Program-made: the position numbers and the translations under genes
In this document: positions 1 to 64,000 of the stretch, piece by piece
Layout of the letters: each line of letters opens with the position of its first letter
How positions within the stretch are numbered: the stretch's first letter is position 1
IMG/VR virus record: IMGVR_UViG_3300050821_004020
Location: 9,302-73,301 of that record
Source of the DNA: a virus
Taxonomy: Duplodnaviria > Caudoviricetes
DNA: 64,000 nucleotides
Direction: 5' to 3' (one strand)
The notes under the pieces: generated by a model
Told to the model about the DNA's origin: nothing
The model's input: only the letters and a program-made list of their open reading frames with translations
The model's database searches: none

Positions 1-343
1 CGGCTCCGCCCTCGTCAATATGCTGTATGAAGTTGTATTCGTGACAAGACTCGTGCAGCAAAGTAATATCAGCATCTTTCATGGTAGAGTGATATCTCTT
101 ATCAACGAGGATCTTATACAGATGCTCATCTGAAGTTATTGCCGGCACCATGAAGCCCATGTAATCCCCAGGGATCTCCGTTAGATAAATCCGGGTAGTC
201 GTTGGCAGTGCTCCATAGAAATACTTTTGATTGTACTCTAGGAAGTCCGACTTTAATTTTCCCTCAGTAGGCCGGTGATCTACTACGCCGAATGCGCAAG
301 CTGCGCAGAGTGCTAGTATGATTGTGATGATTTTCCAGCGCAT
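1..343 (-). CDS. SprT-like HExxH metalloprotease with N-terminal signal/TM segment, truncated by window edge
   Basis: Hand translation from ATG at 343: MRWKIITIILALCAACAFG...EYNQKYFYGALP...TLLHESCHEY; absent from the ORF track because it runs off the edge. Confidence 0.75.
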   Translation of the reverse strand, partial: MRWKIITIILALCAACAFGVVDHRPTEGKLKSDFLEYNQKYFYGALPTTTRIYLTEIPGDYMGFMVPAITSDEHLYKILVDKRYHSTMKDADITLLHESCHEYNFIQHIDEGGA

Positions 344-402
344 TATTTTCCCTCAGGGCGGTAGACCAGATTTTATTCTACCGCCCGGCAATGAAGACGC
401 AC

Positions 403-431
403 ATCATACTACGTCTTCAAGTTATTGTCAA
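403..431 (-). promoter_or_regulatory. sigma70-type promoter
   Basis: TTGACA-17 nt-TATGAT on the minus strand upstream of ATG 343. Confidence 0.7.
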
Positions 432-590
432 TTTCGAAGTCAGCAAGCGGTTTCATCGATGTCCAGGGCACCCGGTGACCGGACCCCTCGTCGCTACCGC
501 TGGTGTCACGCTTCCAACGCTCACACCCACTGTTGCCCGCGTCTGATAGACCCTAGGAGCCTAAGCAGATCGCGTTGACCCCGAATACTT

Positions 591-1592
591 TTATTGCTTG
601 GCCTTCGTCGCCGGGGGTTGAAACAGTACGCTAGCCGGGGTGGATCCGCCTAGGAACGTCGTAGGCCACTGCCCGTCCCATTTATCATGCATTAGCTCGA
701 TGGTGCGGAGCTGGAGCAGCTCAGGCGTGATATTGCCCACCTGGAGCCGCTGGCCCTCGGCCTTGGCCTTGGCGACGATCAACGTGGACTGCGCCTCTCC
801 CGTAGCGGCTGCGATAGCGGCGTCCGCCTTGCCCTTGGCTTCGGCTGCGGCTTGATCCGCCTCTACGCGGATACGGTTCAAGTCATTCTTGGCCTTCTCT
901 GCATTCTGCTCCGCAACCTGCTTCGCCTCAATGCTCGCTTCATATTGCTGAGAGAACGAGAAGTTGGTAATGCTGGTGGACTCCGCTACGATGTAATACG
1001 GCGCCAAACGCAGCTTCACGCGGTTTTCAATACCATCACGAACCTTTACGCGTTGCGTGATCAATTCTTGCGCGTTGTATTGGGACGCTTCGGCTTTGAT
1101 GGATTCAAGAATTGCGGGCTGGATGACACGGGTTTCTGCGTCGTTATTCAACTGCACTAGAATATCCATAGCATGGAGCGTGTCAACGTGGTAGCCCAGA
1201 GTGACTTCCATATTGACCAGCTGTAGATCTCCGGATGATGCCTGCTCCGAGACCTTGATGACGCGGGTCTGGACGGGCACTTCCGTAACGGTATCCCCAA
1301 TGGGCCGAACGAAATGAAGACCGGGCTGGAGTGTCCCAACCGGCCTGCCAAAGCGCTTGACCACACCGACTGAGCCCGCATCAACGGAGTACGCGCCCAG
1401 GAACAGCGAAAAGAAAATCAGGCCTAGGCCCGTACCGATTGCGCCCGGGACGTATGCGACCACGGTCTTATCCGGCGTTCCCTTGGCCTTGGTTGCATTC
1501 GCCTTTTCTGTCTCTACAAATGACTGCCAAATTGAATACCCAACACCTGCTAGCACTGAAACTACGAACAACAAAAACAGAAGTGATCCCAT
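591..1592 (-). CDS. SPFH/band-7/prohibitin domain membrane protein
   Basis: Two TM segments, then GSVGVVKRFG...PGLHF, SGDLQLV, I..F.FS.QY..SIEAKQVAEQ and a coiled coil. Confidence 0.9.
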   Translation of the reverse strand: MGSLLFLLFVVSVLAGVGYSIWQSFVETEKANATKAKGTPDKTVVAYVPGAIGTGLGLIFFSLFLGAYSVDAGSVGVVKRFGRPVGTLQPGLHFVRPIGDTVTEVPVQTRVIKVSEQASSGDLQLVNMEVTLGYHVDTLHAMDILVQLNNDAETRVIQPAILESIKAEASQYNAQELITQRVKVRDGIENRVKLRLAPYYIVAESTSITNFSFSQQYEASIEAKQVAEQNAEKAKNDLNRIRVEADQAAAEAKGKADAAIAAATGEAQSTLIVAKAKAEGQRLQVGNITPELLQLRTIELMHDKWDGQWPTTFLGGSTPASVLFQPPATKAKQ

Positions 1593-1777
1593 TATTCCTC
1601 TTTTCCTTGTTCTAATTTAACTGCATTATACAAATCATTGTCTTCCAGGCAGAATGCGCAACCCTCTGCTCGCGTCATGCCATGTTGGCACGGATCGCAC
1701 TTACAATGCAACTGCATACATTTGTTGCAGTCAACGCAGACTCCGCAGGGCGCATCACAGCGTTTACACTCACTCAT
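1592..1777 (-). CDS. small Cys-rich protein
   Basis: 11 Cys in the first 43 aa in CxxC/CxC spacing; abuts neighbouring genes. Confidence 0.65.
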   Translation of the reverse strand: MSECKRCDAPCGVCVDCNKCMQLHCKCDPCQHGMTRAEGCAFCLEDNDLYNAVKLEQGKEE

Positions 1778-1986
1778 ACAAGCGCCTTATTCATTGCTTC
1801 TTTTATTCTGTCGTCGGAGTCTTTCACAAAGACTTCGCGCACATCTTCAAATCGCGCTCTAGCATCCTTCTTGAGTTTAAAGACATCCACGACACGGAAA
1901 GCTGGTTGAGGCGGGACGTATTCATCAACTGTATTCTCGAAAAACGGTCTACCGCTAACGTAGCCAACCCAACCGATTCTTTTCAT
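1774..1986 (-). CDS. hypothetical protein
   Basis: 4-nt overlaps with both neighbours. Confidence 0.6.
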   Translation of the reverse strand: MKRIGWVGYVSGRPFFENTVDEYVPPQPAFRVVDVFKLKKDARARFEDVREVFVKDSDDRIKEAMNKALV

Positions 1987-2168
1987 GCTGTTCTCCTGCC
2001 GTCAAAGATAACCGCTCGTATCTTGCCGTCTGGACATTTCCATTTCCAAACGCCTTCATCATCAAACCAAACAGAACGATGCCTGCAAGTGTAGCAAAAT
2101 CCGCATCTGGAGCAAATGTAAATTAGCTCTCCTTGTTTGCCGGTGAGTCTGCAGGAATGCGCTGCCAT
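1983..2168 (-). CDS. small Zn-finger-like protein
   Basis: CSRCGFCYTCRH motif; operon packing. Confidence 0.55.
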   Translation of the reverse strand: MAAHSCRLTGKQGELIYICSRCGFCYTCRHRSVWFDDEGVWKWKCPDGKIRAVIFDGRRTA

Positions 2169-2365
2169 CCTCGCCTCGCTTGCTGCGCATTTAATTGCTC
2201 CAGCGTAGCATTATCAATCTCATCTATCGTCATCACGGGCGGCTCAACCCAGACCTGTTTGCCCCGGGCCGCGTTCCTGGCTTTCTTCTGTTTGCGCCAG
2301 AGTTCAGCGGAGCCCGGGGACTTCCTGTCAGTTGAACGCTTTTTCGGGCCCTCTCGTCCGATCAT
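2123..2365 (-). CDS. hypothetical protein
   Basis: ORF track; operon packing. Confidence 0.5.
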   Translation of the reverse strand: MIGREGPKKRSTDRKSPGSAELWRKQKKARNAARGKQVWVEPPVMTIDEIDNATLEQLNAQQARRGWQRIPADSPANKES

Positions 2366-2862
2366 TCCCGGCCCTGCGTCTTGATGAAGTGCTCAACACG
2401 GCGGATCGCCGCGAGTATGCGACCCTGCTGAGTCTTTGCTTTGTCATGTTGAGATCGAAACTGTTCCGGCCACCCAGTATAGACCGTTTCCTCTGTGCCG
2501 ACATTGTACCAACCCTTAAAGAAAAAGAGACGATCTCTTTGATTTGCAGTCAAGCCAAGGTCTTTAGTGGCCTGCGCCAAAATCTGGTTGTTACGGCTAT
2601 CATCCCACCCTGACGGAAGTTCCAGTTTCTGAATGATATCAATTCCGCCGTCATCGTTGAGGACCCCGGTTCCAAAAACTAGAACGGTTTGACCCGCTAG
2701 GCAAGCAGCTGTATTGCAAACTGGCTTGATACTATTGGGTAAGGGGGTTATAAGCTCATAAATAGCACCGAAATGAGCCATGTCAAACCGTCCTACGGAC
2801 TCAGGTGAATCCAGTAGTTCTTCCAGGCTTTGAACCAGTTGCTTCAACTTATTGACCTTCAT
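2362..2862 (-). CDS. hypothetical phage protein
   Basis: CNTAACLAG motif; ATGA overlaps. Confidence 0.7.
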   Translation of the reverse strand: MKVNKLKQLVQSLEELLDSPESVGRFDMAHFGAIYELITPLPNSIKPVCNTAACLAGQTVLVFGTGVLNDDGGIDIIQKLELPSGWDDSRNNQILAQATKDLGLTANQRDRLFFFKGWYNVGTEETVYTGWPEQFRSQHDKAKTQQGRILAAIRRVEHFIKTQGRE

Positions 2863-3944
2863 GCTGCCTCTCTTTCTTCCTTGTTGTCCACGAATCCCAC
2901 AGTGAAGCCTTTCGAGCCTTCTTGGAATTCACCTTTGAAGTTTTTCTTCAACCTGGAGATTGTCTCTTCCAGGGGGATCTCCAAAACCAAGTACGTTGTG
3001 GCGATCTCTCTTAGATATGCTAACGAAAGACCGGACGTCTTGTCAAGTATCATATTTAGGTCAATCTCTGACAGTGCCGAGCCGCATACATTCCTCAGAT
3101 ACGCGGCGCGAGTAGCACGGGTAGCCGGGCTGATGCCGATTACCAAATCAAAGCGGCCTGGCCGGCGAATAAATCGATCTGCGATGGCCTTTGGTTTATT
3201 TGTCGTCGCAATATGCACCACCCCATTAATTTGATTCTCTCCATCATACAAAGATAATGCTGCGGTCTCACTCTTTGCGACGTTGGATCCGTTTGACCCC
3301 TCTAGATACGTTTCAATATCCTCTGTCACGGTCATCACGGGCCTTTCCGGCTCAATGCTTCGGAATTCTTTCAACCCCTTAATCAAGACATCATAGTCAT
3401 CATTAACGTAGACTACGCCGCCAAGGTCGATGATCTGCTTCTTTAGCAGGCTGACGATGCTGGACTTCCCGCAGCCCGCTGGCCCATAAAGCATGATACC
3501 GCGCTTCTGCAGAAAATTGTACTTCGCGTACACGTCTTTCTTTGACCAGAAGACCTTGATCTGATCCAAGATGTAATCCGTTGGGAGATCCGGGAGATCA
3601 ATTAATCCGTCCGTGACAGAGTTCTGCTTCCGGCTCCACAGGCGGTCGTTAGCGTCTTCCTCCAGCATGTACTCACCCGGTGGAATGCTTGGTACGGACT
3701 GCCCGATTGTAGCGAATGCAGTGCCCTTGGCGCCTACCTGCCACATCCCGACTTCAGTTTCTGGATTCATTTCGTCTTCTCCCTCATTCTTAATCCCGTG
3801 CTTTTCGTTGTACATTTTCTCTTCAGTCAAATACCACGATGCCTTCATATACCCGCGTAACACCTCGTTATCGATATGACTGTTTCTCTTTAAAAAGATA
3901 GTCCTGAAAGAAATCACCGACCCCCCTTGGAGCACCACAAACAC
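2859..3944 (-). CDS. AAA+ ATPase (true start uncertain, possibly 3917 or 3770)
   Basis: Walker A GPAGCGKS, Walker B variant VTEDIE, ATTN sensor, RRPGRFD arginine finger. Confidence 0.9.
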   Translation of the reverse strand: MFVVLQGGSVISFRTIFLKRNSHIDNEVLRGYMKASWYLTEEKMYNEKHGIKNEGEDEMNPETEVGMWQVGAKGTAFATIGQSVPSIPPGEYMLEEDANDRLWSRKQNSVTDGLIDLPDLPTDYILDQIKVFWSKKDVYAKYNFLQKRGIMLYGPAGCGKSSIVSLLKKQIIDLGGVVYVNDDYDVLIKGLKEFRSIEPERPVMTVTEDIETYLEGSNGSNVAKSETAALSLYDGENQINGVVHIATTNKPKAIADRFIRRPGRFDLVIGISPATRATRAAYLRNVCGSALSEIDLNMILDKTSGLSLAYLREIATTYLVLEIPLEETISRLKKNFKGEFQEGSKGFTVGFVDNKEEREAA

Positions 3945-4408
3945 AGGTCATCGTAATCACAAAAGATCAATGGCGCACTACACATGAAGCACTGCGTATC
4001 AGTCTCGAACGGCAACTTGACGTACTTGCTTAGCTGTACCCAAGGTGGTAAATCTTCCGCTGAGATCCAAAATTTTCCCGGTGGGATCACCAACGGTGTC
4101 GTTGACGCTGGCGGCCCCAGGGCCTTTCTAGCCTTTGTGAATTCCTTTCTTAGCGCGGTCTTCTTTACGTCTTCTTCGTTGCGCTTCTTGTACTCGGCCA
4201 GTGCCCTCTCGGTAAGCGTTAGTTCCGCTGGGCGGTGCTTGTCTCGAAGAGCAGTAAGAACAGAGGGCTTTGTGGTGAACCACGTCCATGCTGGCGGGCC
4301 CGAAGTTCTAAACCCAGCCGCCTGTGCCGCGTCTTTATCGCCGGCCCAAGAGGCTTGGGCAAATTCAGCTTGAAAGTATTTCTCGGTGTCGTTCCAGAGG
4401 ATACGCAC
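3914..4408 (-). CDS. hypothetical protein with C-terminal CxxC..CxxC
   Basis: ORF track; operon packing. Confidence 0.65.
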   Translation of the reverse strand: MRILWNDTEKYFQAEFAQASWAGDKDAAQAAGFRTSGPPAWTWFTTKPSVLTALRDKHRPAELTLTERALAEYKKRNEEDVKKTALRKEFTKARKALGPPASTTPLVIPPGKFWISAEDLPPWVQLSKYVKLPFETDTQCFMCSAPLIFCDYDDLCLWCSKGGR

Positions 4409-4618
4409 TTATTCGAATTTTACGTCCTTTAATTTCGTTGGGAGACAGCCCTGTTCTTCTAGCCAGCCCTCTGCAGCATTTTTCTCTTCCAACTTTATTC
4501 CCGCCGCTGATAAAACTTCTCGAGAAGAAAGAGAGTGCCCTTCCGAAAAAAGTACCCCGTCCACGTAGAGTCCTTCCCAATCCCCGGATGAACTGCTTAC
4601 CATAACGAGCTTCTTCAT
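4409..4618 (-). CDS. hypothetical protein
   Basis: ORF track; abuts neighbours. Confidence 0.65.
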   Translation of the reverse strand: MKKLVMVSSSSGDWEGLYVDGVLFSEGHSLSSREVLSAAGIKLEEKNAAEGWLEEQGCLPTKLKDVKFE

Positions 4619-4932
4619 ACCCTCTCCTTTTGGTGAAATTCTCGCTGGCCCTCGAGTAGATATTCATCCAGCTGTTCCTTCTGCTGACGACTGAATTCAA
4701 GGTACTGAGCCGCCTGTACGGTTAACGCGTTGTAACGCTCTAGTAGCGTGCTGTAATCCTCTTGTACCACTAGGTAACGCTCCCGGTAAGAGTCCAAACC
4801 GTCCGTGAGATCCTTGAGGTACGCTAAGATCTGCGGAGGAGCTACAGGAGGCAGTTTGCCGGATAGCCAACCCTCTAGAATCCCCTTCGCAAACGCGGCG
4901 TCCTGATCAACGCTCGTCAATTCTTTTAGCAT
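4615..4932 (-). CDS. hypothetical coiled-coil protein
   Basis: ORF track; overlaps with neighbours. Confidence 0.6.
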   Translation of the reverse strand: MLKELTSVDQDAAFAKGILEGWLSGKLPPVAPPQILAYLKDLTDGLDSYRERYLVVQEDYSTLLERYNALTVQAAQYLEFSRQQKEQLDEYLLEGQREFHQKERV

Positions 4933-5141
4933 TATTCACACCTCGGATCAGTGAACGTGAAAGTCCCGTCGATCCTATTATCGTCATACCCTTCTCCAAG
5001 AAATTCATCGCCGCCCTCGGTGGCCTCAACCCACTTCTCGAAAGCCGCCTCTTCATCAACCGGAATAAAATAATGGGAATTATATACTTTACTGCCGAAA
5101 ACTTTTTCAACATTTTTCATCCTTTGGTCCTCCGCTTGCAC
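4932..5141 (-). CDS. hypothetical protein
   Basis: ORF track; likely start near 5120. Confidence 0.55.
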   Translation of the reverse strand: MQAEDQRMKNVEKVFGSKVYNSHYFIPVDEEAAFEKWVEATEGGDEFLGEGYDDNRIDGTFTFTDPRCE

Positions 5142-5162
5142 AAGTACTAGAACTGATTGGAG

Positions 5163-5966
5163 TTACGATTTTCTCCACCTATTGCTCTGTCGAAGAATCT
5201 TCGCGGCGTATTCTTCCTGTCGTTTTTTATTTTCTTCTACAGGCAAAATAGCGAAGGCACCTTGTTTAGCTTCGAATTCTAAGAGCCTTTTGGCACCCCA
5301 CGTCTTTTCTTTTTTGAGTGCTTTTTGTGCTGCGTCTAGTCGAGACCAATCCTTCAAGAATATGAATCGCTTCTTTGGTATGTCGGGCGTAACTATGAGC
5401 CGCTCTCCGTATTTCGGTTTGACAATTTCGTACTTTGTGGTTCCAAACTCGTTAAAAAATCGTTTTCTGCTGACTCTTTTACCATCTAACCACCACGTTG
5501 AACCGTCTGGCTGTGCATCTTCTACTTGTAACCAATTTGCAGCTAGATAAGTATTTCCAGTATGGCCTACTTCGCGGTCGGCATAGGTGATAGCCGAATC
5601 AAAATTAGCAGTCTTGAAGAGCAGTCGCGTACTGTGAGCTAAAAGACTGCTCGTAGCCCATAGATGGCCGGGAATCCCGACCATGCGAACCAATTCAATC
5701 GGCTCAAAACCCGCTGCTCTCATTCTTTTTTGGACTGATATAGAACGAGGAACACCCCAAACAGTGCACCCCTCGTCGTGCCCGAAACATAATTGCGCCG
5801 TTCGTACCGCCCCCAAATAGTGGTGTTGAAGAAGTTCATTCGCTTTTTTCAAAGAAATAACTTCCACGCGGGGAGATTTTTGGAGCGAGAAGGTCGGAGT
5901 CGAACCGCCGTCACCGATTGGAATCGGTTGTTTTACCGTTAAACTATTCCCGCATAGCTCGCTCAT
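5163..5966 (-). CDS. Mom-like GNAT DNA-modification protein
   Basis: HHYLG, IELVRM, TSSLLA..., ITYAD..GHTGNTYLAANW match Mom-family motifs. Confidence 0.75.
   Translation of the reverse strand: MSELCGNSLTVKQPIPIGDGGSTPTFSLQKSPRVEVISLKKANELLQHHYLGAVRTAQLCFGHDEGCTVWGVPRSISVQKRMRAAGFEPIELVRMVGIPGHLWATSSLLAHSTRLLFKTANFDSAITYADREVGHTGNTYLAANWLQVEDAQPDGSTWWLDGKRVSRKRFFNEFGTTKYEIVKPKYGERLIVTPDIPKKRFIFLKDWSRLDAAQKALKKEKTWGAKRLLEFEAKQGAFAILPVEENKKRQEEYAAKILRQSNRWRKS
5881..5953 (-). ncRNA. tRNA-Gly-derived cloverleaf embedded in-frame in the 5' end of the Mom-like CDS
   Basis: GCGGGAA/TTCTCGC acceptor plus T-CCA, GTTT/AAAC D stem, ACCGA/TCGGT stem with 6-nt TTCCAA loop, TTCGACT T-loop. Confidence 0.8.
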
Positions 5967-6047
5967 CGTGGCATCTCCTGAGCGAGTGAACCCGCATCAA
6001 ACCAAGTCTTTCCGCCTTTCAACTGTTCGTAGGTAATTCGTGCGCCA

Positions 6048-6076
6048 GTTACTAAGTGCGCTCCTTCGGAAGTCAA
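6048..6076 (-). promoter_or_regulatory. putative sigma70 promoter of the Mom-like gene
   Basis: TTGACT-17-AGTAAC in an intergenic gap. Confidence 0.45.
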
Positions 6077-6122
6077 GTATATAATTCCCAAATAATCATG
6101 TCCAGATTCATCTGACATAATT

Positions 6123-6521
6123 CTAAATCGTGTCATCTTCGTCTTCTCCCCATGCCCTTTCTAATATTTCTGCCCAGAGTGTTTGTTTTATATCGGCGTC
6201 GTGATTAGCTTTATATTTCATTTCCGGTTCAAAGATCACATCCTCGTCAATTCGGATTCCCCGCGTGATCAAAAACGTGATGTCTTCCCAGTTCAAGTGA
6301 AGCCTGTTGTAGTCAGCGGGCTTGATAACCTTAGCAGCCAACGCCTCTCTGAAGGCCGCTCGTTGTTCTAAATCATGAGCGTAGTGCCAATCCTGATGGG
6401 GCTCCCGCTGAAGCCTAAGGCCGTTCTCTGTCCATGCGCTTACATTAAACTTGCAACGCGGGCACTGCCAATGATATTTAGGGCCAAAATCTCCTGGTGC
6501 GGTAAGCTCTCCATAAGCCAC
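6123..6521 (-). CDS. hypothetical protein with CxxC
   Basis: ORF track. Confidence 0.65.
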   Translation of the reverse strand: MAYGELTAPGDFGPKYHWQCPRCKFNVSAWTENGLRLQREPHQDWHYAHDLEQRAAFREALAAKVIKPADYNRLHLNWEDITFLITRGIRIDEDVIFEPEMKYKANHDADIKQTLWAEILERAWGEDEDDTI

Positions 6522-6529
6522 GGTGCCCC

Positions 6530-7087
6530 CTAGTGATAGATCGCCGGCAACGGTGACGGGTAAGGAAAATTAGCTCTGTTGATCCAGCCGTCCAGAAATC
6601 GCTGATTGGACGGATTCAAATCTACAAGTCCATGATAGAAGCTGATCCATTCCGCACGGTACTGCGCGGCTACGATTTTGGGATCTTTCTGGCTGAGTTC
6701 AGCTAGCGTCACACCACCCAGGACACCGTCTGGATCCACCCCAAGGACTCGTTGAAGCGCCTTGACTGCTGTAGGGATGTTCCGGTTAACGGACCAGCTC
6801 AGCACTAGCGCGGCAATTTGATCGTCTGTAATTCTGTCCCCGTTGATGTGGCGCCAGAATTCTTCGTCGTAAAATATCTTTGCGCGATTAATGGCCAGGA
6901 AAGTGGTGCATGCACTCGCATCCCAAAAATTTGGGTTTGCCAATAACGGCAGCGTGCCAAAATTTTTGCTGGTGATGCCAAGCCTGGTGAGGCCGGCACC
7001 GTCTCCCAAGTTCACAACCCGAGCTGGGACTTGCTTGTCATCTTCCTGATAAAGAAGCCACTCAACTATGGGCTCAAAGTTAGCCAC
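6530..7087 (-). CDS. GH108-type lysozyme/endolysin with C-terminal peptidoglycan-binding region
   Basis: GTG start with SD; E..DGAGLTRLGIT; LQRVLGVDPDGVLGGVTL; F..GWINRA. Confidence 0.85.
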   Translation of the reverse strand: MANFEPIVEWLLYQEDDKQVPARVVNLGDGAGLTRLGITSKNFGTLPLLANPNFWDASACTTFLAINRAKIFYDEEFWRHINGDRITDDQIAALVLSWSVNRNIPTAVKALQRVLGVDPDGVLGGVTLAELSQKDPKIVAAQYRAEWISFYHGLVDLNPSNQRFLDGWINRANFPYPSPLPAIYH

Positions 7088-7337
7088 GTTTCTCTCCCTT
7101 GCAGTAGGCGCAGATGGGGACGCGCATCTTTTCGTACTGAGGACCCACTCGCATTTCAAAAATCGTCTCCCGCGCTCCACAGCCCTTGCACTGCGGTTCT
7201 TCAGCCACGAGCATTCCCTGTCTACTAAGCTTGATCCTTTCATTCGTTACGTTGTTGTATATAACTCCGGTACCATCAACGAACGTGTGGATGCGGTACG
7301 AGGTCCAACCGGGTATTTTATCTCCGTTCAATAACAT
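7080..7337 (-). CDS. hypothetical Zn-ribbon protein
   Basis: Two CxxC pairs. Confidence 0.55.
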   Translation of the reverse strand: MLLNGDKIPGWTSYRIHTFVDGTGVIYNNVTNERIKLSRQGMLVAEEPQCKGCGARETIFEMRVGPQYEKMRVPICAYCKGEKRG

Positions 7338-7346
7338 GGTGCTCCC

Positions 7347-7673
7347 TTAGAGAAGGTCGGCGTATGCGCCGAGTCGTACTAATCGCATAATTCCATCCTG
7401 ATGTCGCGGGCCATGTCCCGCGTCAAATGGGAGACTAACATGAACCATCTCGTGAAGTAGTATGGTTCTTGTTATCCGTCCATATCCCTTGTATCGCTTA
7501 TTGATAGTGATCGCAACGGGGTCCTCTGCCCAGAAATCCGTTGCACCACCTGATTTGCAAGGTAATTTCCCGTATTGAACGCTTATCTTTGGGAGCTTAT
7601 TTTTAAAGTACTTTCGGTTGTAATAGCGGTACAACTGTGCCAGAGTCGGTATCGTCCTCTTTCTCTTTCTCAT
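7347..7673 (-). CDS. SprT-like metalloprotease
   Basis: YNRKYF...LLHEMVH..GHG. Confidence 0.85.
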   Translation of the reverse strand: MRKRKRTIPTLAQLYRYYNRKYFKNKLPKISVQYGKLPCKSGGATDFWAEDPVAITINKRYKGYGRITRTILLHEMVHVSLPFDAGHGPRHQDGIMRLVRLGAYADLL

Positions 7674-7839
7674 TTATAATCCTGTGCGCCCACTTCTTGC
7701 GGGATGCTTCTGTTTCATTACAGTGTGGGAAGATGTTCCAGAATGCTACCCAAAAGAAATGCTGCTGAAGGTCCTTCTCGTATCGCAACCCGTTACCGCC
7801 AATAATTACGGCGGTCATTTTAGAGACTGTGCGGCTCAC
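7603..7839 (-). CDS. hypothetical protein
   Basis: ATGA overlap with the upstream gene stop. Confidence 0.55.
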   Translation of the reverse strand: MSRTVSKMTAVIIGGNGLRYEKDLQQHFFWVAFWNIFPHCNETEASRKKWAHRIINEKEKEDDTDSGTVVPLLQPKVL

Positions 7840-10043
7840 GCCTCTACCGGTTCCTTTACTGCGTTGCCCATGTACTCGGACGCGATCTTTGCTAAATCAA
7901 ATTGAACCGGCTGCGGCCCGTAAGACAGGAACTGCACATCTGCCTGTGCGGGAGTCTTAACTACGCGGCCCCGGGCCATTGCATGCAGGAAGAAGAGATC
8001 GTATAGGTTCGTCTTCTTAATCTTCGTAAACGCCTTGCCCACCAGCACGATCTTCTCTTGCTGGTTCCGAATGTTCGAGCCTATTCTGGACGCGCCGCTA
8101 ACTTCGGAGTCAACCCAGATAACACGGCGTTCCTGTAAATCAATAATCATGGGCACGACCATGCTGGACTCTGATGTAACGTCAATCTTGTCTACGACTG
8201 TCTTAGGCTCAAAAATTTCTCCCGAGCCTGGCTCCTGACGTAGCATCCAACCAGCGAAGCACTCTGGGACCTGATGGAAGCCGTCCGGCCCGGCGTACTT
8301 GTTAACGGACATCACGATGTAGCGGGCGCCATATCCCAGGGCGGACGGAATATCAATGTCAATGAATTCCGCCGCGCCCTTTGGCGCATCCGTGATGTCG
8401 CCAGAATGAACGGCCTTGTAAGTAGCTTCACGGGCCCCGTAGTAATTCCGCAGGTTGCCGTACCACACGGAACCTTTGCTGTTCCAATCTGCGTCATACA
8501 TGGACGCAGACAGATCAAGATCGACGCGCCCGTTGCGATAGCCGTCATATTCATCATGATGGCCGGCACTTGTGTTCTTCCAATGGATGAAGAAGCGCAG
8601 GGTGTCCTTATCGCTGCCGAACGGAATCTGAGATCCACGCGTAACCGTGCGCAGACTGGCGGACGCCGAACGCTGGCTGAACGGCACTAAATAGTTCTTC
8701 AGTTCCGGGTCAATGTAAACCTTGCCCAGCTTCGGAAGCTGAGAGAAGCGCTGGCGCAGAGCATCCTCGGAGTAAACCACGATGCCGTTGATCAAGTCCG
8801 GATCAAGTGGCTGGCGGTCCTTTTCCTCGAGAAGCATAATCTTTGAGATGTTGCCCTTGGGCATGATGACACGGAAATTCTGCTTGTTCCTGTTCTCGAA
8901 ATGACTGATTACCTGCAGCAGGACGGGCGTAGAAACCTGGTCCGCAACTTCACGGAAGCGGTCAATGATCCCAATACCCACAGCGGGTGCATTCTCTGCC
9001 AACCGCAGAAGATGATCCAGCCGGCGAGCGAATTCACCGGGACGCTTCTGCAGCATTTCAACCGCTGACGTCACTAAGCCGGACGCCAGCCTGGACTCGA
9101 CTAATGAATTAAATGTATTCAAGCGACGGCCATTCCGCGCCGCATCAAATGCAGCACGCACAAACCGATAGCTGGGATTCTTAAATTCCTTGGGGTGCAA
9201 TCGTTCCCCCAGCCGCTTCATTCGCTCATAGTCGCGGGCGAAAGACTCATCCAGATTCTTATCCTGGGCGAGCATGTCCATCAGGCCACGGCGCACGTAC
9301 CTGGGGAAGGACTTGAACTTTGTGTTGTCCTTAAGGGACACGTCGCCGCCAGATAGAGCGGTCGCAAGACGCAACACGTCCGTGCCGGTCTTGAACCAGT
9401 CCAGCTGGACGGGCTCCTTTTTGTTGATCAACGCCGCCGCGTAAGTAACGAGGTTTTCCTTGTTAGGAATCACGACGTCCGCATCAAGACAGTAACCTGC
9501 TCCCACTAACGCAACCATATCTGCTTTGTCCGTAGCGGACAGAGACGTATTCGAGGTAACGAGCTGGTCTTGAAGCTCCCAGAAATCAAGGTCAGCCTTC
9601 ACTTCACCGATAGCCTTCAGAACAGTCAGTTTGACCTTTTCGGTCATGGGCTCCCTAGGAGACTTGCGATACGTCGGCAGCCAAATGTAATCTGGGTTGT
9701 GCGCGATGTCCGCGATCCACACGGAGAAATAGTGCATGATGGCGTTCAAATACAATTCGCCTTCAGCGGCCTCGGCCACTTGCTGGGGGAAGTTAGGATA
9801 CATTACGCGGAAAAAGCCCGAGCCTCGCGCAGCGGATAACAACGCTAAAACTTCCTGCATAACGGGCGCAGACTTAGATTGCTTTGTGCTCTTGAGTTTT
9901 TGGATGGAAGCAGCGGATAGCGTGTAACCAAGTCCTTGAAGATTCAAATTGAACGCGGCCACTGCGCCTGGGTTGGTGGTACCCGGGGCATCAGGCAGGA
10001 CGATATAGTTCTTACGACGAAGCAGAATTGAATTCACGGACAT
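7836..10043 (-). CDS. large helical (probably Ro/TROVE-related) protein fused to a C-terminal TerD domain
   Basis: C-terminal RFFIHW..VDLDLSA..SGDITDAP.GAAEFIDID is TerD-like; the N-terminal TROVE relationship is recalled family knowledge, not computed. Confidence 0.7.
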   Translation of the reverse strand: MSVNSILLRRKNYIVLPDAPGTTNPGAVAAFNLNLQGLGYTLSAASIQKLKSTKQSKSAPVMQEVLALLSAARGSGFFRVMYPNFPQQVAEAAEGELYLNAIMHYFSVWIADIAHNPDYIWLPTYRKSPREPMTEKVKLTVLKAIGEVKADLDFWELQDQLVTSNTSLSATDKADMVALVGAGYCLDADVVIPNKENLVTYAAALINKKEPVQLDWFKTGTDVLRLATALSGGDVSLKDNTKFKSFPRYVRRGLMDMLAQDKNLDESFARDYERMKRLGERLHPKEFKNPSYRFVRAAFDAARNGRRLNTFNSLVESRLASGLVTSAVEMLQKRPGEFARRLDHLLRLAENAPAVGIGIIDRFREVADQVSTPVLLQVISHFENRNKQNFRVIMPKGNISKIMLLEEKDRQPLDPDLINGIVVYSEDALRQRFSQLPKLGKVYIDPELKNYLVPFSQRSASASLRTVTRGSQIPFGSDKDTLRFFIHWKNTSAGHHDEYDGYRNGRVDLDLSASMYDADWNSKGSVWYGNLRNYYGAREATYKAVHSGDITDAPKGAAEFIDIDIPSALGYGARYIVMSVNKYAGPDGFHQVPECFAGWMLRQEPGSGEIFEPKTVVDKIDVTSESSMVVPMIIDLQERRVIWVDSEVSGASRIGSNIRNQQEKIVLVGKAFTKIKKTNLYDLFFLHAMARGRVVKTPAQADVQFLSYGPQPVQFDLAKIASEYMGNAVKEPVEA

Positions 10044-10062
10044 TTATTCGTCCTTTAAAAAG

Positions 10063-10139
10063 AATCTGGGCGGAGAGCGCAAGAGCTAGGCTTTTTATCA
10101 GAAGGTTTAGAAGGAAGCCCTTACATAGCCGCCCAGATT
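10063..10139 (-). ncRNA. structured RNA, copy 2, upstream of the TROVE-like/TerD gene
   Basis: AATCTGGGCGG/CCGCCCAGATT stem, internal loop, GTAAGGGCT/AGCTCTTGC stem, TCCTTCTA loop. Confidence 0.7.
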
Positions 10140-10165
10140 TTATTGTACTACTTTTGTTAGATCAA

Positions 10166-10245
10166 GGGCTGGAGAGCACCAGAGCTACTTTGGCGATGCA
10201 CCCTTTCGGGTGCTGAGTAGAAGGAAGCTCTGATATAGCCAGCCC
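10166..10245 (-). ncRNA. structured RNA, copy 1, upstream of the TROVE-like/TerD gene
   Basis: GGGCTGG/CCAGCCC stem, internal loop, TCAGAGCT/AGCTCTGG stem, TCCTTCTA loop. Confidence 0.7.
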
Positions 10246-10253
10246 GCACTACC

Positions 10254-10283
10254 ATTACTACTGCAACTTCAAAAACCTGTCAA
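10254..10283 (-). promoter_or_regulatory. sigma70-type promoter
   Basis: TTGACA-17/18-TAGTAAT; 21 bp identical to the tRNA-array promoter. Confidence 0.75.
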
Positions 10284-10296
10284 GTACTATTTTCAA

Positions 10297-10560
10297 CTAA
10301 TATTGAATTGCCGGATTGCGGTTAATTATATCCATGTCCGTCTGATCTAACTCGCTAACCAGCCTATCATACTCTTTCTTAATGAGGTCCATTTCGATCT
10401 TCTGCACCACGCGGCTGGCCACGGCTTCGACTAAACGCTCAAACTCAGCCTCGGCCAATACCGCCACGATATTAGCGTCAGTCGTGAGTCGCAGGGGAAA
10501 CGGCGGTCTCAGCGTTGGCGGATGCTGCGGTATTTCGAGCGGCACGTCGTTTTCTGGCAT
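10297..10560 (-). CDS. hypothetical protein
   Basis: SD GAGGA; ORF track. Confidence 0.6.
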   Translation of the reverse strand: MPENDVPLEIPQHPPTLRPPFPLRLTTDANIVAVLAEAEFERLVEAVASRVVQKIEMDLIKKEYDRLVSELDQTDMDIINRNPAIQY

Positions 10561-11026
10561 TTGCTTTCCTCTCTTTCTTGGCAGCTGCGGCTTCTTTATT
10601 CCAGAGGCCCCAGGTCTTCTTCTCGTTCCAACCCAGGATTTCCTTTGCTAATTCCCGGGCGTCTTTCAGCTCCTCTTCCGTGAATTCTTCCGGGACCAAT
10701 TTACGAACGAGAGCAACGAACTGTTGGTTCCTCTTGCTCAGGTGCGGATTCTTTCGCTTCTTGGCAAATGCCGCCGCTCCCAGAATTGCCTTGTGCGCCT
10801 TCAATGGATTCAGGCTGGGAATCGACGTAAAGTCTTCGCCCTCGGAATCCTTAGCGAACTTCTGCTCGCACTTGATGCTCTCTCGGTGGCGTAGATCGCA
10901 CACTGGGCAGTTTATCATCTTTCCCAATTCCGGGTGACGGTCGGCAAAGCTGCGCTGGCGGATTGCCTTTAACGCTTCCTCTGCCGCTATCCCGACTTTC
11001 CAAGGCTCAGCTGTTATCTTGTTCAT
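10478..11026 (-). CDS. hypothetical protein with CxxC
   Basis: ORF track. Confidence 0.65.
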   Translation of the reverse strand: MNKITAEPWKVGIAAEEALKAIRQRSFADRHPELGKMINCPVCDLRHRESIKCEQKFAKDSEGEDFTSIPSLNPLKAHKAILGAAAFAKKRKNPHLSKRNQQFVALVRKLVPEEFTEEELKDARELAKEILGWNEKKTWGLWNKEAAAAKKERKANARKRRAARNTAASANAETAVSPATHD

Positions 11027-11165
11027 CAGATTTACCTAAATTAGCCAACGCCGCTCCTAGATATGCCGCGCCCAAAACATCAAATGTGTGGAACCACGGG
11101 TGGTTCTCGCCGGGAAGCGGGAGTAACAAAGAGGCAAACGCTACTATGATAAGAAGCACTCTCAT
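11007..11165 (-). CDS. small membrane protein
   Basis: Two hydrophobic segments; ATGA overlap. Confidence 0.55.
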   Translation of the reverse strand: MRVLLIIVAFASLLLPLPGENHPWFHTFDVLGAAYLGAALANLGKSDEQDNS

Positions 11166-11332
11166 ATGTGTATCCCGTACCGGATTGCTGAGTAAACCAC
11201 GTAAATCCAACCTAGGAATATGCTGTCAATGATGGCCCAGAAGTAGCTATGCCAGTGCGTAAAGGACATATAGAAGGCCAGCCCTGCGCCCGCTAGCATC
11301 GTTAATTTGCCGCTAAATTCGGCCTCACTCAT
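11162..11332 (-). CDS. small membrane protein (56 aa, below ORF-track cutoff)
   Basis: Hand translation MSEAEFSGKLTMLAGAGLAFYMSFTHWHSYFWAII...; fills the gap and overlaps both neighbours. Confidence 0.6.
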   Translation of the reverse strand: MSEAEFSGKLTMLAGAGLAFYMSFTHWHSYFWAIIDSIFLGWIYVVYSAIRYGIHI

Positions 11333-11940
11333 AACGCTCTCCCAAAATCATATCTCCGTCCGGTGTGTTTCTTTTCGTCATTCTTAGGCTCTGGCGTTCC
11401 TTCAGATAGGACTTTGACTACTTCTTTTATTTTTCCGACTTTCCCTAAAGTTACCTGCCGCAAGCGAGCACCGAGACTTTCTAAATTCCAAGCTATGCTT
11501 TCTCCGTACGCTTCAATACGTTCTTGCTCTTCCTTGTTGTCACTGACGTTGGCGCGTTCAATGTGCGCCTTCTCAATCGTCGGAGACTTCTTTACTTGCG
11601 TTGTCTTTAAGCTTCTCTTACCGTCTGGGCTTACCGTCCGGATAATGTCGTCGCCCAGAACTGGGATCTGCCTGGTTACATATACTTTGCCTATGCCGCC
11701 ACAGCATACACAGGTCTTCTTCAGCGGATCTAACGCTCCGCAGACGGGGCAATCCTCCTCTGCCCTGCTTGGCTTGAAAACCGTCGTGTATTGAGCCAAG
11801 CCGCGCTCGACTTCTACCCGGGCCTCCTCTACTGTAACGTATTGCCGGCATCTGCATTTCTTTGGGGACAGCGGCGTATCTTCTTCAAACCCTTTCTTCC
11901 TCTGGAAGCACGTGTGCGCCAGGACCTTTCGTATCTCCAT
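11329..11940 (-). CDS. Zn-finger protein (DnaJ-like CxxCxGxG)
   Basis: CPVCG...CVCCGGIG. Confidence 0.7.
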   Translation of the reverse strand: MEIRKVLAHTCFQRKKGFEEDTPLSPKKCRCRQYVTVEEARVEVERGLAQYTTVFKPSRAEEDCPVCGALDPLKKTCVCCGGIGKVYVTRQIPVLGDDIIRTVSPDGKRSLKTTQVKKSPTIEKAHIERANVSDNKEEQERIEAYGESIAWNLESLGARLRQVTLGKVGKIKEVVKVLSEGTPEPKNDEKKHTGRRYDFGRAL

Positions 11941-11958
11941 ACCCCTCTCGAAGCTGCT

Positions 11959-12396
11959 TTAAGTTGTCATGGAGAGGATGGCATCGCCGTTAACTCCACT
12001 AGGACCCTCAATAGAGTCGCCCCCCTTCCGGATTGTTGACTTAAGGCCAGACATGGCCCTGTTTACGCGCCGAACCATCATCATAACGGCGTTAGGCGTC
12101 ATCTTTAGTTGCTCTGCCACGACCTCTCTGGTTGCCCCGACCTTGTAATACAGATAGATGAGCCCGAGCATCCTAGAAGCCAGCCTACGCTGTTCCTGAT
12201 CTATGTCGGCCTTAGGAAACCTAGATTTGATGTGCTGCGCTATCCTCTCGTCGTCATGCACCCACACGGGTACCCGTCTCATTCTGGCAGCATGCTGAGT
12301 CGCCCCGGCGGTCTTCATAATTCCGTGACCGCCGCTGACGAACGTATCACTGCTATCCAGTTGAGTTCTTAGATTCGAGAATGCACTCTCTCCCAA
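11959..12396 (-). CDS. HTH protein, sigma region-4-like
   Basis: LYYKVGATREVVAEQLKMTPNAVMMMVRR. Confidence 0.6.
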   Translation of the reverse strand: MGESAFSNLRTQLDSSDTFVSGGHGIMKTAGATQHAARMRRVPVWVHDDERIAQHIKSRFPKADIDQEQRRLASRMLGLIYLYYKVGATREVVAEQLKMTPNAVMMMVRRVNRAMSGLKSTIRKGGDSIEGPSGVNGDAILSMTT

Positions 12397-12681
12397 TTAT
12401 TCTCCTAGAAACTCTGTCTTCAACCGCTTCTGCTCGCTAGGGGATAAATCCGCGAACTTCTGCATTGTCAGTCTCCGGTTCCCCAGGAAAGTCAGGAACC
12501 TAGTTGCCCTTCTCTTTTCCGGAGACATTCTCTGCTCATCAAGCATGGTCACTAGCTCTTCTTCATAATCTATGAGGCCAACAGACCGGTGGCCTCGAGC
12601 TTCTCTATGCGTTGATATTCCTTCCCCGTACTGCCCATCTACGTCGGTCTTATCATTGGTTACAAAAATATTTACCTTCAT
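12397..12681 (-). CDS. hypothetical protein
   Basis: ORF track; operon packing. Confidence 0.6.
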   Translation of the reverse strand: MKVNIFVTNDKTDVDGQYGEGISTHREARGHRSVGLIDYEEELVTMLDEQRMSPEKRRATRFLTFLGNRRLTMQKFADLSPSEQKRLKTEFLGE

Positions 12682-12869
12682 CGGACCCCCATAATCCGAA
12701 GGAGCCGAGCGAATCGCTCTTCTCTTTCTATGTGGGATCTTCCAGGTACACCGCCCCCTTCTCCCTTACCATCTGAGCCGTGCCCGCCCTCATCCGCGCT
12801 GCCCCCTCGGTATTCCATGTTGTCGTAATCGTCCAAATTAGGTTTCTTTGCGCTGATTGCCTCGGTCAT
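12678..12869 (-). CDS. hypothetical protein
   Basis: ORF track; operon packing. Confidence 0.55.
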   Translation of the reverse strand: MTEAISAKKPNLDDYDNMEYRGGSADEGGHGSDGKGEGGGVPGRSHIEREERFARLLRIMGVR

Positions 12870-14053
12870 TAGTCGTCCTCTTGGAACAGTTCATCAAATG
12901 ACTGTTCATCTGATTTGGTGAAATTCTGTTGCTTGTAGCCGTCGTCCTGCAGGACAAACGCCCTGAAGTACGAGTCATTCCTGTCATCCTTGGGATAGCG
13001 AATGCCGAACGTGTTTGACCATTCCTTGTTCTTCCACGCATTTACTATGCCCATGATCTGCCGGCCTGCATTCCTGCCAGCATCATCAGCGGACTCCTTA
13101 CTAACGTAGCCAGCGTTGAATTGAATTCTCTGCTTGGTTATCGCGGATAACGGAGCTAATACTGCATTCTGCTCCAACCAATTAAACGCCCGCTCTTTTG
13201 CTGCATTCGTCTGGTCTAACTTGTCTCCTTTCTTTCCTTGGGCTCGATCCATTTCTCCCAGCATGAAATCGTTGTAGACTATCCATGCGGAATCTCCCTC
13301 TTCTTCAACTCTTGCAATAACTCCTTCTTGTCCTCTTCCGAAGCTACCAACGGCCTCAATAAAACTGATGCTATAGCCTTTTTTGTATCCGAGTCCTTTT
13401 TTGACGAACCACAACAGGGCGACGTCCCGAATCCCTGACACCCATGAATAACGCCTGAGTTGCGCGTCAAAGGCGGCCATTCCCGGCTGGTCCGGGAAAT
13501 CCACGGCGCTAGTCTTAATATCAACGATGAGCGGTCTGAAGGCTCCATACTTTTCGGTTGCTTTAGGTAATTTAGGATGCGCTGGATCCACGTAACAAAC
13601 GATGTCCAACTTGCCTTCATCTTCAATGCCGCCATAATTCTCATCTCCTGGAAATACTTCCTTGAAATACTTTCTCTGCCATACGGAGTTACCACCCATA
13701 GGAATAGGCAAGCTGGGCTGCACCGCTGCATAAAGACGAATCATGTCTGAGCCCATCTTGTTGCAGGTATCCCAGTCCTTTTCGTTATCCGTGTAGGACA
13801 AACTCAGCTCTTTGTTCGCGGCCCATCTGCGCTGGAAGTCTTCAAACGCGCCTTCACCACCGTGCTCATGATGAAACTGCACGGCCTCTTCCAGCGCCTT
13901 GCCGAACTGGAACCGAGCCTTATTGTCCCGTTCCCGCCAGCCGAGTACTTTTTGTAAGTAATATTTCAGAGGACATTGGTCCCAGGTATTCCCCGCTGAG
14001 TAGCTGTGCTTCCTCCAGGGTATCCCCTTGCTGTTCACGTATAGGTGCGCCAT
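12869..14053 (-). CDS. PD-(D/E)XK nuclease, RecB/AddB-like
   Basis: HSYS...CPLKYY, GKLD, IVDIKTS, QLRRY. Confidence 0.85.
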   Translation of the reverse strand: MAHLYVNSKGIPWRKHSYSAGNTWDQCPLKYYLQKVLGWRERDNKARFQFGKALEEAVQFHHEHGGEGAFEDFQRRWAANKELSLSYTDNEKDWDTCNKMGSDMIRLYAAVQPSLPIPMGGNSVWQRKYFKEVFPGDENYGGIEDEGKLDIVCYVDPAHPKLPKATEKYGAFRPLIVDIKTSAVDFPDQPGMAAFDAQLRRYSWVSGIRDVALLWFVKKGLGYKKGYSISFIEAVGSFGRGQEGVIARVEEEGDSAWIVYNDFMLGEMDRAQGKKGDKLDQTNAAKERAFNWLEQNAVLAPLSAITKQRIQFNAGYVSKESADDAGRNAGRQIMGIVNAWKNKEWSNTFGIRYPKDDRNDSYFRAFVLQDDGYKQQNFTKSDEQSFDELFQEDD

Positions 14054-15596
14054 CTTCCCTCTCTAGGAACATGCTGCGTGTCCCTGACCAACTAATTTGT
14101 AAGTTCTCTGCCGCTCGACTGCAGGCTACGAAAAAGATCCGCTTCTCTTCCGTTAGCTCGCCGTCTTTGTGCGGCATAACGCCTTGCTGTGCGCCGATCA
14201 CGAAGACGTTCTTCCATTCTCTTCCTTTTGCCTGATGCACAGTGGCTAGCATCAGATCCTTGTCCTTCTTGCTCTTTCTGCCATACGTCCGCTTGCGGAT
14301 GTAGGTTAGAAATTCCATCAGCGTTCCACCCTTGGTGGCCGCTAGCTTCACGATGTTATTTAAGTTTTCAATCGGGTCAGAGTTCATCTGATCCCCGGTG
14401 TTCCTGTACCGGTTGAACAGGTTGTGATCCTGGATGATCCGCTTGAGCGATGCAGCGGCTGGCTCTAGCTGGTGCGCGTCCTTGGCTAGATTAAGAAGGG
14501 CCTTTACCTCGTTCTGCTCCCAGTAGTCTTTCTTGCCTAGGTTTCTGTATTTTATTTCCTTGCTGGTTGCGATTCTCTGTACCTCGAACAGCTGACGATT
14601 TGTCCTGGCGATGATGACTGAGTTCTCTGGATCCTTCGTAGCCTCGTCTAATACCTTTCTGGCTTCAGTATCTGAGTCCGTATATTTCATTAGTACGGGC
14701 TCAACACCGTCCTCTTTATCCGTAGTCATATGAGATGCAATCCCATTGTCCAACGGAATAATCTCCTTAAAGAAATTCACCAGCCTCTTAGTACTGCGAT
14801 AATTCTGGCCAAGATAAAGTTTTCTAGCTCCGGGGAACAGTCTTTCAAAGTTAGAGAGATTCCCAGGTTGCGCTGACCGCCATTCATAAATGAGCTGGTT
14901 TTCATCTCCCACCACGAGGATGTTGCCCCCAAAGAGGAGTTGAAGAAGCCTGAATTGAGTGATGTCTGTGTCTTGACATTCGTCCACTGAGATGTATCGT
15001 TTTTGATTACGATGTCTAACATCTTCATTCGTCTCCAATAGTTTTACGGTCTCTCGCATCAGTGAGTCAAAGTCCAGCCAGCCTTGCTCTCTGCAGCCCG
15101 TCTCATAATCCGCATACGCGTTAGCGAAATAATACTCTTTACCTATTGCTTCCTTTATTGCCTGCTCTGGCTCAATGCTGGAGCGCTTCCACTCCGAGAT
15201 TCTTCCTTGTAGTGTCCTAAAGCTCGAGATCGCTGGGTAGGCCTTCACCAGATCAAAGAGCAGCTGGTAGTCTTCCCCACGAACCGGGATAACTGTGTCC
15301 GTTAATTGAAACGGCACAGCAGCTCGTTCTTTCTTGATTAGCTCCAAGGCGTAGGAATGAAACGTCCTGAAAACCTGGTCCGCGTTGAGCAGGCCGACTC
15401 GCTTGACCAGACTCTCGGCAGCCGCTGATGTAAAAGTCAGATTCAATATGTCCTTTTGAGAAATTCCTTTAGTGAGCATCTGAATATGACGTTCTATGAG
15501 GACAGTACTCTTTCCCGACCCGGGGCCTGCAATTACAACAAATGAGCCGTTCACTGCGTTTATAACTTCTTGTTGGGCCGAATTAAAAATGGTCAT
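13920..15596 (-). CDS. UvrD/PcrA-like SF1 helicase
   Basis: AGPGSGKS, VDECQD, VGDENQLIY, NYRST, TVHQAKGREW, FVACSRA. Confidence 0.95.
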   Translation of the reverse strand: MTIFNSAQQEVINAVNGSFVVIAGPGSGKSTVLIERHIQMLTKGISQKDILNLTFTSAAAESLVKRVGLLNADQVFRTFHSYALELIKKERAAVPFQLTDTVIPVRGEDYQLLFDLVKAYPAISSFRTLQGRISEWKRSSIEPEQAIKEAIGKEYYFANAYADYETGCREQGWLDFDSLMRETVKLLETNEDVRHRNQKRYISVDECQDTDITQFRLLQLLFGGNILVVGDENQLIYEWRSAQPGNLSNFERLFPGARKLYLGQNYRSTKRLVNFFKEIIPLDNGIASHMTTDKEDGVEPVLMKYTDSDTEARKVLDEATKDPENSVIIARTNRQLFEVQRIATSKEIKYRNLGKKDYWEQNEVKALLNLAKDAHQLEPAAASLKRIIQDHNLFNRYRNTGDQMNSDPIENLNNIVKLAATKGGTLMEFLTYIRKRTYGRKSKKDKDLMLATVHQAKGREWKNVFVIGAQQGVMPHKDGELTEEKRIFFVACSRAAENLQISWSGTRSMFLEREDGAPIREQQGDTLEEAQLLSGEYLGPMSSEILLTKSTRLAGTGQ

Positions 15597-15952
15597 CGTC
15601 GCCTTAGAAACTTAAAGATGCGCTCTGTTAGGTAGCCTAAGTGATATGCGACCGTCTCACTGCTGCTGATAAGGATTCGTGCGCTATGACCCCAACGGAC
15701 GCATTCGGCTTCAAAAAGATAAACGTTAAATTGCTGTTGCGAACAAAAATGGTTATGCCCGCCGAATTACTAATGTCGTCGTCTGAGATAACTTCAGTAG
15801 CGGGGTACTTCTTAACGGCCTTTTCAAAATTAGAAGTAACCTCAACATGGACAATGTAATTAGAGAAAACAGGAAACTCTATGTGAGTAAGCTCCACGCC
15901 CATCTCGTCAAACAGCATGTGACTAATCGCATGCCGTGTGTCGATCTTTCAT
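15593..15952 (-). pseudogene. HExxH protein gene with two internal segments in swapped order
   Basis: Order A-B-C-D is broken; A-C-B-D gives one 119-aa ORF with ATGA overlaps at both ends. Confidence 0.7.
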
Positions 15953-17094
15953 AGCCCTATACTTTCCTCAATAAATTTAATTGTGCCGGTGGGCCCGAAT
16001 TGAGCGAACACCTCGTCTAACTTGCCCAGATACTTCTCCCATTGCTCGATGCTGAGTTCATTCATGCTGGTAACATCAGAAAACATAATCTTGGCAAGTT
16101 CCCGCATCTTATCCGGGTTGCCCATACCTTCTCTGGGCGCGAACCCAGCGGGCTCGAGCTGATCGTTAATCAACTTGAAAAGGCGCTGACGGTACGGCTT
16201 GACTTCTTCCGTGCTTAAGCGAGGCTTCTTGACCGCTGGTGCCGGTGTTGATGCCGGTTGTGGAACGGGCGTAACTACTGGTGCCGGAGGCGGCGCGGGT
16301 GCCGGTGTTGGTGCCGGTTGTGCTTGGGGCGGCTCAGACGGGCCCAGATCGACCTTAGCCTTTCTGGGCTTCCTAGTCTTCTTGGGCTCAGGCCCCGCGA
16401 GGCAATGCTCATCGTTCAGCGAAGCGATTGCGTCAGCACGAAGCTTGGCCTGCCGCGTCTCAAACTGCTCTTGAGTCTCTGAAACGAATCCCGCAGCAAC
16501 GTTAGCGGCGCACGGAATGGGAACAGAAGCTTGCAAAACTTCTCCGGTATTTGGCAGCGTAATCTCAACAGCTTTTCCCGGTTCAGTATTTACTTGTACA
16601 GTGGGCTGCGGGATTACTGCTTGCGGCGTAGTATTGATAACCTTAACGGGCTGTCTGGAATTGATCTCACTTTCATCTAGTATTCCAGCACCAAGGAATT
16701 GCAAAGTCATTCTACGCACAGCTCGTGTTTGAGCCGTCATAATTGCATCGTCCAGATCTTTTCCGGATAGATTGGAAATGTACTTTGCGCCCGTAGCCAT
16801 TTCCTGCCGGCCATCTGTGCTCTTCCCTGTTGCAGTGAAGACGATTGATCCACCGACTTCTTTGCTGTCTAGGCTGGTCACACTGATGCCGTGATTGCTT
16901 CTGACGATCTCCGCGCCGCCACGTTTGATGTACGCTACAAGCCGAGCGGGGCCGTCCTCTTCATCTAGGTACGTCAGCATCACCAGATTCAATTCCGGCG
17001 GTATGCCTAGATGCTCGCAGACATTCTCAACATATGTCCGCTTCTGCTCTTCATTCAATGCTGAGAGATCGTAGATTGGTGTAAACTTTTTCAT
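15949..17094 (-). CDS. putative single-strand annealing protein (RecT/Red-beta/Rad52-like) with Pro-rich linker
   Basis: AIMTAQTRAVRRMTLQFLGAGILDESEI motif; next to the helicase and nuclease. Confidence 0.55.
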   Translation of the reverse strand: MKKFTPIYDLSALNEEQKRTYVENVCEHLGIPPELNLVMLTYLDEEDGPARLVAYIKRGGAEIVRSNHGISVTSLDSKEVGGSIVFTATGKSTDGRQEMATGAKYISNLSGKDLDDAIMTAQTRAVRRMTLQFLGAGILDESEINSRQPVKVINTTPQAVIPQPTVQVNTEPGKAVEITLPNTGEVLQASVPIPCAANVAAGFVSETQEQFETRQAKLRADAIASLNDEHCLAGPEPKKTRKPRKAKVDLGPSEPPQAQPAPTPAPAPPPAPVVTPVPQPASTPAPAVKKPRLSTEEVKPYRQRLFKLINDQLEPAGFAPREGMGNPDKMRELAKIMFSDVTSMNELSIEQWEKYLGKLDEVFAQFGPTGTIKFIEESIGL

Positions 17095-17117
17095 TTGTTG
17101 CTCCCTTACTATCAGTC

Positions 17118-17147
17118 ATACTAGACGTCATGGTACTAGCTTGTCAA
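17118..17147 (-). promoter_or_regulatory. sigma70-type promoter
   Basis: TTGACA-18-TAGTAT followed by SD AAGGGAG. Confidence 0.65.
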
Positions 17148-17183
17148 GCATTTCTTTAGATATTTTAAACCCTTTATTTGCTA

Positions 17184-19430
17184 TTACTTGTGGTAAAATG
17201 AGTCTTCAAACCCGTCCGATCCCAGAGGTAGCGTCAACGCCCAAGCTACTGGACGGTTCATAATTCGTTCCATCTGGGCCACGCCAGGCGCGAAAGGATC
17301 GTCATCCGTTAGGCAAATTCCCTCGTCGTGGACGTGTCCTACCGTTTCAAATCCAGCATCTTCAAATTCCAAAAGTTTATCCGCCAGCACATCCCTAGCA
17401 ATTGCTTGCACGATGTTCTCGAATATCTTTCCCCCGTGTGAAACGATCAAGGACCACTGTTTAGTGTCTTGATTCATTCCATAGTAAGTAAACCCCGGCT
17501 TCCAGACTTCTTCTTCCGTTACAGCTCCATCTTTGGTTACCTTGCGCATCCAAGGCATCTTCACATCTTGAACTGACGCGTCCAAATAGTGCAGGTAGCG
17601 ACCTGACGGCAACTTGATACGGAGCATTGCACGAACGGAATCATCACTACCAAAGGTCAGCTTATCTATCGTGATGGCTTCTTCAGGACCGATCTTGCGT
17701 ACAGTTCGCTCGCCTCTCAAAACATCTAGGACAGCGTCTTCCAATTGGTACCAGATGCCGCCGCCGAAGCCAGTGTCACGATCAGGTGATCCCCCGATCT
17801 CCTGGTACGCGTCACGAAAGATCTTCACGACCTCATGGGCCTGTTTCAGATCCATGTCCACGCCCATGCCCTCGGCGTATCCCCACAGGCCGGTCTTGAT
17901 CTTGTCTCCGTTCTTATCCGTGCCCCAGCCGCCTCCGCCCAGGCGGTAGACCGCGCCCAAAACGCCGGGCTTTGCGATTTGGCGGTGACGCTTAGCTTCC
18001 GCTTTGATCTTTGCGTCCTTGGACTTTATGTCCGAAGCCAACTTTTCATAGGGTATCCCCGTCATTTTGTTAGCAAAGTCCAGATACGGATCCCGGTTCA
18101 ACGCAAAGACTTGAAGCAGAGCATTACACTGTGCAACCCACGCGGCCACACGAGTTTCAATGGCGTTCAAATCACAAACATTAAAACGCTTTCCTTCTGG
18201 CGCAACGAACACGGTACGCAGAATATTCTTTGCGATAATTAAAGGCGAATACAGGGGATCTTCCCCAGGCATCATTCGCTTTGGATCTTTCTTGAACGAT
18301 GTCTTTAATAGCTCGTACTGATTGTTGTAAACGAACTGACGAGCTTGCTGCACGAGAGTTAAATCTTCAAAGACGCTGTCAGGACGCGCCATGTTATGAA
18401 GCTGGACAGCATTTCCAGCCCATCGTCCGCACCTGGGTGAGCCCATGTAAATGAACTGACCTTTTATACGATCATCCGCGCAAATGTTCTGCATGATGGC
18501 GTCCAGCTTCTTGTAGCTGGTTGAGCTTGCTTCCATTCGGTGATTGAGCACGGTACGGCAAAGATCCGAAAGTGGAATAGTCCTGTCAGCCTCCACCACA
18601 TCCGGCGCCTTTAGAATCAATTCAACGTTCTGTTTACGCAGATTGTTCAGCGGATAGCCACGCTCTCTTACCCATGGGAGTAGCTGCGGGCCAGAGTTCG
18701 CGTTCTCCAGACCGGTTAGCTTGTTCTGTTGCTCCAGCTTCTCTGCTTTATTCTTGGACGCAATGCCAAGCAGTAACTTGACGAAATTGCGGTCCACGGG
18801 CATGCCACGGTCATTGACCGTCTGATCAAACAGCCAGATAGCTCGTTCCCTAGGCGGTAACGGGAAGGCGCCCAGTAGCTCGAGCCGGCGAGCTACTTCT
18901 CGCTCCGCTACGATATCCTGCATGCAATAATTGCCCAGCTCAATCCACTCCTGTGGATGAGACTTTTCATCATTGAAATAGATCCCGCCGCCCTCTTTCT
19001 TCTTGCGCTTGTGCGGGTACGAGAACAGGTCCAGAAGCTTCTCACCGCGTTCGTCCTTACGCATGCTCTGTGGCAGGCCCAGGACACGGCCCACTTGATC
19101 CAAGTTTGCTGGCAGCGATAGGTATCTGGCACTGGCTTGCGGATCCTGGAATCTGGACGCCGGAATCTTAATGCCTAGTAAAATGTCTGTGGCTAGTCGT
19201 TCAAATGCTGAGTTGAAAGCGATAATTTCTACATCTGGATTATGTAACGCATCTAGAAGTTCCTTGGGCATTGGCATGCCAGGAAGCCACAGTTGCGGCA
19301 CGCCATTATTGATTGCCCAAGCGAGCATCAAAATGTGTGTCCTTGGATGAGCGAAGTAGTTATACAGACCGACTTCGGTCAGTTCCGCTTCGCTCGCCGT
19401 TTCATAATCTAAATGCAATTGGGTTTTCAT
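17184..19430 (-). CDS. DNA polymerase family A with 3'-5' exonuclease
   Basis: DYET exonuclease motif, CDLNAIE (motif A), RQIAK...LGAVY (motif B), HVHDE (motif C); start set by ATGA overlap. Confidence 0.95.
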   Translation of the reverse strand: MKTQLHLDYETASEAELTEVGLYNYFAHPRTHILMLAWAINNGVPQLWLPGMPMPKELLDALHNPDVEIIAFNSAFERLATDILLGIKIPASRFQDPQASARYLSLPANLDQVGRVLGLPQSMRKDERGEKLLDLFSYPHKRKKKEGGGIYFNDEKSHPQEWIELGNYCMQDIVAEREVARRLELLGAFPLPPRERAIWLFDQTVNDRGMPVDRNFVKLLLGIASKNKAEKLEQQNKLTGLENANSGPQLLPWVRERGYPLNNLRKQNVELILKAPDVVEADRTIPLSDLCRTVLNHRMEASSTSYKKLDAIMQNICADDRIKGQFIYMGSPRCGRWAGNAVQLHNMARPDSVFEDLTLVQQARQFVYNNQYELLKTSFKKDPKRMMPGEDPLYSPLIIAKNILRTVFVAPEGKRFNVCDLNAIETRVAAWVAQCNALLQVFALNRDPYLDFANKMTGIPYEKLASDIKSKDAKIKAEAKRHRQIAKPGVLGAVYRLGGGGWGTDKNGDKIKTGLWGYAEGMGVDMDLKQAHEVVKIFRDAYQEIGGSPDRDTGFGGGIWYQLEDAVLDVLRGERTVRKIGPEEAITIDKLTFGSDDSVRAMLRIKLPSGRYLHYLDASVQDVKMPWMRKVTKDGAVTEEEVWKPGFTYYGMNQDTKQWSLIVSHGGKIFENIVQAIARDVLADKLLEFEDAGFETVGHVHDEGICLTDDDPFAPGVAQMERIMNRPVAWALTLPLGSDGFEDSFYHK

Positions 19431-19807
19431 TTCGTTTTTCGCAATTGTTTTCTTCTGATAATCTCTTTCTTTAGCTGATGATTCATGCACAGAGTTTGAA
19501 ATCCTGGCGGAAAGCCTTGTTTTCTAAGTCTAAACATTCCCGTAACGCCTGTTTTCGAGCCGTGCTCTCTATCCTTCTTGCCGTTGTCATCAATATGATC
19601 CAACGTCAAACAATCGATATCGTTTACTTTACATCCTCGCCACGAGCAAAGCAGCTTCCCGCCCTTCCCGTAATGCGAAAGAGCCTGAACTTTGAGTCTA
19701 TCTCGCACACGATGATTAGACTGTCGTGATTCATGTAAGAAACGGGCGTATCTTTTGGGGCGGTTCTTTTTAAGATTCGCCCGCCATCGACGTCGATCAA
19801 AACTCAT
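19427..19807 (-). CDS. HNH endonuclease
   Basis: CSWRGC..LTLDHIDDNG...FQTLCMNH. Confidence 0.8.
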   Translation of the reverse strand: MSFDRRRWRANLKKNRPKRYARFLHESRQSNHRVRDRLKVQALSHYGKGGKLLCSWRGCKVNDIDCLTLDHIDDNGKKDREHGSKTGVTGMFRLRKQGFPPGFQTLCMNHQLKKEIIRRKQLRKTK

Positions 19808-20127
19808 GCGTGGTCTTTTAATTCTCCCATTACCTTTCTAGCTGAAAGCTTATCTAGGTTAAACTGTCCTACTTCTTCGAGGCTATAGCCCAGCTCTCTC
19901 ACAAATGCTGCAAGATACCAAAGCACGTCTCCTGCCTCGTCCATCAACATTGCTTTTTCTTGGGGCCCTAGAGCCAGCCCCTTGCGGAGAATCTTCTTAT
20001 ACTTATTTGCAATCTCCCCAGCTTCACCGAGCATTCCGAATAGAGTATATTCAACTGCCTCTTTATCGGTACGATTCGGATAGACTGCTGTTCCAAACGA
20101 CCGTGTTTGATAATAATTTAACTCCAT
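19804..20127 (-). CDS. MazG-like nucleotide pyrophosphohydrolase
   Basis: GMLGEAGEIANKYKK...DEAGDVLWY. Confidence 0.9.
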   Translation of the reverse strand: MELNYYQTRSFGTAVYPNRTDKEAVEYTLFGMLGEAGEIANKYKKILRKGLALGPQEKAMLMDEAGDVLWYLAAFVRELGYSLEEVGQFNLDKLSARKVMGELKDHA

Positions 20128-22175
20128 TATTCCTCCAGTGGTATTCTCGTAATAACTTCTTTTGGACTTCCAGACTCACCGTCCCCAAATTCGAGGATGA
20201 TGCCTGCCTTCTTCAAACCGTCATAAATCCTGTACCACCCGTCCGTGCCGTATCTGGAACTATTCATAGCTCGCTCCATCTCTCGAACTTTCGCGCGGCC
20301 TTTGTATTTACGCTCTAGAAGACGGCGATACTTGATCTGGGCCGCTGCGATCTTGCTGTCCGCTTCCGGCGAGCCCAGATACTTCTTGACGTCCTTCTCA
20401 TACTTAGCAACAGCTAGACCCCGATCAACGCACTCTTCATCAATGCTGTCCCGGCCTAGGTCCACGGCAAAGTACATTGCCCACTTTTCTGCGCGGATCT
20501 CGGTACGGTTGCCTAACTCCCCCACCTTCATCTCCAAGGGCACGGGATCGTCAATTGCGTAAGTCTTCTGGTTCACCGCCTTTTCCATTCTCTTTGACGT
20601 CAGAACGGAGCCTTCCACCGTGTTGACGCTTAGCTGCGGCGTCAGCTTGGACATCTCGCTTGGCTGTATGACAAAGATGAACCGATCATCTAGACCTGTA
20701 GTCTTTCCCGTCAGGGAAGCCCACTGATCCTCATACGCTTCATTGGTCGTGCAGGCGATCAATGACGCGCAATAACTGTTAGGCTCGAGCGCATAATGTT
20801 CCTTCTTGGCCTTAACGGTGTTGGAGAACTTCCCGCTCTCATACATAGTCAATAGTGCGGATCTAAGACTGCTTGAATCAATGTTGGCCTTGCTGATCAG
20901 CTGGCTTAATTCGTCATAGAAGAGAACGGCGTTCTTGCAATTCGTCCGGCCCATCTCCATGCCAAGGCCTTCAGGCGAGCCGGCGGTCCATACTAAGCTC
21001 TTGCCTGCGGCCATGCCGTTGGCGACAGCCGCGTGCTTCATGACATTGCAAACGCTCAGGTACTCGATGCCGTCCTCAACGGAGGAAGACTTAATGGCGC
21101 GGCCCTTTTCTCCGATGAGCACCATGTAGATGGATGGGATCCGGTTACGATCCTCAATTACAACCTTGGTGCCTAGATAGTTCAACATCAGCGCAGCCGC
21201 TGGCAGGAACATGAAGTAGGGGATCCTGCTGTTTCTTTCGCAGACGGGCTTGACAAAGCCCTCATACAGGCTTGTACCCTGCATAACGTGCTCTGGGAAG
21301 ACTGGGTATATTAAACCTTGCTCTCTGCCTAGGTTAGGTTCCGGTGGTACAAAGACAGCTGACGTAGACGTAGTAGCTGCTGGGGAAGAAGAGATGTACA
21401 CGGCCTTGCTAGCTTGACCGACTTCGTATTTGCAAGCGGACGCGGCCTTCTTCTCGCACATATCCCGCCAGTCTTCGCCCTTGTCAATGCAGCGGTTTTC
21501 ACAGATCTCGTATAGGTTGTCCCGGATCTGGTTGTAGTTCATCCCAGCGTTGCGCAGCATGCACGCAATTCGGAATAACTCGGTGTCGTGGGATCCTCTG
21601 GGAATAGGCGGGCCGTCAGGGCTCGCATTGATCTTCTTTTTCTCTAGGCTTGCTTCTTTAACGCACCATTGCACAAGCCAATCCGGCGCAGGGACTATCT
21701 CCGCAGGATTTAAGAGTTCGTATTGTCTGCCTGATGTGGGGTGAAAACTACCGGGAGCTACAACGTAGCGGTGATCAACGCGAGCGGACCATGCTTCATG
21801 GCCCTCGTCGTCCTTGCCCTGGGCATTGCCCATGGCGATGCTGGCGGGTGTCTGTCTAAAATAGAAGTGACCGCGTCCTGGGGAACTGCGCACGGTAAAT
21901 GTTACTGGAAACTTCTGTCCTGTTTGCTTCTCAATCTCGTTATGAAAATTGGGCTTGTCAACTTCAAAGAACCAAAAGCCGCCCAGCTTGGGAAACGCCA
22001 CACATGCGGCATTCGCATTTGGCATTTCCTTATCCCACTCCGCGATCTTATCCGGGTTGACAGACGCGATATCCGGCCAATTATGTTGGAACGCGATCTT
22101 CGTTTTCTCGCGTAATTGGATTACGGGTATACCACGACTGATCAACGGCTCCGCTATTGTCTTGAATAGGCCCAT
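20127..22175 (-). CDS. bifunctional primase-polymerase fused to a helicase-like (DUF3987-type) domain
   Basis: N-terminal prim-pol motifs (GRGHFYF, YVVAPGSFH), PriCT-like region, C-terminal P-loop-like GEKGRAIKSS and YDEL. Confidence 0.8.
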   Translation of the reverse strand: MGLFKTIAEPLISRGIPVIQLREKTKIAFQHNWPDIASVNPDKIAEWDKEMPNANAACVAFPKLGGFWFFEVDKPNFHNEIEKQTGQKFPVTFTVRSSPGRGHFYFRQTPASIAMGNAQGKDDEGHEAWSARVDHRYVVAPGSFHPTSGRQYELLNPAEIVPAPDWLVQWCVKEASLEKKKINASPDGPPIPRGSHDTELFRIACMLRNAGMNYNQIRDNLYEICENRCIDKGEDWRDMCEKKAASACKYEVGQASKAVYISSSPAATTSTSAVFVPPEPNLGREQGLIYPVFPEHVMQGTSLYEGFVKPVCERNSRIPYFMFLPAAALMLNYLGTKVVIEDRNRIPSIYMVLIGEKGRAIKSSSVEDGIEYLSVCNVMKHAAVANGMAAGKSLVWTAGSPEGLGMEMGRTNCKNAVLFYDELSQLISKANIDSSSLRSALLTMYESGKFSNTVKAKKEHYALEPNSYCASLIACTTNEAYEDQWASLTGKTTGLDDRFIFVIQPSEMSKLTPQLSVNTVEGSVLTSKRMEKAVNQKTYAIDDPVPLEMKVGELGNRTEIRAEKWAMYFAVDLGRDSIDEECVDRGLAVAKYEKDVKKYLGSPEADSKIAAAQIKYRRLLERKYKGRAKVREMERAMNSSRYGTDGWYRIYDGLKKAGIILEFGDGESGSPKEVITRIPLEE

Positions 22176-22251
22176 TGATCCTCAAACGCGCTAAAATTGT
22201 ACCGGTCTCTCCCGGTAGCCACGCCTGTTCTCGTCGGCGTTCACGTTCTGG

Positions 22252-22905
22252 TTAAAACTTTACGTCGGCACCTTGTGCCGTAGGCGGCTGATAGAACCCT
22301 GCCGCTGGGGGCTGTGTCTGTTGTGCCCGCTGCCATGCTAGGAACTTCTCCATCTCAGCGTTATTCGGCTGCGGTGGCACGGTGGCTGGTGCCGTGTACA
22401 CTGACGGTGGCGCCGGTGGAAATGCATATGTCTGGACGGGCTGGCCCTGGGGCCCTGCCTGCGTCTTCGCCTTGTTCTTATAGCGAACGAAGTCCGTTGG
22501 GACTGGCACCGCTACGCCTGGATCACCTGGGAGGATTCCCATGATGTTGGCGTAGATCTTGTCCTGAACCGTGTTCCTTACAACGAACAGCTTCCGGGTA
22601 ATCCCGACTAGCGTCTCCAAATCCAACTTCACCGGGGGAGCCGTGCCAAGAATCATCTGTAGGTGCTTATACAGAGTTGCCTTCTCGTGTAGGCTCAACG
22701 TATAGCGCTGAGTTACCCAGAGCGGCTTCCCGTCCTGTCCTTTCGCATCTAGAATCCAAACAAAGCGTACTTTTGGTTGCGTCTTAGTCTCGCCCTTAAA
22801 GGTCGAAGTAACAAGTCCCAAATCAACTACGTCTGCTAGGACCGCGTTATACTGACCATTCTCTGGCTTCTCGAAATTACCACCCGCTTCTGCTATTAAT
22901 GACAT
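22252..22905 (-). CDS. putative ssDNA-binding/replication protein
   Basis: N-terminal OB-like beta domain (VVDLG..TFKGETK..RFVWIL), low-complexity tail, replication cluster. Confidence 0.55.
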   Translation of the reverse strand: MSLIAEAGGNFEKPENGQYNAVLADVVDLGLVTSTFKGETKTQPKVRFVWILDAKGQDGKPLWVTQRYTLSLHEKATLYKHLQMILGTAPPVKLDLETLVGITRKLFVVRNTVQDKIYANIMGILPGDPGVAVPVPTDFVRYKNKAKTQAGPQGQPVQTYAFPPAPPSVYTAPATVPPQPNNAEMEKFLAWQRAQQTQPPAAGFYQPPTAQGADVKF

Positions 22906-22915
22906 TCCTTTCTCC

Positions 22916-23440
22916 TTATTCTTTCACAAGGAAAATATCCTCTTCCCTGAGTACTACGTAATTCTCCAGCGCTATCTTTACTTCTGCTCCGGAAAACTTT
23001 CCAAACACGACGCGCTCTCCTGGCTCCACTGTGGGAGGCTGGCGTATGCCGTTCTCGAACTTTCCTGGACCCACTGCTACAACGATCCCTTCAGCGGGCT
23101 TCTCTTTGCTCTCGTCAGCTAGATAAAGTCCCGTGATGGTCTTGTCCTCTGCTTCCGCACGTCTAACAATGATGCGATCTGAGATAGCGCGGAACTTAAC
23201 ACCTGTATCAGTTAACGCGGATCCTCCTGATTTAGCTTCGTCCTGCAAACGCTGCAGCTCTAGTTCCGCTGCCTGGCGCTCTTCGTCTGACATCACGTTG
23301 AGCTTGCGTGATTCACCGCCGAATGCTTCGTTGAACTTCTCATCTGTGACATCAGCGGGTTGAAATTGCGCTTTAACCCCGCCCTTTGCCAGCTTATCTC
23401 CGCCACCTAGTGACATTAGTCTTTTCTCCTTTGCTGCCAT
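22916..23440 (-). CDS. groES: co-chaperonin GroES with N-terminal extension
   Basis: ISDRIIVRR..KTITGLYL..KEKP..GIVVAVGPG..VVFGKFSGAEVK..REEDI. Confidence 0.9.
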   Translation of the reverse strand: MAAKEKRLMSLGGGDKLAKGGVKAQFQPADVTDEKFNEAFGGESRKLNVMSDEERQAAELELQRLQDEAKSGGSALTDTGVKFRAISDRIIVRRAEAEDKTITGLYLADESKEKPAEGIVVAVGPGKFENGIRQPPTVEPGERVVFGKFSGAEVKIALENYVVLREEDIFLVKE

Positions 23441-23949
23441 TCGTAGAAATCGAACACTGTTTGAAACACCTTTCGCTTAGTAGACGTGTATCGCCAAGCT
23501 ACTTTGTATTTTCTACCTGCTCGATACTCTAAGATCGCTCTAGCCCACTGTGTGGCACGAAGATAATCGTTTACGGTCTTTTCTTCTAGACCCTCATTTC
23601 TCCAATCAGGCCAGCCGCCGCCTTTTGTTAGTTTCTCTAAAAGATCATTCGGTATCTCAATGTCCGAGATAAGCTGTCGAATGTCGTACTTGGCCGACAA
23701 CCCCGCTAGAGTAAGAAATTTCTTCAGTTGGGCTCTTGCACTTCCCGCTGCCGCTTTTTCAGGATTGTTATGAACCCAAAGTTTCTTGACTTCGGGATGG
23801 CTTCTATACCATGCAATTGCTTTAGCATTTGCGGCCTGTGCGTGGTCTTTGTACCATTGCTTATTTCGTTGTTTTTGCCGCAAAATCCCGCAGGCCTTGC
23901 ATCTTTGCGCCCATCGTTTTAGCTTTCTTCCGCAATCAATACAGTTCAT
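23416..23949 (-). CDS. hypothetical protein with N-terminal Zn finger
   Basis: CIDCG..RCKAC. Confidence 0.6.
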   Translation of the reverse strand: MNCIDCGRKLKRWAQRCKACGILRQKQRNKQWYKDHAQAANAKAIAWYRSHPEVKKLWVHNNPEKAAAGSARAQLKKFLTLAGLSAKYDIRQLISDIEIPNDLLEKLTKGGGWPDWRNEGLEEKTVNDYLRATQWARAILEYRAGRKYKVAWRYTSTKRKVFQTVFDFYEWQQRRKD

Positions 23950-24674
23950 CAGTTGTCCAATTCTTCGGGGATTAAATCCTTTTCGATAGTAATTTTAAAT
24001 GGCGCCTGCTCGATTATCGCTGCTACATCCTGATCCTTAACGGGCTTCCACCATATTTTATTATTGCCGTTCCACCTAAATTTCCACGGTGCTTGCTTAA
24101 CGATGTCGTTTTCGTTGCGCCCCTGATGGCTCCTTAAAACAACTACGGAAGACCTTGCCCGGGCCAGAAGTAGATCGGGGTCGTACTTGTTGGCTATTGC
24201 GAGTACGGTCTGTGCGTCCGCCAGGGCTGAGTGCGGAAACAAGTTCAAGATGCCGTGATCCGCTGCAACGTAGGACAGCTTAGTTACCGGAACTTGCCAT
24301 GGTAGATCCGCGTAAAGATCGATCCAATACCTCGGCGGCAGCGTGCGTCCTGCTCGAGCGGCCCAGGAGTTAAGGATCCTTTGATCGAACCGCCGGCAGT
24401 TGTATCCGATTACTGCGTCAGCGGGCTCCATCATTTCAATGATGATGTTCAAGACGTCGTCTGATTCATATCCAAATTTTTCTATAGCGGCTGGATGGAT
24501 TCCCGTGATGGATGTAATCTGGGGCGAGATTGGGCGATCACTCTTTACCAGCATACCTTGGTTGTCCAGGCATTTATGCTGGGTCGTAGAGTACAGTACC
24601 GCCCCAAATTCGATTACGTGGTCGTTGTCCGTGTCTAAGCCAGTAGTCTCAACGTCGAAAGAAATGAGTAGCAT
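23949..24674 (-). CDS. DEDDh 3'-5' exonuclease (DnaQ-like)
   Basis: FDVETTGLD, GYNCRRFD, HSALADA. Confidence 0.9.
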   Translation of the reverse strand: MLLISFDVETTGLDTDNDHVIEFGAVLYSTTQHKCLDNQGMLVKSDRPISPQITSITGIHPAAIEKFGYESDDVLNIIIEMMEPADAVIGYNCRRFDQRILNSWAARAGRTLPPRYWIDLYADLPWQVPVTKLSYVAADHGILNLFPHSALADAQTVLAIANKYDPDLLLARARSSVVVLRSHQGRNENDIVKQAPWKFRWNGNNKIWWKPVKDQDVAAIIEQAPFKITIEKDLIPEELDN

Positions 24675-25039
24675 TAGTTTATCGGCTCTTTCACGGGAGG
24701 CGCATCCTCTGTCGGGACGATAAGATCTTGTGGATTACGCTCTAGGGGGTCCACGAGTAGCTTCACATCCACAGTCAACGAAGTAAGCATATGCCAGGGG
24801 ACAAAAAATCGTTTATCAAAAGTAACCATGTTCTGGTCAACGATTGCATCCGGATCCTTCATCGCCACGAGGCCTGCACTAGTGACTAAGTCAACGAACT
24901 TCCTGTTGACTAGTTGCTTTAAGTGTTCCGTTCCCTGAACGTTATAAAGCAGATCAACCACGGAGATCTCTTCAGGGAATCCATCCGGACGCTTGAAGCG
25001 GTCCACCGGGGCTGTGAATTTCACAAAGTAATTAGACAT
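24674..25039 (-). CDS. hypothetical protein
   Basis: SD GAGGA before MSNYF. Confidence 0.65.
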   Translation of the reverse strand: MSNYFVKFTAPVDRFKRPDGFPEEISVVDLLYNVQGTEHLKQLVNRKFVDLVTSAGLVAMKDPDAIVDQNMVTFDKRFFVPWHMLTSLTVDVKLLVDPLERNPQDLIVPTEDAPPVKEPIN

Positions 25040-25319
25040 CCTCGTCCTCTCGCGCCAATGAAGGTAATTCTTCCGTGGGCCCAAGCATGATTTCCAACGA
25101 GCCCTTTGGAAGAAGTGTGTGGGCACTCTGCGCTACGTTGTACTGCGTTACTATGACGTTCACTGCGTTGAAGTTTTTAATCGTCAAGACCCGCAGTCTC
25201 TCTGAGTTGTTAGCGGGGTTAGGTAAGATCTGAACGCGTACCTCAACGCCTACGCGAGAGCACAGATCGTTGAATTCGCTGGAGACGAGAGACTTGCCGT
25301 GCGGGCCGTTATAGAGCAT
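25032..25319 (-). CDS. hypothetical protein
   Basis: ORF track; operon packing. Confidence 0.55.
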   Translation of the reverse strand: MLYNGPHGKSLVSSEFNDLCSRVGVEVRVQILPNPANNSERLRVLTIKNFNAVNVIVTQYNVAQSAHTLLPKGSLEIMLGPTEELPSLAREDEDV

Positions 25320-25666
25320 TATCCCGTCACTTGAATCTGGCCGTGGCCGGACTTCATTGCCTCAGTTGCCTGCCGTGCGCGTTCCTGGGCCTGCGCTAGC
25401 AGTGTTGCCTGAGCTGGGCTCACACCCTCAGTGACGATCTTCTTTTGATTGTGATTGCCTGTGGCTGCGCCTTTGATCTCGCACTCATCAGAGCAATAGC
25501 CGAACTTCTCGCCCTTGATGGTCTGGACAAAACGCATGCAATTTAGCCACGGGTTGTCCTGAATCGCTTCCTTCTCTGCTTCTGGCGTCTGCGGGAACGT
25601 CACCGTCTTACCGCACTCCGCTGCATCACACCCAATTGTTACGAAGCTGCTAACGACTGTTGCCAT
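25319..25666 (-). CDS. hypothetical Zn-binding protein
   Basis: CDAAEC...CSDEC. Confidence 0.65.
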   Translation of the reverse strand: MATVVSSFVTIGCDAAECGKTVTFPQTPEAEKEAIQDNPWLNCMRFVQTIKGEKFGYCSDECEIKGAATGNHNQKKIVTEGVSPAQATLLAQAQERARQATEAMKSGHGQIQVTG

Positions 25667-26235
25667 TAAATTATTCTCCTTGTGTACAAGTCTTGGAATC
25701 TATTCAAGAACAACTTCTCTGCTATCTCTGGATACATCTTTTCAATTACTATGCTGGACGATCCTAAGTTCTCCGCACCCTGACCGCCCGTCCAATCCAC
25801 ATCCCATTCAACGAGCGTCATCAGCTGGCCTTTTTCGGTGTACAGCATTTGGTTATCCGCACGATGCACGGAAGCTGCCTCGACTTCGGATACGCCGAAT
25901 GCGTTGTAAATCAACTTCTGCAGGGGCTTCTCGACTCTACGGTATGCCTCTCCTGCCTCCGTGTAGTGCTTCAAAGGCCTGTTCATATCTGCGATGTAGG
26001 CCTCAGATGCATCATGCAGAAGACGTTGTAGCGCGTCTTCCTTCGGACCTAGCAGACTGCAATAGTAACTGTGCTGGGCGACGGAGTAATGATACTTACA
26101 GTGGCCGGTCCACCTGCATTGCATGGATAGGCTGTGCGCGATGTCAATGATATCTACGTCTTCCATCCTAGGCTCTAGAAGGTAGAACCGCTTACCCGTA
26201 AATGTTTCAATCCACGCTAGTTTTGAATCACTCAT
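25666..26235 (-). CDS. HD-domain 5'-deoxynucleotidase (YfbR-like)
   Basis: DIAHSLS..R..GH..YSVAQHS..LLHDASEAY..D. Confidence 0.9.
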   Translation of the reverse strand: MSDSKLAWIETFTGKRFYLLEPRMEDVDIIDIAHSLSMQCRWTGHCKYHYSVAQHSYYCSLLGPKEDALQRLLHDASEAYIADMNRPLKHYTEAGEAYRRVEKPLQKLIYNAFGVSEVEAASVHRADNQMLYTEKGQLMTLVEWDVDWTGGQGAENLGSSSIVIEKMYPEIAEKLFLNRFQDLYTRRII

Positions 26236-26507
26236 TTTACTGTTAGTCCTTGACGGATACTCGTGAGTACTCCACATGTAGGACAGAACACAGTTACTCG
26301 CTCAGAATTCAAATCCATTACATTCCACTGATGGGCCTTAATGCATGTCATCACGCCGTTTAAAACTGGCTTGGATCTGTGCGCTTTCTTAGGGCCCCTG
26401 GGCCTAGTCTCTTCTTTCTCTGCTGTAGCGGAGGGGCCGATCTTCTGCGCCCCTCTGCCCACAACTTCGCCGCGCTTCCCCATTTTTAACGGCTTTTTCT
26501 CAGTCAT
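26232..26507 (-). CDS. hypothetical basic protein
   Basis: ATGA overlaps on both sides. Confidence 0.6.
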   Translation of the reverse strand: MTEKKPLKMGKRGEVVGRGAQKIGPSATAEKEETRPRGPKKAHRSKPVLNGVMTCIKAHQWNVMDLNSERVTVFCPTCGVLTSIRQGLTVK

Positions 26508-27211
26508 TTCTTTAGGTTCCTCAAATATTCCGTTAATGTAATGGCTTGCTCTCCCGTCAGTGCTGCGTGTCCTTCCGGCGTTGTAATCCGAAAGTTCCAA
26601 TTCCACGCGTCTAATGCAGTCTCTGACGGGTGATCCGCTGAGCGACTAGGATCAACGAACGGCGAGCCCTCTCTATCCAGGCGCGTCACCTTGATCGTGT
26701 AACCACCGCGACCTTCCACTGATTCCGCTTCATTGGGAAACCTAACGTCCGTGATCATTGCGATGTCCAGGCCGGCGGGAATGCTAGAGAACATGCGCTT
26801 GACCCAGTAGTCTTGCCCGAAATTGTTCCTACGAAAGTCCGTTCCCCACCACTGTAGGAGCTTCGGGTGCTTGCCGTATGGTGCTAGATCGCTAACTTCA
26901 GGATTTGGATCAGGTGTAACCCAATCCGGAATAGTGAGAGCTTCAGTATATGTAATCCAATCGCCGGGGCCTTTTGTTGAAGTTCCTGCTCTCCCTGGTA
27001 CAGCTAAGCCTGCCCAATTCGATTTTGAACTTCGCAAAAATTCGTTCACTTCAGTGTAGAGTGCGGTTGCAAATTTGAAGATGCCCGTCTTAATTGGCGG
27101 AAATCCGGAGTAGACTCTGTACTTGTTGCCCTCGTTGTAGAAATTCTGGATCGCGTGCGCGGCAGAATCCTTCCCGTGGCGGGCTTTATGTCCGAATCCG
27201 AGTAATAGCAT
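26504..27211 (-). CDS. deoxynucleoside monophosphate kinase
   Basis: GFGHKARHGKD, LQWWGTD, ITDVRFPNE, HPSE. Confidence 0.9.
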   Translation of the reverse strand: MLLLGFGHKARHGKDSAAHAIQNFYNEGNKYRVYSGFPPIKTGIFKFATALYTEVNEFLRSSKSNWAGLAVPGRAGTSTKGPGDWITYTEALTIPDWVTPDPNPEVSDLAPYGKHPKLLQWWGTDFRRNNFGQDYWVKRMFSSIPAGLDIAMITDVRFPNEAESVEGRGGYTIKVTRLDREGSPFVDPSRSADHPSETALDAWNWNFRITTPEGHAALTGEQAITLTEYLRNLKK

Positions 27212-27215
27212 TCAC

Positions 27216-27974
27216 CTATACCTTTTTCGCTGAGCCCTCATACCACCGTCGGCAGTTGAGGCACTGATATCTTTGTTTCTTACGCAGAAGTGTGTAGCTG
27301 AACCCTCTGCGTTGTACGTTCTTACTGCTGCAGGTGGGACACGCCTCATTCGCGGTCAATCCTTGGTTGATCTGCGGATGATTCTTATCCCATGCACGCA
27401 TTAAGCTGTAAACTTCTGATAGCAGCTCAACGTCGTGCATGTTGTACTGCTTCATTTTTGTCCAAGCGTCTTTATCCCCCAGCATGCAGCCCTGCCACAA
27501 ATTAAACCCGGTATGGGGCAGCTTCCTGCCAATCCCCAGGTAGCGGCCTAAGTCGTCCAACTTGTTGCTGTCAAACTTGAAGACCTTCCTGGCGATCTTC
27601 AACGTGTCCACGGTCTTGTATGGTGACGTTGGACTCAGCTCATGCGTCAGGAATCTGGTGTTGATCTTTGGGAGATCAAATTCATCTCCGTTGTGCGCCA
27701 CGATGACGTCAGCCTCGTCCAACAGACTCCAGATCTTCTTGACGAGACTCTTATCGTTTTCTTTGTGACGCTTGTATCCTGCGAAGTCATTCAGGCCTAG
27801 GACGTGTACTTTGTCTTGATGGCCCCACTTCCACGCAACGGACAAGATGTACCAGTCCGCTTTGAAATCGATTACGTTTGTCTGCCACTTGGCCCATACC
27901 CAGCCTAATGACGGGGCCGTTTCTATGTCTATGTACAAAATCTTAGCGGTATCCATGTAGTCTCCGAACTGCAA
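27216..27974 (-). CDS. RNase H-like/DnaQ-family exonuclease with C-terminal Zn ribbon
   Basis: YIDIETAP, HNGDEFD, YNMHDV, CPTC..CLNC. Confidence 0.85.
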   Translation of the reverse strand: MQFGDYMDTAKILYIDIETAPSLGWVWAKWQTNVIDFKADWYILSVAWKWGHQDKVHVLGLNDFAGYKRHKENDKSLVKKIWSLLDEADVIVAHNGDEFDLPKINTRFLTHELSPTSPYKTVDTLKIARKVFKFDSNKLDDLGRYLGIGRKLPHTGFNLWQGCMLGDKDAWTKMKQYNMHDVELLSEVYSLMRAWDKNHPQINQGLTANEACPTCSSKNVQRRGFSYTLLRKKQRYQCLNCRRWYEGSAKKV

Positions 27975-27989
27975 AGTCGCTGCTATTCT

Positions 27990-28640
27990 TTACAGCCCGT
28001 GTCCAACAAAGAGCCCGCCGATAAATCCAGTGATTGCTCCCCACTTAAATCCTCTACGAAATTCTCTTTTTGAGTTCGCCTTCTCCGCGTTCACGTCGTC
28101 AACGTGCGCCTTCTTCTCCGTCTTCATCGCATCGTCTTTCTTACCGCTCAGGTCGTTGCACGCTAGCAGCTGGATATTCAGATCTTGGTTATCGGCGCGT
28201 AACTGAACAAGGTCTTCTTCGTCATCTGCAACCCGGTGAGATGCGGTATCGTCAAATACAAGGGTATCTCCGACTTTAGAATCAGTAGTAGAGACTGATA
28301 CGTGTCCCGATCCCAGTAGCAGTTGTATTCGAGCGGCGAGCTGAGTGGCGTCAAGATTATCATCTGTCTTCTTTTGCTTCTGCGTGTCAATCGCGCGTTG
28401 TTTCATTGCCGCGTCTATCTTGGCATTCAACTGCGCTGTACTAAGCTCGAGCGCGGTCAATTCTTTTTGCATTGCTACGTTATTGCCATCCGATATCGTG
28501 GCCTTATTCTTTTCGTGGTTGTACCACGCGTTCGTAAGATCGCCCTCGAAATGCCAGAGAAGACCGCAGGCAAGGAGAACGAAGAGAAGCCTTTCGTGCG
28601 CTTTAAACCACGCTATGTAATTTGCAAGTGTCATGTCCAT
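27990..28640 (-). CDS. membrane-anchored coiled-coil protein
   Basis: N- and C-terminal hydrophobic segments with coiled coil between. Confidence 0.65.
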   Translation of the reverse strand: MDMTLANYIAWFKAHERLLFVLLACGLLWHFEGDLTNAWYNHEKNKATISDGNNVAMQKELTALELSTAQLNAKIDAAMKQRAIDTQKQKKTDDNLDATQLAARIQLLLGSGHVSVSTTDSKVGDTLVFDDTASHRVADDEEDLVQLRADNQDLNIQLLACNDLSGKKDDAMKTEKKAHVDDVNAEKANSKREFRRGFKWGAITGFIGGLFVGHGL

Positions 28641-28650
28641 TAGTACCCTG

Positions 28651-29064
28651 CTATGGAGTCGCCCGTCTTTTCTTGGCCCACTTGCGATAGGCGGCAGTCC
28701 CGATCCGGCCCGGGTATCCGTGGATCTCTCGGCCCAGGGCCATAGTGGCTGGGGGATAGCTCAGATAGGTCAATAAACGCGCCAGGACGCCCAGCAAGGA
28801 CACCCCGGCTAACTTATGCAGTCCTTGCCTCTTAAAGTTGTTTTCAAGCTTACCTAGGAGGGCATTACAGCGATGGCAGAGCAGGCCCCGGAACAAACCG
28901 GTACTGTGGCAGTGATCAGTGGCAAGTCGTTTACCGTATTGAGGATAGCCGCAACAATAGCAAACCCCGCCCTGGGAGGTGGAGACAATCTCCCATTCGA
29001 GCGGGGTTATACCGAACGCGGTTTTGAGGAACTTCGCGCGTCGTTTGTCATCGGTGGGCTTCAC
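28651..29064 (-). CDS. recombination endonuclease VII-like
   Basis: QGGVCYCC..LATDHCH..RGLLCHRCN. Confidence 0.9.
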   Translation of the reverse strand: MKPTDDKRRAKFLKTAFGITPLEWEIVSTSQGGVCYCCGYPQYGKRLATDHCHSTGLFRGLLCHRCNALLGKLENNFKRQGLHKLAGVSLLGVLARLLTYLSYPPATMALGREIHGYPGRIGTAAYRKWAKKRRATP

Positions 29065-29110
29065 TATGAGGGTTACCTATAAGGCCCCCCAATAGAGTCG
29101 CCCCGCGCGT

Positions 29111-29716
29111 TTATGGTGTTGGTATCACGGCCACAGCCTCATTTGAGTACACGCTCTCGCCGCCTGGGGAAACAGCGGTCACCACAAAGTAGTACGTGTT
29201 CCCCGAGATCAACGCGAGATCGTTGTACGTACAGCATTGGGCCGCGCTGACGAGCTGGTAAGGCCCACCGCTGAAGTTACTTGAATAAACGTTATAACCG
29301 GTTACTCCGGTTGTGGGGCTCGCGCCCCAATTCAGCGTGACGACGTGGCCGACCTGAACGGACAATTGTTTGGACGTCTTGTCCTGCGCCTTTACCGGAA
29401 AAAGAAGGAAGAGTAAAAGAAGCGCTATACCACCAAACTTCTTCATTATTTCTAATCGTGTGCGGCCTTCCCCAATACGATCAAGGATATCTGATACGTG
29501 AAACTTAATCGTACGCACCGTCAGGTTAAGGTTATTGGCTATTTCTTTATTGCTGAGCCCTCGGCGCACGCCTTCAACGACCTGTTGTTGCCGCCCAGAC
29601 AGCAGAAGCGGAGAGGGCGAAACTTCCGCCCCCATCTGCTTCGTTGTCTTAATGGGTATGCGAAGAACAAGGTGCGTCTCCGTCAGCTCCATTGAGACTT
29701 CCGCCTTGCGGATCAC
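29111..29716 (-). CDS. LuxR-type HTH joined to a signal/TM segment and fibronectin type III domain
   Basis: LSGRQQQV..GLSNKEIA..L..RTIKFHVSDI; MKKFGGIALLLLFLLFPVKA; WGAS..GYNVY..GGPY..YYFVVTAV. Confidence 0.8.
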   Translation of the reverse strand: MIRKAEVSMELTETHLVLRIPIKTTKQMGAEVSPSPLLLSGRQQQVVEGVRRGLSNKEIANNLNLTVRTIKFHVSDILDRIGEGRTRLEIMKKFGGIALLLLFLLFPVKAQDKTSKQLSVQVGHVVTLNWGASPTTGVTGYNVYSSNFSGGPYQLVSAAQCCTYNDLALISGNTYYFVVTAVSPGGESVYSNEAVAVIPTP

Positions 29717-30360
29717 GCAGCCCTCACCACGGCATGACCGCGAATCTGGGCTACGTTGGTTGCGGAGTCCGTAACAGTAACGGTAAAGTTAAATGTTCCG
29801 GCTGCGGTGGGCGTTCCCGTGATGGCACCTGTGGCTGGGTTCAGCGTCAGACCAGCTGGCAGACTGCCTGTAGTAATCGCCCAAGTGTAGGGCGCGGTGC
29901 CCCCGGTTGCAGTCAAGGTTGTGCTGTACGCTACGCCAATGTTGGCTGCGGCGAGCGAAGTCGTGGTGATCGTCAATGCGGATAGAATGTTGACGGTATA
30001 GGATTGCGTGGCCGTGGCCGGTGTGGCTTCGGAGTCCGCAACTTTGACGGTGAAGGTTACGGATCCTGCCGTGGTGGGCGTACCCGTGATCGCTCCCGTA
30101 GTCGAACTGATAGTTAGCCCGGCTGGCAGAGCGCCAACAGAGATTGAGAATGTATATGGTGCTACGCCGCCCGTGGCTGAAACGGTAACGCCCGTGTAGA
30201 CCAGACCGACCATTCCCTGGGGAAGCGTAGCCGGTGTGATCGTAACAACGGCAGCATTAACAACAAGGCTCAGGCTTTTCGTTGCGGTATCTGCAGCCCA
30301 AGATGATACAGCTAACAATGCGGACAACAATACTGCGGATAACAGCTTTACTACTTTCAT
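29713..30360 (-). CDS. secreted protein with two He_PIG-type Ig domains
   Basis: Signal peptide; repeated GGxAPYTxxxxxGxLPAGLT..GAITGTPT. Confidence 0.9.
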   Translation of the reverse strand: MKVVKLLSAVLLSALLAVSSWAADTATKSLSLVVNAAVVTITPATLPQGMVGLVYTGVTVSATGGVAPYTFSISVGALPAGLTISSTTGAITGTPTTAGSVTFTVKVADSEATPATATQSYTVNILSALTITTTSLAAANIGVAYSTTLTATGGTAPYTWAITTGSLPAGLTLNPATGAITGTPTAAGTFNFTVTVTDSATNVAQIRGHAVVRAA

Positions 30361-30723
30361 TTATCCTCTCAGATTAATTTGAATTTGAAGTGATGCTGAT
30401 GCGGATGAATCAACAACTTGAATGGTGAATATAAACTGTCCTTTCTCGGTGGGTGTACCTGAAAGCAATCCCAACGGAGTTAGGACAATCCCTGTCGGGA
30501 GACTGCCCTGAGTAATGCTCCATGTTTGTGGCCCTGTGCCGCCCGCCGCCTGTAATTGAAATGAATACGGCACGCTCACTGACGCGACGGGTAAAGCGTT
30601 CGTTGTGATGGTTAACTTACGTTTTGCTGAGACTGCACTGGCGCAACCCAACACGAATGCCAATATCATCAGCTCTACCAGACCGAATAAAATTAATCGT
30701 CTCATTTCAGCCCCCTTTACCAC
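30361..30723 (-). CDS. secreted or lipoprotein with one He_PIG-type Ig domain
   Basis: Signal peptide; GGTGPQTWSITQGSLPTGIVL..GLLSGTP. Confidence 0.85.
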   Translation of the reverse strand: MVKGAEMRRLILFGLVELMILAFVLGCASAVSAKRKLTITTNALPVASVSVPYSFQLQAAGGTGPQTWSITQGSLPTGIVLTPLGLLSGTPTEKGQFIFTIQVVDSSASASLQIQINLRG

Positions 30724-30928
30724 CAGGATTCCGTTCTTGTTGGCGGCTTTCTGTCAGTCTTTCTTCTCAGTGCATTCTTCACTTTAGCTGCTTCCGCTCG
30801 CCGCGCTGCAACTTCTTGGCAGTGAGGATCCGGCATGATGTTGTTTGCAATGCTCTCCTGCTCTCGTAATGAGCGGGGGCAAATTTGAAAGGACATGTTC
30901 ACGCCTGTGAAACTGCTGCATTTTGTGA

Positions 30929-31153
30929 TCATTTCAACAACTTTCTTACCGCTTTCTTGTGAATGCAAACCGCGTGCGGATTAAACGATCTGGCTTCGCA
31001 GGAACAGTACAACCGCTTCTTTGTTCCGGTGACCAAATGAGTTACCCGTGCACGGCTGCGGCTTTGCACGGTAGAGTAAATCCGAATCCCGTGCCGGGGC
31101 TTCTTTGCAATCGTCAACGTCAACACCTTAGGCAACTTCTCTTTCTCTTTCAT
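30929..31153 (-). CDS. SWIM Zn-finger protein
   Basis: YCSCE......CIHKKAV. Confidence 0.7.
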   Translation of the reverse strand: MKEKEKLPKVLTLTIAKKPRHGIRIYSTVQSRSRARVTHLVTGTKKRLYCSCEARSFNPHAVCIHKKAVRKLLK

Positions 31154-31770
31154 TATTCTCCTCCTAGAATTGCGTTCACTAGAATCCGTGCAACCAGCCA
31201 AGAGCCGCCTATGCAGGCAGCGGACAGCAGTAACAGCCACGCTAATGGGATCATCCAAGTGGTCTTGCTAGCTAGCCAGATCTCGAGTTTCATTGTATCA
31301 TCCTCTAAAGGTGCCCAGCCATGACTAACGAAAAAGATAATCCGTATCTCGAGCTAGGCCTGTTGATCGCCGCGTGGGCGGCAGTCATTTACCTAAACTA
31401 CGTAGTATTCTTTCGTAACTAGCTCGAGCCGCGCCGCCCGTTTGACTCATACAGTATATTTCCGTCCAGATCCAAAATGCGGTAGCGCAGCATGCGGCCT
31501 GTCTGAGCCAGCACGGAAGAGTGCGGGCTGATATAGACCCACTCAGGCGGCGAAAAACAGCTGGTGACCAGTGCTTGGTAGATGCGCCCGCTTTCTGGAA
31601 CTACGAAATTTGAAATGATGTGCCGGTTCATCGGAACGCGCCCTCTCTCCGCATTTCCAAGAAACTAAAGAATGCGACCATGGCGACAGCTCCTAGGCCC
31701 AAGAAAAAGTACAGGGCAGCGTAGAGCATCACGGCGCAGAACCACTCCAATGGGCTTCCACCGGGGAGTT

Positions 31771-32223
31771 TCAAAACGGTATCTCCTCCGCGTTCAGCTC
31801 CGGGTTATTCTCAACGACGTCTGGGAGAGCTGGGCGTAGTGCGGCAGGCGTCCATGAGTAACTAGGGCGGGTGCTCCAGTGTTCTTGAAAGGATTGGCGC
31901 AGGCCGATCTCGACGCCGATCTTCTCAACGTAGTCCTTCGCGTCAGCAAGGCCTAGATCCAGCGTGCTACGAACTTCTTTAACCGCGTTGATTAGTTCGC
32001 GCTGCTTGAGGAAGGTGACAACGCGGTTGCGCAGGGACACCTCAGCTACATAGGACGCTGCCTCTAGCTCTGCATCGCGCAATTCATCTAGTGCAGTCCT
32101 GAGATGACGCAGTTCGCTTGCGTGAATATCAACGCCGACAAGCCTGCCAATGACTACATCGTCCGCTAAATAATCCGGCAGGGTAAAATCAAACGCTGAT
32201 GCAGCTTTTACTAGCTTTTCCAT
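31771..32223 (-). CDS. protein with ribosomal L7/L12 C-terminal-like domain
   Basis: INAVKEVRSTLDLGLADAKDYVE. Confidence 0.7.
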   Translation of the reverse strand: MEKLVKAASAFDFTLPDYLADDVVIGRLVGVDIHASELRHLRTALDELRDAELEAASYVAEVSLRNRVVTFLKQRELINAVKEVRSTLDLGLADAKDYVEKIGVEIGLRQSFQEHWSTRPSYSWTPAALRPALPDVVENNPELNAEEIPF

Positions 32224-33559
32224 TTAGCTCTCCCTTTGGATAAAATCACGAACTGTAATGCTGTCCAACCACAGACGGATTTGAACGAACGCCTTCTCTT
32301 GGATATGAAGCAATTGAGCTTGCTCCATCGGGCCCTCGTCAACGTCGATCAGGAGGATAGCTGCCTCGGTGCAAAGCTTCCCGGCCTTGGCCCAGGCTTC
32401 TCTCTTCTGTTGCGGTGTTATCATGATTGTCCTTTCAGCCACTCTGGCAGTGGAATTGAAGCAATCGGGCGATAGATCAAGGCATCCTGTGTTTCATAAT
32501 CAAAAACATGGAATGCGCCTTCGCCCGCCTTCGTTACTTCCCGGCGAATCCGTCTGCTACCGCCGTCAGAAACTTTCAGCATGAGCCCATTGGCGCCCGT
32601 ACGTACTGCAATGTGGAAACGCTTCACAAGTTTGATTCTTTGGACGAGAATATTGGCTGGGTCAAAGGTTATGAATACGGGCTCGTTCGCAACCTTCCAG
32701 TGAGGCTTGGGCGTAGGCTTGCCCTCAGTGAGTGCTGGTGTGGTCAACGCGTAGCCAGGATCAGAAAGGTCAATGGATTCCCAGTGCGCCACACCACGAC
32801 CAGACTGTAGCCAGCCAGCCAACAACCGGGCGTTATCCTCGTGAATGTTTAGAGTATTCATGCGATCACGTCGTACTTACCGCCCTTTACGGGCACGTAT
32901 ACGCCAATGCTGACGGCGAACTGGTACGCGGCGTCCATAATTAGGATTGCCTTGGTGTCGCCCGCTGCTTTGCGTTCACGGAGAGAGTCTTTCAATTCGT
33001 TAACACCACCGCCAGAGATGCCCTGGCCGCTGTAGCTGTCCCATTCACAGTTGTTGACGAACTCAATGCCCTTGGGAATGGGCATCTGTACGCCGATCAA
33101 ATGCGGCGCTTTGCGGACATCGTCAAACGTTAACGCGTCAATAGCTGCGTCTGTTAGTGGGGTCCAATTGGAATTCTCCGCGAGGTGAAGCTCTGCGGCG
33201 CATGGTAGGCAGAAGCTCTCACCGTCAATAATCGTTTCATAGCGTTCCCAGGTGATGTTCTCAATCATCACCCGTTGGCAGCTGCAACACTCAAAGAAGC
33301 CCTCGCTGGGCGAGCCATAGTAACCGTCATGGTGTTCGCACAGAGTGAGGATCCCCTTGGGCTTGTCCGAGAAGATATCGTAATGCAGGTAGTGACGCAG
33401 TTCACCGGAACACTTGCTGGGTTCGTCGTGGTGAGTCCACTCGCAAACTAGCTTCTTGCGATCCAGCACACCGGTGCGGCAGGCCCGTTCGAGCTTTTTG
33501 TCGTAGCCTTTTGATTCTGCTTGCTCATTCAAAACTTTTAACGAGGGTAGAGACCACAT
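32224..33559 (-). other. three hypothetical early genes (32224-32442, 32421-32861, 32858-33559)
   Basis: ORF track; consecutive overlapping minus-strand ORFs. Confidence 0.65.
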
Positions 33560-33754
33560 GATTCCTCCTTAAGAATTGTGCGATTCAAGAACGTTCGCTG
33601 TACCCACTTTGTTGCCGTTCACATCCCTCAGGGTGAATGGAAACTCTTTTAACCGTTCAATCTTTTCAGCCACTTCTCGGAGGATCCTGGGCAATTCGTT
33701 GTTGTCTTCAAATTGCTGCGTTGTCCATTTCGACATACATTTTGAATGTGGCCA

Positions 33755-34057
33755 TCACTTCACCTCTCTAAATTCGACGCCGCGCGGGCAAATGACCACC
33801 ATGGGCTTGCGTCCTTGGGCGCAGGCATCCGCATACCGCTGCGCATCTGCGCGATCCGTCCACGCGTTACGCGTTGCCAACGTGGGTACACCGTCGTCAT
33901 CATTCAGGACCACGATGAAGCGCAGCTTTACCGGTCCCTCGAGCGAGATCCCGCCGTCCATCCTTAGAACGGCCATGTCCTGACCGCACTTCTCGCACGT
34001 TTCGCTGCCTACGCAAGTGTGATCTGCCAGCTTTTTGCTAAGACGTGGATTGATCAT
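33755..34057 (-). CDS. hypothetical protein
   Basis: SD AGGGAG; CxxC pairs. Confidence 0.6.
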   Translation of the reverse strand: MINPRLSKKLADHTCVGSETCEKCGQDMAVLRMDGGISLEGPVKLRFIVVLNDDDGVPTLATRNAWTDRADAQRYADACAQGRKPMVVICPRGVEFREVK

Positions 34058-34590
34058 TGTGTCTCCCTAAAATTTGGCGGTACCCCTTTGCGCCTTGACA
34101 TGTGGCCGGGGCCCTTGCGGGCGGTGCCAGCACATCAACTTGCCGTGGGTCAGGTGGGCGGTAGGCATGTATCCCACCGTCGGCCAACCGCCATCCAGTC
34201 TCCTAGGTGGCTGGGCTAACAACGCCTGTACTCTGGCTTTCGCCTGAGGATTCGGCCCTCTGCCGCACTTTCAGATGCGGCCCCTATTCCCTCTGGAGTA
34301 TCGCAGCACGCTTTGAACCTAGTCCAAACGACCAGTCACTTTCCTTGCTTGCCAAGTTGCTGCAGCAAAAACAAAGCTTCAAACTGCTTTCGCTTGGCGT
34401 CAAAACTTTCGTTGCTTCGTAACACCCGCTCGAGAAGCACTTTCATGTCAGCCTCCAAGAAAGCGTTCTGACCGTGCCTAGAAGCTGGTCGGCGGCTATC
34501 AAAACGCTTACTTGGAAGGGGAGCCGCATGCCAGTAAACTTTGTACCCCTCTCAGGCCGCAGTACTTGGTGCTTGCTCCCTAACAAAACC

Positions 34591-34620
34591 ATTCTCTCAG
34601 AAAAGCCCAAAATTTGTCAA
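34591..34620 (-). promoter_or_regulatory. sigma70-type promoter with AGTACT box at -35
   Basis: AGTACTTGACA-18-GAGAAT; second AGTACT at 34637. Confidence 0.6.
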
Positions 34621-34650
34621 GTACTGTTCTTTGAGTAGTACTATTTTGTT

Positions 34651-34920
34651 TTACACGCCTGGAAATTTGTACGGGATATTGCTGATCCAGCCATAACGAA
34701 ATGCTAGCAGCACCCTGTACTCTTCAATTGTCAAATTCCCTTTCTGTGAATTGCACCAAAGGCACGCTGGTACGATGGTTCCACGCTGTCCTCTGCCGGT
34801 GCGCGATTTAGGGATAATATGATCCCAAGTGTGCTTGGGAAACTTTCTAGCATGCTGACGGGATCCCTTGAAGATCTCACAATTGCAATAAAAACAGAAT
34901 ACACTCATTCGTGTTTCCAA
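34651..34920 (-). CDS. HNH endonuclease
   Basis: CFYCNC..TWDHIIPKS..VPACLWCNSQKG. Confidence 0.85.
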   Translation of the reverse strand: METRMSVFCFYCNCEIFKGSRQHARKFPKHTWDHIIPKSRTGRGQRGTIVPACLWCNSQKGNLTIEEYRVLLAFRYGWISNIPYKFPGV

Positions 34921-35037
34921 TAAGGCACCCGACCATGATTGGGCTCGCCCAGCGCATAGTCGCGTCTGGGTGACCTAGGTGGTTTCTTACGCTTATCTGG
35001 CATGACCTTGACAGCACCAGCTTTCGCAGCTTGTTTC

Positions 35038-35571
35038 CTAGCCCTGCGTTTTGCTTCCTTGACTTTGTTGTATCTCATGTCTGTGTCCGATCTTTTTACC
35101 GGTTTTTGTGTCCGTCCATAGTATAGCACCATTGTTAGGCTTTCTGCGGCAATTCCTGTGATGGCATCCCGTGACGATATACTTGCTTATTTTATGACGC
35201 TGGACTACGACTTCCTGGCAATCCGTGCATGTACCGCGATACCGTCCTGGCTTCACAGCTATATGCTCAGGCGCACACGTTCTAGGGCGAGCCCCGACAC
35301 TGATGGCCGTTAACTTCCATAAACGCCCATGGCCGCTCACGGGGCAAATCGCATGCGCTATCTCATGCAGGATAGTGTTCCTGATATCGTCATCTGAATT
35401 GTGCTCTACGTAGTATTTCGAGAGCAATATTCGCTTAGTACCTCGCTCGCATCGACCGCATATATTGGCGCGGTCCATCCAATGGAATGTCCAAATACCG
35501 TGATCTGGAAATAACAGCCGGTGCTGGATCATTAAGGATTCCGCAAGAGCCTGGGCGTCAGAGAGTTTCAT
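35038..35571 (-). CDS. SprT-like metalloprotease
   Basis: GRC..I.LS..NTILHEIAHA..GHG..WK. Confidence 0.9.
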   Translation of the reverse strand: MKLSDAQALAESLMIQHRLLFPDHGIWTFHWMDRANICGRCERGTKRILLSKYYVEHNSDDDIRNTILHEIAHAICPVSGHGRLWKLTAISVGARPRTCAPEHIAVKPGRYRGTCTDCQEVVVQRHKISKYIVTGCHHRNCRRKPNNGAILWTDTKTGKKIGHRHEIQQSQGSKTQG

Positions 35572-38500
35572 CGTAGCACCCCCTGCAGCACTTGGCGCAC
35601 TTCATGAAAGCGGTGGCCGTCTTGAACTAGCTCACCAAGCTGGGTGAGGTATGCGTTAACTTCCGCTGTGGTTAACTCCTTGACCTTACCCGGCTCGAGG
35701 TTGTAAGCGGTGGCGTGACCGCCCAGGAGCTTGATGTCTGAAATCCGCAGGTTGTTGTCATCCGTTGCCCCGCAATAGTCAATCAAGCGCACGGACGCCT
35801 GTTTGATATCCGTGCCCTCTTCAACGACCAATAAGACGCAACCGCAGCCGATCTTAATCATTCGCATGTATATCTCCTAGCACGTAGTTGATAATAAAGT
35901 CGTGAGCCTCTTGCGCCGTCTCGAATGCGGCCAGCTTCTCATAAGAGCACACTTCAAACGAAGTCTTATAGTCACGCGGCACGTAGCGCTGAATGAAGAT
36001 GTGCCCGTCATTGCGCCGGATTACATAGAAGTTCTCAGTCATGGCGATGCCAAATAGCTTTGCGAGCCTTGGACGTGGTGACAATATTAAACGCGATCTC
36101 TGAGCTAAACGTGTGGCTGACGCCGCCCAGCTCGAGAATGAACATAATCTCGAGGTGGCGCTCGAGAGCGGATTTAATCCGGCGAGCCTCGCGGCGGCGC
36201 ATGGCGGGACGTGGGACAATGATGCCCATTATTCCTCCGTAGCTGCTAGGAATGATTCCCACACTGCGTCGTCAGCCAGATCATTTATGTGACGGCGGCA
36301 TATTACAGCCAGGAGCTAGATCGTCAGCAATTAAGTCTTGAATGCTGAAATCGATGTCCTGGCCGACGCGCTTCTCAACTTCGCGTACTACGTCCCATAC
36401 CGCTACCGCAGCGGATTTAGCTGCTGCGATAATCTCGGCGCGTTCGTCATCCGTATACACCAGTTTGTCGCGGGATTTGGTCATGATTGCACCTTCACCA
36501 TCATAGCGGCCCATTCGGCGCCAGAGTGCTTGACAACAAACTCCATGGACCCCTCCGTGCCTGCTTTGACCTGGGCGCGGCTGGGGATGTAGTTGCCATA
36601 GTAGTCATCCGCTGACATGGGGCCCAGCATGCACTTCCCGGCGCGGATGGCGTCCATCATAGCGCGTCCGTAGCTGCCTTGAAACGACCACGCTGAGCCA
36701 GAGTTGATGGCGCGTTGAATGCTCATGTAATACTCTTCCGGGGAATCCGCTTCGCCCTCAATGTTGTGAACGTCGTTTAGGTCGATCATTTTCGCCTCCG
36801 TTTAGAACTGTATCGTGCTTTCAAAATAATGTCAAGTACTATTTTTGGGTATTTGCGCAGTGTGGGCAGGTCTTGCCTTTGCTATAGCCGTGAATTGGGC
36901 ATTGAACGCCCTCTTCTGCGGTCCCGAATAAGAAGGCATAGAAAACAACTATGAATAGTATAGCAACAATGATAATGGTCATGTTTTTGCCTCGAAATAT
37001 TCCACGTCGTGATTTGGGTTTAGCATACCAATCCGTTGCAGCGTCTCAATACAGGCTAAATGCAAATACCAGATTCTACCCTGGAAAAGCTTTCCCTTAA
37101 TACGACCGTGCGCTAATTCGGGGTCAAGCGGCTCAGAGCACCATACGCAAATCTCCGTCATGGCTGTCTCCAAAATTTGATTGTGTCAAGGATGACAGGG
37201 CCCAGGAATGCCGTGCTCAGAATAAAGAGCGGGATTGCAATGAGAAGGAAAAGCATCAGTGTCCCTCCATGAGCGAAGCAAGGCTAATGAAAATGGAGAT
37301 AATTGATATGATAATCACCGCCTTATTTACCCAATGCAAATCATTCCAGCTCATCGTACCCCCTTATAGTGCTTGAAATCGTTTGTGCTGTACCGATCCT
37401 CGTCGCCGTCTAGATCGAAAGCTTCCAGTGGTTGCGCTATCCTGGCGTACTCTACAGCATCACGCCTGGATTGAAAGAAGGCCTCGTGAGCCTCGCAATA
37501 GTCGCCGTTGTTCTCGCACTTGCAGCGGTCTGCCAAGGTGATGAACCACATCTAAACAAGGCTTGCAAGTGTGGCTGTCCTTGGAGGGGCCTTTACAGTA
37601 TTGGCACTTGCCGGATTGGTTGATCATGCCATCCTCATCAGTAGTTCTTCAGCGCCGTACACCTTGGGCTGACCGCAGGATTCGCAGATGTAGTCTCGAG
37701 CGTCAGGTTCGACGCCATACGCTTCTGCGCCACAAGCAATGCAAAAGCCTGAGTCGCTGCCTTCTTCAATGGCGGTGACGATTCGTTTCAAGGTTACTTT
37801 GCGTTTCATTGCTCCTCCACGGTGGGCGCGTACGCCCGTATGGATTCATAGTGAATTTTAAATGCCTGCAGGCTGGCCCATAGCTCTGGCGCAGGCTGGT
37901 CAATCGGTGCTTGAAAATAGCCCAGCTTCATGTAGCCACAGGTGCAACGAATACCTGGGGTGCCTGTAAGCCCGTCAACAACGCGTTGCGGCCTGTGGAT
38001 CCATGGATAGGGCGAACCCGGGCAAGGCGTCTTGATTGGTACGAAGGCGTCGATCTCGGCGTTTAATTCGGTTATGGTTTGCATTTAGCTCTCCCTTGAA
38101 AAGCCCAGGACGGCGGCGGTGATGTACTTCTTAGCCTCTGCCAATGTGGGGAAGCTGGCCACAAAGATGCCACGGTCGTACAGCTTGCCGGGAATTGGCA
38201 CGGGCCGGTAAATTTCAAATACATGGGCGCTAACAGACGTGGAAACTTCAGCCACGCCCCAGCCCTTGAAGGTGAACTTACGAACCTCTGTGTTGCTGCT
38301 GCTGAAAGCTACCCGCAGGTTGCGCACCCCTCGTCCACGCGGCATTAGCGCTTCTCCAAGCTTGACGTTGACACCATGCAAAAGGCTTTGCTGGTATCGC
38401 CCAGTAGTCGTACGTAGCATTGGCCCATGGTGTTGGCCTTGGGGCAGCCGGGAAGATTGATCACTTGGACTAGATCGCCAACCTCGAGTGGGCAACCGTC

Positions 38501-38611
38501 GGTGAGCTTGGCGTTGCGGTCCATGAAGTAACCAGCGGTGAAACGGTAGATGCTGTTGACGCGTACTTTCATGATTCGTCTGCCTTTCTTGGGGCGATCA
38601 AAATGTATCAA
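35568..38611 (-). other. cluster of about 12 small hypothetical early genes
   Basis: Dense, co-oriented 60-135 aa ORFs with SD sites; one apparent frameshift at about 36285. Confidence 0.6.
36807..36835 (-). promoter_or_regulatory. early promoter
   Basis: AAAATAGTAC-TTGACA-17-TACAGT. Confidence 0.75.
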
Positions 38612-38630
38612 AACACCGAATACCTGTCAA
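38602..38630 (-). promoter_or_regulatory. early promoter
   Basis: AGTACTA-TTGACA-17-TACATT; three AGTAC boxes upstream. Confidence 0.75.
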
Positions 38631-38668
38631 TAGTACTTCACTAGTACTTTGGAATAGTACCAGTAGAA

Positions 38669-38989
38669 CTACTTAGGCAGCACCGTGTTTGTGGCCTTGT
38701 CCACTTTCCCGGTAAAGTACATGTCACGCTCCACGGGCAAACCAAAGTGACCGCGTGCTTCTTTCAATTCTGAGAGCATGAAGTAGCCCTGCTCTTTTTC
38801 ATGCCCGTCCACGAGCCCGTAAAAACGCCAATCGCCGTTTTCAAGCTTCTGACCTTCGAACACATACCATGTCCAGCTTGAGTCTGGTGTAAAGAACTTG
38901 ACGATGACGGGCGAGATCTGCTGCTTCTCGCCTGAATAGAGCGGGTGCTTCTCGAGTTGCTTAATGATTGCAGCCGTGAGTAGTTTCAT
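38669..38989 (-). CDS. DUF2958-like protein
   Basis: VKFFTPDSSWTWY..FYGLVDG.E.E.GYF.LSEL...GLPVERDMYF. Confidence 0.75.
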   Translation of the reverse strand: MKLLTAAIIKQLEKHPLYSGEKQQISPVIVKFFTPDSSWTWYVFEGQKLENGDWRFYGLVDGHEKEQGYFMLSELKEARGHFGLPVERDMYFTGKVDKATNTVLPK

Positions 38990-40058
38990 GCGAATGCCTC
39001 CGCGTCGAATTTGTCCATGGCCGCGTTGAAGCCATCTGGATCGTTGTTGGCATAATTCCAATCGCTGATGATGTCCATGTCGTTGCCCAGAACGAGCACT
39101 ACGCTGTGCTCCTCGACGCCATTGGTGAAATAAACGCGGGCGTCGTCCAGGTTGAAGATAATCTCCATCGCGGCCTGCATGCTGTTAGTGTCCACGTTGT
39201 CTTCGCCGTCGTACACTGTGGAAACTTTCCAACCGTTCTTGGCAAGATGCAGGAACAAATTCCAAACGATCCTTCGCTCGCGGATAGTGCGAGCTGGCGG
39301 CTGTCCGCCCTTGTACAGAATTTTGTCAATCTCGAGCTGAGGTGCATTTTCCATGTTAATTCTCCTTTTTGATTTGATCTAGATTTACTGTGATCAACAA
39401 TGATGCAGATTGCGCTTTGACTTTCGTGCCTGCTACGGTGTTCTCTAATGCTACAACAGTACCACTAAGTATACGACCGTCGTACATGTCAATGGTGATG
39501 CGGTCGCCGGGTTTGAGTTGCTGCCACTTCTTTTTCATTAGCCCCTCCATGCGGATCGAATCACGCGCACCACGAGATACAGCATGAACAAGCAGAACGC
39601 GATGACGGTTAGCCACACCAACACATAGCCAATGAGAAACACGATTATCCAAAATGCGTCGATCATATCTTCACCTCGAGTAACTTGGTTAGGTTGGCTG
39701 CGTTAACCCAGACGTGAGCAGTTGCAGGCTTGCCGCAGAATGTGCCGTTCTCGACCAATGCGAAGCCCTCAGGCAGACGATTGAGGGTGACGACGCCATT
39801 CTGTACGGTTACATCCTGATTCGAGCCATTAGCGCCGTTCAGGTCGTAATAAGGGTGCGTAGAGGTTGGGAGCGCTTTGGTGCGGTTTGTGGCCAGCTCA
39901 ACTAGGGCATAGTAGGATTTGCTGCCGCCGTCCCAATATGAGTTAATGCTCACGGAGCTGAATTCGCTAAGAAACGCGGAGTGCTTCTTGTACCCGGGGA
40001 ATGCAGCCTGAATGACCGCTTTGACTTCAGGCGCCAATTTCAGGTTGATGGTTTGCAT
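38986..40058 (-). other. three hypothetical early genes (38986-39354, about 39356-39538, 39663-40058)
   Basis: ORF track; SD sites. Confidence 0.6.
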
Positions 40059-40081
40059 TGCTCCTCCTGCGGGACGGTCAA

Positions 40082-40110
40082 AATGTATCAAACGGGCGAG
40101 AACGTGTCAA
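40082..40110 (-). promoter_or_regulatory. first early promoter
   Basis: AAAATAGTTC-TTGACA-17-TACATT, then SD GGAGGAG. Confidence 0.8.
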
Positions 40111-40135
40111 GAACTATTTTGATCTATTTTGGGTG

Positions 40136-40515
40136 TGTCATCAAATGCTCTGATGACATCTAATTTGACATTTGGTGTTGTTAGCAAAGGACTTATTGTC
40201 TGTCATCATCGGGGCAACCAGTAAGCCACCATCTAATTACCATCGAATTACTGATTTTTAGTGATCTCCATATTTAAAAAAGAGAAAATAACCGGGAGAA
40301 TATAGATATAAAGACGTTTGTGGCTTACCGGTCTTGCGATGATGACATGCACCTTAAGTGCAATGGAATGAATGAATCGAGTATCACTGTGTGTCATCAG
40401 CGATTTGATGACACTAGAGTCGCCCCCCTGATTTGATTGAGCTTTGATGTCACACAGAGTGGATCGTGCGTCCTGGTCCTCGAGCGTGCGCTGGATGGGC
40501 ATCTGTATGTCATCA
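40136..40515. repeat. seven copies of TGTCATCA in both orientations (iteron-like)
   Basis: Copies at 40136, 40151(rc), 40201, 40340(rc), 40392, 40406(rc), 40508. Confidence 0.7.
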
Positions 40516-41644
40516 GAGGGGCGCGGACAGGCAGGGGCGACTCTATTGGGCACCCTATTGGAGAGGTAGTACAATGGGTACGGCAATCTCTGGTAGGCAC
40601 AATTCGTATCGTAAGCCTCACTCTCCTTTGAATTCTGAGCGGCCTGGGTTGGGTTATTCAGTTTATTCTTGGGCAGATAGGCGGCGGTATGGTAGGGCGA
40701 TTGGATTGTTAGAAGATGCTATCATGCATCTTTTAGAGTCCGGAGAAACAGATGCCGCTCAATTCCTAACCGATCACTTCTCATCGTATTTTTTAAATCT
40801 CAAAATGAGACCGAATCTCAAGACCGCAGGTAAAGCGGGTTTGAGAGCGTTCTCAAAGTGAGACGCGGCGTCAAGTGCTTCATAACATTAGAGATAATTG
40901 GATGATCGATTGAGATGGGATCGCGGCGCGATTTGCCAGAAAATTTCCCAAAATAATCGTAAAAATCACTCATTTCTCGTAAATTGTTGATAATAAAGCA
41001 CATATTTGCCATGAATTAGCCATTTGAGCCGAATAATCGTCTGAAGAACCAGCCGGTGAGGTCGGAGGGCATGAAATACGACTAAGTTATACTTATACGC
41101 ACAAGCAATAAGCTGTTTGTTTGCAACGAATTGCGGCAACGAATCGCAACGCGCAACAAAATCGTGCTGGTATCGAGGTCGTGCTCGAACTGGACTCGGT
41201 TGCCGTAGCGACCGGGGACCGATGTCACACAGGTTGTATCATCGATTTGTCGTCTAAGTCGTTTGTTTTCAGTTGGATCAGTACCATCAGTATTCCTAGT
41301 ACCACCAGGATTATCGGTACTCCCGGTAGTACTATTCCGGTCGGTCGCCCCCACGGCACCTTCGGCGTTGACGCCGGCGCCGCGCTGCAAAACCGGGTAT
41401 ACCTATTAGGATACCTAAAGTGTTGATAACAAAGGGTTTACGTTATGCGTGGGTCTGAAGCACGGACCCAACATTTTAGGCGACATTTAGCCCAGACCTG
41501 TTGTCAGACCCATTTCTCAAATTGAGAATTGGTAGAGGGACGTTTTGGGTATCATTTTGAGATTAAAAGTTTGAGATTTGGGAACAGCCGTCCTGATCCG
41601 ACGGTTGCGTCGGGGCGGTCTCATAGCCACCCCGGCACCCTACT

Positions 41645-42271
41645 ATGAGAGGGAACGTGAGAGAGAGTGTACTGCCGCAGTCGGTGTTTGATCGCCTTCG
41701 GGCCATGGCTCCGCCGCGCAAGCCAGAAGTTAAGAAACCGGCTGTTAGGACAAAAGAAAGGGTCAAGAAGGCCGTTAAAGAGAAAAAGCCTAGAGTTAGG
41801 CTGCCCGTTGTTCGAGCTAAGATGGGTCCTTTAAACGAGTTAAAGTGTTTGAACGTGTATTGTTCAAAAGTTTTTCAACCGACCTTACAGCGACCACATC
41901 GAGTCTATTGCTCAGAGCAGTGTCGAAAACGAGGGGAGAACGGTCGTCTCAAGTGTGTTAAGAGAATTCGTGCCCGGGACTATATTAGAACAATTAAGGT
42001 AAAGCAAGCGGTTTGTTCACATTGCGGGCTCCCGACGCTTCCTTACAACATGGATTGTCATCATCGGGATGCTGAAGATAAGCTCTTTAATTTGAGTCGC
42101 CCGCCAACGGGTATCTCATTCGCGCAAATTGACGCAGAGTTAGAGAAATGCGACTTTCTTTGTAAGCTTTGTCACGGTAAGGCAACGTACGATCCGGTCG
42201 CCTTCTTTACGGAACGAATACGCAACATAGGGTTGGAAATAGCAGCGGATTTGAGTATGGCGGGAGGATAA
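41645..42271 (+). CDS. HNH endonuclease with Zn fingers
   Basis: YCSEQCRK; CSHCG..DCHH..CDFLCKLCH. Confidence 0.75.
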   Translation: MRGNVRESVLPQSVFDRLRAMAPPRKPEVKKPAVRTKERVKKAVKEKKPRVRLPVVRAKMGPLNELKCLNVYCSKVFQPTLQRPHRVYCSEQCRKRGENGRLKCVKRIRARDYIRTIKVKQAVCSHCGLPTLPYNMDCHHRDAEDKLFNLSRPPTGISFAQIDAELEKCDFLCKLCHGKATYDPVAFFTERIRNIGLEIAADLSMAGG

Positions 42272-42273
42272 GA

Positions 42274-42669
42274 ATGCCTGAGCAGCACTGGGTCAACCGT
42301 GTCGATCAGAAAAGTATTGAAGCCGAAACCGTAAGGGACGAGGACGTTGGCGAGTTCCACGTTCACCCGCTTACCATCGAGAGAGCCAAGGAGTTGGGTT
42401 TGACGGATTGGGCCTTGGAAGACGAAAAGCCTGCTCAGCTGCCCCTGGCCCTGGATTATCCCCCGGAGCCTGAAGCTATCCCCGGGAGTATCCGAACCGG
42501 AATGCGATCCTCGGCTGAAGAAGTCATTAAGGCGTACAAGCAGGAATCAGAAGCGTTAGGGCTGTTGAACACCACATTGAGCCACGATCCCAGGTTCCCA
42601 GCATTCAAGGCCCAGGTGATCGCCGCATTCAAACACTTAGGCCTCGACGTTAACAAGTTCTTCGTATGA
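42274..42669 (+). CDS. hypothetical protein
   Basis: ORF track; SD GGAGG. Confidence 0.65.
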   Translation: MPEQHWVNRVDQKSIEAETVRDEDVGEFHVHPLTIERAKELGLTDWALEDEKPAQLPLALDYPPEPEAIPGSIRTGMRSSAEEVIKAYKQESEALGLLNTTLSHDPRFPAFKAQVIAAFKHLGLDVNKFFV

Positions 42670-42769
42670 TCTGGATCGCCGGCACTGTCGTCATCGTGTT
42701 ATTCCTTTTGGGCCGTGGCGGTCGTTGGTTAGGTTGGTTTAAATAATCGTAATTTAAGGGGGGTGATCC

Positions 42770-42964
42770 GTGATCGCAGGATTCATCGCAGGAGCAGTCG
42801 GAGTCATCGGAGCATTAATTGCAGCTTACAAGAGCGGCGGATCAAACGCTCAGACGTCATTAGCAAATTTGAAGACCGCCGTAGCCGCTGAAGTCGCAAA
42901 GGTTGAGGCAGCAGCTTCCGCCGACGCCAAGGCGCTGGTTGCAAAGATTAAGGCGTTGCTCTAA
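42770..42964 (+). CDS. small Ala-rich membrane protein
   Basis: N-terminal TM; SD GGGGG. Confidence 0.65.
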   Translation: MIAGFIAGAVGVIGALIAAYKSGGSNAQTSLANLKTAVAAEVAKVEAAASADAKALVAKIKALL

Positions 42965-42972
42965 AAATAAGC

Positions 42973-43001
42973 TTGACAGGTTTTTGAAGTTGTGAGAGTA
43001 T
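42973..43001 (+). promoter_or_regulatory. promoter of the tRNA array
   Basis: TTGACA-17-GAGTAT with extended TG. Confidence 0.7.
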
Positions 43002-43067
43002 TCTTTTAAGCAGTGGACGGGACAGTTAGTCATACCCCCCGGCGGGTGGGTTAACCCGCCACCTTTC

Positions 43068-43141
43068 GTGAGCCTGATGTAGCGGGAGCATGGCAGCCTG
43101 TGACGCTGTCTGGCTGGGTTCGAATCCCAGGGCGCACCCCA
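43068..43141 (+). tRNA. tRNA-His(GTG)
   Basis: Cloverleaf, loop CTGTGAC, C73-CCA; -1 base is C. Confidence 0.85.
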
Positions 43142-43145
43142 ATTC

Positions 43146-43328
43146 TTGGCCTGGCCGGACGGCCAAAGAGTCACCATGTCAGAGGATGCTGACCGGTTGT
43201 TGCTATTAGTTGAAGCGGCAGAGAAGATAGATAATAATCTGAGCGTGCTTCCCGTAGCGATTCAACTGTTGTATGATGAGCAGTACAAGATGTTGATTCA
43301 AGAAATTGCCAAGAAGGCAAAGAATTAA
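43146..43328 (+). CDS. hypothetical protein
   Basis: ORF between tRNAs; likely start MSEDAD. Confidence 0.5.
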   Translation: MAWPDGQRVTMSEDADRLLLLVEAAEKIDNNLSVLPVAIQLLYDEQYKMLIQEIAKKAKN

Positions 43329-43335
43329 AGTTTTC

Positions 43336-43410
43336 GCCGCTCTAGCTCATTGGCAGAGCGCCGGCCTGAAAAACCGGGCGTACGTAGTTCGATTCTACGG
43401 TGCGGCGCCA
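43336..43410 (+). tRNA. tRNA-Phe(GAA)
   Basis: Cloverleaf, loop CTGAAAA, CCA. Confidence 0.9.
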
Positions 43411-43418
43411 AGATTAAT

Positions 43419-43505
43419 CGCCTGCTGATGGAATTGGCAGACATGCCGGATTCAAAATCCGGTGCCGTAAAACGCGTCAGGGTTCGAGTCCCTGGTGGGC
43501 GACCA
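43419..43505 (+). tRNA. tRNA-Leu(CAA)
   Basis: Loop TTCAAAA, long V-arm, CCA. Confidence 0.9.
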
Positions 43506-43513
43506 AAGTTTGA

Positions 43514-43639
43514 TCTTCCGATCACGGGCAGCCACCGTGTGAGACGTCCACTAAGGGCGAGGCTGGTTAAGTAAGGGGCCCCTGAACAATCAGAGGCTAG
43601 CCCTCGGGCGATCCAGCTGGGATGCGCTGGTGAGGAAGA
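43514..43639 (+). ncRNA. unassigned structured RNA between tRNAs
   Basis: TCTTCC-GA-TCA/TGA-GGAAGA closing stem with three internal arms. Confidence 0.5.
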
Positions 43640-43648
43640 CCGAATTTC

Positions 43649-43740
43649 TGTCGGGTACGACGGGATCGTGGCAGCGACTTATAATCGCTTCTGGCCCTGA
43701 TTAGGCTTGCTAGATGGTTCGATTCCATCCTCGACAACCA
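43649..43740 (+). tRNA. tRNA with TAT anticodon (nominal Ile) and long variable arm
   Basis: TGTCGGG/CTCGACA acceptor, AGCGA-CTTATAA-TCGCT, 23-nt V region, GATGG-TTCGATT-CCATC, ACCA. Confidence 0.85.
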
Positions 43741-43744
43741 GTTT

Positions 43745-43827
43745 GGGCTTGTGGCGAAACAGGCAAACGCGGCGGACTTAAAACCCGCTCCGAAAGGATG
43801 TCGGTTCGACCCCGACCTTGCCCACCA
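43745..43827 (+). tRNA. tRNA-Leu(TAA)
   Basis: Loop CTTAAAA, V-arm, CCA. Confidence 0.9.
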
Positions 43828-43837
43828 AAGTTTCAAT

Positions 43838-43914
43838 GCGCTGCGATTTCGAGCGGCAGAATACCTCCCTCTTAAGGAGGCTTGGTCTCAGTTCAAGTCT
43901 GAGGCGGCGCACCA
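43838..43914 (+). tRNA. tRNA-Lys(CTT)
   Basis: CCTCC-CTCTTAA-GGAGG, CCA. Confidence 0.85.
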
Positions 43915-43919
43915 AATTT

Positions 43920-43995
43920 GGGTTCGTAGCTTAATTGGCAGAGCCTCCGTCTTTTAAACGGAACTGTGTAGGATCATTGCCTACCGGACCCACCA
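43920..43995 (+). tRNA. tRNA-Lys(TTT)
   Basis: TCCGT-CTTTTAA-ACGGA; T-loop ATCATTG; CCA. Confidence 0.85.
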
Positions 43996-44004
43996 AATTT
44001 ATGT

Positions 44005-44094
44005 GGAAGTGCGGCGAAGACGGCGGGTCGTGCTTGTCTGTAAAACAAGATGCCCTTGCGGCACTAGCTGGTTCGAATCCAGCCGCTTCCACCA
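44005..44094 (+). tRNA. tRNA-Tyr(GTA)
   Basis: CTTGT-CTGTAAA-ACAAG, V-arm, CCA. Confidence 0.9.
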
Positions 44095-44098
44095 TTTT

Positions 44099-44173
44099 AG
44101 TCTACTGGCGCAACAGCAGCGCAGTCTCTTGATAGGAGAAAGGTTCCTAGTGCAAATCTAGGGTGGACTACCA
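44099..44173 (+). tRNA. tRNA-Ile(GAT)
   Basis: Loop TTGATAG; T-loop TGCAAAT; CCA. Confidence 0.8.
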
Positions 44174-44185
44174 ATTTTACACCGT

Positions 44186-44261
44186 GGGGCTGTAGCTCAT
44201 TCAGGAGAGCGCATCGCTTGCACCGATGAGGCGTCCGGAGCAAAGCCGGATAGCTCCACCA
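44186..44261 (+). tRNA. tRNA-Ala(TGC)
   Basis: CATCG-CTTGCAC-CGATG; G3:U70; T-loop AGCAAAG; CCA. Confidence 0.9.
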
Positions 44262-44269
44262 ATTTCTGT

Positions 44270-44345
44270 TCCCGACTAGCAAACTGGTCGTATGCATCTC
44301 GCTTACACCGAGACAGGGAGTGTTCGATTCACTCGTTGGGAACCA
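44270..44345 (+). tRNA. tRNA-Val(TAC)
   Basis: TCTCG-CTTACAC-CGAGA, CCA. Confidence 0.9.
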
Positions 44346-44346
44346 C

Positions 44347-44422
44347 GGGGTGTTCGTATATCGGAACATTACGCGGCGCTACGAACGCCGAAAGCAGAGT
44401 CCAATTCTCTGACGCCCCTCCA
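44347..44422 (+). tRNA. tRNA-Arg(ACG)
   Basis: CGGCG-CTACGAA-CGCCG; T-loop TCCAATT; CCA. Confidence 0.85.
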
Positions 44423-44490
44423 ATTTTCGTGTGTCACTGTAAACTATCGGCCTGTAGGTGAGCATAGGCGTCCGAGCACGAATACATTTT

Positions 44491-44565
44491 GGCCCTGTCG
44501 TTCAGCGCACAGGACTCTGGTCTTCGAAACCAGCAACGTCGGTTGGAATCCGACTGGGGCCTCCA
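44491..44565 (+). tRNA. tRNA-Arg(TCG)
   Basis: CTGGT-CTTCGAA-ACCAG; T-loop TTGGAAT; CCA. Confidence 0.85.
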
Positions 44566-44615
44566 AATTTACCGGGATTACAACCGGGTAGCGAACGTTT
44601 TCGGACGTAAACCGA

Positions 44616-45041
44616 ATGGCTGGTGCTTTGCCGTTAGCCGCATCCTTTAAAAAGGAGCGACTGATGATTAAAGAAACACAACTGGGTATGCCATTTGGAA
44701 CGGCGTGCCATCAACTAAGAAAGGAAATTCTTTTTGAGTTGGTAAGAGAAGTAAAAAGAAATTTTTGTTTTAGGTGCGGCAAACAAATTGAGCTTAGTCG
44801 AGATTTTTCGATTGATCATAAAGAGCCTTGGTTACACAGTTTTGAACCAAAAGTTTTGTTTTTCTCTTTGACGAATATTGCCTTTAGCCACAGGCTATGC
44901 AATACGAAGGCCCGTCGAATTAGAAGAAAGTATTCGCCCAAAGAAGCGATACGAGTTGAGCGAGAGCAGAAAGCCGCATACATGAGGAAAATGTATACGA
45001 CCGAGCGCCGCCAATTAAAGTATCGAGCTACTGGGCACTGA
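44616..45041 (+). CDS. HNH endonuclease within the tRNA array
   Basis: CFRCG..SIDHKEPW..FSHRLCN. Confidence 0.8.
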   Translation: MAGALPLAASFKKERLMIKETQLGMPFGTACHQLRKEILFELVREVKRNFCFRCGKQIELSRDFSIDHKEPWLHSFEPKVLFFSLTNIAFSHRLCNTKARRIRRKYSPKEAIRVEREQKAAYMRKMYTTERRQLKYRATGH

Positions 45042-45048
45042 ATTCAGT

Positions 45049-45124
45049 TTCGCTCTGGTCTAACTGGCAGGACACTTCACTGTTAATGAAGAGGGTCTCC
45101 GTTCGAATCGGAGGGGCGGAGCCA
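45049..45124 (+). tRNA. tRNA-Asn(GTT)
   Basis: CTTCA-CTGTTAA-TGAAG, GCCA. Confidence 0.9.
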
Positions 45125-45131
45125 ATTTCGA

Positions 45132-45205
45132 GCAGTGATGATCTAGTGGTATGATGACGCACTTGTAATGCGTACGCCGGGGTCCGATTCCCTGTCGCTG
45201 CTCCA
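45132..45205 (+). tRNA. tRNA-Thr(TGT)
   Basis: ACGCA-CTTGTAA-TGCGT, CCA. Confidence 0.9.
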
Positions 45206-45206
45206 A

Positions 45207-45280
45207 GCACTGTTGATCTAGTGGTATGATGCCGCTTTCGTAAAGCGGACGCCGGGGTCCGATTCCCTGACGGTGCTCCA
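45207..45280 (+). tRNA. tRNA-Thr(CGT)
   Basis: CCGCT-TTCGTAA-AGCGG, CCA. Confidence 0.9.
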
Positions 45281-45285
45281 GTTTT

Positions 45286-45362
45286 GAGGTGGTCGCGTAG
45301 CGGCCTATCGCACTCCACTGTCTATGGAGTTTTCGTGGGTTCGAATCCCATCCGCCTCGCCA
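45286..45362 (+). tRNA. tRNA-Asp(GTC)
   Basis: CTCCA-CTGTCTA-TGGAG, GCCA. Confidence 0.9.
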
Positions 45363-45370
45363 TTTTTCGA

Positions 45371-45444
45371 GCACTCGTAGTTTAGTGGTAGAACACGCCC
45401 TTGGTAAGGGCGGGGTTAGGGTCCGATTCCCTGCAGGTGCTCCA
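45371..45444 (+). tRNA. tRNA-Thr(GGT)
   Basis: CGCCC-TTGGTAA-GGGCG, CCA. Confidence 0.9.
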
Positions 45445-45446
45445 GT

Positions 45447-45520
45447 GCCCATGTAGTCTAGTGGTAGAACGCAGCCCTCTCACGGCTGTAGCGTCGGTTC
45501 GATTCCGGCCACGGGTACCA
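45447..45520 (+). tRNA. tRNA-Glu(CTC)
   Basis: CAGCC-CTCTCAC-GGCTG, CCA. Confidence 0.9.
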
Positions 45521-45527
45521 ATTCTGT

Positions 45528-45603
45528 GGCGATGTCATCTAGTGGCCTAGGATGCTTCCCTTTCAAGGAAGTCACGCGGGTTCGAGTCCCGCCGACGCTA
45601 CCA
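45528..45603 (+). tRNA. tRNA-Glu(TTC)
   Basis: CTTCC-CTTTCAA-GGAAG, CCA. Confidence 0.9.
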
Positions 45604-45754
45604 TATTCTGAAAGTTGTCTGTTGGATACCCCACCGTACGGTGCAGTACATTAACATCGGTGTTAAAAAGACTTGCAAAGGCCAAAATGGATTGGTATAA
45701 GGATTCAGCAGTTGAGCAGTTAAATCCCATCCCTACCAAAGAGGAGAGGCCAAC

Positions 45755-45970
45755 GTGAAGAATCCGGTCCAGCAAGCAGGTATGAAAGAGTTGAAGCTGT
45801 CCTTTGATGCTCGTATTGATGATTTGCATTTGCAGGTCGGAGATTTCGTCAAAGTAGCGGATCAAGTATATAAATTTGTTGGTCGTGAATTGGGCGCTAG
45901 GGATCAATTCGGGAAACTCATTCCAGGTTTGAACCATAAGTATTACGATGTTCTCGAGCCAATCAATTAA
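45755..45970 (+). CDS. hypothetical protein
   Basis: SD GAGGAG; ORF between tRNAs. Confidence 0.6.
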   Translation: MKNPVQQAGMKELKLSFDARIDDLHLQVGDFVKVADQVYKFVGRELGARDQFGKLIPGLNHKYYDVLEPIN

Positions 45971-45979
45971 GTTCATTAT

Positions 45980-46064
45980 GCCCCGTTGGCGAAACTGGGA
46001 AACGCGCAGAGCTTAGACCTCTGTGCCTTCGGGCTTGGAGGTTCGACTCCTCTATGGGGCACCA
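45980..46064 (+). tRNA. tRNA-Leu(TAG)
   Basis: CAGAG-CTTAGAC-CTCTG, V-arm, CCA. Confidence 0.9.
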
Positions 46065-46087
46065 TTTTGTACGTACATCGGTTGGGC

Positions 46088-46432
46088 GTGCCGCAATCAC
46101 GCCCGACCACTCTATTGCGGAGAGAAAGGGTGAGAGAAGGGAAGGCTTATGAGCGTGTTCGTGGCGCTCACAAACGATTGGTTGTGAACCGTTGGAAAAG
46201 AAGAAAGGGCTGCGTTGATTGCGGCTACAAAGCCAATTACGACGCGCTAGAGTTAGATCACCTCTTCGGAAAGAAAGGCAATTATCGTACTGTTGCTTCT
46301 CTGATGTACGCGAGCTGGAGAGTGATCAAAGAAGAGATTGTAAAATGCGAAGTTGTTTGTGCGAACTGCCATGCAATTCGAACTCGGTTAAGAGAGAAAA
46401 TTTCATTGCGGGCACGGCTGGTGCCGGGCTAA
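46088..46432 (+). CDS. HNH endonuclease within the tRNA array
   Basis: GCVDCGY..LELDH..KCEVVCANCH. Confidence 0.85.
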   Translation: MPQSRPTTLLRRERVREGKAYERVRGAHKRLVVNRWKRRKGCVDCGYKANYDALELDHLFGKKGNYRTVASLMYASWRVIKEEIVKCEVVCANCHAIRTRLREKISLRARLVPG

Positions 46433-46479
46433 GCCTCATAAACTTTGGCGTCATGATTCGATTTCATGGCCCGCAACCA
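46407..46479 (+). tRNA. atypical tRNA with CAT anticodon (Met or Ile2)
   Basis: TGCGGGC/GCCCGCA acceptor, ACCA, loop CTCATAA, 4-nt D-loop, extended anticodon stem. Confidence 0.7.
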
Positions 46480-46493
46480 TTTTTAGGAGTCGC

Positions 46494-46694
46494 ATGGATC
46501 TTAAGTCGATACCATATTCAATAGCAAAGGTTGCCCGTGATCAAATGGCAGCCGGCACAAAGGCGGCAAAAGGTGGGGATGATGATAAAGCCGCGCCAGA
46601 GCCTGCTAAGAAACAGGAAAATCCTGCGGATAAGTCAACTGATGCTGTTAGTGGTCTAGTTAAGACTGTCGCAAGCCATTTTATGCCGAGTTAA
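46494..46694 (+). CDS. hypothetical protein
   Basis: SD AGGAG. Confidence 0.6.
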   Translation: MDLKSIPYSIAKVARDQMAAGTKAAKGGDDDKAAPEPAKKQENPADKSTDAVSGLVKTVASHFMPS

Positions 46695-46738
46695 AACTCT
46701 AGGGCCCGTTTCCAGGCCCCACAGTTAGGCTAACTCCG

Positions 46739-47179
46739 TTACTTTCGTTTTCGGTCGAGGACGCTGGCAGTTTCCTTGTCAACTACGTACAGATGGCCGG
46801 TCTTGCCGTTTTCACCATTCTGTCCGACGATCAAGCTGAATTTTTCAGTCAGCCCGAGCTTGTGAAACTGATAGCGAATTCTTGCTGTCATTTGTCCGGC
46901 GTCCAACACATTGTTCCACGGGTCAACGGTTGGGATGATGTCGATGTCCACGGCTTCAAAACTGCCGAGACCGGCATTGAGCTTTTCCATTAATGCGGAC
47001 CAGAAGGGGAGCCCCAAAATGAAAGCTTCCCGTCCAGCGCGAACTGGCGACGGAACATCTGTCCTCTTGACGATTTTGATTGCTGGTCCCCGGTCAGTTG
47101 TGTAATCCGGGCCGTATGTTGCGTTGATTTTTGTTGCAGTCGCTGACATTCTTTTCTCCTTTTGTGTTGCGGTTGCCAT
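46739..47179 (-). CDS. hypothetical protein antisense to the tRNA array
   Basis: 146-aa ORF with SD (AAGGAAG or AAGGAG) in a tRNA-free gap. Confidence 0.7.
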   Translation of the reverse strand: MATATQKEKRMSATATKINATYGPDYTTDRGPAIKIVKRTDVPSPVRAGREAFILGLPFWSALMEKLNAGLGSFEAVDIDIIPTVDPWNNVLDAGQMTARIRYQFHKLGLTEKFSLIVGQNGENGKTGHLYVVDKETASVLDRKRK

Positions 47180-47460
47180 TTTGGTTTCTTCCTTTCAGTG
47201 GCTGAGTTGATCTAGTTTATCTGAGTGTTAGAGGAAGCCCTGGGCTTTTTAGACTGCACTCTGGATTAAACGTCCACGGTACTAATTCTGGAGTTTAACC
47301 CAAAGCGGTTCAATACTCCAAACACTGTACGTCGGTTCATAGTACCTCTAGTCCTTAGTTTCTGGCTTTGTACGCTTTCGTACCGGCCATGTGTGTACCG
47401 TACAGAGTATTAGATGCCAAATCTGTGCTAAACAGCACACTTTTGGAATAAAGTTTTCGA

Positions 47461-47534
47461 GCGATGTTGGTATAGTGGTAGAACGACACCTTGCCAAGGT
47501 GTAGGCGCGGTTTCGATTACCGCACGTCGCTCCA
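47461..47534 (+). tRNA. tRNA-Gly(GCC)
   Basis: ACACC-TTGCCAA-GGTGT, TCCA. Confidence 0.9.
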
Positions 47535-47536
47535 GT

Positions 47537-47650
47537 TTGTCCGGTAGCTCAGATGGTTAGAGCGCGATCAGCAAGCCCGCTCATTCAGGTCATTCCTGAA
47601 TTGCAAGGCCCAAGTGGTCGAGGTCACGGGTTCGAATCCCGTCCGGCAAA
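47537..47650 (+). ncRNA. tRNA-like RNA with a 44-nt insertion replacing the anticodon loop, no CCA
   Basis: Canonical D arm TAGCTCAGATGGTTAGAGC, CGATCA/TGGTCG stem, AGGTC, ACGGG-TTCGAAT-CCCGT. Confidence 0.8.
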
Positions 47651-47662
47651 ATTCGGTGGTCT

Positions 47663-47920
47663 ATGACATACGAAGCCCTCGTGATCACGTTGGGGTTTGT
47701 AGTGGACTTGATCGCATTGTATTTTTTGGTCGGTATCTGGCGTGATGACAGGCTCATGCGGATAGCGGCAGAAGAATCCCTTAAGGCTCAGCTTGAGTAT
47801 TTGGGCTTGCGCCGTAAATGGTACGAGCAGCGCTCCGCAGCCAAGAGGAAGAGCGATGTGGGAAGACCAGGAACAGAAGCAGCTGGAACACAGGATGGCG
47901 ATAGTGCGAACGCTGTGTAA
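47663..47920 (+). CDS. small membrane protein
   Basis: N-terminal TM; ORF track. Confidence 0.6.
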   Translation: MTYEALVITLGFVVDLIALYFLVGIWRDDRLMRIAAEESLKAQLEYLGLRRKWYEQRSAAKRKSDVGRPGTEAAGTQDGDSANAV

Positions 47921-47984
47921 CATTGCCGGCGTCATTATAAGCCTCTTCTACGTTCTCTGGCAAATGAAGTTGATACGATTTTAA

Positions 47985-48058
47985 GCGGTGTTGATGTAAC
48001 GGTAGCATCGCAGTTTTCCAAACTGCTCGTCTCGGTTCGAATCCGTGACGCCGCTCCA
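47985..48058 (+). tRNA. tRNA-Gly(TCC)
   Basis: GCAGT-TTTCCAA-ACTGC, TCCA. Confidence 0.9.
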
Positions 48059-48082
48059 GTTTAATCCTCGAAGAGAGGTACG

Positions 48083-48388
48083 ATGCACGAAAGAATAGAG
48101 CGGCTTAGAAATCACGCACATTTTTTGGTCGGATATCGTCAAGAATTAGAGGAGGTACTTATGGCATTCGCAGACAGCATTGCAAAGTTGCAAGCGGACG
48201 TAGCAACACTTATCGCAGAGAACGGTCCCGCAGCGGTAACGGCGGCAGTAACGGCAGCCGTGGCAGCCAAGGACGCGTCAGACGCAGCGGCAGTTGACGC
48301 AGTGGACGCAACGGTAGCAGCAGCTCTGCCGGCAGCACCAGCCCCGGCGGCTCCAGCAGCACCGGCCCCAGCAACACCAGCGGCGTAA
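48083..48388 (+). CDS. Ala/Pro-rich protein (probable start 48161)
   Basis: SD GAGGAGG before MAFADS. Confidence 0.7.
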   Translation: MHERIERLRNHAHFLVGYRQELEEVLMAFADSIAKLQADVATLIAENGPAAVTAAVTAAVAAKDASDAAAVDAVDATVAAALPAAPAPAAPAAPAPATPAA

Positions 48389-48443
48389 GGTTTTTCTAGA
48401 ATACCCGGAGATCCGTGGCGGGTTATCCACGGTCAAAGTTTAT

Positions 48444-48518
48444 ATGAGAGTCGTCTAGAGGCTAGGACGGCGGACTCCAAACCCGCCTACGGTGGTTCGA
48501 CTCCATCCTCTCATGCCA
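48444..48518 (+). tRNA. tRNA-Trp(CCA)
   Basis: Loop CTCCAAA, GCCA. Confidence 0.9.
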
Positions 48519-48620
48519 ATTTAGTGGGGGGCTTATGAAGACTCATAAGTTTTTCACAGCGGTTCTGTATTTTGGTTTGACGATGATGTTGCTCGTGAGC
48601 CGGTATAAGCGATTTAAATT

Positions 48621-48917
48621 ATGACACTACCCTCTTGGTTGAGCTGGCTGACCGACAATTCCTGGATGAACAATCCAGACGTGCTTGCGCAGTTCGGTCA
48701 TGCGGGGATCCCTTATGGCGCCCTGTTGACGATGGATAAGTTTCATTCGCATTTGTTTTACCCAATCGGTCTAGGCGTAATAGCGTACGCCGCAGTTAAA
48801 GAATTTTGGTATGACGCGAACTATGAAACGCCCAAGCAGAGCTTCAAGGACAATATGACGGATTTCAGTTTTTATTGCCTTGGAGTCGGCCTGGCGTTCC
48901 TAGTTCACAATCTCTAA
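48621..48917 (+). CDS. membrane protein
   Basis: Hydrophobic segments; ORF track. Confidence 0.65.
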   Translation: MTLPSWLSWLTDNSWMNNPDVLAQFGHAGIPYGALLTMDKFHSHLFYPIGLGVIAYAAVKEFWYDANYETPKQSFKDNMTDFSFYCLGVGLAFLVHNL

Positions 48918-48925
48918 GTTTCAGT

Positions 48926-49000
48926 GGATCTATCTTTCAATGGATAGGAAGTCCGCCTTCTAAGCGGATAATCCAGGTTCGAGTCCTGGTGGGTCTACCA
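48926..49000 (+). tRNA. tRNA-Arg(TCT)
   Basis: TCCGC-CTTCTAA-GCGGA, CCA. Confidence 0.9.
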
Positions 49001-49004
49001 ATTT

Positions 49005-49080
49005 GGCTCTGTCGTTCAAATGGACAGGACGCGAATTTCCTAAATTCGTCATCGCGGTTCGACTCCGCGTGGGGCCTCCA
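49005..49080 (+). tRNA. tRNA-Arg(CCT)
   Basis: CGAAT-TTCCTAA-ATTCG, CCA. Confidence 0.9.
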
Positions 49081-49126
49081 GTTCTAGCTTAACGCCGAGT
49101 AGGGGACCAATTGGGCGGCGCGTGAC

Positions 49127-49510
49127 TTGCATGGTGCTCTACCACAGAGTGCAAGTGGGTTCAGCCCGATGCACATTCGTGTTCCGCGTTGGCAGTTGTT
49201 GGCTATTCCTTCGTTGGCGTTCGCAGTGGGCTTCACGATGAACGCGTTCGTTATGGCCATGAATAACGGTCAGATGCCTGTGTTGTTCCCGGGCGGAGAC
49301 CAGTCTGGGTATACTCAAGACACCATTCATTGCGCGATGACGATGGCAACGCACTTTAGATTTCTCGCGGATTGGATCAACATTCGCGGAGTTGGTATCG
49401 CCAGTCCCGGCGATTTCTTGGAGTGGTTCTCGGATCAAACAACTTGGCCTGGAATTTGGGCTTGGTTCGCGCTGATAGTCAATGACCACATCAAAAAGGA
49501 AAGGCAATGA
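49127..49510 (+). CDS. DUF5317-like membrane protein
   Basis: MN..VMAMNNGQMPV..FLADWI..ASPGDFL. Confidence 0.7.
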   Translation: MHGALPQSASGFSPMHIRVPRWQLLAIPSLAFAVGFTMNAFVMAMNNGQMPVLFPGGDQSGYTQDTIHCAMTMATHFRFLADWINIRGVGIASPGDFLEWFSDQTTWPGIWAWFALIVNDHIKKERQ

Positions 49511-49947
49511 AAGGTGTAATTTTAGCTGGACTGCTCGCCTTGGTTATGGTAGGCTGTAACATCGTTACGAAGTCAAACGACTACGGCGTATACAATATTG
49601 GGGTTTGTGGTGATGAAGCATTCATGGCGTCGAACGTAGACGTTGAAAAGGACACCTTCACCATTCTCGCGTCAGAGATGGCGCCAGGTCAAGCAAAGGC
49701 GCAAAGCAATAAGCCGATAGTATTTAAGTTTTCCAAGGTCGTAGACGGTAAGCGCGTTTACATTCTGGTCATAAATGGCCATGAAGACGAGATCGCGGTA
49801 ACCGCGCAGAACGGCGTAGTATCAGGAACGTTCTCCGTGAACAATAAAGAGCTGGCGGTCATTCATGGCGCCAAGGGTTCTTTGGATAAGATTGATGAAG
49901 TTGGTCAAGCAGAGGCGCAGTCTTGCTACGACCGAAACAATAGGTAA
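49507..49947 (+). CDS. lipoprotein
   Basis: Signal peptide with lipobox MVGC. Confidence 0.75.
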   Translation: MKGVILAGLLALVMVGCNIVTKSNDYGVYNIGVCGDEAFMASNVDVEKDTFTILASEMAPGQAKAQSNKPIVFKFSKVVDGKRVYILVINGHEDEIAVTAQNGVVSGTFSVNNKELAVIHGAKGSLDKIDEVGQAEAQSCYDRNNR

Positions 49948-49952
49948 GGATT

Positions 49953-50230
49953 TAGGTGGACTGGATCATCGCGGGCGCAAGCCTGAGGAACTTCAGGACA
50001 TCACTATACACAGCACCGTGGAAGTTGCGGGCCGGGTAACCGGACGGGTAAGGCCATCTTGCGGAGAATAGCCAGTCTAATCTACGCACATTCAAGGGTG
50101 GGCACTCCATGCTGGATGCAATCTCAAATAGGGCTGGAGCGCGTATAGCGTTATGATAGCCGGGTTGAGAGCTTAGACGGATGATGGTCGGGTCGCAAGG
50201 CTTACTAAATCCTGGGTATAGGTTCACCTA
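49953..50230 (+). ncRNA. rnpB: RNase P RNA, compact type-A-like, P18 absent and S-domain reduced
   Basis: P1, P2, P3, P4 with bulged U, P5-P9, P15-P17 and P19 all pair; GAGGAA (CR-I), CAA..AAATAG, GGU and ACTAAATCCTGGGTATA (CR-V) sit in register. Confidence 0.85.
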
Positions 50231-50240
50231 ATAATTTTAA

Positions 50241-50326
50241 GGAACGGTGCCGAAACGGTAGCCGGACTGGTTTGCTAAACCAGCGAGTGAAAGCTCGTGG
50301 AGGTTCGAATCCTCCTCGTTCCGCCA
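50241..50326 (+). tRNA. tRNA-Ser(GCT)
   Basis: CTGGT-TTGCTAA-ACCAG, V-arm, GCCA. Confidence 0.9.
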
Positions 50327-50387
50327 TTTGAATTTACGGGAACCCCGAGATAGCTACCCGGGGCCGTGAACCCGGTTGCAAACGGGC

Positions 50388-50465
50388 GACGATGTAGCTC
50401 AGTGGCAGAGCACAACCACTTAAGTGTGATTGAGGCCGTCGGTTCGAATCCGACTATCGTCTACA
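50388..50465 (+). ncRNA. tRNA-like RNA with aberrant 20-nt anticodon arm, no CCA
   Basis: GACGATG/TATCGTC acceptor, canonical D and T arms, 3' end TACA. Confidence 0.7.
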
Positions 50466-50471
50466 AATTTT

Positions 50472-50558
50472 GGATTAATGCGGTCCATGGGGGCCAGCGG
50501 TCTTGAAAACCGTGCCGGGTGTAAGCCCGAGTGGGTTCGATTCCTACTTAATCCGCCA
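50472..50558 (+). tRNA. tRNA-Ser(TGA)
   Basis: GCGGT-CTTGAAA-ACCGT, V-arm, GCCA. Confidence 0.85.
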
Positions 50559-50595
50559 GCCGGTCTCTTACGGGTAAAGCCGGGAGCCGGCGCCA
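50559..50595 (+). ncRNA. minihelix ending in G-CCA
   Basis: GCCGG-T-CTCT/GGAG-CCGGC plus CGG/CCG, then GCCA. Confidence 0.5.
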
Positions 50596-50600
50596 AGTTT

Positions 50601-50676
50601 CTCTGAGTGGCCAAGTGTTAAAGGCAGAGATCTGCAAAATCTCAAATCGTGGGTTAAAATCCCACCTCGGAGTCCA
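50601..50676 (+). tRNA. tRNA-Cys(GCA)
   Basis: GAGAT-CTGCAAA-ATCTC, U73-CCA. Confidence 0.9.
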
Positions 50677-50677
50677 T

Positions 50678-50753
50678 TGAGATGTCGTCCAACCCGGCAG
50701 GACAACGGTCTTTGAAACCGTGAATTCTGGTTCGAATCCAGACGCCTCATCCA
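50678..50753 (+). tRNA. tRNA-Gln(TTG)
   Basis: ACGGT-CTTTGAA-ACCGT, CCA. Confidence 0.9.
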
Positions 50754-50760
50754 AATTTAT

Positions 50761-50835
50761 TGCGATGTCATTCAATCGGTAGGATGACGCTCTCTGAAAG
50801 CGTTCATAGTGGTTCGAGTCCACTCGCCGCAACCA
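50761..50835 (+). tRNA. tRNA-Gln(CTG)
   Basis: ACGCT-CTCTGAA-AGCGT, CCA. Confidence 0.9.
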
Positions 50836-50842
50836 ATTTAAT

Positions 50843-50921
50843 CGGAAAATAGGGGAGCCTGGCTTATCCCGCTCGCTTTGGAAGCGAGAGCACGTTGGTT
50901 CGAATCCAACTTTTCCGACCA
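50843..50921 (+). tRNA. tRNA-Pro(TGG)
   Basis: CTCGC-TTTGGAA-GCGAG, CCA. Confidence 0.9.
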
Positions 50922-50922
50922 T

Positions 50923-51001
50923 CGAGAAATAGGAGAGTCTGGCTTATTCCGCCCGGTTCGGAACCGGGAGCACGTTGGTTCAAATCCAACTTTCTCGACC
51001 A
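50923..51001 (+). tRNA. tRNA-Pro(CGG)
   Basis: CCCGG-TTCGGAA-CCGGG, CCA. Confidence 0.9.
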
Positions 51002-51018
51002 TTCTTGAACGCAGTACC

Positions 51019-51054
51019 GCCCCACCGGCGTATGTCTGGTGGGGCTTTCTTTTT
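51019..51054 (+). terminator. intrinsic terminator ending the tRNA array
   Basis: GCCCCACCGG-loop-CTGGTGGGGC followed by TTTCTTTTT. Confidence 0.8.
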
Positions 51055-51069
51055 AGGAGCAACAAGAAC

Positions 51070-51462
51070 ATGGCAACTCCAACAGCTTTGATTCAGCAGA
51101 AGACTGGCGCAGTTGTGGCCGGCGCATCCGTCCCGCAAGCCTGGCCAAACGCGTCCACTAACGCGCAGAATTTAGATTTGATTCAGATTATAGATATCGG
51201 CGGCAGCATCGTGCTCAACGTTGATTATCTTGGCACAGTACATAATCCGGCGGTCAATCCAACTACGAGCGGAGGCGGCGGTACAGGTCAAGTCCGCATC
51301 GCTCAGTATCTCACTAGGTTAGCATCAGGCTCAACTACAGCAGCCTTCTTTGCAGACGCATTTGAAAATCTCGCCCAGCTCGATATTCTTCAAGTAATAT
51401 CCCCTACCGGTGGTAACGTAACTTATTCCCTCAATTATTTAGGTGTGGCTAGCGGCTCATAA
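51070..51462 (+). CDS. hypothetical (virion?) protein with internal duplication
   Basis: SD AGGAG; QNLDLIQII..YLG repeated as AQLDILQVI..YLG. Confidence 0.7.
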   Translation: MATPTALIQQKTGAVVAGASVPQAWPNASTNAQNLDLIQIIDIGGSIVLNVDYLGTVHNPAVNPTTSGGGGTGQVRIAQYLTRLASGSTTAAFFADAFENLAQLDILQVISPTGGNVTYSLNYLGVASGS

Positions 51463-51633
51463 GCTGCGAATAGCTTTTAGCGCGTACATCCCCGCGCAGT
51501 TGTGGGTTTGTCCATGGCGTTCTTGTTCAAAGCGTATCGATGGTGCCCAATCTGTAGAACATGGTTGGAGAAAACGGACCCCATATCAGAAGTTATTTGC
51601 CCTAAATGTAAATGGGTTTGGAAATGAGGATTC

Positions 51634-52332
51634 ATGAGTCAAGCAGAGCGAGAAGCTGCTCGTCAAGAGAACGCTAGCAAAAGTATTCTAGAACGTATTG
51701 CTGCGCTTGAGGCAGTTAATAATTCTCGCCGTGGACCGGAAGGCCCCAGAGGGCCGCAAGGCTTGTCAGGAAGAGACTCTGTTATTCCAGGACCTCCAGG
51801 TCCGGCAGGCCCGCAGGGAAATCCGGGGCGTGACGGAGTAGACGGAAAAGACTCAATTGTTCCAGGACCAGCAGGCCGCGATGGTGTAGACGGAAAAGAT
51901 TCAGTTGTTCCCGGGCCAGCGGGTCCGCAAGGTCCGCAGGGAAATGATTCAACTATCCCAGGGCCGGCAGGTCGTGACGGGATAGACGGAAAAGATTCGA
52001 GTATTCCAGGACCGGCAGGTCCGCAAGGTTCGCCAGGTGATCCGGGGGCAGCTGGACGCGACGGAAAGGATTCTACCGTTCCAGGTCCTGCGGGACGAGA
52101 CGGAAAGGACGGGAAAGATTCTATTGTTCCGGGACCGCAAGGGCTACAAGGAATTCCGGGACGTGACGGAAAGGACGGAAAAGATTCTACTGTCCCAGGG
52201 CCAGCAGGCCCAGCGGGCCCAGCCGGCGCTCCCGGCCAGGACGCGGACGTAACGGCTCTCATGGGCCAGATGGAGATTGTTCTAAGAAGACTTTGGAAGG
52301 CGGATATTCAAGCAGCCCTCAGAGCTAAGTAG
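51634..52332 (+). CDS. collagen-like (Gly-X-Y) protein
   Basis: Long GPAGRDGxDGKDSxxPGP repeats. Confidence 0.9.
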   Translation: MSQAEREAARQENASKSILERIAALEAVNNSRRGPEGPRGPQGLSGRDSVIPGPPGPAGPQGNPGRDGVDGKDSIVPGPAGRDGVDGKDSVVPGPAGPQGPQGNDSTIPGPAGRDGIDGKDSSIPGPAGPQGSPGDPGAAGRDGKDSTVPGPAGRDGKDGKDSIVPGPQGLQGIPGRDGKDGKDSTVPGPAGPAGPAGAPGQDADVTALMGQMEIVLRRLWKADIQAALRAK

Positions 52333-52338
52333 GGATAG

Positions 52339-53967
52339 ATGTCAAAGACTCTTAACAGTTCTGCTCCGACGACAGCGGAACTCGTTGGGGGTGTTTACAA
52401 CGCCGGGGCCGTTGCTCCGGTTGATGGACAGGCTCTTCCGCTTCAGCTGGACAGCGCAGGAAATTTAAAAGTTAACATCATCACCGGTGGCGGTGGGGGC
52501 TCGTCCAATATTAATATTGCGAACGTAGCCGGCTCCCCTCCTGCGATCACGAACCCGCTCCCAGTCGAGCTATCAGACGGCACCAACCCGCTTGGCACTA
52601 TTACCAATCCGCTTTATGCCAGCTTTAGCGGTTCAGCGGGTAACGCGGCTGCCGGACCAACAGGTTCAGCGGTTCCTAATTCCGCAGACTATCTTGGATT
52701 CAACGTAGCCGGCAATTTGGTCGGGGTTAGTTCAGTTAACGCTCTTCCAGTAACCGGAACCATAACAGCGGTTACGAGCATCACGAATCCCGTAGCTGTC
52801 ACTGGAACATTCTTCCAGGCTACACAACCAGTTTCCGGAACAGTTTCAATTTCCGGCACGGTTGGCGTCACGCAGTCTACATCTCCGTGGGTTGTCTCGC
52901 TTACTTCAACCACGATTACCGGGACCGTAGCAGTTACTCAGTCCACGTCTCCCTGGGTTGTATCTAACTCCGGAACGTTTGCCGTTCAAGCTTCTATCAC
53001 GACCCTTGGACAGCAATTGGCGGCAGCGTCTGTCCCAGTTGTACTGACGGCAGCTCAGCTTTCAACGCTGACACCTCTTTCAACGGTTGCTGTAACCCAG
53101 TCTACCAGTCCTTGGGTTGTCTCGCTAACGTCTACGACGATTACCGGTGAAGTCACGGTCAATCTCAACCAGGTTGGCGGTGTGGCATTTGCTCTTGGCC
53201 AGCAGTTAGCGGCGTCCAGTTTGCCAGTGGTTCTAACGGCGTCTCAGTTATCAACGCTAACCCCGCTGACCTCTGTTGCTGTTACCAATACGGGAACATT
53301 CGCGGTTCAAGCGTCTATTTCGACTCTCGGCCAACAGCTGGCCGCAGCATCCGTACCGGTTGTTCTGACAGCGGCTCAGCTATCAACACTGACCCCGTTA
53401 ACGACCGTTGCTGTTACGCAGTCAACGTCTCCATGGGTAGAGAATCTTAATCAAGTTGGCGGGGCTGCATTCGCCCTTGGCCAGCAGCTGGCAGCATCCA
53501 GTTTGCCGGTTGTCCTGACGGCGTCTCAGATATCAACGTTAACTCCGTTGACGTCCGTTGCAGTTACGAACGTAGGCACATTCGCGGTTCAGTCCGCGTC
53601 AACAGATAATCTTACCCAAGTGGGCGGAGCGGCATTTGCTCTTGGCCAACAATTGGCAGCAGCGTCTTTGCCGGTCGTATTGACAGCGTCTCAGCTTTCT
53701 ACGTTAACTCCGTTGACGACAGTGGCGGTTACCCAGAGTACAAACCCTTGGGCGATAAGTGCAGCGTCACTGCCGCTTCCAACAGGCGCGTCAACTGACG
53801 CAAATCTAGTTTCGGGCAACGACCTCGCTCAACAGACAATGCTAATTTTGGAGTGTATGAGACGTGCTCTTATTGCTCTAGCTTGCGAGGGCGGGCGTAA
53901 TAATCCGAGAGATTTCGATCCTACCATAGTTTCACAGGAAGAGGGCGTTGATGATTACGCCGACTAA
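52339..53967 (+). CDS. repeat-rich putative virion fibre or decoration protein
   Basis: Five LGQQLAAxSxPVVLTAxQxSTLTPL units plus VTQSTSPW repeats. Confidence 0.8.
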   Translation: MSKTLNSSAPTTAELVGGVYNAGAVAPVDGQALPLQLDSAGNLKVNIITGGGGGSSNINIANVAGSPPAITNPLPVELSDGTNPLGTITNPLYASFSGSAGNAAAGPTGSAVPNSADYLGFNVAGNLVGVSSVNALPVTGTITAVTSITNPVAVTGTFFQATQPVSGTVSISGTVGVTQSTSPWVVSLTSTTITGTVAVTQSTSPWVVSNSGTFAVQASITTLGQQLAAASVPVVLTAAQLSTLTPLSTVAVTQSTSPWVVSLTSTTITGEVTVNLNQVGGVAFALGQQLAASSLPVVLTASQLSTLTPLTSVAVTNTGTFAVQASISTLGQQLAAASVPVVLTAAQLSTLTPLTTVAVTQSTSPWVENLNQVGGAAFALGQQLAASSLPVVLTASQISTLTPLTSVAVTNVGTFAVQSASTDNLTQVGGAAFALGQQLAAASLPVVLTASQLSTLTPLTTVAVTQSTNPWAISAASLPLPTGASTDANLVSGNDLAQQTMLILECMRRALIALACEGGRNNPRDFDPTIVSQEEGVDDYAD

Positions 53968-53976
53968 GGAAAAGAC

Positions 53977-54624
53977 ATGATTCTTCAAGGTAACCAAGGC
54001 CAAACCGGTAAGCAGACCGGACAGAACATTACTGTTGGAGTTGGTGAATATAGCGAAGCACTTGTTAGCGAGTTACAGCCTCGTTACTACGAAAACGCTT
54101 ATCGCGGTAACTTGTTCTATGCAGTCAACATAGCTGCTCAAGCTTTGTCAGTCGCTTCTTCAACGTATACCGGACTTGTTGTTCAGAATCCAGCCGGCTC
54201 CGGAAAGAACTTAATAATTCAGGAAGTTATTTACAGCCCCACAATTGCGTTCACTGCGGTCGGAGCCGTTATTCTTGGTTGGGGTGGTACAACTTCTGCC
54301 GGTGTTCCTGTCGCTCTCACTACAGGTAACTCTTCTGGCCCCGCAGGGCTATCTGCCATCGTCGGTGCTAACTCTTCGTCCGTTGCCAAGGTGGGTGCTT
54401 CTTGCACCTGGGCAGTAAACGGTGCCGCCGCAGCCCCGACTTTTTTACGTCCGCTATTCTCAATGCAGTTCAGCGGAACAGTAGCATCAGAAACAATCGC
54501 CGTTTGTAAGGATGAAGTCGCTGGATCAGTGATCGTTCCTCCTGGCGTGCAGATTGGTATTGAGGCTATCACCACCGCCACGACAGGAATCGGCTACATT
54601 TCGTGGATTGAATTGCCGCTCTAA
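53977..54624 (+). CDS. hypothetical virion protein
   Basis: ORF track; beta-rich. Confidence 0.7.
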   Translation: MILQGNQGQTGKQTGQNITVGVGEYSEALVSELQPRYYENAYRGNLFYAVNIAAQALSVASSTYTGLVVQNPAGSGKNLIIQEVIYSPTIAFTAVGAVILGWGGTTSAGVPVALTTGNSSGPAGLSAIVGANSSSVAKVGASCTWAVNGAAAAPTFLRPLFSMQFSGTVASETIAVCKDEVAGSVIVPPGVQIGIEAITTATTGIGYISWIELPL

Positions 54625-54659
54625 ATTTCTTAAGTAATACAATCTAATAGGAGAAAACA

Positions 54660-55069
54660 ATGGATATTCAAAAAATCTTCGCGGAGATCGGTCGTCTGCA
54701 TCTTGAAGTGGCCCAGCTTCGTGAACAGCTAGCGCAGTATCAGCAGGCAGCGCAAGTGAATAAGCCAGCTGAAGACGCAGCGGCCTAAGGAAGAACATGA
54801 AGGTAATTCCTCTTACAGACGCGCAGAAGGCGCAGATCGCCACACTCCAACAGGCGATCATTCAAGCTCAGGACGCAGCCAGCCAGGCGCAGACCCCGGT
54901 TAACGCCGCGAGAAATGCGCTTAACGTCTACTTGAATAGTATTGCCACCGCGCCGGCAACCGCAGGCAACAAAGCTACGTCTGGTGCCGTTGCTACCGCC
55001 GTTAGCGGGCCACAGCGACCACTCCGGGGCATTCAGCTGTCTGATGACGGCTCATTTTTAGTTATGTAA
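54660..55069 (+). other. two small coiled-coil genes (54660-54788, 54797-55069)
   Basis: SD AGGAG and AAGGAAG; hand translation plus ORF track. Confidence 0.6.
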
Positions 55070-55139
55070 TCTTCCGCGCAAGCGGGAAATCCAACTGACC
55101 TTAAGAACCGGGATGCTGGTCAGTCATCCGTTAAGGTGA

Positions 55140-55949
55140 ATGATGATGCATCGAAAAAACTTCGTAGCTGCGATCCGTGTAGGCGGTAAAGTCCTACGGG
55201 AATCCAGTGAACGAGTAGAACTACCATTTGGCGCTGAATATGACGTCCTGTTGAAGAATATTGACACCGTTCGTATGCAGGCGAAGATTCAGATTGACGG
55301 TCAAGAAGCTTCCGGTTGGCTCGTTCTTAACCCGGGCGAGAAGATCGCCGTTGAGCGCTTTTGTAAAGATAATCTAGAGAGCGGCAATCGTTTTAAGTTC
55401 ATTGAGCGTACTGCCAAGGTTGAAGAGCACCGTGGCGTTCAAGCTGAAGACGGTCTAGTCAGAATTGAATTTAAGCGCGAAAAAGTAGCCCCGATGTATA
55501 GGTACACGCATTGGATTAACACTCCTTACTATTATTGGACTGATCGTTGGTCTTACGCTGTACCCCAGTGGACCACCATTTGCAATTCATCCAGCTCAAG
55601 CGGCGGTTTAATGAAGTCCGCGTCTATGAGTAGGGGTACTGTAAACAACGCTTCGTTTAGTGGCGCGATAACCCAGCAGGGTCAGAATTTTCAGTGTAGC
55701 TCGAATGACGCTGGCATTACCGTGCCAGGTTCTCTATCAGATCAAAAGTTTTATGCCGTATCCGACTTTGAGACGGAGCCATCAGAAGTCATGGTTCTGC
55801 ATCTAGTTGGTAGCACCCAGAAGGCTCCCGTTAAAGTCGCAAAGACCGTTAACAGAAAACCTAAGTGTGTTACGTGCGGTAAGACGAACAAAGGCAGTTC
55901 CAAGTTCTGTACGGAATGCGGGACGAGCCTGGAAAGGATTTCAGCATAA
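55140..55949 (+). CDS. hypothetical protein with C-terminal double zinc ribbon
   Basis: CVTCG..KFCTECG. Confidence 0.75.
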   Translation: MMMHRKNFVAAIRVGGKVLRESSERVELPFGAEYDVLLKNIDTVRMQAKIQIDGQEASGWLVLNPGEKIAVERFCKDNLESGNRFKFIERTAKVEEHRGVQAEDGLVRIEFKREKVAPMYRYTHWINTPYYYWTDRWSYAVPQWTTICNSSSSSGGLMKSASMSRGTVNNASFSGAITQQGQNFQCSSNDAGITVPGSLSDQKFYAVSDFETEPSEVMVLHLVGSTQKAPVKVAKTVNRKPKCVTCGKTNKGSSKFCTECGTSLERISA

Positions 55950-56040
55950 GTTTGATCGCGTGCCCAGAGGGCATCGTCAAATACAACGGTGGCGTTAGTC
56001 GGGAAATTTGGCGGCGGCGTTATCGGTATAGGAGCATCAT

Positions 56041-56664
56041 ATGTCAGTAATTGCAGAATATCTAGTAAGTGGAGCCAGCCCGGCAACAGTTGGCGGACTA
56101 GGCACCGGCATTTTGTACTTCGCGGACCTTCCAGGACGTCCAGGATGGAACTCGGGGGCAACAGGCGTAAACACCGCAATTGACAATCTTCAACAGGGTG
56201 TTGTGCCGACTTCAGTAGCGCCAGCAGGCGGTCTACCAGTCCCAGGTCGTAATATTCTAAACGGACAGCGTTTTGAGATTATGGCTTCAGGTAACATTGT
56301 CTTCGGAGCGACAGAAGCCTCAACCACAGGTCTTGTAACCATTTATTACAACCTGGGCGGCACTGACGTAACGTGGCACACACTGAACTCTCAGACACTG
56401 ACCAACCAAGCGCAGGACTCTGTTTACTACCCTTGGCACATCAGCTCAGTTCTTGAGGGAGATACTCTTTCAGGACTATTGCAGTCTTATAAGAGCCCGT
56501 CCGGCATGTTTAATGGTACCGCGCAGGCAGCGGCTACCACAGCGATTTCCGGTGTCAACTTTGCGCAGGAGCCAGCATTCTCAGTGGCTGTCGGCGTAAC
56601 ATTTGGCGCTTCAAACGCTAACAACAGTGCCAACCTGTATCAGTTCCAAGTAAACTTGTTCTAA
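56041..56664 (+). CDS. hypothetical virion protein
   Basis: SD AGGAG; beta-rich. Confidence 0.7.
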   Translation: MSVIAEYLVSGASPATVGGLGTGILYFADLPGRPGWNSGATGVNTAIDNLQQGVVPTSVAPAGGLPVPGRNILNGQRFEIMASGNIVFGATEASTTGLVTIYYNLGGTDVTWHTLNSQTLTNQAQDSVYYPWHISSVLEGDTLSGLLQSYKSPSGMFNGTAQAAATTAISGVNFAQEPAFSVAVGVTFGASNANNSANLYQFQVNLF

Positions 56665-56670
56665 TCCAAC

Positions 56671-56705
56671 CGGGGCAGTTAAGTCTGCCCCGCCTCTTCC
56701 TTTCT
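56671..56705 (+). terminator. possible terminator hairpin
   Basis: CGGGGCAG-TTAAGT-CTGCCCCG followed by a pyrimidine run. Confidence 0.45.
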
Positions 56706-56798
56706 AGTGACGTAGCGGAGTCGCAGTTATTTAACGCGATCCCTCCCACCAGAGCCTGTGAAATCCAGAGCCAGTCAGGTTACAGCCCCGACACATTT

Positions 56799-58342
56799 AT
56801 GGATAAAGATCAAGTTCAACTGATAATGAAGGAAATTTCTGATACTCGAGCGGAAACACTCAGAGCTATTGGAGAGCTACACCAGCAATTTTCCGGCTTC
56901 AAAGGCGGAATGGATGTGCGCGTTAAGACCGTAGAAGACCGCCAAGCAGATATGGCCAAGCGCCAGTGGTATCACTCTACTATCGTGTTCGCCGGCGGGG
57001 TTCTTCACCACAGTCTTGCTCAGTGGTTCGGTTGGAAGCTCTAAATGCCGTATTCATCGGATGCCCAGCGGAAGTTCTTTAACGCCAATAGGGACAAGCT
57101 AGAAAAGCAAGGCGTCGATGTAGACGAATGGAATGAGTCCTCTAAAGGTAAGAAATTACCTGAACGAGTCCACGAGCACTCAAACGTTTCATACCGCGTG
57201 GCTAGAGAAGCCCGTAAGAAGGAATCATGACGACATCGAGACTTAACGTTACAACTGCTCATGCACAGACCGGCACGGTCACTAATACTTCCGCGCAAGC
57301 GGCGGCGGAGATCGCAGCCAATAACATCTCATGCATTAGATTTGGTGCTGACGGAAAAATTGACGGTAAGAAATCCGCCATTATGGACACAGATGTCTAT
57401 AGCACCGTTAAGCTCGCGTCTGACAGAACGATTGATTGGGTCGCCACCCTGGCGGCGCGTTTGACTGTAGCAGCCACTTATAACTGACAAGTTCCGACGG
57501 AAGGAAGAACCATCCGTCCGAGAGCGGTGGCGTACGCGGAATCGATACCGCATCGGGGCCTAGGCCCCTTTCTTACCTAAGTCGCTTAGCGACCCAGAAG
57601 AGCACTTCCGTCGGTCTCTCGGTTTAAAGGAGTATTTATGAAGAAGGGCAAGCACCACAAGACAACTATTCATCACCACGGCGACGGTTCACACACCAGC
57701 ACACGGCACTATAAGCATGATGATGGTACGGAGTCTGAAGAGGGTCAAGGGCACGCGGATCTAGACGGCGTCCATGACATGCTTGAAGATCACCAGGGCT
57801 CACCGAACGTAGGCGAAGCTGCTGCACCTCCTGCAGAAGCCCCAGCTCCTGCTGCGGCGCCAGCTGCAGCTGCCCCAGTGCCAGGGATGTAATCATGGCA
57901 AAACGAGACAGCCACTACCGGGCCGTATTCCATCTGCGCAAGGGCGGCTTGCATGATTGGGCTAGGAAGAAGGGCTGGTCAGGATCTGACAGCGATCCTC
58001 TCCCGGATGAGTACAAGCACGAAGCCGCTAGTTCAGATAATCCGCATACAGCTAAGATGGGTCAGTTTGCATTGAACGCTAAGAAATTCGGAAAGTAAAA
58101 TGTGGCTCAGCAAGATTAGCATGGCCCCGCTTTATGACTTTGCGGGCGGCCTTTCCGAGTTCTGGGCATTGCTCTTTGGCATAACAGCGGTTGTTTTATC
58201 CTTCAAAGGAAAGCTAGACGGGAACTTCGCATTGACTATCACCGCGCTGCAGACGTTGCTTTGCGCTCATGACACGATGGATGACTACCACGAAAGGAAA
58301 ACTAGAGAAGCAGTATTCAGTAAAAATGAACTCATAAAGTAG
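56799..58342 (+). other. six small late genes (56799-57044, 57045-57230, 57227-57487, 57638-57892 His-rich, 57895-58098, 58100-58342 membrane)
   Basis: ORF track; co-oriented and tightly packed. Confidence 0.65.
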
Positions 58343-58356
58343 CATAGGAGCCCACA

Positions 58357-60573
58357 ATGGCATTAACCGGGCAAGCAAAGAAGGACAACGAATTCGTTAG
58401 ACCAAGAGCCGTGAAACAGACCGAGTTCTGGGGCTCAATATTTAAGTCAGAGGAATCCGAGTTAGCAGGCCGGGATGATATTGATCCTGAAGTTCTGATA
58501 ACCATTCTTAATCCAAATAAGAGATTCAGGTCGGAAGCTCTGTCCACCGAGGATTTGTGGTTTAAGTATATTGGCATTGAGAAGGAGTCTGAGGAAGAAA
58601 TAGAACGCCGTGGTCGGGGGAAGAAGAGCAAAGAAACTAGGCTCGAGCCTATCAGGGCTCGCAGGCTCCCTGGGAGATTCAGCGACGACGGCTACTTAAC
58701 TTTCACTAATTGGCTATATGCTAGGGATCAGGCTCGTAAAGATTTGCTATGGTTATCTACTAGCGTACTGGGCGAGACTAGAGTTGATCCGTTTGTTCAT
58801 CAGATAATTTGTGACCAGTTTATTCAGCCGAACTTTGACGGCGTGTATCATGGCGGTTACGCCCTGGAAGAAGTTCAGTCCGCGTTGGATAGTCAAAGTC
58901 GTGTTCCCCGCCGCTGGAATGAAGAGCATAAGAATTATGTAACAGCATCCCAGGAAGATCTCGAGAACGAAGAGAATCGTGCTCGAATGATGATCTTGTT
59001 GGACGCTCGTGGGTTTTATAAGTCAACCCTGAATCGCGCCCACGCAATTCAAATGATATTGAATTGCCCTGATATCACCATGATGATTATGACCGCTGCC
59101 ACGTCTTTGGCGACGGCTTTCGTTCAGATCATCAAGATGAAGTTTTATCTTCCGCGTGGCGGCGAGCCTAAACCGCTGCAGTTGCTATTCCCGGAGTACG
59201 TACTTCGCGGAGTGGACGGCACGTCAGCTGAGCCTTTGCTATGTCCGGCCAGAATCCATGAACGCCCGTATCCCACACTTTGGGCGAACTCAGTTGGTTC
59301 CGTATTGGCTGGTTGGCACTGTGACTACGGCAAATTCGATGATGCCATAGAAATTAAGAATTCGAATACTGATACGCTGCGTAAGCAGCTGCGTAATGAA
59401 ATTGACAACATCATGAACCTAATTGACCCCTGGGGCAAGGTGGACATGATTGGTACGCGGTACTTCCCTGATGATTACTACGGTACCAGGAAGACCAGGT
59501 CAGATGACGATCCAGAAGATTACACGAAGATTAAGTATTTCGTGCGCTCAGCGTGGACGCCCAAGAGTCAAGCATTTGCTGAGATCGAAAAGAAAGACAT
59601 TAACAAGTTGACCTTAGATATGGTCACGCTTGCGTTCCCTCATCAAAAGGGAGATCCCGAGAGGACGTTTGCGTACCTAAAGGGAATTCTTCGCAATAAC
59701 GAACAAACGTTCCGATGCCAGCAGCTGAATCAGCCCGTCTGGGGCGATAGTCTGCCATCCTTCAAGATTGAAGATTTGAAGGCTCCGCATCGCCAGATGA
59801 ACATAGATTACGCTCGCCGGCTGCCCGGCGAAGTAAAGATTCTATGGGATCCGGCCAAGACAGCTAATAAGAATTCAGACTACACAGCCGGCGCGGCATT
59901 CAAGATCTTCCAGAAGGAAGATAAACGTATCGCCGCTATTCTTTTGGAAGTGGTCTACGATAAGTGGACTCAAACCGAGATTGTCCACCAGATGATCGAA
60001 CTAGATCATCGCTGGCAGCTGTGGAGTACGGCTAGGATTGTCAACCGAGCGGAAGATACCGGTGGTCTTGATTTGATGAAGATCAAGGTCATTCAAGACG
60101 CGGTTACCAGATACGGAACACCCCCGCAGTTTTATTGGATTCCCCCGACTAATGAAACGAATGCAAAGCGTAATCGTATCAAGGGTCTCGAGATCCTACT
60201 TCAGGAAGATAGACTATTCTTCGCTGACGGCGCATGGCTACATAGCGAAGACGGCGTATTCGCCCAGCTAGTAGCATACAAAGGTGAGAAAAGTTCTAGA
60301 ACTAGAAAGGATGATATCCCAGATGCAATGTCTTGGATTACAGCCTTTCTACCGAACAGCGTTCAACTGACAGAAGAAGAGAAGGCCTTGCAGGATATTG
60401 CAAAAGAGGCCGCTCAAGCACAGACGCTTTTAAGAGCGCAACACGAGCGTATTTTTGGTCGGGATGTTCCAGGGAATCCCTTTTTAGCTTCGGTGGAAGA
60501 TGACGGACAACCGTCTTCTCCATACGGCGACATCTCAAAGCGGCTGTTTGGCGGTAATGGAATGAGGGCCTAG
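58357..60573 (+). CDS. terminase large subunit
   Basis: Walker A variant ARGFYKST, HCDYGKFDD, IGTRY, nuclease WDPA..SDYTA, KDDIPDA. Confidence 0.9.
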   Translation: MALTGQAKKDNEFVRPRAVKQTEFWGSIFKSEESELAGRDDIDPEVLITILNPNKRFRSEALSTEDLWFKYIGIEKESEEEIERRGRGKKSKETRLEPIRARRLPGRFSDDGYLTFTNWLYARDQARKDLLWLSTSVLGETRVDPFVHQIICDQFIQPNFDGVYHGGYALEEVQSALDSQSRVPRRWNEEHKNYVTASQEDLENEENRARMMILLDARGFYKSTLNRAHAIQMILNCPDITMMIMTAATSLATAFVQIIKMKFYLPRGGEPKPLQLLFPEYVLRGVDGTSAEPLLCPARIHERPYPTLWANSVGSVLAGWHCDYGKFDDAIEIKNSNTDTLRKQLRNEIDNIMNLIDPWGKVDMIGTRYFPDDYYGTRKTRSDDDPEDYTKIKYFVRSAWTPKSQAFAEIEKKDINKLTLDMVTLAFPHQKGDPERTFAYLKGILRNNEQTFRCQQLNQPVWGDSLPSFKIEDLKAPHRQMNIDYARRLPGEVKILWDPAKTANKNSDYTAGAAFKIFQKEDKRIAAILLEVVYDKWTQTEIVHQMIELDHRWQLWSTARIVNRAEDTGGLDLMKIKVIQDAVTRYGTPPQFYWIPPTNETNAKRNRIKGLEILLQEDRLFFADGAWLHSEDGVFAQLVAYKGEKSSRTRKDDIPDAMSWITAFLPNSVQLTEEEKALQDIAKEAAQAQTLLRAQHERIFGRDVPGNPFLASVEDDGQPSSPYGDISKRLFGGNGMRA

Positions 60574-60579
60574 CAAATA

Positions 60580-62697
60580 ATGGAGCAATTATCGCAGCAG
60601 GCAGCCGAAGAGCTGATGAACCGAGAGACTATCCCTGCTGCGGAGATAACGTCTAAAAGCATGACGATTGACCCGGAGACGGGCGCGTACATGTTTGATG
60701 ATGAGTCCGCGTTGAAGTTAGTCATTGACGACGCATCTCAAGCGGATAACTACGCGAATATCAATCAGTGGGCTAGCTATTGGACTCAGTCTGACGTCAT
60801 TCTGCAGAGCCCTACACAGGCGTCCGCGTTTGACGGCGGCAACGTCGCTCAGGCGAACGTCCCAAAGTTCACACTTTCAAATCACCTTAGCGCAATCGTG
60901 CCGAAGGTTATGGAAGGCCTCTTCTATGAGGATCCTCCGTTCATCCTTCGTCCGCGCCCGGGTGTAAAGCCCGAAGTTACTCGTGCCAAGACCGCGTTGT
61001 TTTCAGCGCAGCTCTGGGATATGAAGTTTGAAGAAGAGGTGGAGCGCGGCATTGACCAGATGGCGCTTCTAGGTACTGGGATCTTTAAGTGGGGCTATTT
61101 AGAGTACACCCACAAAGAGAAAAAGTATCGTAGAAAGGCAAGCCCGGTTCAGTTAGATGCGATTGTTCCGACTGATCCAATCAATACTCCAGACTCAGAT
61201 GACTTTGAGCTGTACCTAGACTCCGTAAAGGTTTCTAGGCCATGGATTAAGTACTGCGATATTCGTACGGTTCTAGTAGAGCCCGGCTGCCGTGTTGGAG
61301 ATATCCGTAACGCTAAGTGGGTTATCTATAGAGACTACGTAACGTATGATGATTTAAATGCGATGCGCGAGACTCCGGGATACAGCATTCCGGACGAAGC
61401 CACATTGAAGGCTTGGTTCCTAAACGATCCTAAGTCAGGTCAAGACAACATTACGATGACGATCCCGGAAGGCATGCGCGGATACCTGCAGCATGCGATC
61501 CCGAGAAACTTTAAGAGTTCGGCGGATCCTCTTCAGACTCCTATGGAGCTTCTTGAGAGATGGGACAGAGATAAGGTCATCGTTGTTCTATCATTCAACG
61601 GCGTAAACATTTTGATCCGCAACCAAGCCAACCCTTACGGGAAGGTTCCGTTCCTTTCAGCCAACTGGCGCAATCTTCCTGACAGCTTCTATGGCCAGGG
61701 CCTGGGCCAGCTAATTGGTTCCGAGCAGATTGTAGAGCAAGGTGTAACCAACCTTGCGCTTGATCTTTTGGCGTACGGACTACAACCGACAGCTGTGCGC
61801 AAGAAGGGCTTCAACGTCCCAACACAGATGACCCGCTGGAAGCAGGGCGGCATCATTGACGTGGATGATGACGTTGAGAAAGCGTTTAAATTTTTGACTA
61901 TGCCTCCAGTCCCAGGAGAGGCATGGCAGTTTATTCAGCAGGCTCAGCAAGCCGCAGCATCAACCTCTGGCGCAAATGAGATTGTAGGACAGGGCGGAAC
62001 AACGGGCGGCGGACGCGGTACCGGGATGCGATCCGGTACTGGCGCGGCTGCAGTTATCCAAGCTAACGCAAGTAGATTGGACGGGCCGACATCCAGATTG
62101 GTGCGCCAGGTCTTTGAACCGTGGCTGTACCAGATGGACGAACTGAACAATCAGCTGCTTCCTACATCCGTTCTTAGACGTGTACTTGGAGAAGAGCTAG
62201 GGAACATCTACCTTGGCGATCACATTGAATTCAGGAACGCGAAGTTTGAATACGAAGTTCTAGCGGGAGCCCACCTAGGCGCCAAGAAAGAAATGGCGCA
62301 AGCGTTACCAGTGATCATCCAGCTTTTGAATTCTCCGACTTTCACCAAGAACGTTAACGATGCTCATTGGCAGTTTGACGCCGTGGCCATCTTCAAGGCC
62401 TTCACGGACGCAGCCGGCTGGAAGTTCAGCCAGGAATTCCTTCGTCCTATGACGCAGCAAGAAGCGCAGCGTTACGAGGCTAACTCTCCATCTGCTATGC
62501 AGGCTAAGCAATTGCAAGCGCAGCAAGCATTGGAGACCCAGAAGTTCCAGCAGCAAAGAAAGCTCCAGGATGAAGAACAGCTTGGTAAGGCCGGGGCAGA
62601 AGTTCTCCGTGCATCTACAGAGCATTCTTTGAACCAGGAGTTAGAGGGCGAGCCAAGCAGCAATGCACAGAGTTTCGGATCAGAAGTTTCAGTCTAA
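60580..62697 (+). CDS. portal protein
   Basis: 705 aa directly after terminase; FYGQGLG, SGANE, P22/T7-like portal features. Confidence 0.85.
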   Translation: MEQLSQQAAEELMNRETIPAAEITSKSMTIDPETGAYMFDDESALKLVIDDASQADNYANINQWASYWTQSDVILQSPTQASAFDGGNVAQANVPKFTLSNHLSAIVPKVMEGLFYEDPPFILRPRPGVKPEVTRAKTALFSAQLWDMKFEEEVERGIDQMALLGTGIFKWGYLEYTHKEKKYRRKASPVQLDAIVPTDPINTPDSDDFELYLDSVKVSRPWIKYCDIRTVLVEPGCRVGDIRNAKWVIYRDYVTYDDLNAMRETPGYSIPDEATLKAWFLNDPKSGQDNITMTIPEGMRGYLQHAIPRNFKSSADPLQTPMELLERWDRDKVIVVLSFNGVNILIRNQANPYGKVPFLSANWRNLPDSFYGQGLGQLIGSEQIVEQGVTNLALDLLAYGLQPTAVRKKGFNVPTQMTRWKQGGIIDVDDDVEKAFKFLTMPPVPGEAWQFIQQAQQAAASTSGANEIVGQGGTTGGGRGTGMRSGTGAAAVIQANASRLDGPTSRLVRQVFEPWLYQMDELNNQLLPTSVLRRVLGEELGNIYLGDHIEFRNAKFEYEVLAGAHLGAKKEMAQALPVIIQLLNSPTFTKNVNDAHWQFDAVAIFKAFTDAAGWKFSQEFLRPMTQQEAQRYEANSPSAMQAKQLQAQQALETQKFQQQRKLQDEEQLGKAGAEVLRASTEHSLNQELEGEPSSNAQSFGSEVSV

Positions 62698-62712
62698 TAC
62701 AAAGGAATAACA

Positions 62713-63042
62713 ATGGCACGACCGCTTTTAATGGATGAGCTTAATCCCGTTGAGAAAGCAAACTTGAGTGCGCTTAAGGCGCTACCAGGATACGCAGTTC
62801 TCGAGAAGCTTCTCATGGCCGCCTGTAGAAAGGCCACTGAAGAGGCTATCGCAGTTAACCCGGCTGACGACGGGTATTTACAAAAGCTATCGGCTCTTCA
62901 GAGCCGCGCACGAGAAAGGAATGAATTTAGTCTTCTGATCCTTCAGTCCGTTGAGTATCACACTCAGGCTGAAGTACCAGAGGAGGAAGAAGGACAATCA
63001 GGCAATCGACTTTTTCAGATGCCTAAAGGGAATAGACAATGA
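62713..63042 (+). CDS. hypothetical head-region protein
   Basis: SD AAGGA; follows the portal gene. Confidence 0.7.
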   Translation: MARPLLMDELNPVEKANLSALKALPGYAVLEKLLMAACRKATEEAIAVNPADDGYLQKLSALQSRARERNEFSLLILQSVEYHTQAEVPEEEEGQSGNRLFQMPKGNRQ

Positions 63043-64000
63043 CCGATATCGTACCGGCAGAACTTACGCCCGAAACTCTTACGTACCAAGACATTCTGAA
63101 GTGGTCCGCGCCGGAAATGAAGCAGAAGTCGCGGTTGCCGGAATGGTCTGATGCCATCAATCAGGTTCTTTTAAGACAATCCGAGCAGTTAGTTGAGGCA
63201 ACGGCAGCGCAAGCTGAAGGTATCGTCGTACCTGTCGAAGATGCGCCGGCAGAAGTGCCGCCAGTCCCGACTGCTGAAGAAGTAGCGGCAGCGGCGGAAG
63301 CTACCAGGGTTGCGGCGGAAGCTGAAGTAGCTAGAGTGGCTGCAGAGGCAGAAGCGGCTCGTGTTGCAGCAGAGGCAGTGAAGCCCAAGAAGATCGTGGT
63401 TGATTACCAGGTGAAGGATGAAGATGGAAACCCGATTGGGCGACCGACTCACTTGGAAGCAACCAGTGAAGAAGAGATGCGTTTGAAGTTAATTGAAGCG
63501 CACACGCAGGCAACCCGTTGGGGCGACCGCCTGAAGAAACAAAAGATTTCAACGCTGAAAGAGCAGCAGCCGGTGACACCGCCAGCAACTGGAATGTCTG
63601 ATGAAGAACTTCTAGCCGCTATGGCGGACATTAAGTCCGGAGATCAGGCAAAGGCTCTTGAAGCGCAAAGAAGGATTACGAAAGCTGAAGTGGATCGCCA
63701 ACTTGCAGATGAACGCGCAAAGAAGGCGGAATTTGATCGTCAGCTTAAGGCTAGCCAGGAGTTCTTGGCTAACCATCGTCATGACTACAATCCATGCGAT
63801 GCCAATACTGGGATAATGCAAGCCTACTTCCGAGACAACAAGTTGCCTTGGACATTGGGTAACCTAGAAATCGCATTTGAAGATTTACAATCCAAGTTTG
63901 CTCCCGTTGTGAAGCAAACGCCCCCGGACGCGCCGGCAATACCGGTAGTGCCAGAGGTTGTAGTTACAACACCAGCAGCACCACCGGTTGTGCAACCGGT
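63039..64000 (+). CDS. probable capsid scaffolding protein, truncated by window edge
   Basis: ATGA overlap; open frame read by hand; acidic Ala/Glu-rich coiled coil. Confidence 0.65.
   Translation, partial: MTDIVPAELTPETLTYQDILKWSAPEMKQKSRLPEWSDAINQVLLRQSEQLVEATAAQAEGIVVPVEDAPAEVPPVPTAEEVAAAAEATRVAAEAEVARVAAEAEAARVAAEAVKPKKIVVDYQVKDEDGNPIGRPTHLEATSEEEMRLKLIEAHTQATRWGDRLKKQKISTLKEQQPVTPPATGMSDEELLAAMADIKSGDQAKALEAQRRITKAEVDRQLADERAKKAEFDRQLKASQEFLANHRHDYNPCDANTGIMQAYFRDNKLPWTLGNLEIAFEDLQSKFAPVVKQTPPDAPAIPVVPEVVVTTPAAPPVVQP

Follow-up and report, generated by a model that had tools for sequence, protein, structure and literature searches.

The analysed stretch (hereafter, the window) consists of 64,000 nucleotides of a virus of the Caudoviricetes (IMG/VR record IMGVR_UViG_3300050821_004020, positions 9,302 to 73,301). 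On its minus strand, at 5163..5966, lies an ORF of 267 aa belonging to the Mom family of GNAT proteins, which was recognised by Pfam PF25680 (36.8 bits against a cut-off of 27.1), by PHROG 1384 (E 1.8e-12) and, when the profile of the window protein was compared with the structure of Mu Mom, by PDB 8bv8 (E 1.5e-7). The Mom domain proper covers residues 33-204 (5355..5870, minus strand). Two residues invariant in the clade could be placed on Mu Mom, with an inferred numbering offset: R94, in the motif ELxRM, aligns with the R of ELNRM, and S106 aligns with the Ala located 13 residues past that R in the S124A crystal chain. In Mu Mom the essential residues are R111 and S124, 13 apart (PMC13219725). 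The ATG start of the ORF (5964..5966, minus strand) overlaps the stop codon of the upstream ORF in an ATGA sequence, and a Shine-Dalgarno-like AGGAG, seen by direct reading, is located 8 nt ahead of it (5975..5979, minus strand).

Nucleotides 14-86 of this ORF correspond to a Mom-associated, tRNA-Gly-like cloverleaf of 73 nt (5881..5953, minus strand), which was identified by ARAGORN, Rfam, our covariance model R1 and covariation over 98 relatives, and which in frame encodes residues 5-29, reading CGNSLTVKQPIPIGDGGSTPTFSLQ. By direct reading, the acceptor stem GCGGGAA/TTCTCGC (5947-5953 with 5885-5891) has 7 bp including one G-U pair and is followed, in order, by TA, the D arm GTTT-AACGGTA-AAAC, a single A, the anticodon-arm hairpin ACCGA-TTCCAA-TCGGT (5913..5928), GAC, the T arm GGCGG-TTCGACT-CCG(A)CC (5892..5909) with a bulged A at 5894 and, after the 3' strand of the acceptor stem, U73 at 5884 and an encoded CCA at 5881-5883. 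The anticodon arm measures 16 nt versus the canonical 17, and its loop, TTCCAA, has 6 nt, among which a CC is kept. In fact, ARAGORN reported a tRNA-??? at 5881..5953 (minus strand) with the two-base 'anticodon' cc, which implies a 6-nt loop, and the cloverleaf falls outside our definition of a decoding-competent tRNA (5-bp anticodon stem, 7-nt loop, 3-nt anticodon). The Rfam tRNA model RF00005 recognised positions 5885..5953 (minus strand) at 30.5 bits, narrowly above its gathering score of 29; the 32 ordinary tRNAs of the window scored 42-60 with the same model. The folding energy of the cloverleaf was not significant, either alone (z -1.26) or in context (-1.36); this measure is uninformative here, and the support for the structure comes from the comparison with relatives.

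A preliminary description of the locus had reported a complete minus-strand cloverleaf ending in T-CCA, with a 6-nt anticodon loop and a bulged A in the T stem, beginning 13 nt after the ATG and translated as the N-terminus of a Mom-like enzyme. All these features were found again: the cloverleaf can be read directly and ARAGORN and RF00005 agree on it, the A of the ATG lies 13 nt ahead of G1, and residues 5-29 precede the domain matched by PF25680. Since this match starts at residue 33 and at profile position 3, the cloverleaf sits exactly N-terminal of the enzyme domain. The same description had proposed that the element derives from a tRNA-Gly and is unlikely to decode, but keeps its elbow and acceptor end; this was supported, the window cloverleaf being a tRNA-Gly-derived, non-decoding structure with elbow and acceptor end retained.

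The sole in-frame alternative start past the window cloverleaf is a GTG (V34; 5865..5867, minus strand, read from 5867), which has no Shine-Dalgarno sequence and is not conserved in relatives, and many relatives, among them loci L002, L013, L016, L018, L019 and L020, have no in-frame start at all from the CCA to the Mom domain. As starts in this interval are either absent or without a Shine-Dalgarno sequence, translation must begin ahead of the cloverleaf or inside it. The cloverleaf region is very probably translated, but as a passenger peptide. In an AF2 model built on an alignment of 22 homologues, residues 1-30 lack secondary structure and have pLDDT values of 39-53; the rest of the protein is mostly above 90, with lower values only in the C-terminal tail.

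Relatives of the element and selection on the RNA

A protein search provided 30 homologues of the window Mom-like protein, 14 of which showed, at the N-terminus, the pattern of the tRNA-derived peptide, ...C(G/A)GS...GGS(I/T/N/S)PT..LQKSP; the more distant homologues start instead with M..Y(K)NSGL.KSP. In one of them (P0030, locus L010) the enzyme body is only 32% identical to that of the window, yet the N-terminus is nearly the same. At the DNA level the two loci have in common a 95-nt block that comprises the ATG, the 13-nt leader and the element, with 83-97% identity and flanks at random level, and six of the seven positions at which the two elements differ make up three compensatory stem pairs.

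To collect further copies, we used the pattern GGTTCRANTCCGACNNNNNCGCTCCAA, which describes the bulged T arm and the 3' end. It was found in at least 119 contigs of IMG/VR and in only 16 contigs among the genomes of 185,579 prokaryotic species, each species being represented by one genome; this rarity in species genomes indicates that the pattern is not a feature of ordinary tRNA-Gly genes. In all, 119 distinct variants were analysed, including the window and, for IMG/VR, those among the matches listed. The covariance-model family of the window element also includes a locus from a Dehalococcoidales MAG (L142). No cultured phage resembling the locus was identified: a search of 50,697 phage records with the locus, by blastn and tblastn, yielded no useful relative, and a blastn search for a cultured example with two of the elements retrieved only ordinary tRNA-Gly genes of Streptomyces phages and Ralstonia phage RsoM2USA. 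The latter was rejected as a family member, its tRNAs being ordinary ones according to R1 (43.8 bits, no GCG...U73). An exact-pattern scan of IMG/VR with the window's own anticodon arm gave 0 matches.

The covariance model R1, built from 30 elements, gave the window element 72.7 bits (E about 6e-19), well beyond what chance would produce. Its next-best matches in the window were the two genuine tRNA-Gly genes of the phage, namely a tRNA-Gly(UCC) with a 7-nt loop and encoded U73-CCA (47985..48058, plus strand; 53.6 bits) and a tRNA-Gly(GCC) (47461..47534, plus strand; 51.0 bits). The covariation expected of a structured RNA across Mom-like genes was evaluated on 98 sequences aligned by the model, so that the alignment is fitted to it: 97.6% of the cells were standard-paired, changes on both sides occurred in 18 of the 22 pairs, and the covariation score was 0.672, versus 0.184 in shuffled alignments and about 0.1 when the partners were slid by 1-3 columns. 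G-U pairs are common on this strand only, indicating that the structure acts as an RNA of this strand. The element is under selection as RNA. The preliminary description had contemplated that homologues might keep the peptide and not the base pairing; the opposite was observed, as the pairing is kept and the peptide is not, and the recurrent GGS(I/T)PT is the T arm read in frame.

An attachment-site remnant was also considered and rejected for the full elements, given their covariation; moreover, the Dehalococcoides islands integrate at ssrA and not at this site.

As for the identity of the RNA, bacterial alpha2-beta2 GlyRS recognises G1-C72, C2-G71, C35, C36 and U73, and prefers a purine at position 4 and a pyrimidine at position 69 (PMC10464925). 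This set is present in the window cloverleaf by direct reading (G1-C, C2-G, G4-U, U73 and CC in the loop). Across the family, all 98 sequences aligned have G1-C72, C2-G71 and G3-C70, with the caveat that part of the T arm and the ..CGC-T-CCA-A end were prescribed by the collection pattern, so that conservation there is by construction in most variants. The 14 elements found via the protein search are free from this bias, and they show the 5' GCG in 14/14, U73 in 14/14 and CCA in 13/14, as well as the bulged T stem in nearly all cases. Position 4 is mostly a purine and position 69 mostly a pyrimidine; the CC in the anticodon-arm loop is found in 113 of the 119 listed variants and the D-loop GG in 105, and the T loop GGTTCRA is kept. 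Only 30 of the 119 listed variants have an anticodon arm of the canonical 17 nt, and ARAGORN, run on 120 sequences, assigned a type to 21 (20 Gly and 1 Trp), reported a 6- or 8-nt loop for 36 and left 63 uncalled. From arm lengths and ARAGORN calls, the family spans from near-normal tRNA-Gly(UCC) to non-decoding forms, and the window copy is among the latter.

Linkage to Mom-like genes

To evaluate the linkage, an HMM from the Mom domain only was run over the loci of the 119 listed distinct elements. A Mom-like ORF was found on the same strand in 108 of them and on the opposite strand in none. The element was at the 5' side of this ORF in 73 cases (in 70 within the stop-to-stop ORF), at the 3' side with the ORF reading through it in 26, and at the 3' side just past the stop codon in 9, which brings the 3'-side copies to 35 of the 108 Mom-linked variants of the listed set. 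The remaining 11 of 119, a count obtained with an HMM built on this clade, had no Mom-like ORF; three of them were within 300 nt of a contig end, and of two that were checked in Pfam one was fused to a VRR-NUC ORF and the other had no assignment. Tandem arrangements were also observed: in locus L094 one Mom gene is followed by two tandem elements, and in L002 two tandem Mom paralogues have one element apiece.

These results bear on whether the element might be a decaying tRNA gene, or a recombination scar in an open frame, with no present function. The barely passing Rfam score and the weak folding energy reported above go in this direction, together with four loci (L085, L114, L131 and L133) in which only the T arm and the 3' half of the acceptor stem are left. 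Nevertheless, the strong covariation over 98 sequences, the conserved association, on either side, with very divergent Mom genes and the three compensatory pairs between the window and L010 elements make decay very improbable.

The frame is open in the same register through 109 of the 119 listed elements, so that a structured RNA gene overlaps a protein frame in an unusually clear case of dual coding. This openness, and the recurrence of GGS(I/T)PT in homologues, could suggest that the peptide CGNSL...GGSTPTFSLQ is a functional N-terminal extension and the RNA fold incidental. We find this explanation scarcely credible: GGS(I/T)PT is merely what the T arm encodes in that frame, the sequence of the peptide varies wherever the stems covary, and Mu Mom tolerates the loss of 10 N-terminal residues (PMC13219725). 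Moreover, the 3'-side copies lie outside the ORF or are read in no fixed frame (the three frames account for 14, 7 and 5 of the read-through ORFs), which, together with the lack of structure of residues 1-30 in the AF2 model, indicates that the encoded peptide is not selected.

In the 5'-side arrangement the start codons are clustered at -13 (as in the window) or -10 from G1, or else are at +14, with the ATG in the D loop. In several relatives with a +14 start, this ATG is 7 nt past a GGAGG that is the 5' strand of the acceptor stem, and an in-frame stop lies just upstream. The start clustering, the Shine-Dalgarno sequence and ATG built into the element and the pairs of L002 suggest that the element is not placed at random with respect to the ribosome-binding site.

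A putative glycine carrier and its alternatives

Mu Mom, which has a GNAT fold, takes glycine from Gly-tRNAGly and attaches it to N6 of adenine in dsDNA; a rearrangement of the product follows (Silva et al., Nat Commun 2026, PMC13219725; preprint 2023). All three E. coli tRNA-Gly isoacceptors serve Mu Mom, Gly-tRNAAla does not, and the tRNA is probably recognised at its acceptor end (PMC13219725). The use of Gly-tRNAGly by Mu Mom, the linkage to Mom genes, the selection on the RNA and the identity marks kept led us to lean, if only slightly, towards the explanation that the cloverleaf would be a glycine carrier RNA that takes no part in translation and is reserved for the Mom-like enzyme encoded by its host gene, a proposal built on comparative sequence evidence. 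The cloverleaf region of the mRNA would fold as a tRNA, RNase P would cut its 5' end at 5953 and the 3' end would be trimmed to the encoded CCA at 5881. The excised element would then be charged by GlyRS via G1-C72, C2-G71, purine4-pyrimidine69, U73 and the loop CC, and Mom would receive from it the glycine with which adenine in DNA is modified at N6. With its 6-nt loop and bulged T stem, the element would have no access to the ribosome, and it would be excluded from EF-Tu as well. With the start codon 13 nt upstream, each transcript would be either translated or processed, never both, and the peptide of residues 5-29 would be a passenger.

Several observations speak against a carrier. Excision ruins the 5' end of the enzyme's own mRNA. 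The 6-nt loop may weaken the contact of GlyRS with C35/C36. GlyRS touches the T stem too (PMC10464925), and the bulge there may be an obstacle to this enzyme or to RNase P. Furthermore, the phage has two ordinary tRNA-Gly genes, and Mu Mom manages without a private tRNA. One element for each L002 paralogue, needless for a carrier acting purely in trans, hints at a role in cis or at matched pairs, and the tight clustering of starts at -13/-10 or +14 looks like more than mere packing.

The preliminary description had proposed a different role, in which cleavage by RNase P would separate the start codon from the enzyme body, possibly through the phage's own RNase P RNA. A gene resembling a compact RNase P RNA of bacterial type A does lie within the tRNA cluster of the window (49953..50234, plus strand), where RF00010 was matched over the whole model at 95.7 bits, below the gathering score of 100 (E 6.7e-28). 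It is a candidate for the enzyme that would mature the cloverleaf at its 5' end, and the shape of the cloverleaf is compatible with that of a bacterial RNase P substrate. As the reason for which the element exists, the start-codon switch is not supported, since in the 35 3'-side copies cleavage cannot detach a start codon. In the window, the loss of the start codon on processing would at best be a plausible local consequence.

More generally, the cloverleaf could act in cis as a regulator: folded beside or on top of the ribosome-binding site, it would prevent initiation or attract RNase P, GlyRS or Mom itself, thus tying enzyme output to tRNA processing or tRNA-Gly status in the manner of the tRNA-mimic operator of thrS. 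Mu mom is toxic and under translational control (Hattman 1999, cited in PMC13219725), and at the 5'-side loci, with starts at -13/-10, or at +14 with GGAGG in the acceptor strand, folding would hide both the Shine-Dalgarno sequence and the start. The separate copies of the tandem L002 paralogues, the inclusion of the ATG and the 13-nt leader in the 95-nt block common to the window and L010 and the RNase P RNA-like gene of the window point in the same direction. In addition, the leader GAGCGAG (5958..5964, minus strand) is complementary over 7 nt to CTCGCTC at 5883-5889, that is, to the acceptor 3' strand, U73 and C74; this possible alternative helix is used in the MFE structure of the 140-nt context, which pairs the leader and the Shine-Dalgarno sequence with the 3' strand and the trailer. 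However, this complementarity had to be discarded as a general switch, being found only in the window and L010, with a mean run of 3.43 versus 3.43 in permuted sequences. The 3'-side copies, 9 of them past the stop codon, are unable to gate initiation, and an operator needs neither an exact U73-CCA end nor the loop CC. On balance, we regard regulation in cis as a rather unlikely main function, but one compatible with a carrier as a secondary effect. A scan for promoters and terminators gave fewer sites than in shuffled sequences.

The two functions might also be combined in a transcript with two fates. Ribosomes loading at the ATG 13 nt upstream or, in relatives, at the Shine-Dalgarno sequence and ATG contained in the acceptor strand and D loop would keep the cloverleaf unfolded, and the enzyme would be made; when translation stops, the RNA would fold and be excised, possibly with the phage RNase P RNA, and would become the carrier. 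Enzyme and co-substrate would thus be produced in sequence and in a self-limiting way. We hold this scheme to be unlikely.

A further alternative is a decoy or inhibitor RNA that, whether charged or not, would bind to Mom or to proteins of the host (EF-Tu or defence nucleases that cut tRNAs, for instance) and so limit the toxicity of Mom or absorb an attack by the host without donating glycine. The retention of the acceptor end and elbow, but not of the anticodon loop, and the tight linkage to Mom would fit such a role; on the other hand, nothing points to inhibition specifically, and a full GlyRS identity set that includes the loop CC suits charging better than binding alone. A decoy, therefore, seems improbable to us.

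Comparison with known systems

The physical feature described here is already known since 2011, and the window copy is a further member, in a soil phage. In the ssrA islands of Dehalococcoides, a conserved 76-bp tRNA-Gly-like locus was reported within the initial 150 bp of the mom homologue, and also in a marine fosmid (PMC3146451). Annotation pipelines mostly enter it as a "pseudo-tRNA", and no function was put forward for it (McMurdie 2011, PMC3146451), as the chemistry of Mom was not yet known in 2011. The window element, a tRNA-Gly-like cloverleaf at nt 14-86 of the ORF of a Mom homologue, corresponds to the description of McMurdie 2011, and shares with the Dehalococcoides pseudo-tRNA the conserved cloverleaf in the 5' mom coding region and the highly conserved 3' end (PMC3146451). 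Unlike that locus, described for one bacterial island family (PMC3146451), it is hosted by a tRNA-rich soil phage, measures 73 nt and has a 6-nt loop; moreover, the family collected here goes beyond it in showing 3'-side, post-stop and tandem arrangements.

The window enzyme is of the same family as Mom of phage Mu, the donor of which is glycine-charged tRNA-Gly (PMC13219725; PDB 8bv8; PF25680). Unlike the window phage, Mu encodes no tRNA and depends on that of the host (PMC13219725). In 2021 Aravind's group still assumed an acyl-CoA donor for Mom; the source of the glycine became clear only in 2023-2026, and the literature takes it that phages draw on the tRNA-Gly of the host. The text of the Silva paper contains 0 occurrences of 'tRNA-like' or 'cloverleaf' for Mom genes (PMC13219725), and our literature search found no paper tying the Mom-embedded element to the tRNA-dependent chemistry of Mom. 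If Mom-type enzymes were commonly accompanied by a private, non-decoding glycine carrier of this kind, often encoded within the ORF of the enzyme, this would explain a "pseudo-tRNA" annotation unexplained since 2011, and would offer a simple annotation marker for active Mom-type modification systems and an orthogonal tRNA-enzyme pair for DNA-labelling tools.

As regards a role in cis, the thrS operator and the T-box are RNAs that imitate or bind a tRNA only in part and are always located in 5' leaders. Like them, a tRNA-shaped or tRNA-binding RNA by the start codon could gate translation; unlike them, the element studied here is a whole cloverleaf with CCA and occurs at either end of the gene.

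In the case of a carrier, the closest likeness would be with staphylococci, in which a non-proteinogenic tRNA-Gly feeds the Fem peptidyltransferases (Stewart, Roberts and Strominger 1971; Roberts 1972; cited in PMC13219725). In both systems a glycine tRNA would be reserved for a GNAT-fold aminoacyl transferase, away from translation, and the window element would represent, after staphylococcal Fem, the second natural tRNA set aside for a non-ribosomal GNAT transferase and the first for DNA modification. The staphylococcal non-proteinogenic tRNA-Gly has a normal 7-nt UCC anticodon loop and is encoded by free-standing genes. The window element, by contrast, has a malformed loop and a bulged T stem, is located inside the ORF of the enzyme, and the target is DNA.

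A module common to two Mom genes

The tRNA-Gly-like element lies in a Mom gene, which encodes a DNA-modifying enzyme, and the window was compared with L010, another locus carrying a related element. The two have in common a 95-nt module, composed of the ATG, a 13-nt leader and the element, which is 83–97% identical between window positions 5881–5972 and L010 positions 318–413, whereas the Mom bodies that follow are only 32% identical and the flanks of the module are unrelated. This pattern suggests that the module has been exchanged between Mom genes.

Around the Mom gene of the window, a promoter-like site (TGGACA-17-TATACT, 10/12 matches) was observed at 6076–6104 on the minus strand, where it falls within a 57-aa ORF, roughly 110 nt ahead of the Mom start codon; the promoter scan overall was not above chance. 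A 108-aa ORF at 7347–7673, also on the minus strand, carries in its translation the motif LLHEMVHV (HExxH) and is possibly a small SprT-like metalloprotease.

Tandem, Mom-less and partial elements

In the related locus L002, two Mom-like genes of 206 and 203 aa are arranged in tandem, and a separate tRNA-Gly-like element is embedded in each, at 3002–3074 and 3627–3698. The second element contains both the stop codon that ends the first gene and, in its D loop, the ATG of the second gene. A different arrangement was found in L094, where paired tandem elements (1953–2027 and 2032–2106), separated by a gap of 4 nt, lie 3' of a single Mom-like gene; tandem pairs also occur in L111 and L139. In L079 an element of the same family (383–459), upstream of which the contig extends only 382 nt, is joined in frame not to Mom but to an ORF encoding a VRR-NUC nuclease domain (Pfam, E = 3.5e-13). 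Finally, the sites matching the pattern of the bulged T arm and acceptor 3' end in L085, L114, L131 and L133 consist only of the T arm and the acceptor 3' strand-U-CCA, the matching 5' half being absent, and could be truncated copies or recombination remnants.

The tRNA cluster and the RNase P RNA-like gene

A cluster of 33 tRNA genes serving most amino acids was identified by ARAGORN and Rfam at 43068–51001 on the plus strand, as are all the genes described below. CCA is encoded in at least tRNA-Gly(UCC). Immediately 3' of tRNA-Gly(GCC) lies a 112-nt tRNA-like RNA with a long insert (47538–47649; tRNA model, 36.1 bits). The tRNA at 50388–50462 (ARAGORN; Rfam tRNA, 51.6 bits) has an 8-nt anticodon loop with the four-base 'anticodon' taag, and may be a quadruplet or frameshift-type tRNA. 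The gene at 50472–50558 was called tRNA-Ser(tga) by ARAGORN, while Rfam favoured tRNA-Sec with 47.2 bits, exactly at the threshold (gathering score 47); it is probably an ordinary long-arm tRNA-Ser.

Within the same cluster sits a compact RNase P RNA-like gene (49953–50234, 282 nt), which covers the Rfam model RF00010 end to end and scores 95.7 bits (E = 6.7e-28), below the gathering score of 100. For a phage, carrying an RNase P RNA would be unusual.

What the first reader, a model, noticed from the sequence alone, without database searches (positions are those of the whole stretch)
47537..47650. tRNA-like RNA with a pseudo-symmetric 44-nt insert in place of the anticodon loop
The D arm, variable loop and T arm are more canonical than in most real tRNAs here, but there is no CCA and the acceptor stem is bulged. 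The insert (47571-47614) can fold as a 4-bp helix GCAA/TTGC with a 9-10 nt bulge 3' of it on each strand (GCCCGCTCA, AAGGCCCAAG), capped by TTCAGG/CCTGAA. This is bulge-helix-bulge topology with oversized bulges. Simple splicing would not give a U33 loop. Inference: it may be a decoy for tRNA-targeting defences, a scaffold or guide presented on a tRNA body, or the substrate of an unknown endonuclease/ligase.
Basis: partly seen in the sequence, partly recalled or inferred. Interest (0 to 1): 0.7.

Follow-up and report, generated by a model that had tools for sequence, protein, structure and literature searches.

The report
Orphan tRNA-shaped gene with long arm
A phage tRNA cluster holds one gene with an intact tRNA core, but a 46-base imperfect helix replaces the anticodon loop and there is no CCA end, so it cannot decode; it occurs only in this phage lineage, so it may be a dead tRNA or a tRNA mimic.

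Summary
Window 47537-47650 (+) is a tRNA cloverleaf (Rfam tRNA 36.1 bits, cut-off 29). It has about 46 extra bases inside the anticodon stem, one bulged U in the acceptor stem and no CCA. It sits 2 nt after tRNA-Gly(GCC) in a phage array of about 35 tRNA genes.

The bulge-helix-bulge reading fails. The favoured fold is a continuous imperfect rod stacked on the anticodon stem (-40.0 kcal/mol). No single excision gives a canonical anticodon arm.

The element is an orphan. The closest relative (neighbouring ORF 87% identical) has a clean gap of about 113-115 nt exactly where it lies. Six more distant relatives' arrays, IMG/VR and JGI metagenomes gave no homologue, so conservation cannot be tested.

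My best reading is a lineage-specific, non-decoding tRNA-derived cassette, more likely a by-product than a maintained gene (0.5). A functional tRNA mimic is the main rival (0.3). It gains weight from the fully intact tertiary core and from many other CCA-less, insert-bearing tRNA-shaped genes in phage contigs. Interest is modest.

Seen in passing: a conserved phage RNase P RNA-like gene, and short intron-like inserts in other phages' tRNA genes.

The parts
47461..47534 (+). Upstream neighbour tRNA-Gly(GCC) with encoded CCA. The element starts 2 nt after it.
   Evidence: ARAGORN and Rfam 58.5 bits. It differs from the L200 orthologue by fully compensatory changes in the anticodon and T stems.
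47537..47544 (+). Acceptor stem, 5' strand TTG(T)CCGG, with T47540 bulged.
   Evidence: Pairs with 47643-47649 in the MFE fold and in the Rfam alignment.
47545..47564 (+). U8, A9, D arm (GCTC-AGATGGTTA-GAGC) and G26.
   Evidence: Rfam tRNA alignment and direct reading.
47565..47570 (+). Anticodon stem, 5' strand CGATC plus A.
   Evidence: Pairs with 47615-47620 at probability 0.81-1.0.
47571..47614 (+). Insert forming an imperfect rod. Helices are 47575-77/47607-09, 47579-80/47603-04 and 47583-89/47595-601. The apical loop is UCAUU (47590-47594).
   Evidence: Constrained and free folds and pair probabilities. z = -2.7 against shuffles.
47615..47620 (+). Anticodon stem, 3' strand T plus GGTCG.
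47621..47642 (+). Variable loop AGGTC and T arm ACGGG-TTCGAAT-CCCGT.
   Evidence: Rfam alignment.
47643..47650 (+). Acceptor stem 3' strand CCGGCAA and discriminator A. ATTC follows instead of CCA.
   Evidence: Direct reading. 33 of 34 other tRNAs encode CCA.
47663..47920 (+). Conserved 85-aa ORF 13 nt downstream. It served as the anchor for finding relatives.
   Evidence: 78 homologues. In relatives a normal tRNA precedes it.

Best explanation
The element is a lineage-specific tRNA-derived gene cassette that can no longer decode.

Inferred, not shown:
- It is transcribed with the rest of the array.
- Its intact acceptor/T-arm minihelix and D/T core let the usual tRNA end-processing enzymes cut it out.
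- It then folds into an L-shaped tRNA body whose anticodon arm is lengthened by a rod of about 18 bp with a 5-nt tip.
- It is not expected to be charged or to enter the ribosome.

Shown:
- It has no 7-nt anticodon loop, no CCA and a bulged acceptor stem.

I judge it more likely to be an evolutionary by-product of the rapid gain, loss and recombination of tRNA cassettes in these arrays than a gene kept for a function. That is, a recently captured or disrupted tRNA.
For: - It is a significant tRNA match whose only disruption is inside the anticodon arm.
- It has no CCA, while 33 of 34 neighbouring tRNAs encode it.
- No single excision gives a canonical anticodon arm. ARAGORN's intron mode gives only forced fits.
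- There is a clean indel of about 113-115 nt whose ends coincide with the ends of the tRNA shape, relative to the closest relative L200.
- The arrays of L001, L202, L204, L208, L209 and L211 are reshuffled and interspersed with HNH genes.
- Model R1 finds no copy with this insert in any relative.
- Pattern scans of IMG/VR and JGI metagenomes returned only chance hits.
- The only other contig carrying it, L207, is 100% identical to the window.
Against: - All tertiary-interaction positions of a class I tRNA are intact by direct reading: U8-A14-A21, G15-C48, G18 G19, G26-A44, C13-G22-G46, the A9 triple, T54-A58 and G53-C61. The three departures lie only at the functional ends. This is not the pattern of random decay.
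- At the roughly 15-20% divergence from L200, an old neutral copy should carry core lesions.
- The insert stacks coaxially on the anticodon stem and is more stable than shuffles.
- A second CCA-less tRNA-like gene lies in the same array at 50388-50462.
- Many unrelated phage contigs carry tRNA-shaped genes with long structured inserts. The ones examined end without CCA, and at least one family shows a compensatory change.
Confidence: 0.5

Rival explanations
1. It is a maintained, functional tRNA mimic. On this reading the tRNA core recruits tRNA-binding factors such as processing or modification enzymes, or host tRNA-targeting defence nucleases. The long arm and missing CCA keep it out of translation, so it acts as a decoy, sponge or scaffold.
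For: - The tertiary core is pristine and the lesions are confined to the anticodon loop, the acceptor stem and the CCA end (direct reading).
- The rod is stable and coaxial.
- It is placed like a true array member, 2 nt after tRNA-Gly.
- A second CCA-less tRNA-like gene lies at 50388-50462.
- In IMG/VR, 59 of 99 insert-bearing tRNA-shaped elements have no splice solution. These include rod-type L171 and L181, and an abundant family in which L183 shows a double compensatory change in the stem.
Against: - There is no homologue, so no covariation or conservation can be shown.
- It is absent from the closest relative.
- No partner protein was identified.
- The other phage families have unrelated inserts, so 'class' may be only a shared shape.
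Confidence: 0.3
2. It is a precursor of a real tRNA, for example the tRNA-Met that this phage otherwise lacks. The apical 7-nt reading GUCAUUC carries CAU. An unknown, non-canonical processing pathway would make it functional.
For: - The window has no canonical tRNA-Met, while the six longer relatives' arrays (L001, L202, L204, L208, L209, L211) all have one.
- The tip of the rod contains U-CAU.
- Other phages carry inserts whose excision restores perfect anticodon arms.
- Lak megaphages are reported to have 'enigmatic' tRNA introns (PMC6784885).
Against: - No single excision gives a 5-bp stem plus a 7-nt loop with U33 and R37.
- Using the tip as the anticodon loop needs two excisions, and the G-C pair that closes it favours a 5-nt loop.
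- The best no-U33 product (loop CCCAAGU) would duplicate tRNA-Leu(CAA).
- There is no CCA and the acceptor is bulged.
- No ligase or endonuclease was found among the 29 scanned window ORFs.
- L200 also lacks tRNA-Met and lacks this element.
Confidence: 0.08
3. It is a Y RNA-like (YrlA-type) module that binds a Ro60/Rsr protein.
For: - The T arm plus CCGG 25-mer is identical to tRNA-like modules arranged T arm, closed CCGG hairpin, D arm in several Actinomycetota genomes. I read that arrangement as YrlA-like, but these copies did not reach Rfam's YrlA cut-off.
- There are weak Rfam YrlA hits nearby.
Against: - YrlA scores are 17.6-20.7 bits against a cut-off of 69, and those hits only join neighbouring tRNA parts.
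- The strand order is that of a normal tRNA, not the permuted order.
- No CGAAUGC-type helix is present.
- No Ro60-like (TROVE) domain was hit among the large ORFs scanned.
- The same 25-mer also occurs in ordinary tRNA-Glu genes.
Confidence: 0.04

Closest known systems
Degenerate or pseudo-tRNA genes and tRNA-like genes in phage tRNA clusters. From memory, this includes the two stable RNAs of unknown function in the T4 tRNA cluster.
   Same: It sits inside a phage tRNA array, is probably co-transcribed and processed with it, has a tRNA-derived shape and has no decoding role.
   Different: The core is fully intact. The disruption is a 46-nt structured rod rather than scattered mutations. It is absent from the nearest relative.
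Bacterial Y RNA-like YrlA (Rfam RF02553)
   Same: It has canonical D and T arms with a non-decoding long helix in place of the anticodon loop, and no CCA. Its T arm is identical to some actinobacterial copies that I read as YrlA-like.
   Different: The topology is not permuted. It scores far below the Rfam cut-off. No Ro-binding motif and no Ro60 gene were found.
Intron-bearing tRNAs: archaeal/eukaryal BHB introns, bacterial group I introns in anticodon loops, and the 'enigmatic introns' of Lak megaphages (PMC6784885)
   Same: There is extra sequence within the anticodon arm of an otherwise normal tRNA gene, and the setting is a phage.
   Different: No excision restores an anticodon arm. The BHB geometry is not met. 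At 46 nt it is far too short for a group I intron, and cmscan at E up to 10 listed no intron family.
Insert-bearing, CCA-less tRNA-shaped genes in IMG/VR phage contigs (for example L171, L181, L124, and the family of L090/L183). I found no description of these in the papers searched.
   Same: Shared architecture: canonical D/T core, a long or irregular acceptor, no CCA, a 40-60 nt structured insert in the anticodon arm, and often a setting inside a tRNA array.
   Different: The inserts share no sequence. The relationship is one of shape only, and common descent or common function is not shown.

Membership tests
Decoding tRNA | Cloverleaf with conserved D/T core; passes the Rfam tRNA model | tested here: met
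   36.1 bits against a gathering score of 29. The tertiary positions are intact by direct reading.
Decoding tRNA | 5-bp anticodon stem closed by a 7-nt loop with U33 and purine 37 | tested here: not met
   46 nt lie between the stem strands. No single excision restores the loop.
Decoding tRNA | Continuous 7-bp acceptor stem with a 3' CCA, which is encoded for the other tRNAs in this array | tested here: not met
   T47540 is bulged. The 3' end reads CCGGCAA-A-ATTC. 33 of 34 other tRNAs end in CCA. Post-transcriptional CCA addition cannot be tested here.
BHB-intron pre-tRNA | Two 3-nt bulges on opposite strands, separated by a 4-bp helix | tested here: not met
   The proposed bulges are 9 and 11 nt and lie 3' of the helix. 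That fold is -28.8 kcal/mol against -40.0 for the rod.
BHB-intron pre-tRNA | Excision gives a functional anticodon arm | tested here: not met
   Enumeration of all single excisions gave no solution.
BHB-intron pre-tRNA | A splicing endonuclease and a ligase are available | tested here: inconclusive
   None was found among the 29 scanned window ORFs. Small ORFs, about 9 kb of the genome outside the window, and the host were not examined.
Group I intron in a tRNA | Intron over 200 nt with a P1-P9 core, matching the Rfam group I intron model | tested here: not met
   The insert is 46 nt. cmscan at E up to 10 listed only tRNA, YrlA and two trivial hits.
YrlA / Y RNA-like | Passes Rfam RF02553; permuted order of T arm, closed acceptor hairpin, D arm | tested here: not met
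   17.6 and 20.7 bits against a cut-off of 69. The strand order is that of a normal tRNA.
YrlA / Y RNA-like | A Ro60/Rsr gene lies nearby | tested here: inconclusive
   No Ro60-like (TROVE) domain was hit among the scanned ORFs of 200 aa or more. The host genome is unknown.
Phage tRNA short inserts after nt 28 (ACAGCAA type, seen in IMG/VR) | Insert 2 nt into the 5' strand of the anticodon stem, whose removal restores a perfect stem and loop; hairpin followed by ACAGCAA | tested here: not met
   The window gave no solution at any position. CAGCAAG precedes the hairpin rather than following it.

The most novel reading that the evidence does not exclude
The element is one example of a widespread, undescribed kind of phage RNA. 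These are tRNA-shaped, CCA-less genes in tRNA arrays whose anticodon arm is replaced by a long structured domain. They would be kept as mimics that engage tRNA-binding enzymes or host tRNA-targeting defences without entering translation.
Probability: 0.25. Interest if true: 0.7.

Novelty: new member of a known kind. Interest (0 to 1): 0.3.

Why it matters
If it is only a disrupted tRNA cassette, it matters little. It would illustrate how quickly phage tRNA arrays gain and lose units.

If it is maintained, it would add a phage-encoded tRNA mimic to the known contest over tRNAs between phages and bacterial defences. That would justify a systematic look at the many insert-bearing, CCA-less tRNA-shaped genes in phage metagenomes.

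The side observations may be worth more than the element itself. They are a conserved RNase P RNA-like gene inside the arrays of this phage group, and short excisable inserts after nucleotide 28 of tRNA genes in other phages.

Tried and rejected
- ARAGORN intron mode calls tRNA-Arg(CCT) with a 24-nt intron and a long variable arm. This is a forced fit.
- Brute-force deletion of 25-55 nt followed by ARAGORN gave only permissive, non-canonical calls, such as 'Cys GCA' with A33 and a mismatched stem.
- A strict enumeration gave no solution.
- The tandem-duplication origin of the insert (GCAAG.CC and AGGTCA repeats) is no better than shuffles.
- The 11-mer GCTCATTCAGG is shared with the D arm of the phage's tRNA-Ala, but this is not significant: 149 of 200 shuffles reach the same score.
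- There is no other copy of the insert in the window.
- The similarity of GATCAGCAAG to the tRNA-Ile(GAT) of L208 is a short match with no supporting context.
- The L091/L198 element shares CAGCAAG...TTGCAAG but has a different architecture. L197/L199 are ordinary tRNAs.
- IMG/VR hits to the hairpin 17-mer are coding sequence.
- Both JGI metagenome hits are chance coding matches.
- The INPHARED phage search matched only tRNA-Gly.
- The tRNA-Met of L001 is not a relative.
- A tRNA-like element in a Nakamurella array (L235) shares the T arm and a CCCAA loop motif. This is too little to call homology.
- A second protein anchor (ORF 48083-48388) found no further close relative.

Full report
**Setting**

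The window is a tailed phage. It encodes a large terminase (58357-60573), a portal (60580-62697), a DNA polymerase (17184-19490, minus strand) and a primase-helicase. A tRNA array of about 8 kb lies at 43068-51001, with 33 tRNAs by ARAGORN (a 34th call in the window lies outside it at 5881-5953) and one more by Rfam only. The Rfam-only gene at 44186-44261 is tRNA-Ala(TGC). No canonical tRNA-Met is present. No whole genome is held for the window. An ENA contig, L207, is 100% identical to window 41663-50456.

**The observation**

Window 47537-47650 begins 2 nt after the CCA of tRNA-Gly(GCC). cmscan gives Rfam tRNA 36.1 bits against a cut-off of 29, with about 50 nt inserted in the anticodon arm.

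Direct reading gives the following parts:
- Acceptor TTG(T)CCGG/CCGGCAA, with T47540 bulged.
- U8, A9.
- D arm GCTC-AGATGGTTA-GAGC.
- G26.
- Anticodon stem CGATC(A)/(T)GGTCG.
- Variable loop AGGTC.
- T arm ACGGG-TTCGAAT-CCCGT.
- Discriminator A, followed by ATTC rather than CCA.

Every tertiary pair of a class I tRNA is in place. These are U8-A14-A21, G15-C48, G18 G19, G26-A44, C13-G22-G46, T54-A58 and G53-C61. In contrast, 33 of the 34 ARAGORN tRNAs in the window end in CCA.

**Fold of the insert**

The free fold is -40.8 kcal/mol and the cloverleaf-constrained fold is -40.0 kcal/mol. Both give the same arm:
- 6 bp at 47565-70/47615-20.
- A 4x5 internal loop.
- 3 bp at 47575-77/47607-09.
- 2 bp at 47579-80/47603-04.
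- 7 bp at 47583-89/47595-601.
- A tip of UCAUU.

Pair probabilities are 0.81-1.0. The insert alone is more stable than shuffles: -14.4 against -7.6 +/- 2.5 kcal/mol, with 8 of 500 shuffles as good.

Its 9-nt and 11-nt bulges lie 3' of the central helix. From textbook knowledge, the canonical motif has 3-nt bulges 5' of it. The 'pseudo-symmetry' reduces to short direct repeats that are no better than chance.

**Splicing**

I took the fixed D-arm end and the fixed variable loop, and listed every way to join a prefix and a suffix into a 5-bp stem plus a 7-nt loop with U33 and R37. The window element has no solution. The same rule recovers clean solutions for other phage elements. ARAGORN with introns allowed, and on 1,581 deletion variants, gave only forced or non-canonical calls. 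The tip can be read as GUCAUUC, which carries CAU, but using it would need two excisions. The closing G-C pair favours a 5-nt loop.

**Relatives**

The 85-aa ORF 13 nt downstream (47663-47920) has 78 homologues.

In the closest relative, L200 (87% identical ORF), tRNA-Gly(GCC) is followed directly by GTTTTGGTGATCTATG. The alignment shows one clean gap of about 113-115 nt, and its ends coincide with the ends of the tRNA shape. The flanking tRNA-Gly differs between the two phages by fully compensatory changes in the anticodon and T stems. Real tRNAs are therefore under structural selection at this divergence.

More distant relatives (L001, L202, L204, L208, L209, L211) keep the order Ala, Ile(GAT), ORF, Met(CAT), Gly(TCC). 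Their arrays are otherwise reshuffled and hold HNH genes.

A covariance model of the element (R1) found only ordinary tRNAs in these loci. The best hit was 37 bits, against 148.6 bits for the element itself.

Exact and gapped pattern scans gave only chance or unrelated hits. This covers IMG/VR, JGI metagenomes and GTDB genomes, as read. A second protein anchor found no closer relative. The element is therefore an orphan, and conservation or covariation cannot be assessed.

**Known families**

- YrlA scores 17.6-20.7 bits against a cut-off of 69. The strand order here is that of a normal tRNA.
- The T-arm 25-mer also occurs in tRNA-like modules of Actinomycetota arranged as in YrlA. It occurs equally in ordinary tRNA-Glu genes.
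- No Ro60, RNA ligase, RtcB or splicing endonuclease appeared among the 29 window ORFs scanned.
- cmscan at E up to 10 listed only tRNA, YrlA and two trivial hits, and no intron family.

**Context from other phages**

A pattern for this D arm and T arm separated by 55-85 nt hit more than 117 IMG/VR stretches. Of 99 distinct elements, 59 have no splice solution. The ones I examined lack CCA. They include rod-type L171 and L181, and an abundant family in which L183 carries a double compensatory change. Several lie inside tRNA arrays. The window element shares their shape but not their sequence.

The only related literature I found is the report of 'enigmatic introns' in Lak megaphage tRNAs (PMC6784885). 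Searches for phage tRNA-like decoys found nothing specific.

**Judgement**

Shown:
- It is a tRNA-derived unit that cannot decode as it stands.
- It is not a BHB or simple-intron substrate.
- It is lineage-specific.

Inferred:
- It is processed like a tRNA and is not charged.

Whether it is maintained cannot be decided. Its orphan status and the fluidity of these arrays favour a by-product (0.5). The intact core, the lesions confined to the functional ends, the stable coaxial rod, a second CCA-less tRNA-like gene at 50388-50462 and the recurrence of the shape in other phages favour a mimic (0.3). A non-canonically spliced tRNA (0.08) and a Y RNA-like module (0.04) are unlikely.

Noticed in passing
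window 49953-50234 (+); also L001:1014-1314, L202 ~3700-3920, L208 ~7649-7717, L209 ~9057-9131, L204 ~4222-4268: A compact RNase P RNA (bacterial class A)-like gene lies inside the phage tRNA array. It scores 95.7 bits against a cut-off of 100 (E 1e-28), at about 282 nt against a 367-nt model. It is conserved in the arrays of related phages. I found no paper describing a phage-encoded RNase P RNA.
   Followed up: partly
window 50388-50462 (+): A second CCA-less tRNA-like gene, with ACA in place of CCA. It has canonical D and T arms, but its anticodon arm is a helix of about 7 bp around the palindrome CACTTAAGTG, with a 4-6 nt loop. ARAGORN calls the anticodon 'taag'. BLAST finds no conserved copy in the relatives.
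   Followed up: partly
window 43649-43740 (+); L197/L199; L202 ~4300-4420: tRNA(UAU) genes with a long variable arm. They are 92 nt in the window and give a weak tRNA-Sec-like hit. Related phages also carry tRNA-Met genes with an extra variable arm (L208, L209 and L202, about 85 nt).
   Followed up: no
IMG/VR loci L098, L103, L102, L080, L125, L144, L176, L083, L089, L099, L134: Phage tRNA genes (Asn, Thr, Ile, Lys) carry a 39-57 nt insert after nt 28, two bases into the 5' strand of the anticodon stem. Removing it restores a perfect 5-bp stem and 7-nt loop. The inserts begin with TA, hold a hairpin, and often carry ACAGCAA about 10 nt before the 3' junction. They look like a coherent short-intron family at a non-canonical position.
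   Followed up: partly
IMG/VR loci L088, L110, L194 (also L147, L186, L188): tRNA genes with an insert of about 40-50 nt directly after U33. In L088, L110 and L194 the insert itself contains a T-arm-like hairpin. This recalls the 'intron that may encode a tRNA' reported for Lak phages (PMC6784885).
   Followed up: no
IMG/VR loci L090, L095, L106, L109, L113 and about 20 more; L183: An abundant CCA-less tRNA-shaped family. It has a 5-bp stem AGACC/GGTCT closing a 25-nt loop, followed by a variable region of about 20 nt. L183 has AGGTC/GACCT, a double compensatory change. A separate family (L105, L160) shares the insert motif GTAGGGAGTCATGACCTGAG.
   Followed up: no
window 44186-44261 (+): tRNA-Ala(TGC) with G3:U70 but an aberrant T loop (AGCAAAG). 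ARAGORN misses it and Rfam finds it at 46 bits. L001 has the same type at 3135-3207.
   Followed up: no
L232, L229, L221, L240, L237, L239 (GTDB genomes): Copies, in tandem in several of these genomes, of tRNA-like modules arranged T arm, closed CCGG hairpin, D arm, which I read as YrlA-like. They are found in Actinomycetota, Lysobacter and Verrucomicrobiales. The three that were scanned (L232, L237, L240) did not reach Rfam's YrlA cut-off.
   Followed up: no

Follow-up and report, generated by a model that had tools for sequence, protein, structure and literature searches.

RNase P RNA is the ribozyme that trims new tRNAs, and it has been described as a cellular and organellar RNA. In the bacterial class A form (rnpB; E. 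coli M1; family RF00010), roles have been assigned to several nucleotides: U69 binds metal and contacts the acceptor stem, A118 belongs to the T-loop-binding site, A248 stacks on the G+1/C+72 pair of the tRNA, and the GGU of L15 pairs with the 3' RCCA end of the tRNA in the RCCA-RPR pairing (PMC11143913). The T. maritima holoenzyme has been solved in complex with tRNA (PDB 3Q1R, as cited in PMC11143913).

Several other described RNAs share features with the RNA analyzed here. A reduced specificity domain with retained catalysis is described for type T RNAs of the Thermoproteaceae (Pyrobaculum) and for engineered RNAs consisting of the C domain only (PMC3579882; PMC5839562; PMC11143913). However, those RNAs are archaeal or synthetic, and the RNA in our window (the whole 64,000-nucleotide stretch of viral DNA that was analyzed) shows a milder reduction, with loss of P13, P14 and P18 and a specificity domain still in place. 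Plastid and cyanelle RNase P RNAs are also derived from class A, occur in reduced genomes and work with proteins encoded elsewhere (PMC4264200), but they belong to organelles and are passed on vertically, some of them are functionally defective without protein, and they lie neither in mobile elements nor in tRNA operons. A different type of parallel is provided by GOLLD, a large non-coding RNA found in prophages and horizontally transferred tRNA clusters (PMC6582537). Here too, the gene for a large structured RNA lies among phage-derived tRNA genes, next to HNH endonucleases (PMC6582537); however, GOLLD is unrelated in sequence and fold, and the fold of the window RNA is that of a known ribozyme.

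Compared to the bacterial class A RNAs, the window RNA is encoded by a phage, is situated in a tRNA operon and has no cognate rnpA. We found no report of a virus-encoded RNase P RNA in full-text literature searches, in a review (PMC11143913), in the Bcheck gene survey (PMC2996960) or in PMC6582537.

Identification of the gene and its operon

The gene occupies positions 49953-50230 of the plus strand (278 nt, from P1 to P1). Its identity as a phage-encoded RNase P RNA inside a tRNA operon, as originally predicted, is supported by four lines of evidence that are independent of each other: a full-length match to RF00010, covariation in P4 and P6, single copies in related records and contigs from RNA libraries. 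The covariance-model match, one of the checks proposed along with the prediction, was significant: cmscan of 49850-50340 with permissive filters (E-value mode) aligned 49953-50234 (+) to the complete RF00010 (RNaseP_bact_a) model (1-367/367) with 95.7 bits and an E-value of 5.1e-30. RF00010 was the top-scoring family of clan CL00002 at this locus, overlapping lower-scoring matches of the clan having been dropped. The score falls just below the curated gathering threshold of the family, 100 bits, which is an operational cut-off and not a structural feature; for this reason, an Rfam run of the whole window at the gathering threshold returned tRNAs only and no RNase P RNA. Read directly, the predicted sequence and helices were found at the positions given for them. 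We consider it probable that this RNA arose from the bacterial class A RNA by reduction and that it would serve RNase P as a functional catalytic subunit. When the sequence was folded singly, the minimum-free-energy structure did not recover the RNase P fold and was no better than shuffles (z -1.29); such a fold is uninformative for a pseudoknotted ribozyme.

The contig is of phage origin. PHROG matches were obtained for the large terminase (58357-60573), the portal (60580-62697), DNA polymerase I, a helicase and a primase. The DNA polymerase is only 37% identical to its best GenBank phage match. Two IMG/VR genomes have portal proteins with 62-66% identity to that of the window; one genome is of 98.5 kb (97% complete), and the other, of 105 kb (complete, with direct terminal repeats), is the nearest complete relative. 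The portal of a third related record is 84% identical. A soil metagenome is the probable source of the DNA. A host-chromosome origin, which had been named as a way for the prediction to fail, was rejected on the basis of the terminase, portal and replication genes and because complete genomes with the RNA are members of the contig's own lineage.

The RNA is embedded in an array of 33 tRNA genes at 43068-51001 (+), detected with ARAGORN and Rfam and often separated by spacers of 1-10 nt. The 3' CCA is encoded by 32 of the 33 plus-strand tRNAs, a correction to the earlier count in which all 34 tRNAs encoded it. Immediately downstream, tRNA-Ser(GCU) (50241-50326, +) starts 10 nt after P1. The order of RNase P RNA followed by tRNA-Ser was observed in five relatives, where the tRNA starts 18-23 nt past the P4 3' strand, and the longer order of tRNA-Arg, RNase P RNA and tRNA-Ser is conserved in the subgroup to which the window belongs. 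Two relatives, L095 and L110, have the preceding tRNA directly against the RNA, with about 5 nt left up to P1. At this place, between tRNA-Arg(CCU) and the RNA, the window carries an insertion of two small ORFs: a DUF5317-like ORF (49127-49510, +; Pfam) and an acidic lipoprotein-like ORF of 146 aa (49507-49947, +), the latter described from its pI and N-terminus.

A candidate operon promoter with a TTGACA -35 element was read directly at 42972-43005 (+), and its 21-nt core (42972-42992) is repeated on the minus strand at 10284-10264. No promoter-like site was seen just upstream of the RNase P RNA. The array is followed by a strong intrinsic terminator (51019-51045, +), located 18 nt past the last tRNA and composed of a 10-bp stem with 8 G-C pairs and a T run. 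Small ORFs and tRNA-like elements lacking CCA are interspersed in the operon. Elsewhere in the window, Pfam detected no TROVE domain in a 735-aa protein (7836-10043) that had been noted as Ro-like.

Helices, landmarks and lost elements

The helix map was derived from the model alignment and from comparison with relatives, with RNA position 1 corresponding to window position 49953 and all elements on the plus strand. To place landmarks, E. coli rnpB was run through the same RF00010 model and shared model coordinates were used. The RNA has P1-P12 and P15-P17, including the P4 and P6 pseudoknots, as in class A RNAs. P1 is formed by RNA positions 1-10 and 269-278 (window 49953-62/50221-30), P2 by 12-18 and 231-237 (GAUCAUC/GAUGGUC), and the short P3 by 20-24 and 29-33 with a GCAA loop. 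P5 (47-50/163-166; CAUC/GAUG) and P7 (59-63/158-162; CAGCA/UGCUG) are followed by P8 (64-68/74-78), P9 (80-83/88-91) with a GUAA loop, P10 (95-96/155-156), P11 (99-106/145-154) and P12 (108-111/133-136), an imperfect hairpin. The 3' half contains P15 (170-173/215-218; UCUC/GAGA), P16 (180-183/206-209) and P17 (186-190/196-200). An additional hairpin, P19, lies in the interval between P2 and P4 (RNA 239-242/247-250; window 50191-50202; GGUC-GCAA-GGCU, with GCAA as the loop), at a site where relatives have a variable hairpin that covaries in the window's subgroup.

P4, composed of CR-I and CR-V, joins RNA positions 38-40 and 42-46 to 258-265 with U41 bulged. Its 5' strand reads ACU(U)CAGGA (49990-49998), and the bulged U at 49993 maps to E. 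coli U69 by model coordinates. The 3' strand is UCCUGGGU (50210-50217), and the same letters were present in those RNA contigs that extend to 50215. Compared to E. coli, position 49992 is a U in place of G68, so that a U.G pair with position 358 replaces G68-C358, and three further P4 pairs are changed on both sides. The J2/4 segment just before the 3' strand (50204-50209) is ACUAAA in the window, again with the same letters in RNA contigs, whereas it is ACAGAA in both the phage family and E. coli. The second pseudoknot, P6 (RNA 53-57/191-195), pairs UAUAC at 50005-50009 with GUAUA at 50143-50147 in the loop of P17, as part of a 6-nt complement, CUAUAC/GUAUAG.

Equivalents of further class A landmarks were found. 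J3/4 is GAGGAA and J18/2 fits AGAnGnAUG. The AA of J5/15 (50120-50121; RNA A168 and the following A; model positions 224-225) corresponds to E. coli A248 and A249, and UGCAA at this place is invariant in 17 sequences, as is CGGGU at L15. The GGU in L15 that had been proposed (50163-50165; RNA G211-G212-U213; model positions 270-272) maps to E. coli G292-G293-U294. As for the T-loop-binding platform of the specificity domain (A118, A180 and A233 in E. coli), the sequence shows a counterpart of A118, A92 (50044), and the E. coli run A232-A234 is reduced to a single A in GGCACUCC.

The window RNA is considerably shorter than M1 (278 versus 377 nt). The difference includes the absence of P13, P14 and P18 and the shortness of P3 and P12. 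In the RF00010 alignment, the P12-P14 region has 44 positions versus 90 in the model, and P18 has 0 versus 24, in line with the loss of P18 noted before; this helix is also absent from 15 of 17 family sequences, and in the family alignment the P11 strands enclose only a variable P12 hairpin. In E. coli RNA, deletion of P18 lowers the rate more than 3000-fold (PMC11143913). What remains of the specificity domain, P7-P12, spans 104 nt (50011-50114).

Most helices agreed with those of the original prediction (P1, P3 with its GCAA loop, P4 with the bulged U, P5, P7, P8, P9 with its GUAA loop, P15, P16, P17 and P19), and three points required revision. P2 is present, but relatives show that the register first given for it (ATCATC/GATGAT) was off by 3 nt on the 3' strand. 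P6 is also present, but its correct pairing is the UAUAC/GUAUA given above and not CTATA/TATAG. Finally, the stretch between P9 and the P7 3' strand, first given as about 66 nt, measures 65 nt and consists of P10, P11 and the imperfect P12 hairpin.

Covariation and distribution of the phage lineage

Homologues were detected in viral databases, as the original prediction had suggested looking for. When a gapped pattern designed from the 5' strand of P4 was used as the probe, 30 IMG/VR contigs matched. About 24 of these were genuine, and in each genuine match the three variable P4 positions were accompanied by a complementary 3' strand. The nearest homologue, L095, has about 79% identity. Matches in L085, L097, L100, L104 and L105 were rejected as chance matches in coding sequence, as was L080 from a scan with a 20-mer.

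The window sequence and 16 long forms were aligned with MAFFT (alignment A2, 17 sequences), and the helix map derived from the window was set by hand. Overall, 80.8% of cells were paired, versus 32-41% when partners were slid, and the covariation score was 0.333 versus 0.05-0.08 for slid partners; 0 of 500 shuffles were as high as these observed values. All eight P4 pairs were formed in 17/17 sequences (100% of cells), with three compensating pairs represented by two to four pair types each. P6 was 90.6% paired with compensating variants (UAGAC/GUCUA, UCAAC/GUUGA and UGGUC/GACCA). Because P4 and P6 lie outside the nested model of Rfam, covariation in these two helices is independent of the RF00010 match. 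Compensating changes were also seen in P7 (90% paired), P9 (100%), P10-11 (94.6%), P15 (100%) and P16 (95.6%), and P8 was 100% paired and invariant in this alignment. Further compensations in P4 and P8 were found in L338, the copy of the closest phage. P1-P3 were misaligned in A2 and were judged by eye on a subgroup alignment (A4); they hold in the four relatives whose 5' ends were captured, and these fixed the register of P2. The compensatory changes in P4, which had already been taken as a sign of selection, and those in the other helices show, at the level of the aligned sequences, a fold under purifying selection in a lineage of roughly 100-kb soil phages.

Searches of whole records revealed exactly one copy in 5/5 related phage records, including 2/2 that are at least 97% complete. 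The RF00010 scores of five relatives fall on either side of the threshold (104 bits for L095, 102 for L098 and 93.6, 92.5 and 91.6 for the others).

A second scan used no anchor other than the J5/15-P15-L15 3' core, which made it blind to P4. The loci it recovered included 22 with a P4 of the xUUC type, which are compact (GAGGAA and GCAA lie a median of 140 nt apart) and have at least five tRNAs within 3 kb in 19 of 22 cases, and 20 with the canonical AGUCC, which are of E. coli size (median 174 nt) and mostly without nearby tRNAs; another 57 matches to the 3' core lacked GAGGAA upstream and were left outside both classes. The canonical loci are probably host DNA in viral bins, except for five located in tRNA clusters, among them those on the 455- and 463-kb contigs L260 and L240. 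In bacterial genomes, none of the at least 120 matches listed for the P4 pattern was genuine, all being chance matches. A P4 with U at the place of E. coli position 68 is the hallmark of a phage lineage found in tRNA arrays.

The IMG/VR scans also revealed mini forms in phages (L081, L083, L086 and L092), one of which, L081, scores 40 bits with RF00010. They share the lineage signature of the window RNA, a GAGGAA-N-UUC-N-GG P4 whose 3' strand is complementary, and are likewise located in or near phage tRNA clusters. However, the distance from P4 to P4 is 143-144 nt and almost no specificity domain is left, whereas in the window RNA this distance is 226 nt and P7-P12 are kept with covariation, which sets it apart from the class without specificity domain. 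When compared with GenBank phages by blastn, the mini form L083 matched only two 735-kb records from uncultured phages (LR756501 and LR756503), and the window RNA and L098 had no match; no cultured phage carrying the gene was found in this search.

Expression, protein partner and possible functions

Positions 49000-51100 were compared with RNA and DNA sequencing runs, in which uncovered parts are not evidence of absence. Three soil metatranscriptome contigs, from three runs of three studies, matched the window with no mismatches and lay wholly inside the gene: X3 (49962-50185, word depth 34), X4 (49967-50215, 29.8) and X5 (50038-50215, 15.5). Pieces of the flanking sequence had a depth of 2.7-4.2 in one run and were absent from the other two. 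Contigs of the RNase P RNAs of relatives occurred in the same libraries. As assembled contigs they give no strand, ends or level and could include DNA carry-over, so these data are supportive, not decisive, for expression of the RNA as a discrete piece.

The RnpA family (PF00825) was found neither in 137 window ORFs of 80-240 aa, in agreement with the original prediction, nor in five related records, of which two are near-complete; a control search was positive in 10 of 14 reference genomes. No conserved basic protein accompanying the RNA was found either. Two candidates were rejected as partners: the 146-aa ORF upstream, which is acidic, lipoprotein-like and not consistently linked to the RNA, and a basic 141-aa ORF, which encodes an HNH-type endonuclease. 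Since neither the window nor the five related records contain RnpA, we infer that the protein partner is supplied by the host.

These observations are consistent with the following model. The RNA would be transcribed within the tRNA operon of about 8 kb, from the candidate promoter near 42974 to the terminator at 51019-51045. Its 3' end would be set free by RNase P cleavage at the start of tRNA-Ser, which lies 10 nt further on; its 5' end abuts the preceding tRNA in relatives, and as the neighboring tRNAs adjoin the RNA, their processing, including RNase P cleavage, would define both RNA ends. Because the phage encodes no RnpA, the RNA is proposed to bind the host protein. It would then remove the 5' leaders of the 33 phage pre-tRNAs, with the GGU of L15 anchored on the CCA ends that 32 of the 33 encode, and could provide the phage with its own tRNA-maturation capacity during infection. 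Several features count against such activity: the score below the Rfam cut-off, the change of G68 (present in the RF00010 consensus and E. coli) to U throughout the lineage, the ACUAAA that only the window has in J2/4, the absence of P18 and the altered A-rich platform for T-loop binding. However, C-domain-only and trimmed RNase P RNAs do cleave pre-tRNA (PMC11143913; PMC5839562).

A broader scenario, which we put forward tentatively and hold to be somewhat less than an even chance, is that phages evolved an RNase P ribozyme lineage of their own, distinguished by the U.G pair at 68/358 of P4, as a self-contained tRNA-maturation module. Such a module would be self-excised by RNase P action, would capture host RnpA, would, through its trimmed specificity domain and conserved GGU, prefer phage pre-tRNAs with encoded CCA and would free the tRNA supply of the phage from dependence on host rnpB; the 278-nt form would be an intermediate toward mini forms of about 200 nt, and these would rank as the smallest RNase P RNAs of bacterial type found in nature. 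If the RNAs are active, large phages would bring a processing ribozyme in addition to tRNAs, extending viral takeover of translation. Activity would also make them a natural series of minimized class A ribozymes, ranging in size from 278 nt (P7-P12 present) to about 200 nt, in which the requirements of catalysis, of protein binding and of substrate choice could be traced to individual parts, and a tolerated change at G68 in P4 would bear on models of the metal-binding core.

Other functions can be envisaged for a conserved RNA of this type. A catalytically weak or dead RNA could act as a sponge or competitor that titrates host RnpA or competes for pre-tRNAs, thereby shutting down or redirecting host tRNA maturation. 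The face that binds RnpA is kept (P2-P4, J18/2 and J2/4) while P13, P14 and P18 are lost and core positions are changed (U at 68, and ACUAAA in J2/4 of the window); with no phage RnpA, any activity must engage the host protein, and the RNA is abundant in RNA libraries, all of which fits this idea. Yet a sponge has no need for the parts that contact the substrate or carry out catalysis, and precisely these are invariant or covarying (bulged U, A248, L15 GGU, P6 and P15-P17), in an RNA that sits among CCA-encoding tRNAs requiring RNase P. We therefore regard a sponge as unlikely. It is also rather improbable that the RNA is an active ribozyme whose main substrates are non-canonical, i.e., small mRNAs of the operon, CCA-less tRNA-like elements, or host or phage mRNAs cleaved in a guided manner, the last being the retargeting raised in the original prediction. 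Small ORFs and tRNA-like elements are indeed at hand in the operon, and with a trimmed specificity domain the tRNA elbow would matter less for recognition; E. coli RNA without residues 94-204 of this domain still cleaves pre-4.5S RNA with protein (PMC11143913). However, we identified no guide-like complementarity and no specific non-tRNA target, the window copy keeps P7-P12, and the simplest substrates available are the 33 adjacent pre-tRNAs, with an encoded CCA that matches the conserved GGU.

The RNA could also be a host rnpB gene that the phage acquired and that is now decaying and no longer functional. A length below that of cellular class A RNAs, an Rfam score beneath the cut-off and substitutions in the core would fit this, but the single copy in 5/5 related records, whose portals are only 62-84% identical, the compensatory rather than random changes in helices, the presence in RNA libraries and the lack of any genuine counterpart among the at least 120 bacterial matches listed all argue against decay; this reading is strongly disfavored and, in our view, very improbable. 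That the region instead encodes a 91-aa antisense protein, with the RNA resemblance being secondary, appears extremely improbable. The antisense frame of 91 codons (49952-50227, minus strand) runs without a stop in the window and several homologues, but L095, the nearest relative, retains no more than 59 codons in one piece, the frame is also interrupted in L107 and L103, and the majority of indels have lengths that three does not divide. With 88 G and 62 C, the RNA strand (56% purine) has more G than C, which leaves its complement somewhat short of the purines of stop codons. Among the Pfam families reported for the set of ORFs to which this frame belongs, none was assigned to the frame itself. 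The match of the region to the RNA model has an E-value of 5.1e-30. The frame was judged spurious and is a likely trap for mis-annotation: with an antisense ORF lying over it and an Rfam score below the cut-off, the gene represents a marker that annotation pipelines miss.

Other phage RNase P RNAs and RNase P-like cores

Cores that resemble RNase P RNA and whose P4 is of the canonical AGUC type were identified in several very large IMG/VR phage contigs, where they lie among 12-17 clustered tRNAs. These include a 463-kb contig (L240, core at 4205-4257) and a 455-kb contig (L260, core at 7302-7354), and three further contigs (L262, L266 and L305) carry an AGUC-type core in a tRNA cluster. These cores may represent a second phage lineage of RNase P RNA that arose independently. 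When the mini form, a phage RNase P RNA of the roughly 200-nt type found in contig L083, was compared with GenBank phages, the sole match was to LR756501.1/LR756503.1 (181390-181507; 69.5% identity over 118 nt). This 735-kb uncultured phage has a record that carries no annotation.

Two of the three soil metatranscriptome runs with contigs identical to the window RNase P RNA (X4 and X5) also contain contigs derived from other phage RNase P RNAs. These match positions 50016-50056 of the window in part, and their unmatched ends read AGGAAGTTCCGGTCACATCTCAACATCGTG. Their presence suggests transcription of several members of this RNA family in soil.

The RNase P RNA gene is exactly overlain by an antisense open frame of 91 codons (49952-50227, minus strand). 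Gene callers would probably report this frame as a hypothetical protein, masking the RNA gene.

The tRNA array: possible co-regulation, a probable homing endonuclease and atypical members

A 21-nt core, CTTGACAGGTTTTTGAAGTTG, which includes a TTGACA -35 element, occurs in two identical copies: one at 42972-42992 (plus strand), upstream of the tRNA operon, and the other at 10264-10284 (minus strand), upstream of a 735-aa gene at 7836-10043. The presence of an identical core before each suggests co-regulation of the operon and this gene.

The array also contains a basic ORF of 141 aa that bears a CxxC motif (44616-45041, plus strand) and whose relatives occur in several places each in contigs L099, L001, L089 and L102; within the tRNA arrays of related phages, it is present in 2-3 copies at 43-78% identity. 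Pfam HNH matches were obtained for two window ORFs. The 141-aa protein is probably a homing endonuclease that spreads within tRNA clusters.

Two array members are atypical. The tRNA-like gene at 50388-50462 (plus strand) scored 51.6 bits with the Rfam tRNA model, was assigned a 4-base 'anticodon' (taag) by ARAGORN, and is the sole member without an encoded CCA, its 3' end being ...TCGTC-T-ACA. An elbow-presenting tRNA mimic has been proposed as a reading of this gene. The other, a tRNA-Ile with the rare UAU anticodon (43649-43740, plus strand), was absent from the Rfam tRNA matches at gathering threshold in the window run. Its called length of 92 nt is unusually great and could reflect an intron or insertion.

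Other genes in the window

Pfam searches with the 137 small ORFs (80-240 aa) of window positions 1-64000, with matches recorded for the set as a whole, detected Cpn10/GroES (E = 2.9e-25) and the ribosomal protein L7/L12 C-terminal domain (E = 3.6e-5), as well as MazG, dNMP kinase, SprT-like proteins and endonuclease VII. In addition, a Mom-family DNA-modification gene was found at 5163-5966 (minus strand; PF25680, E = 4e-9). Within the 5' end of this gene lies a weak match to tRNA (5881-5953, minus strand; Rfam tRNA 30.5 bits; anticodon undetermined by ARAGORN).
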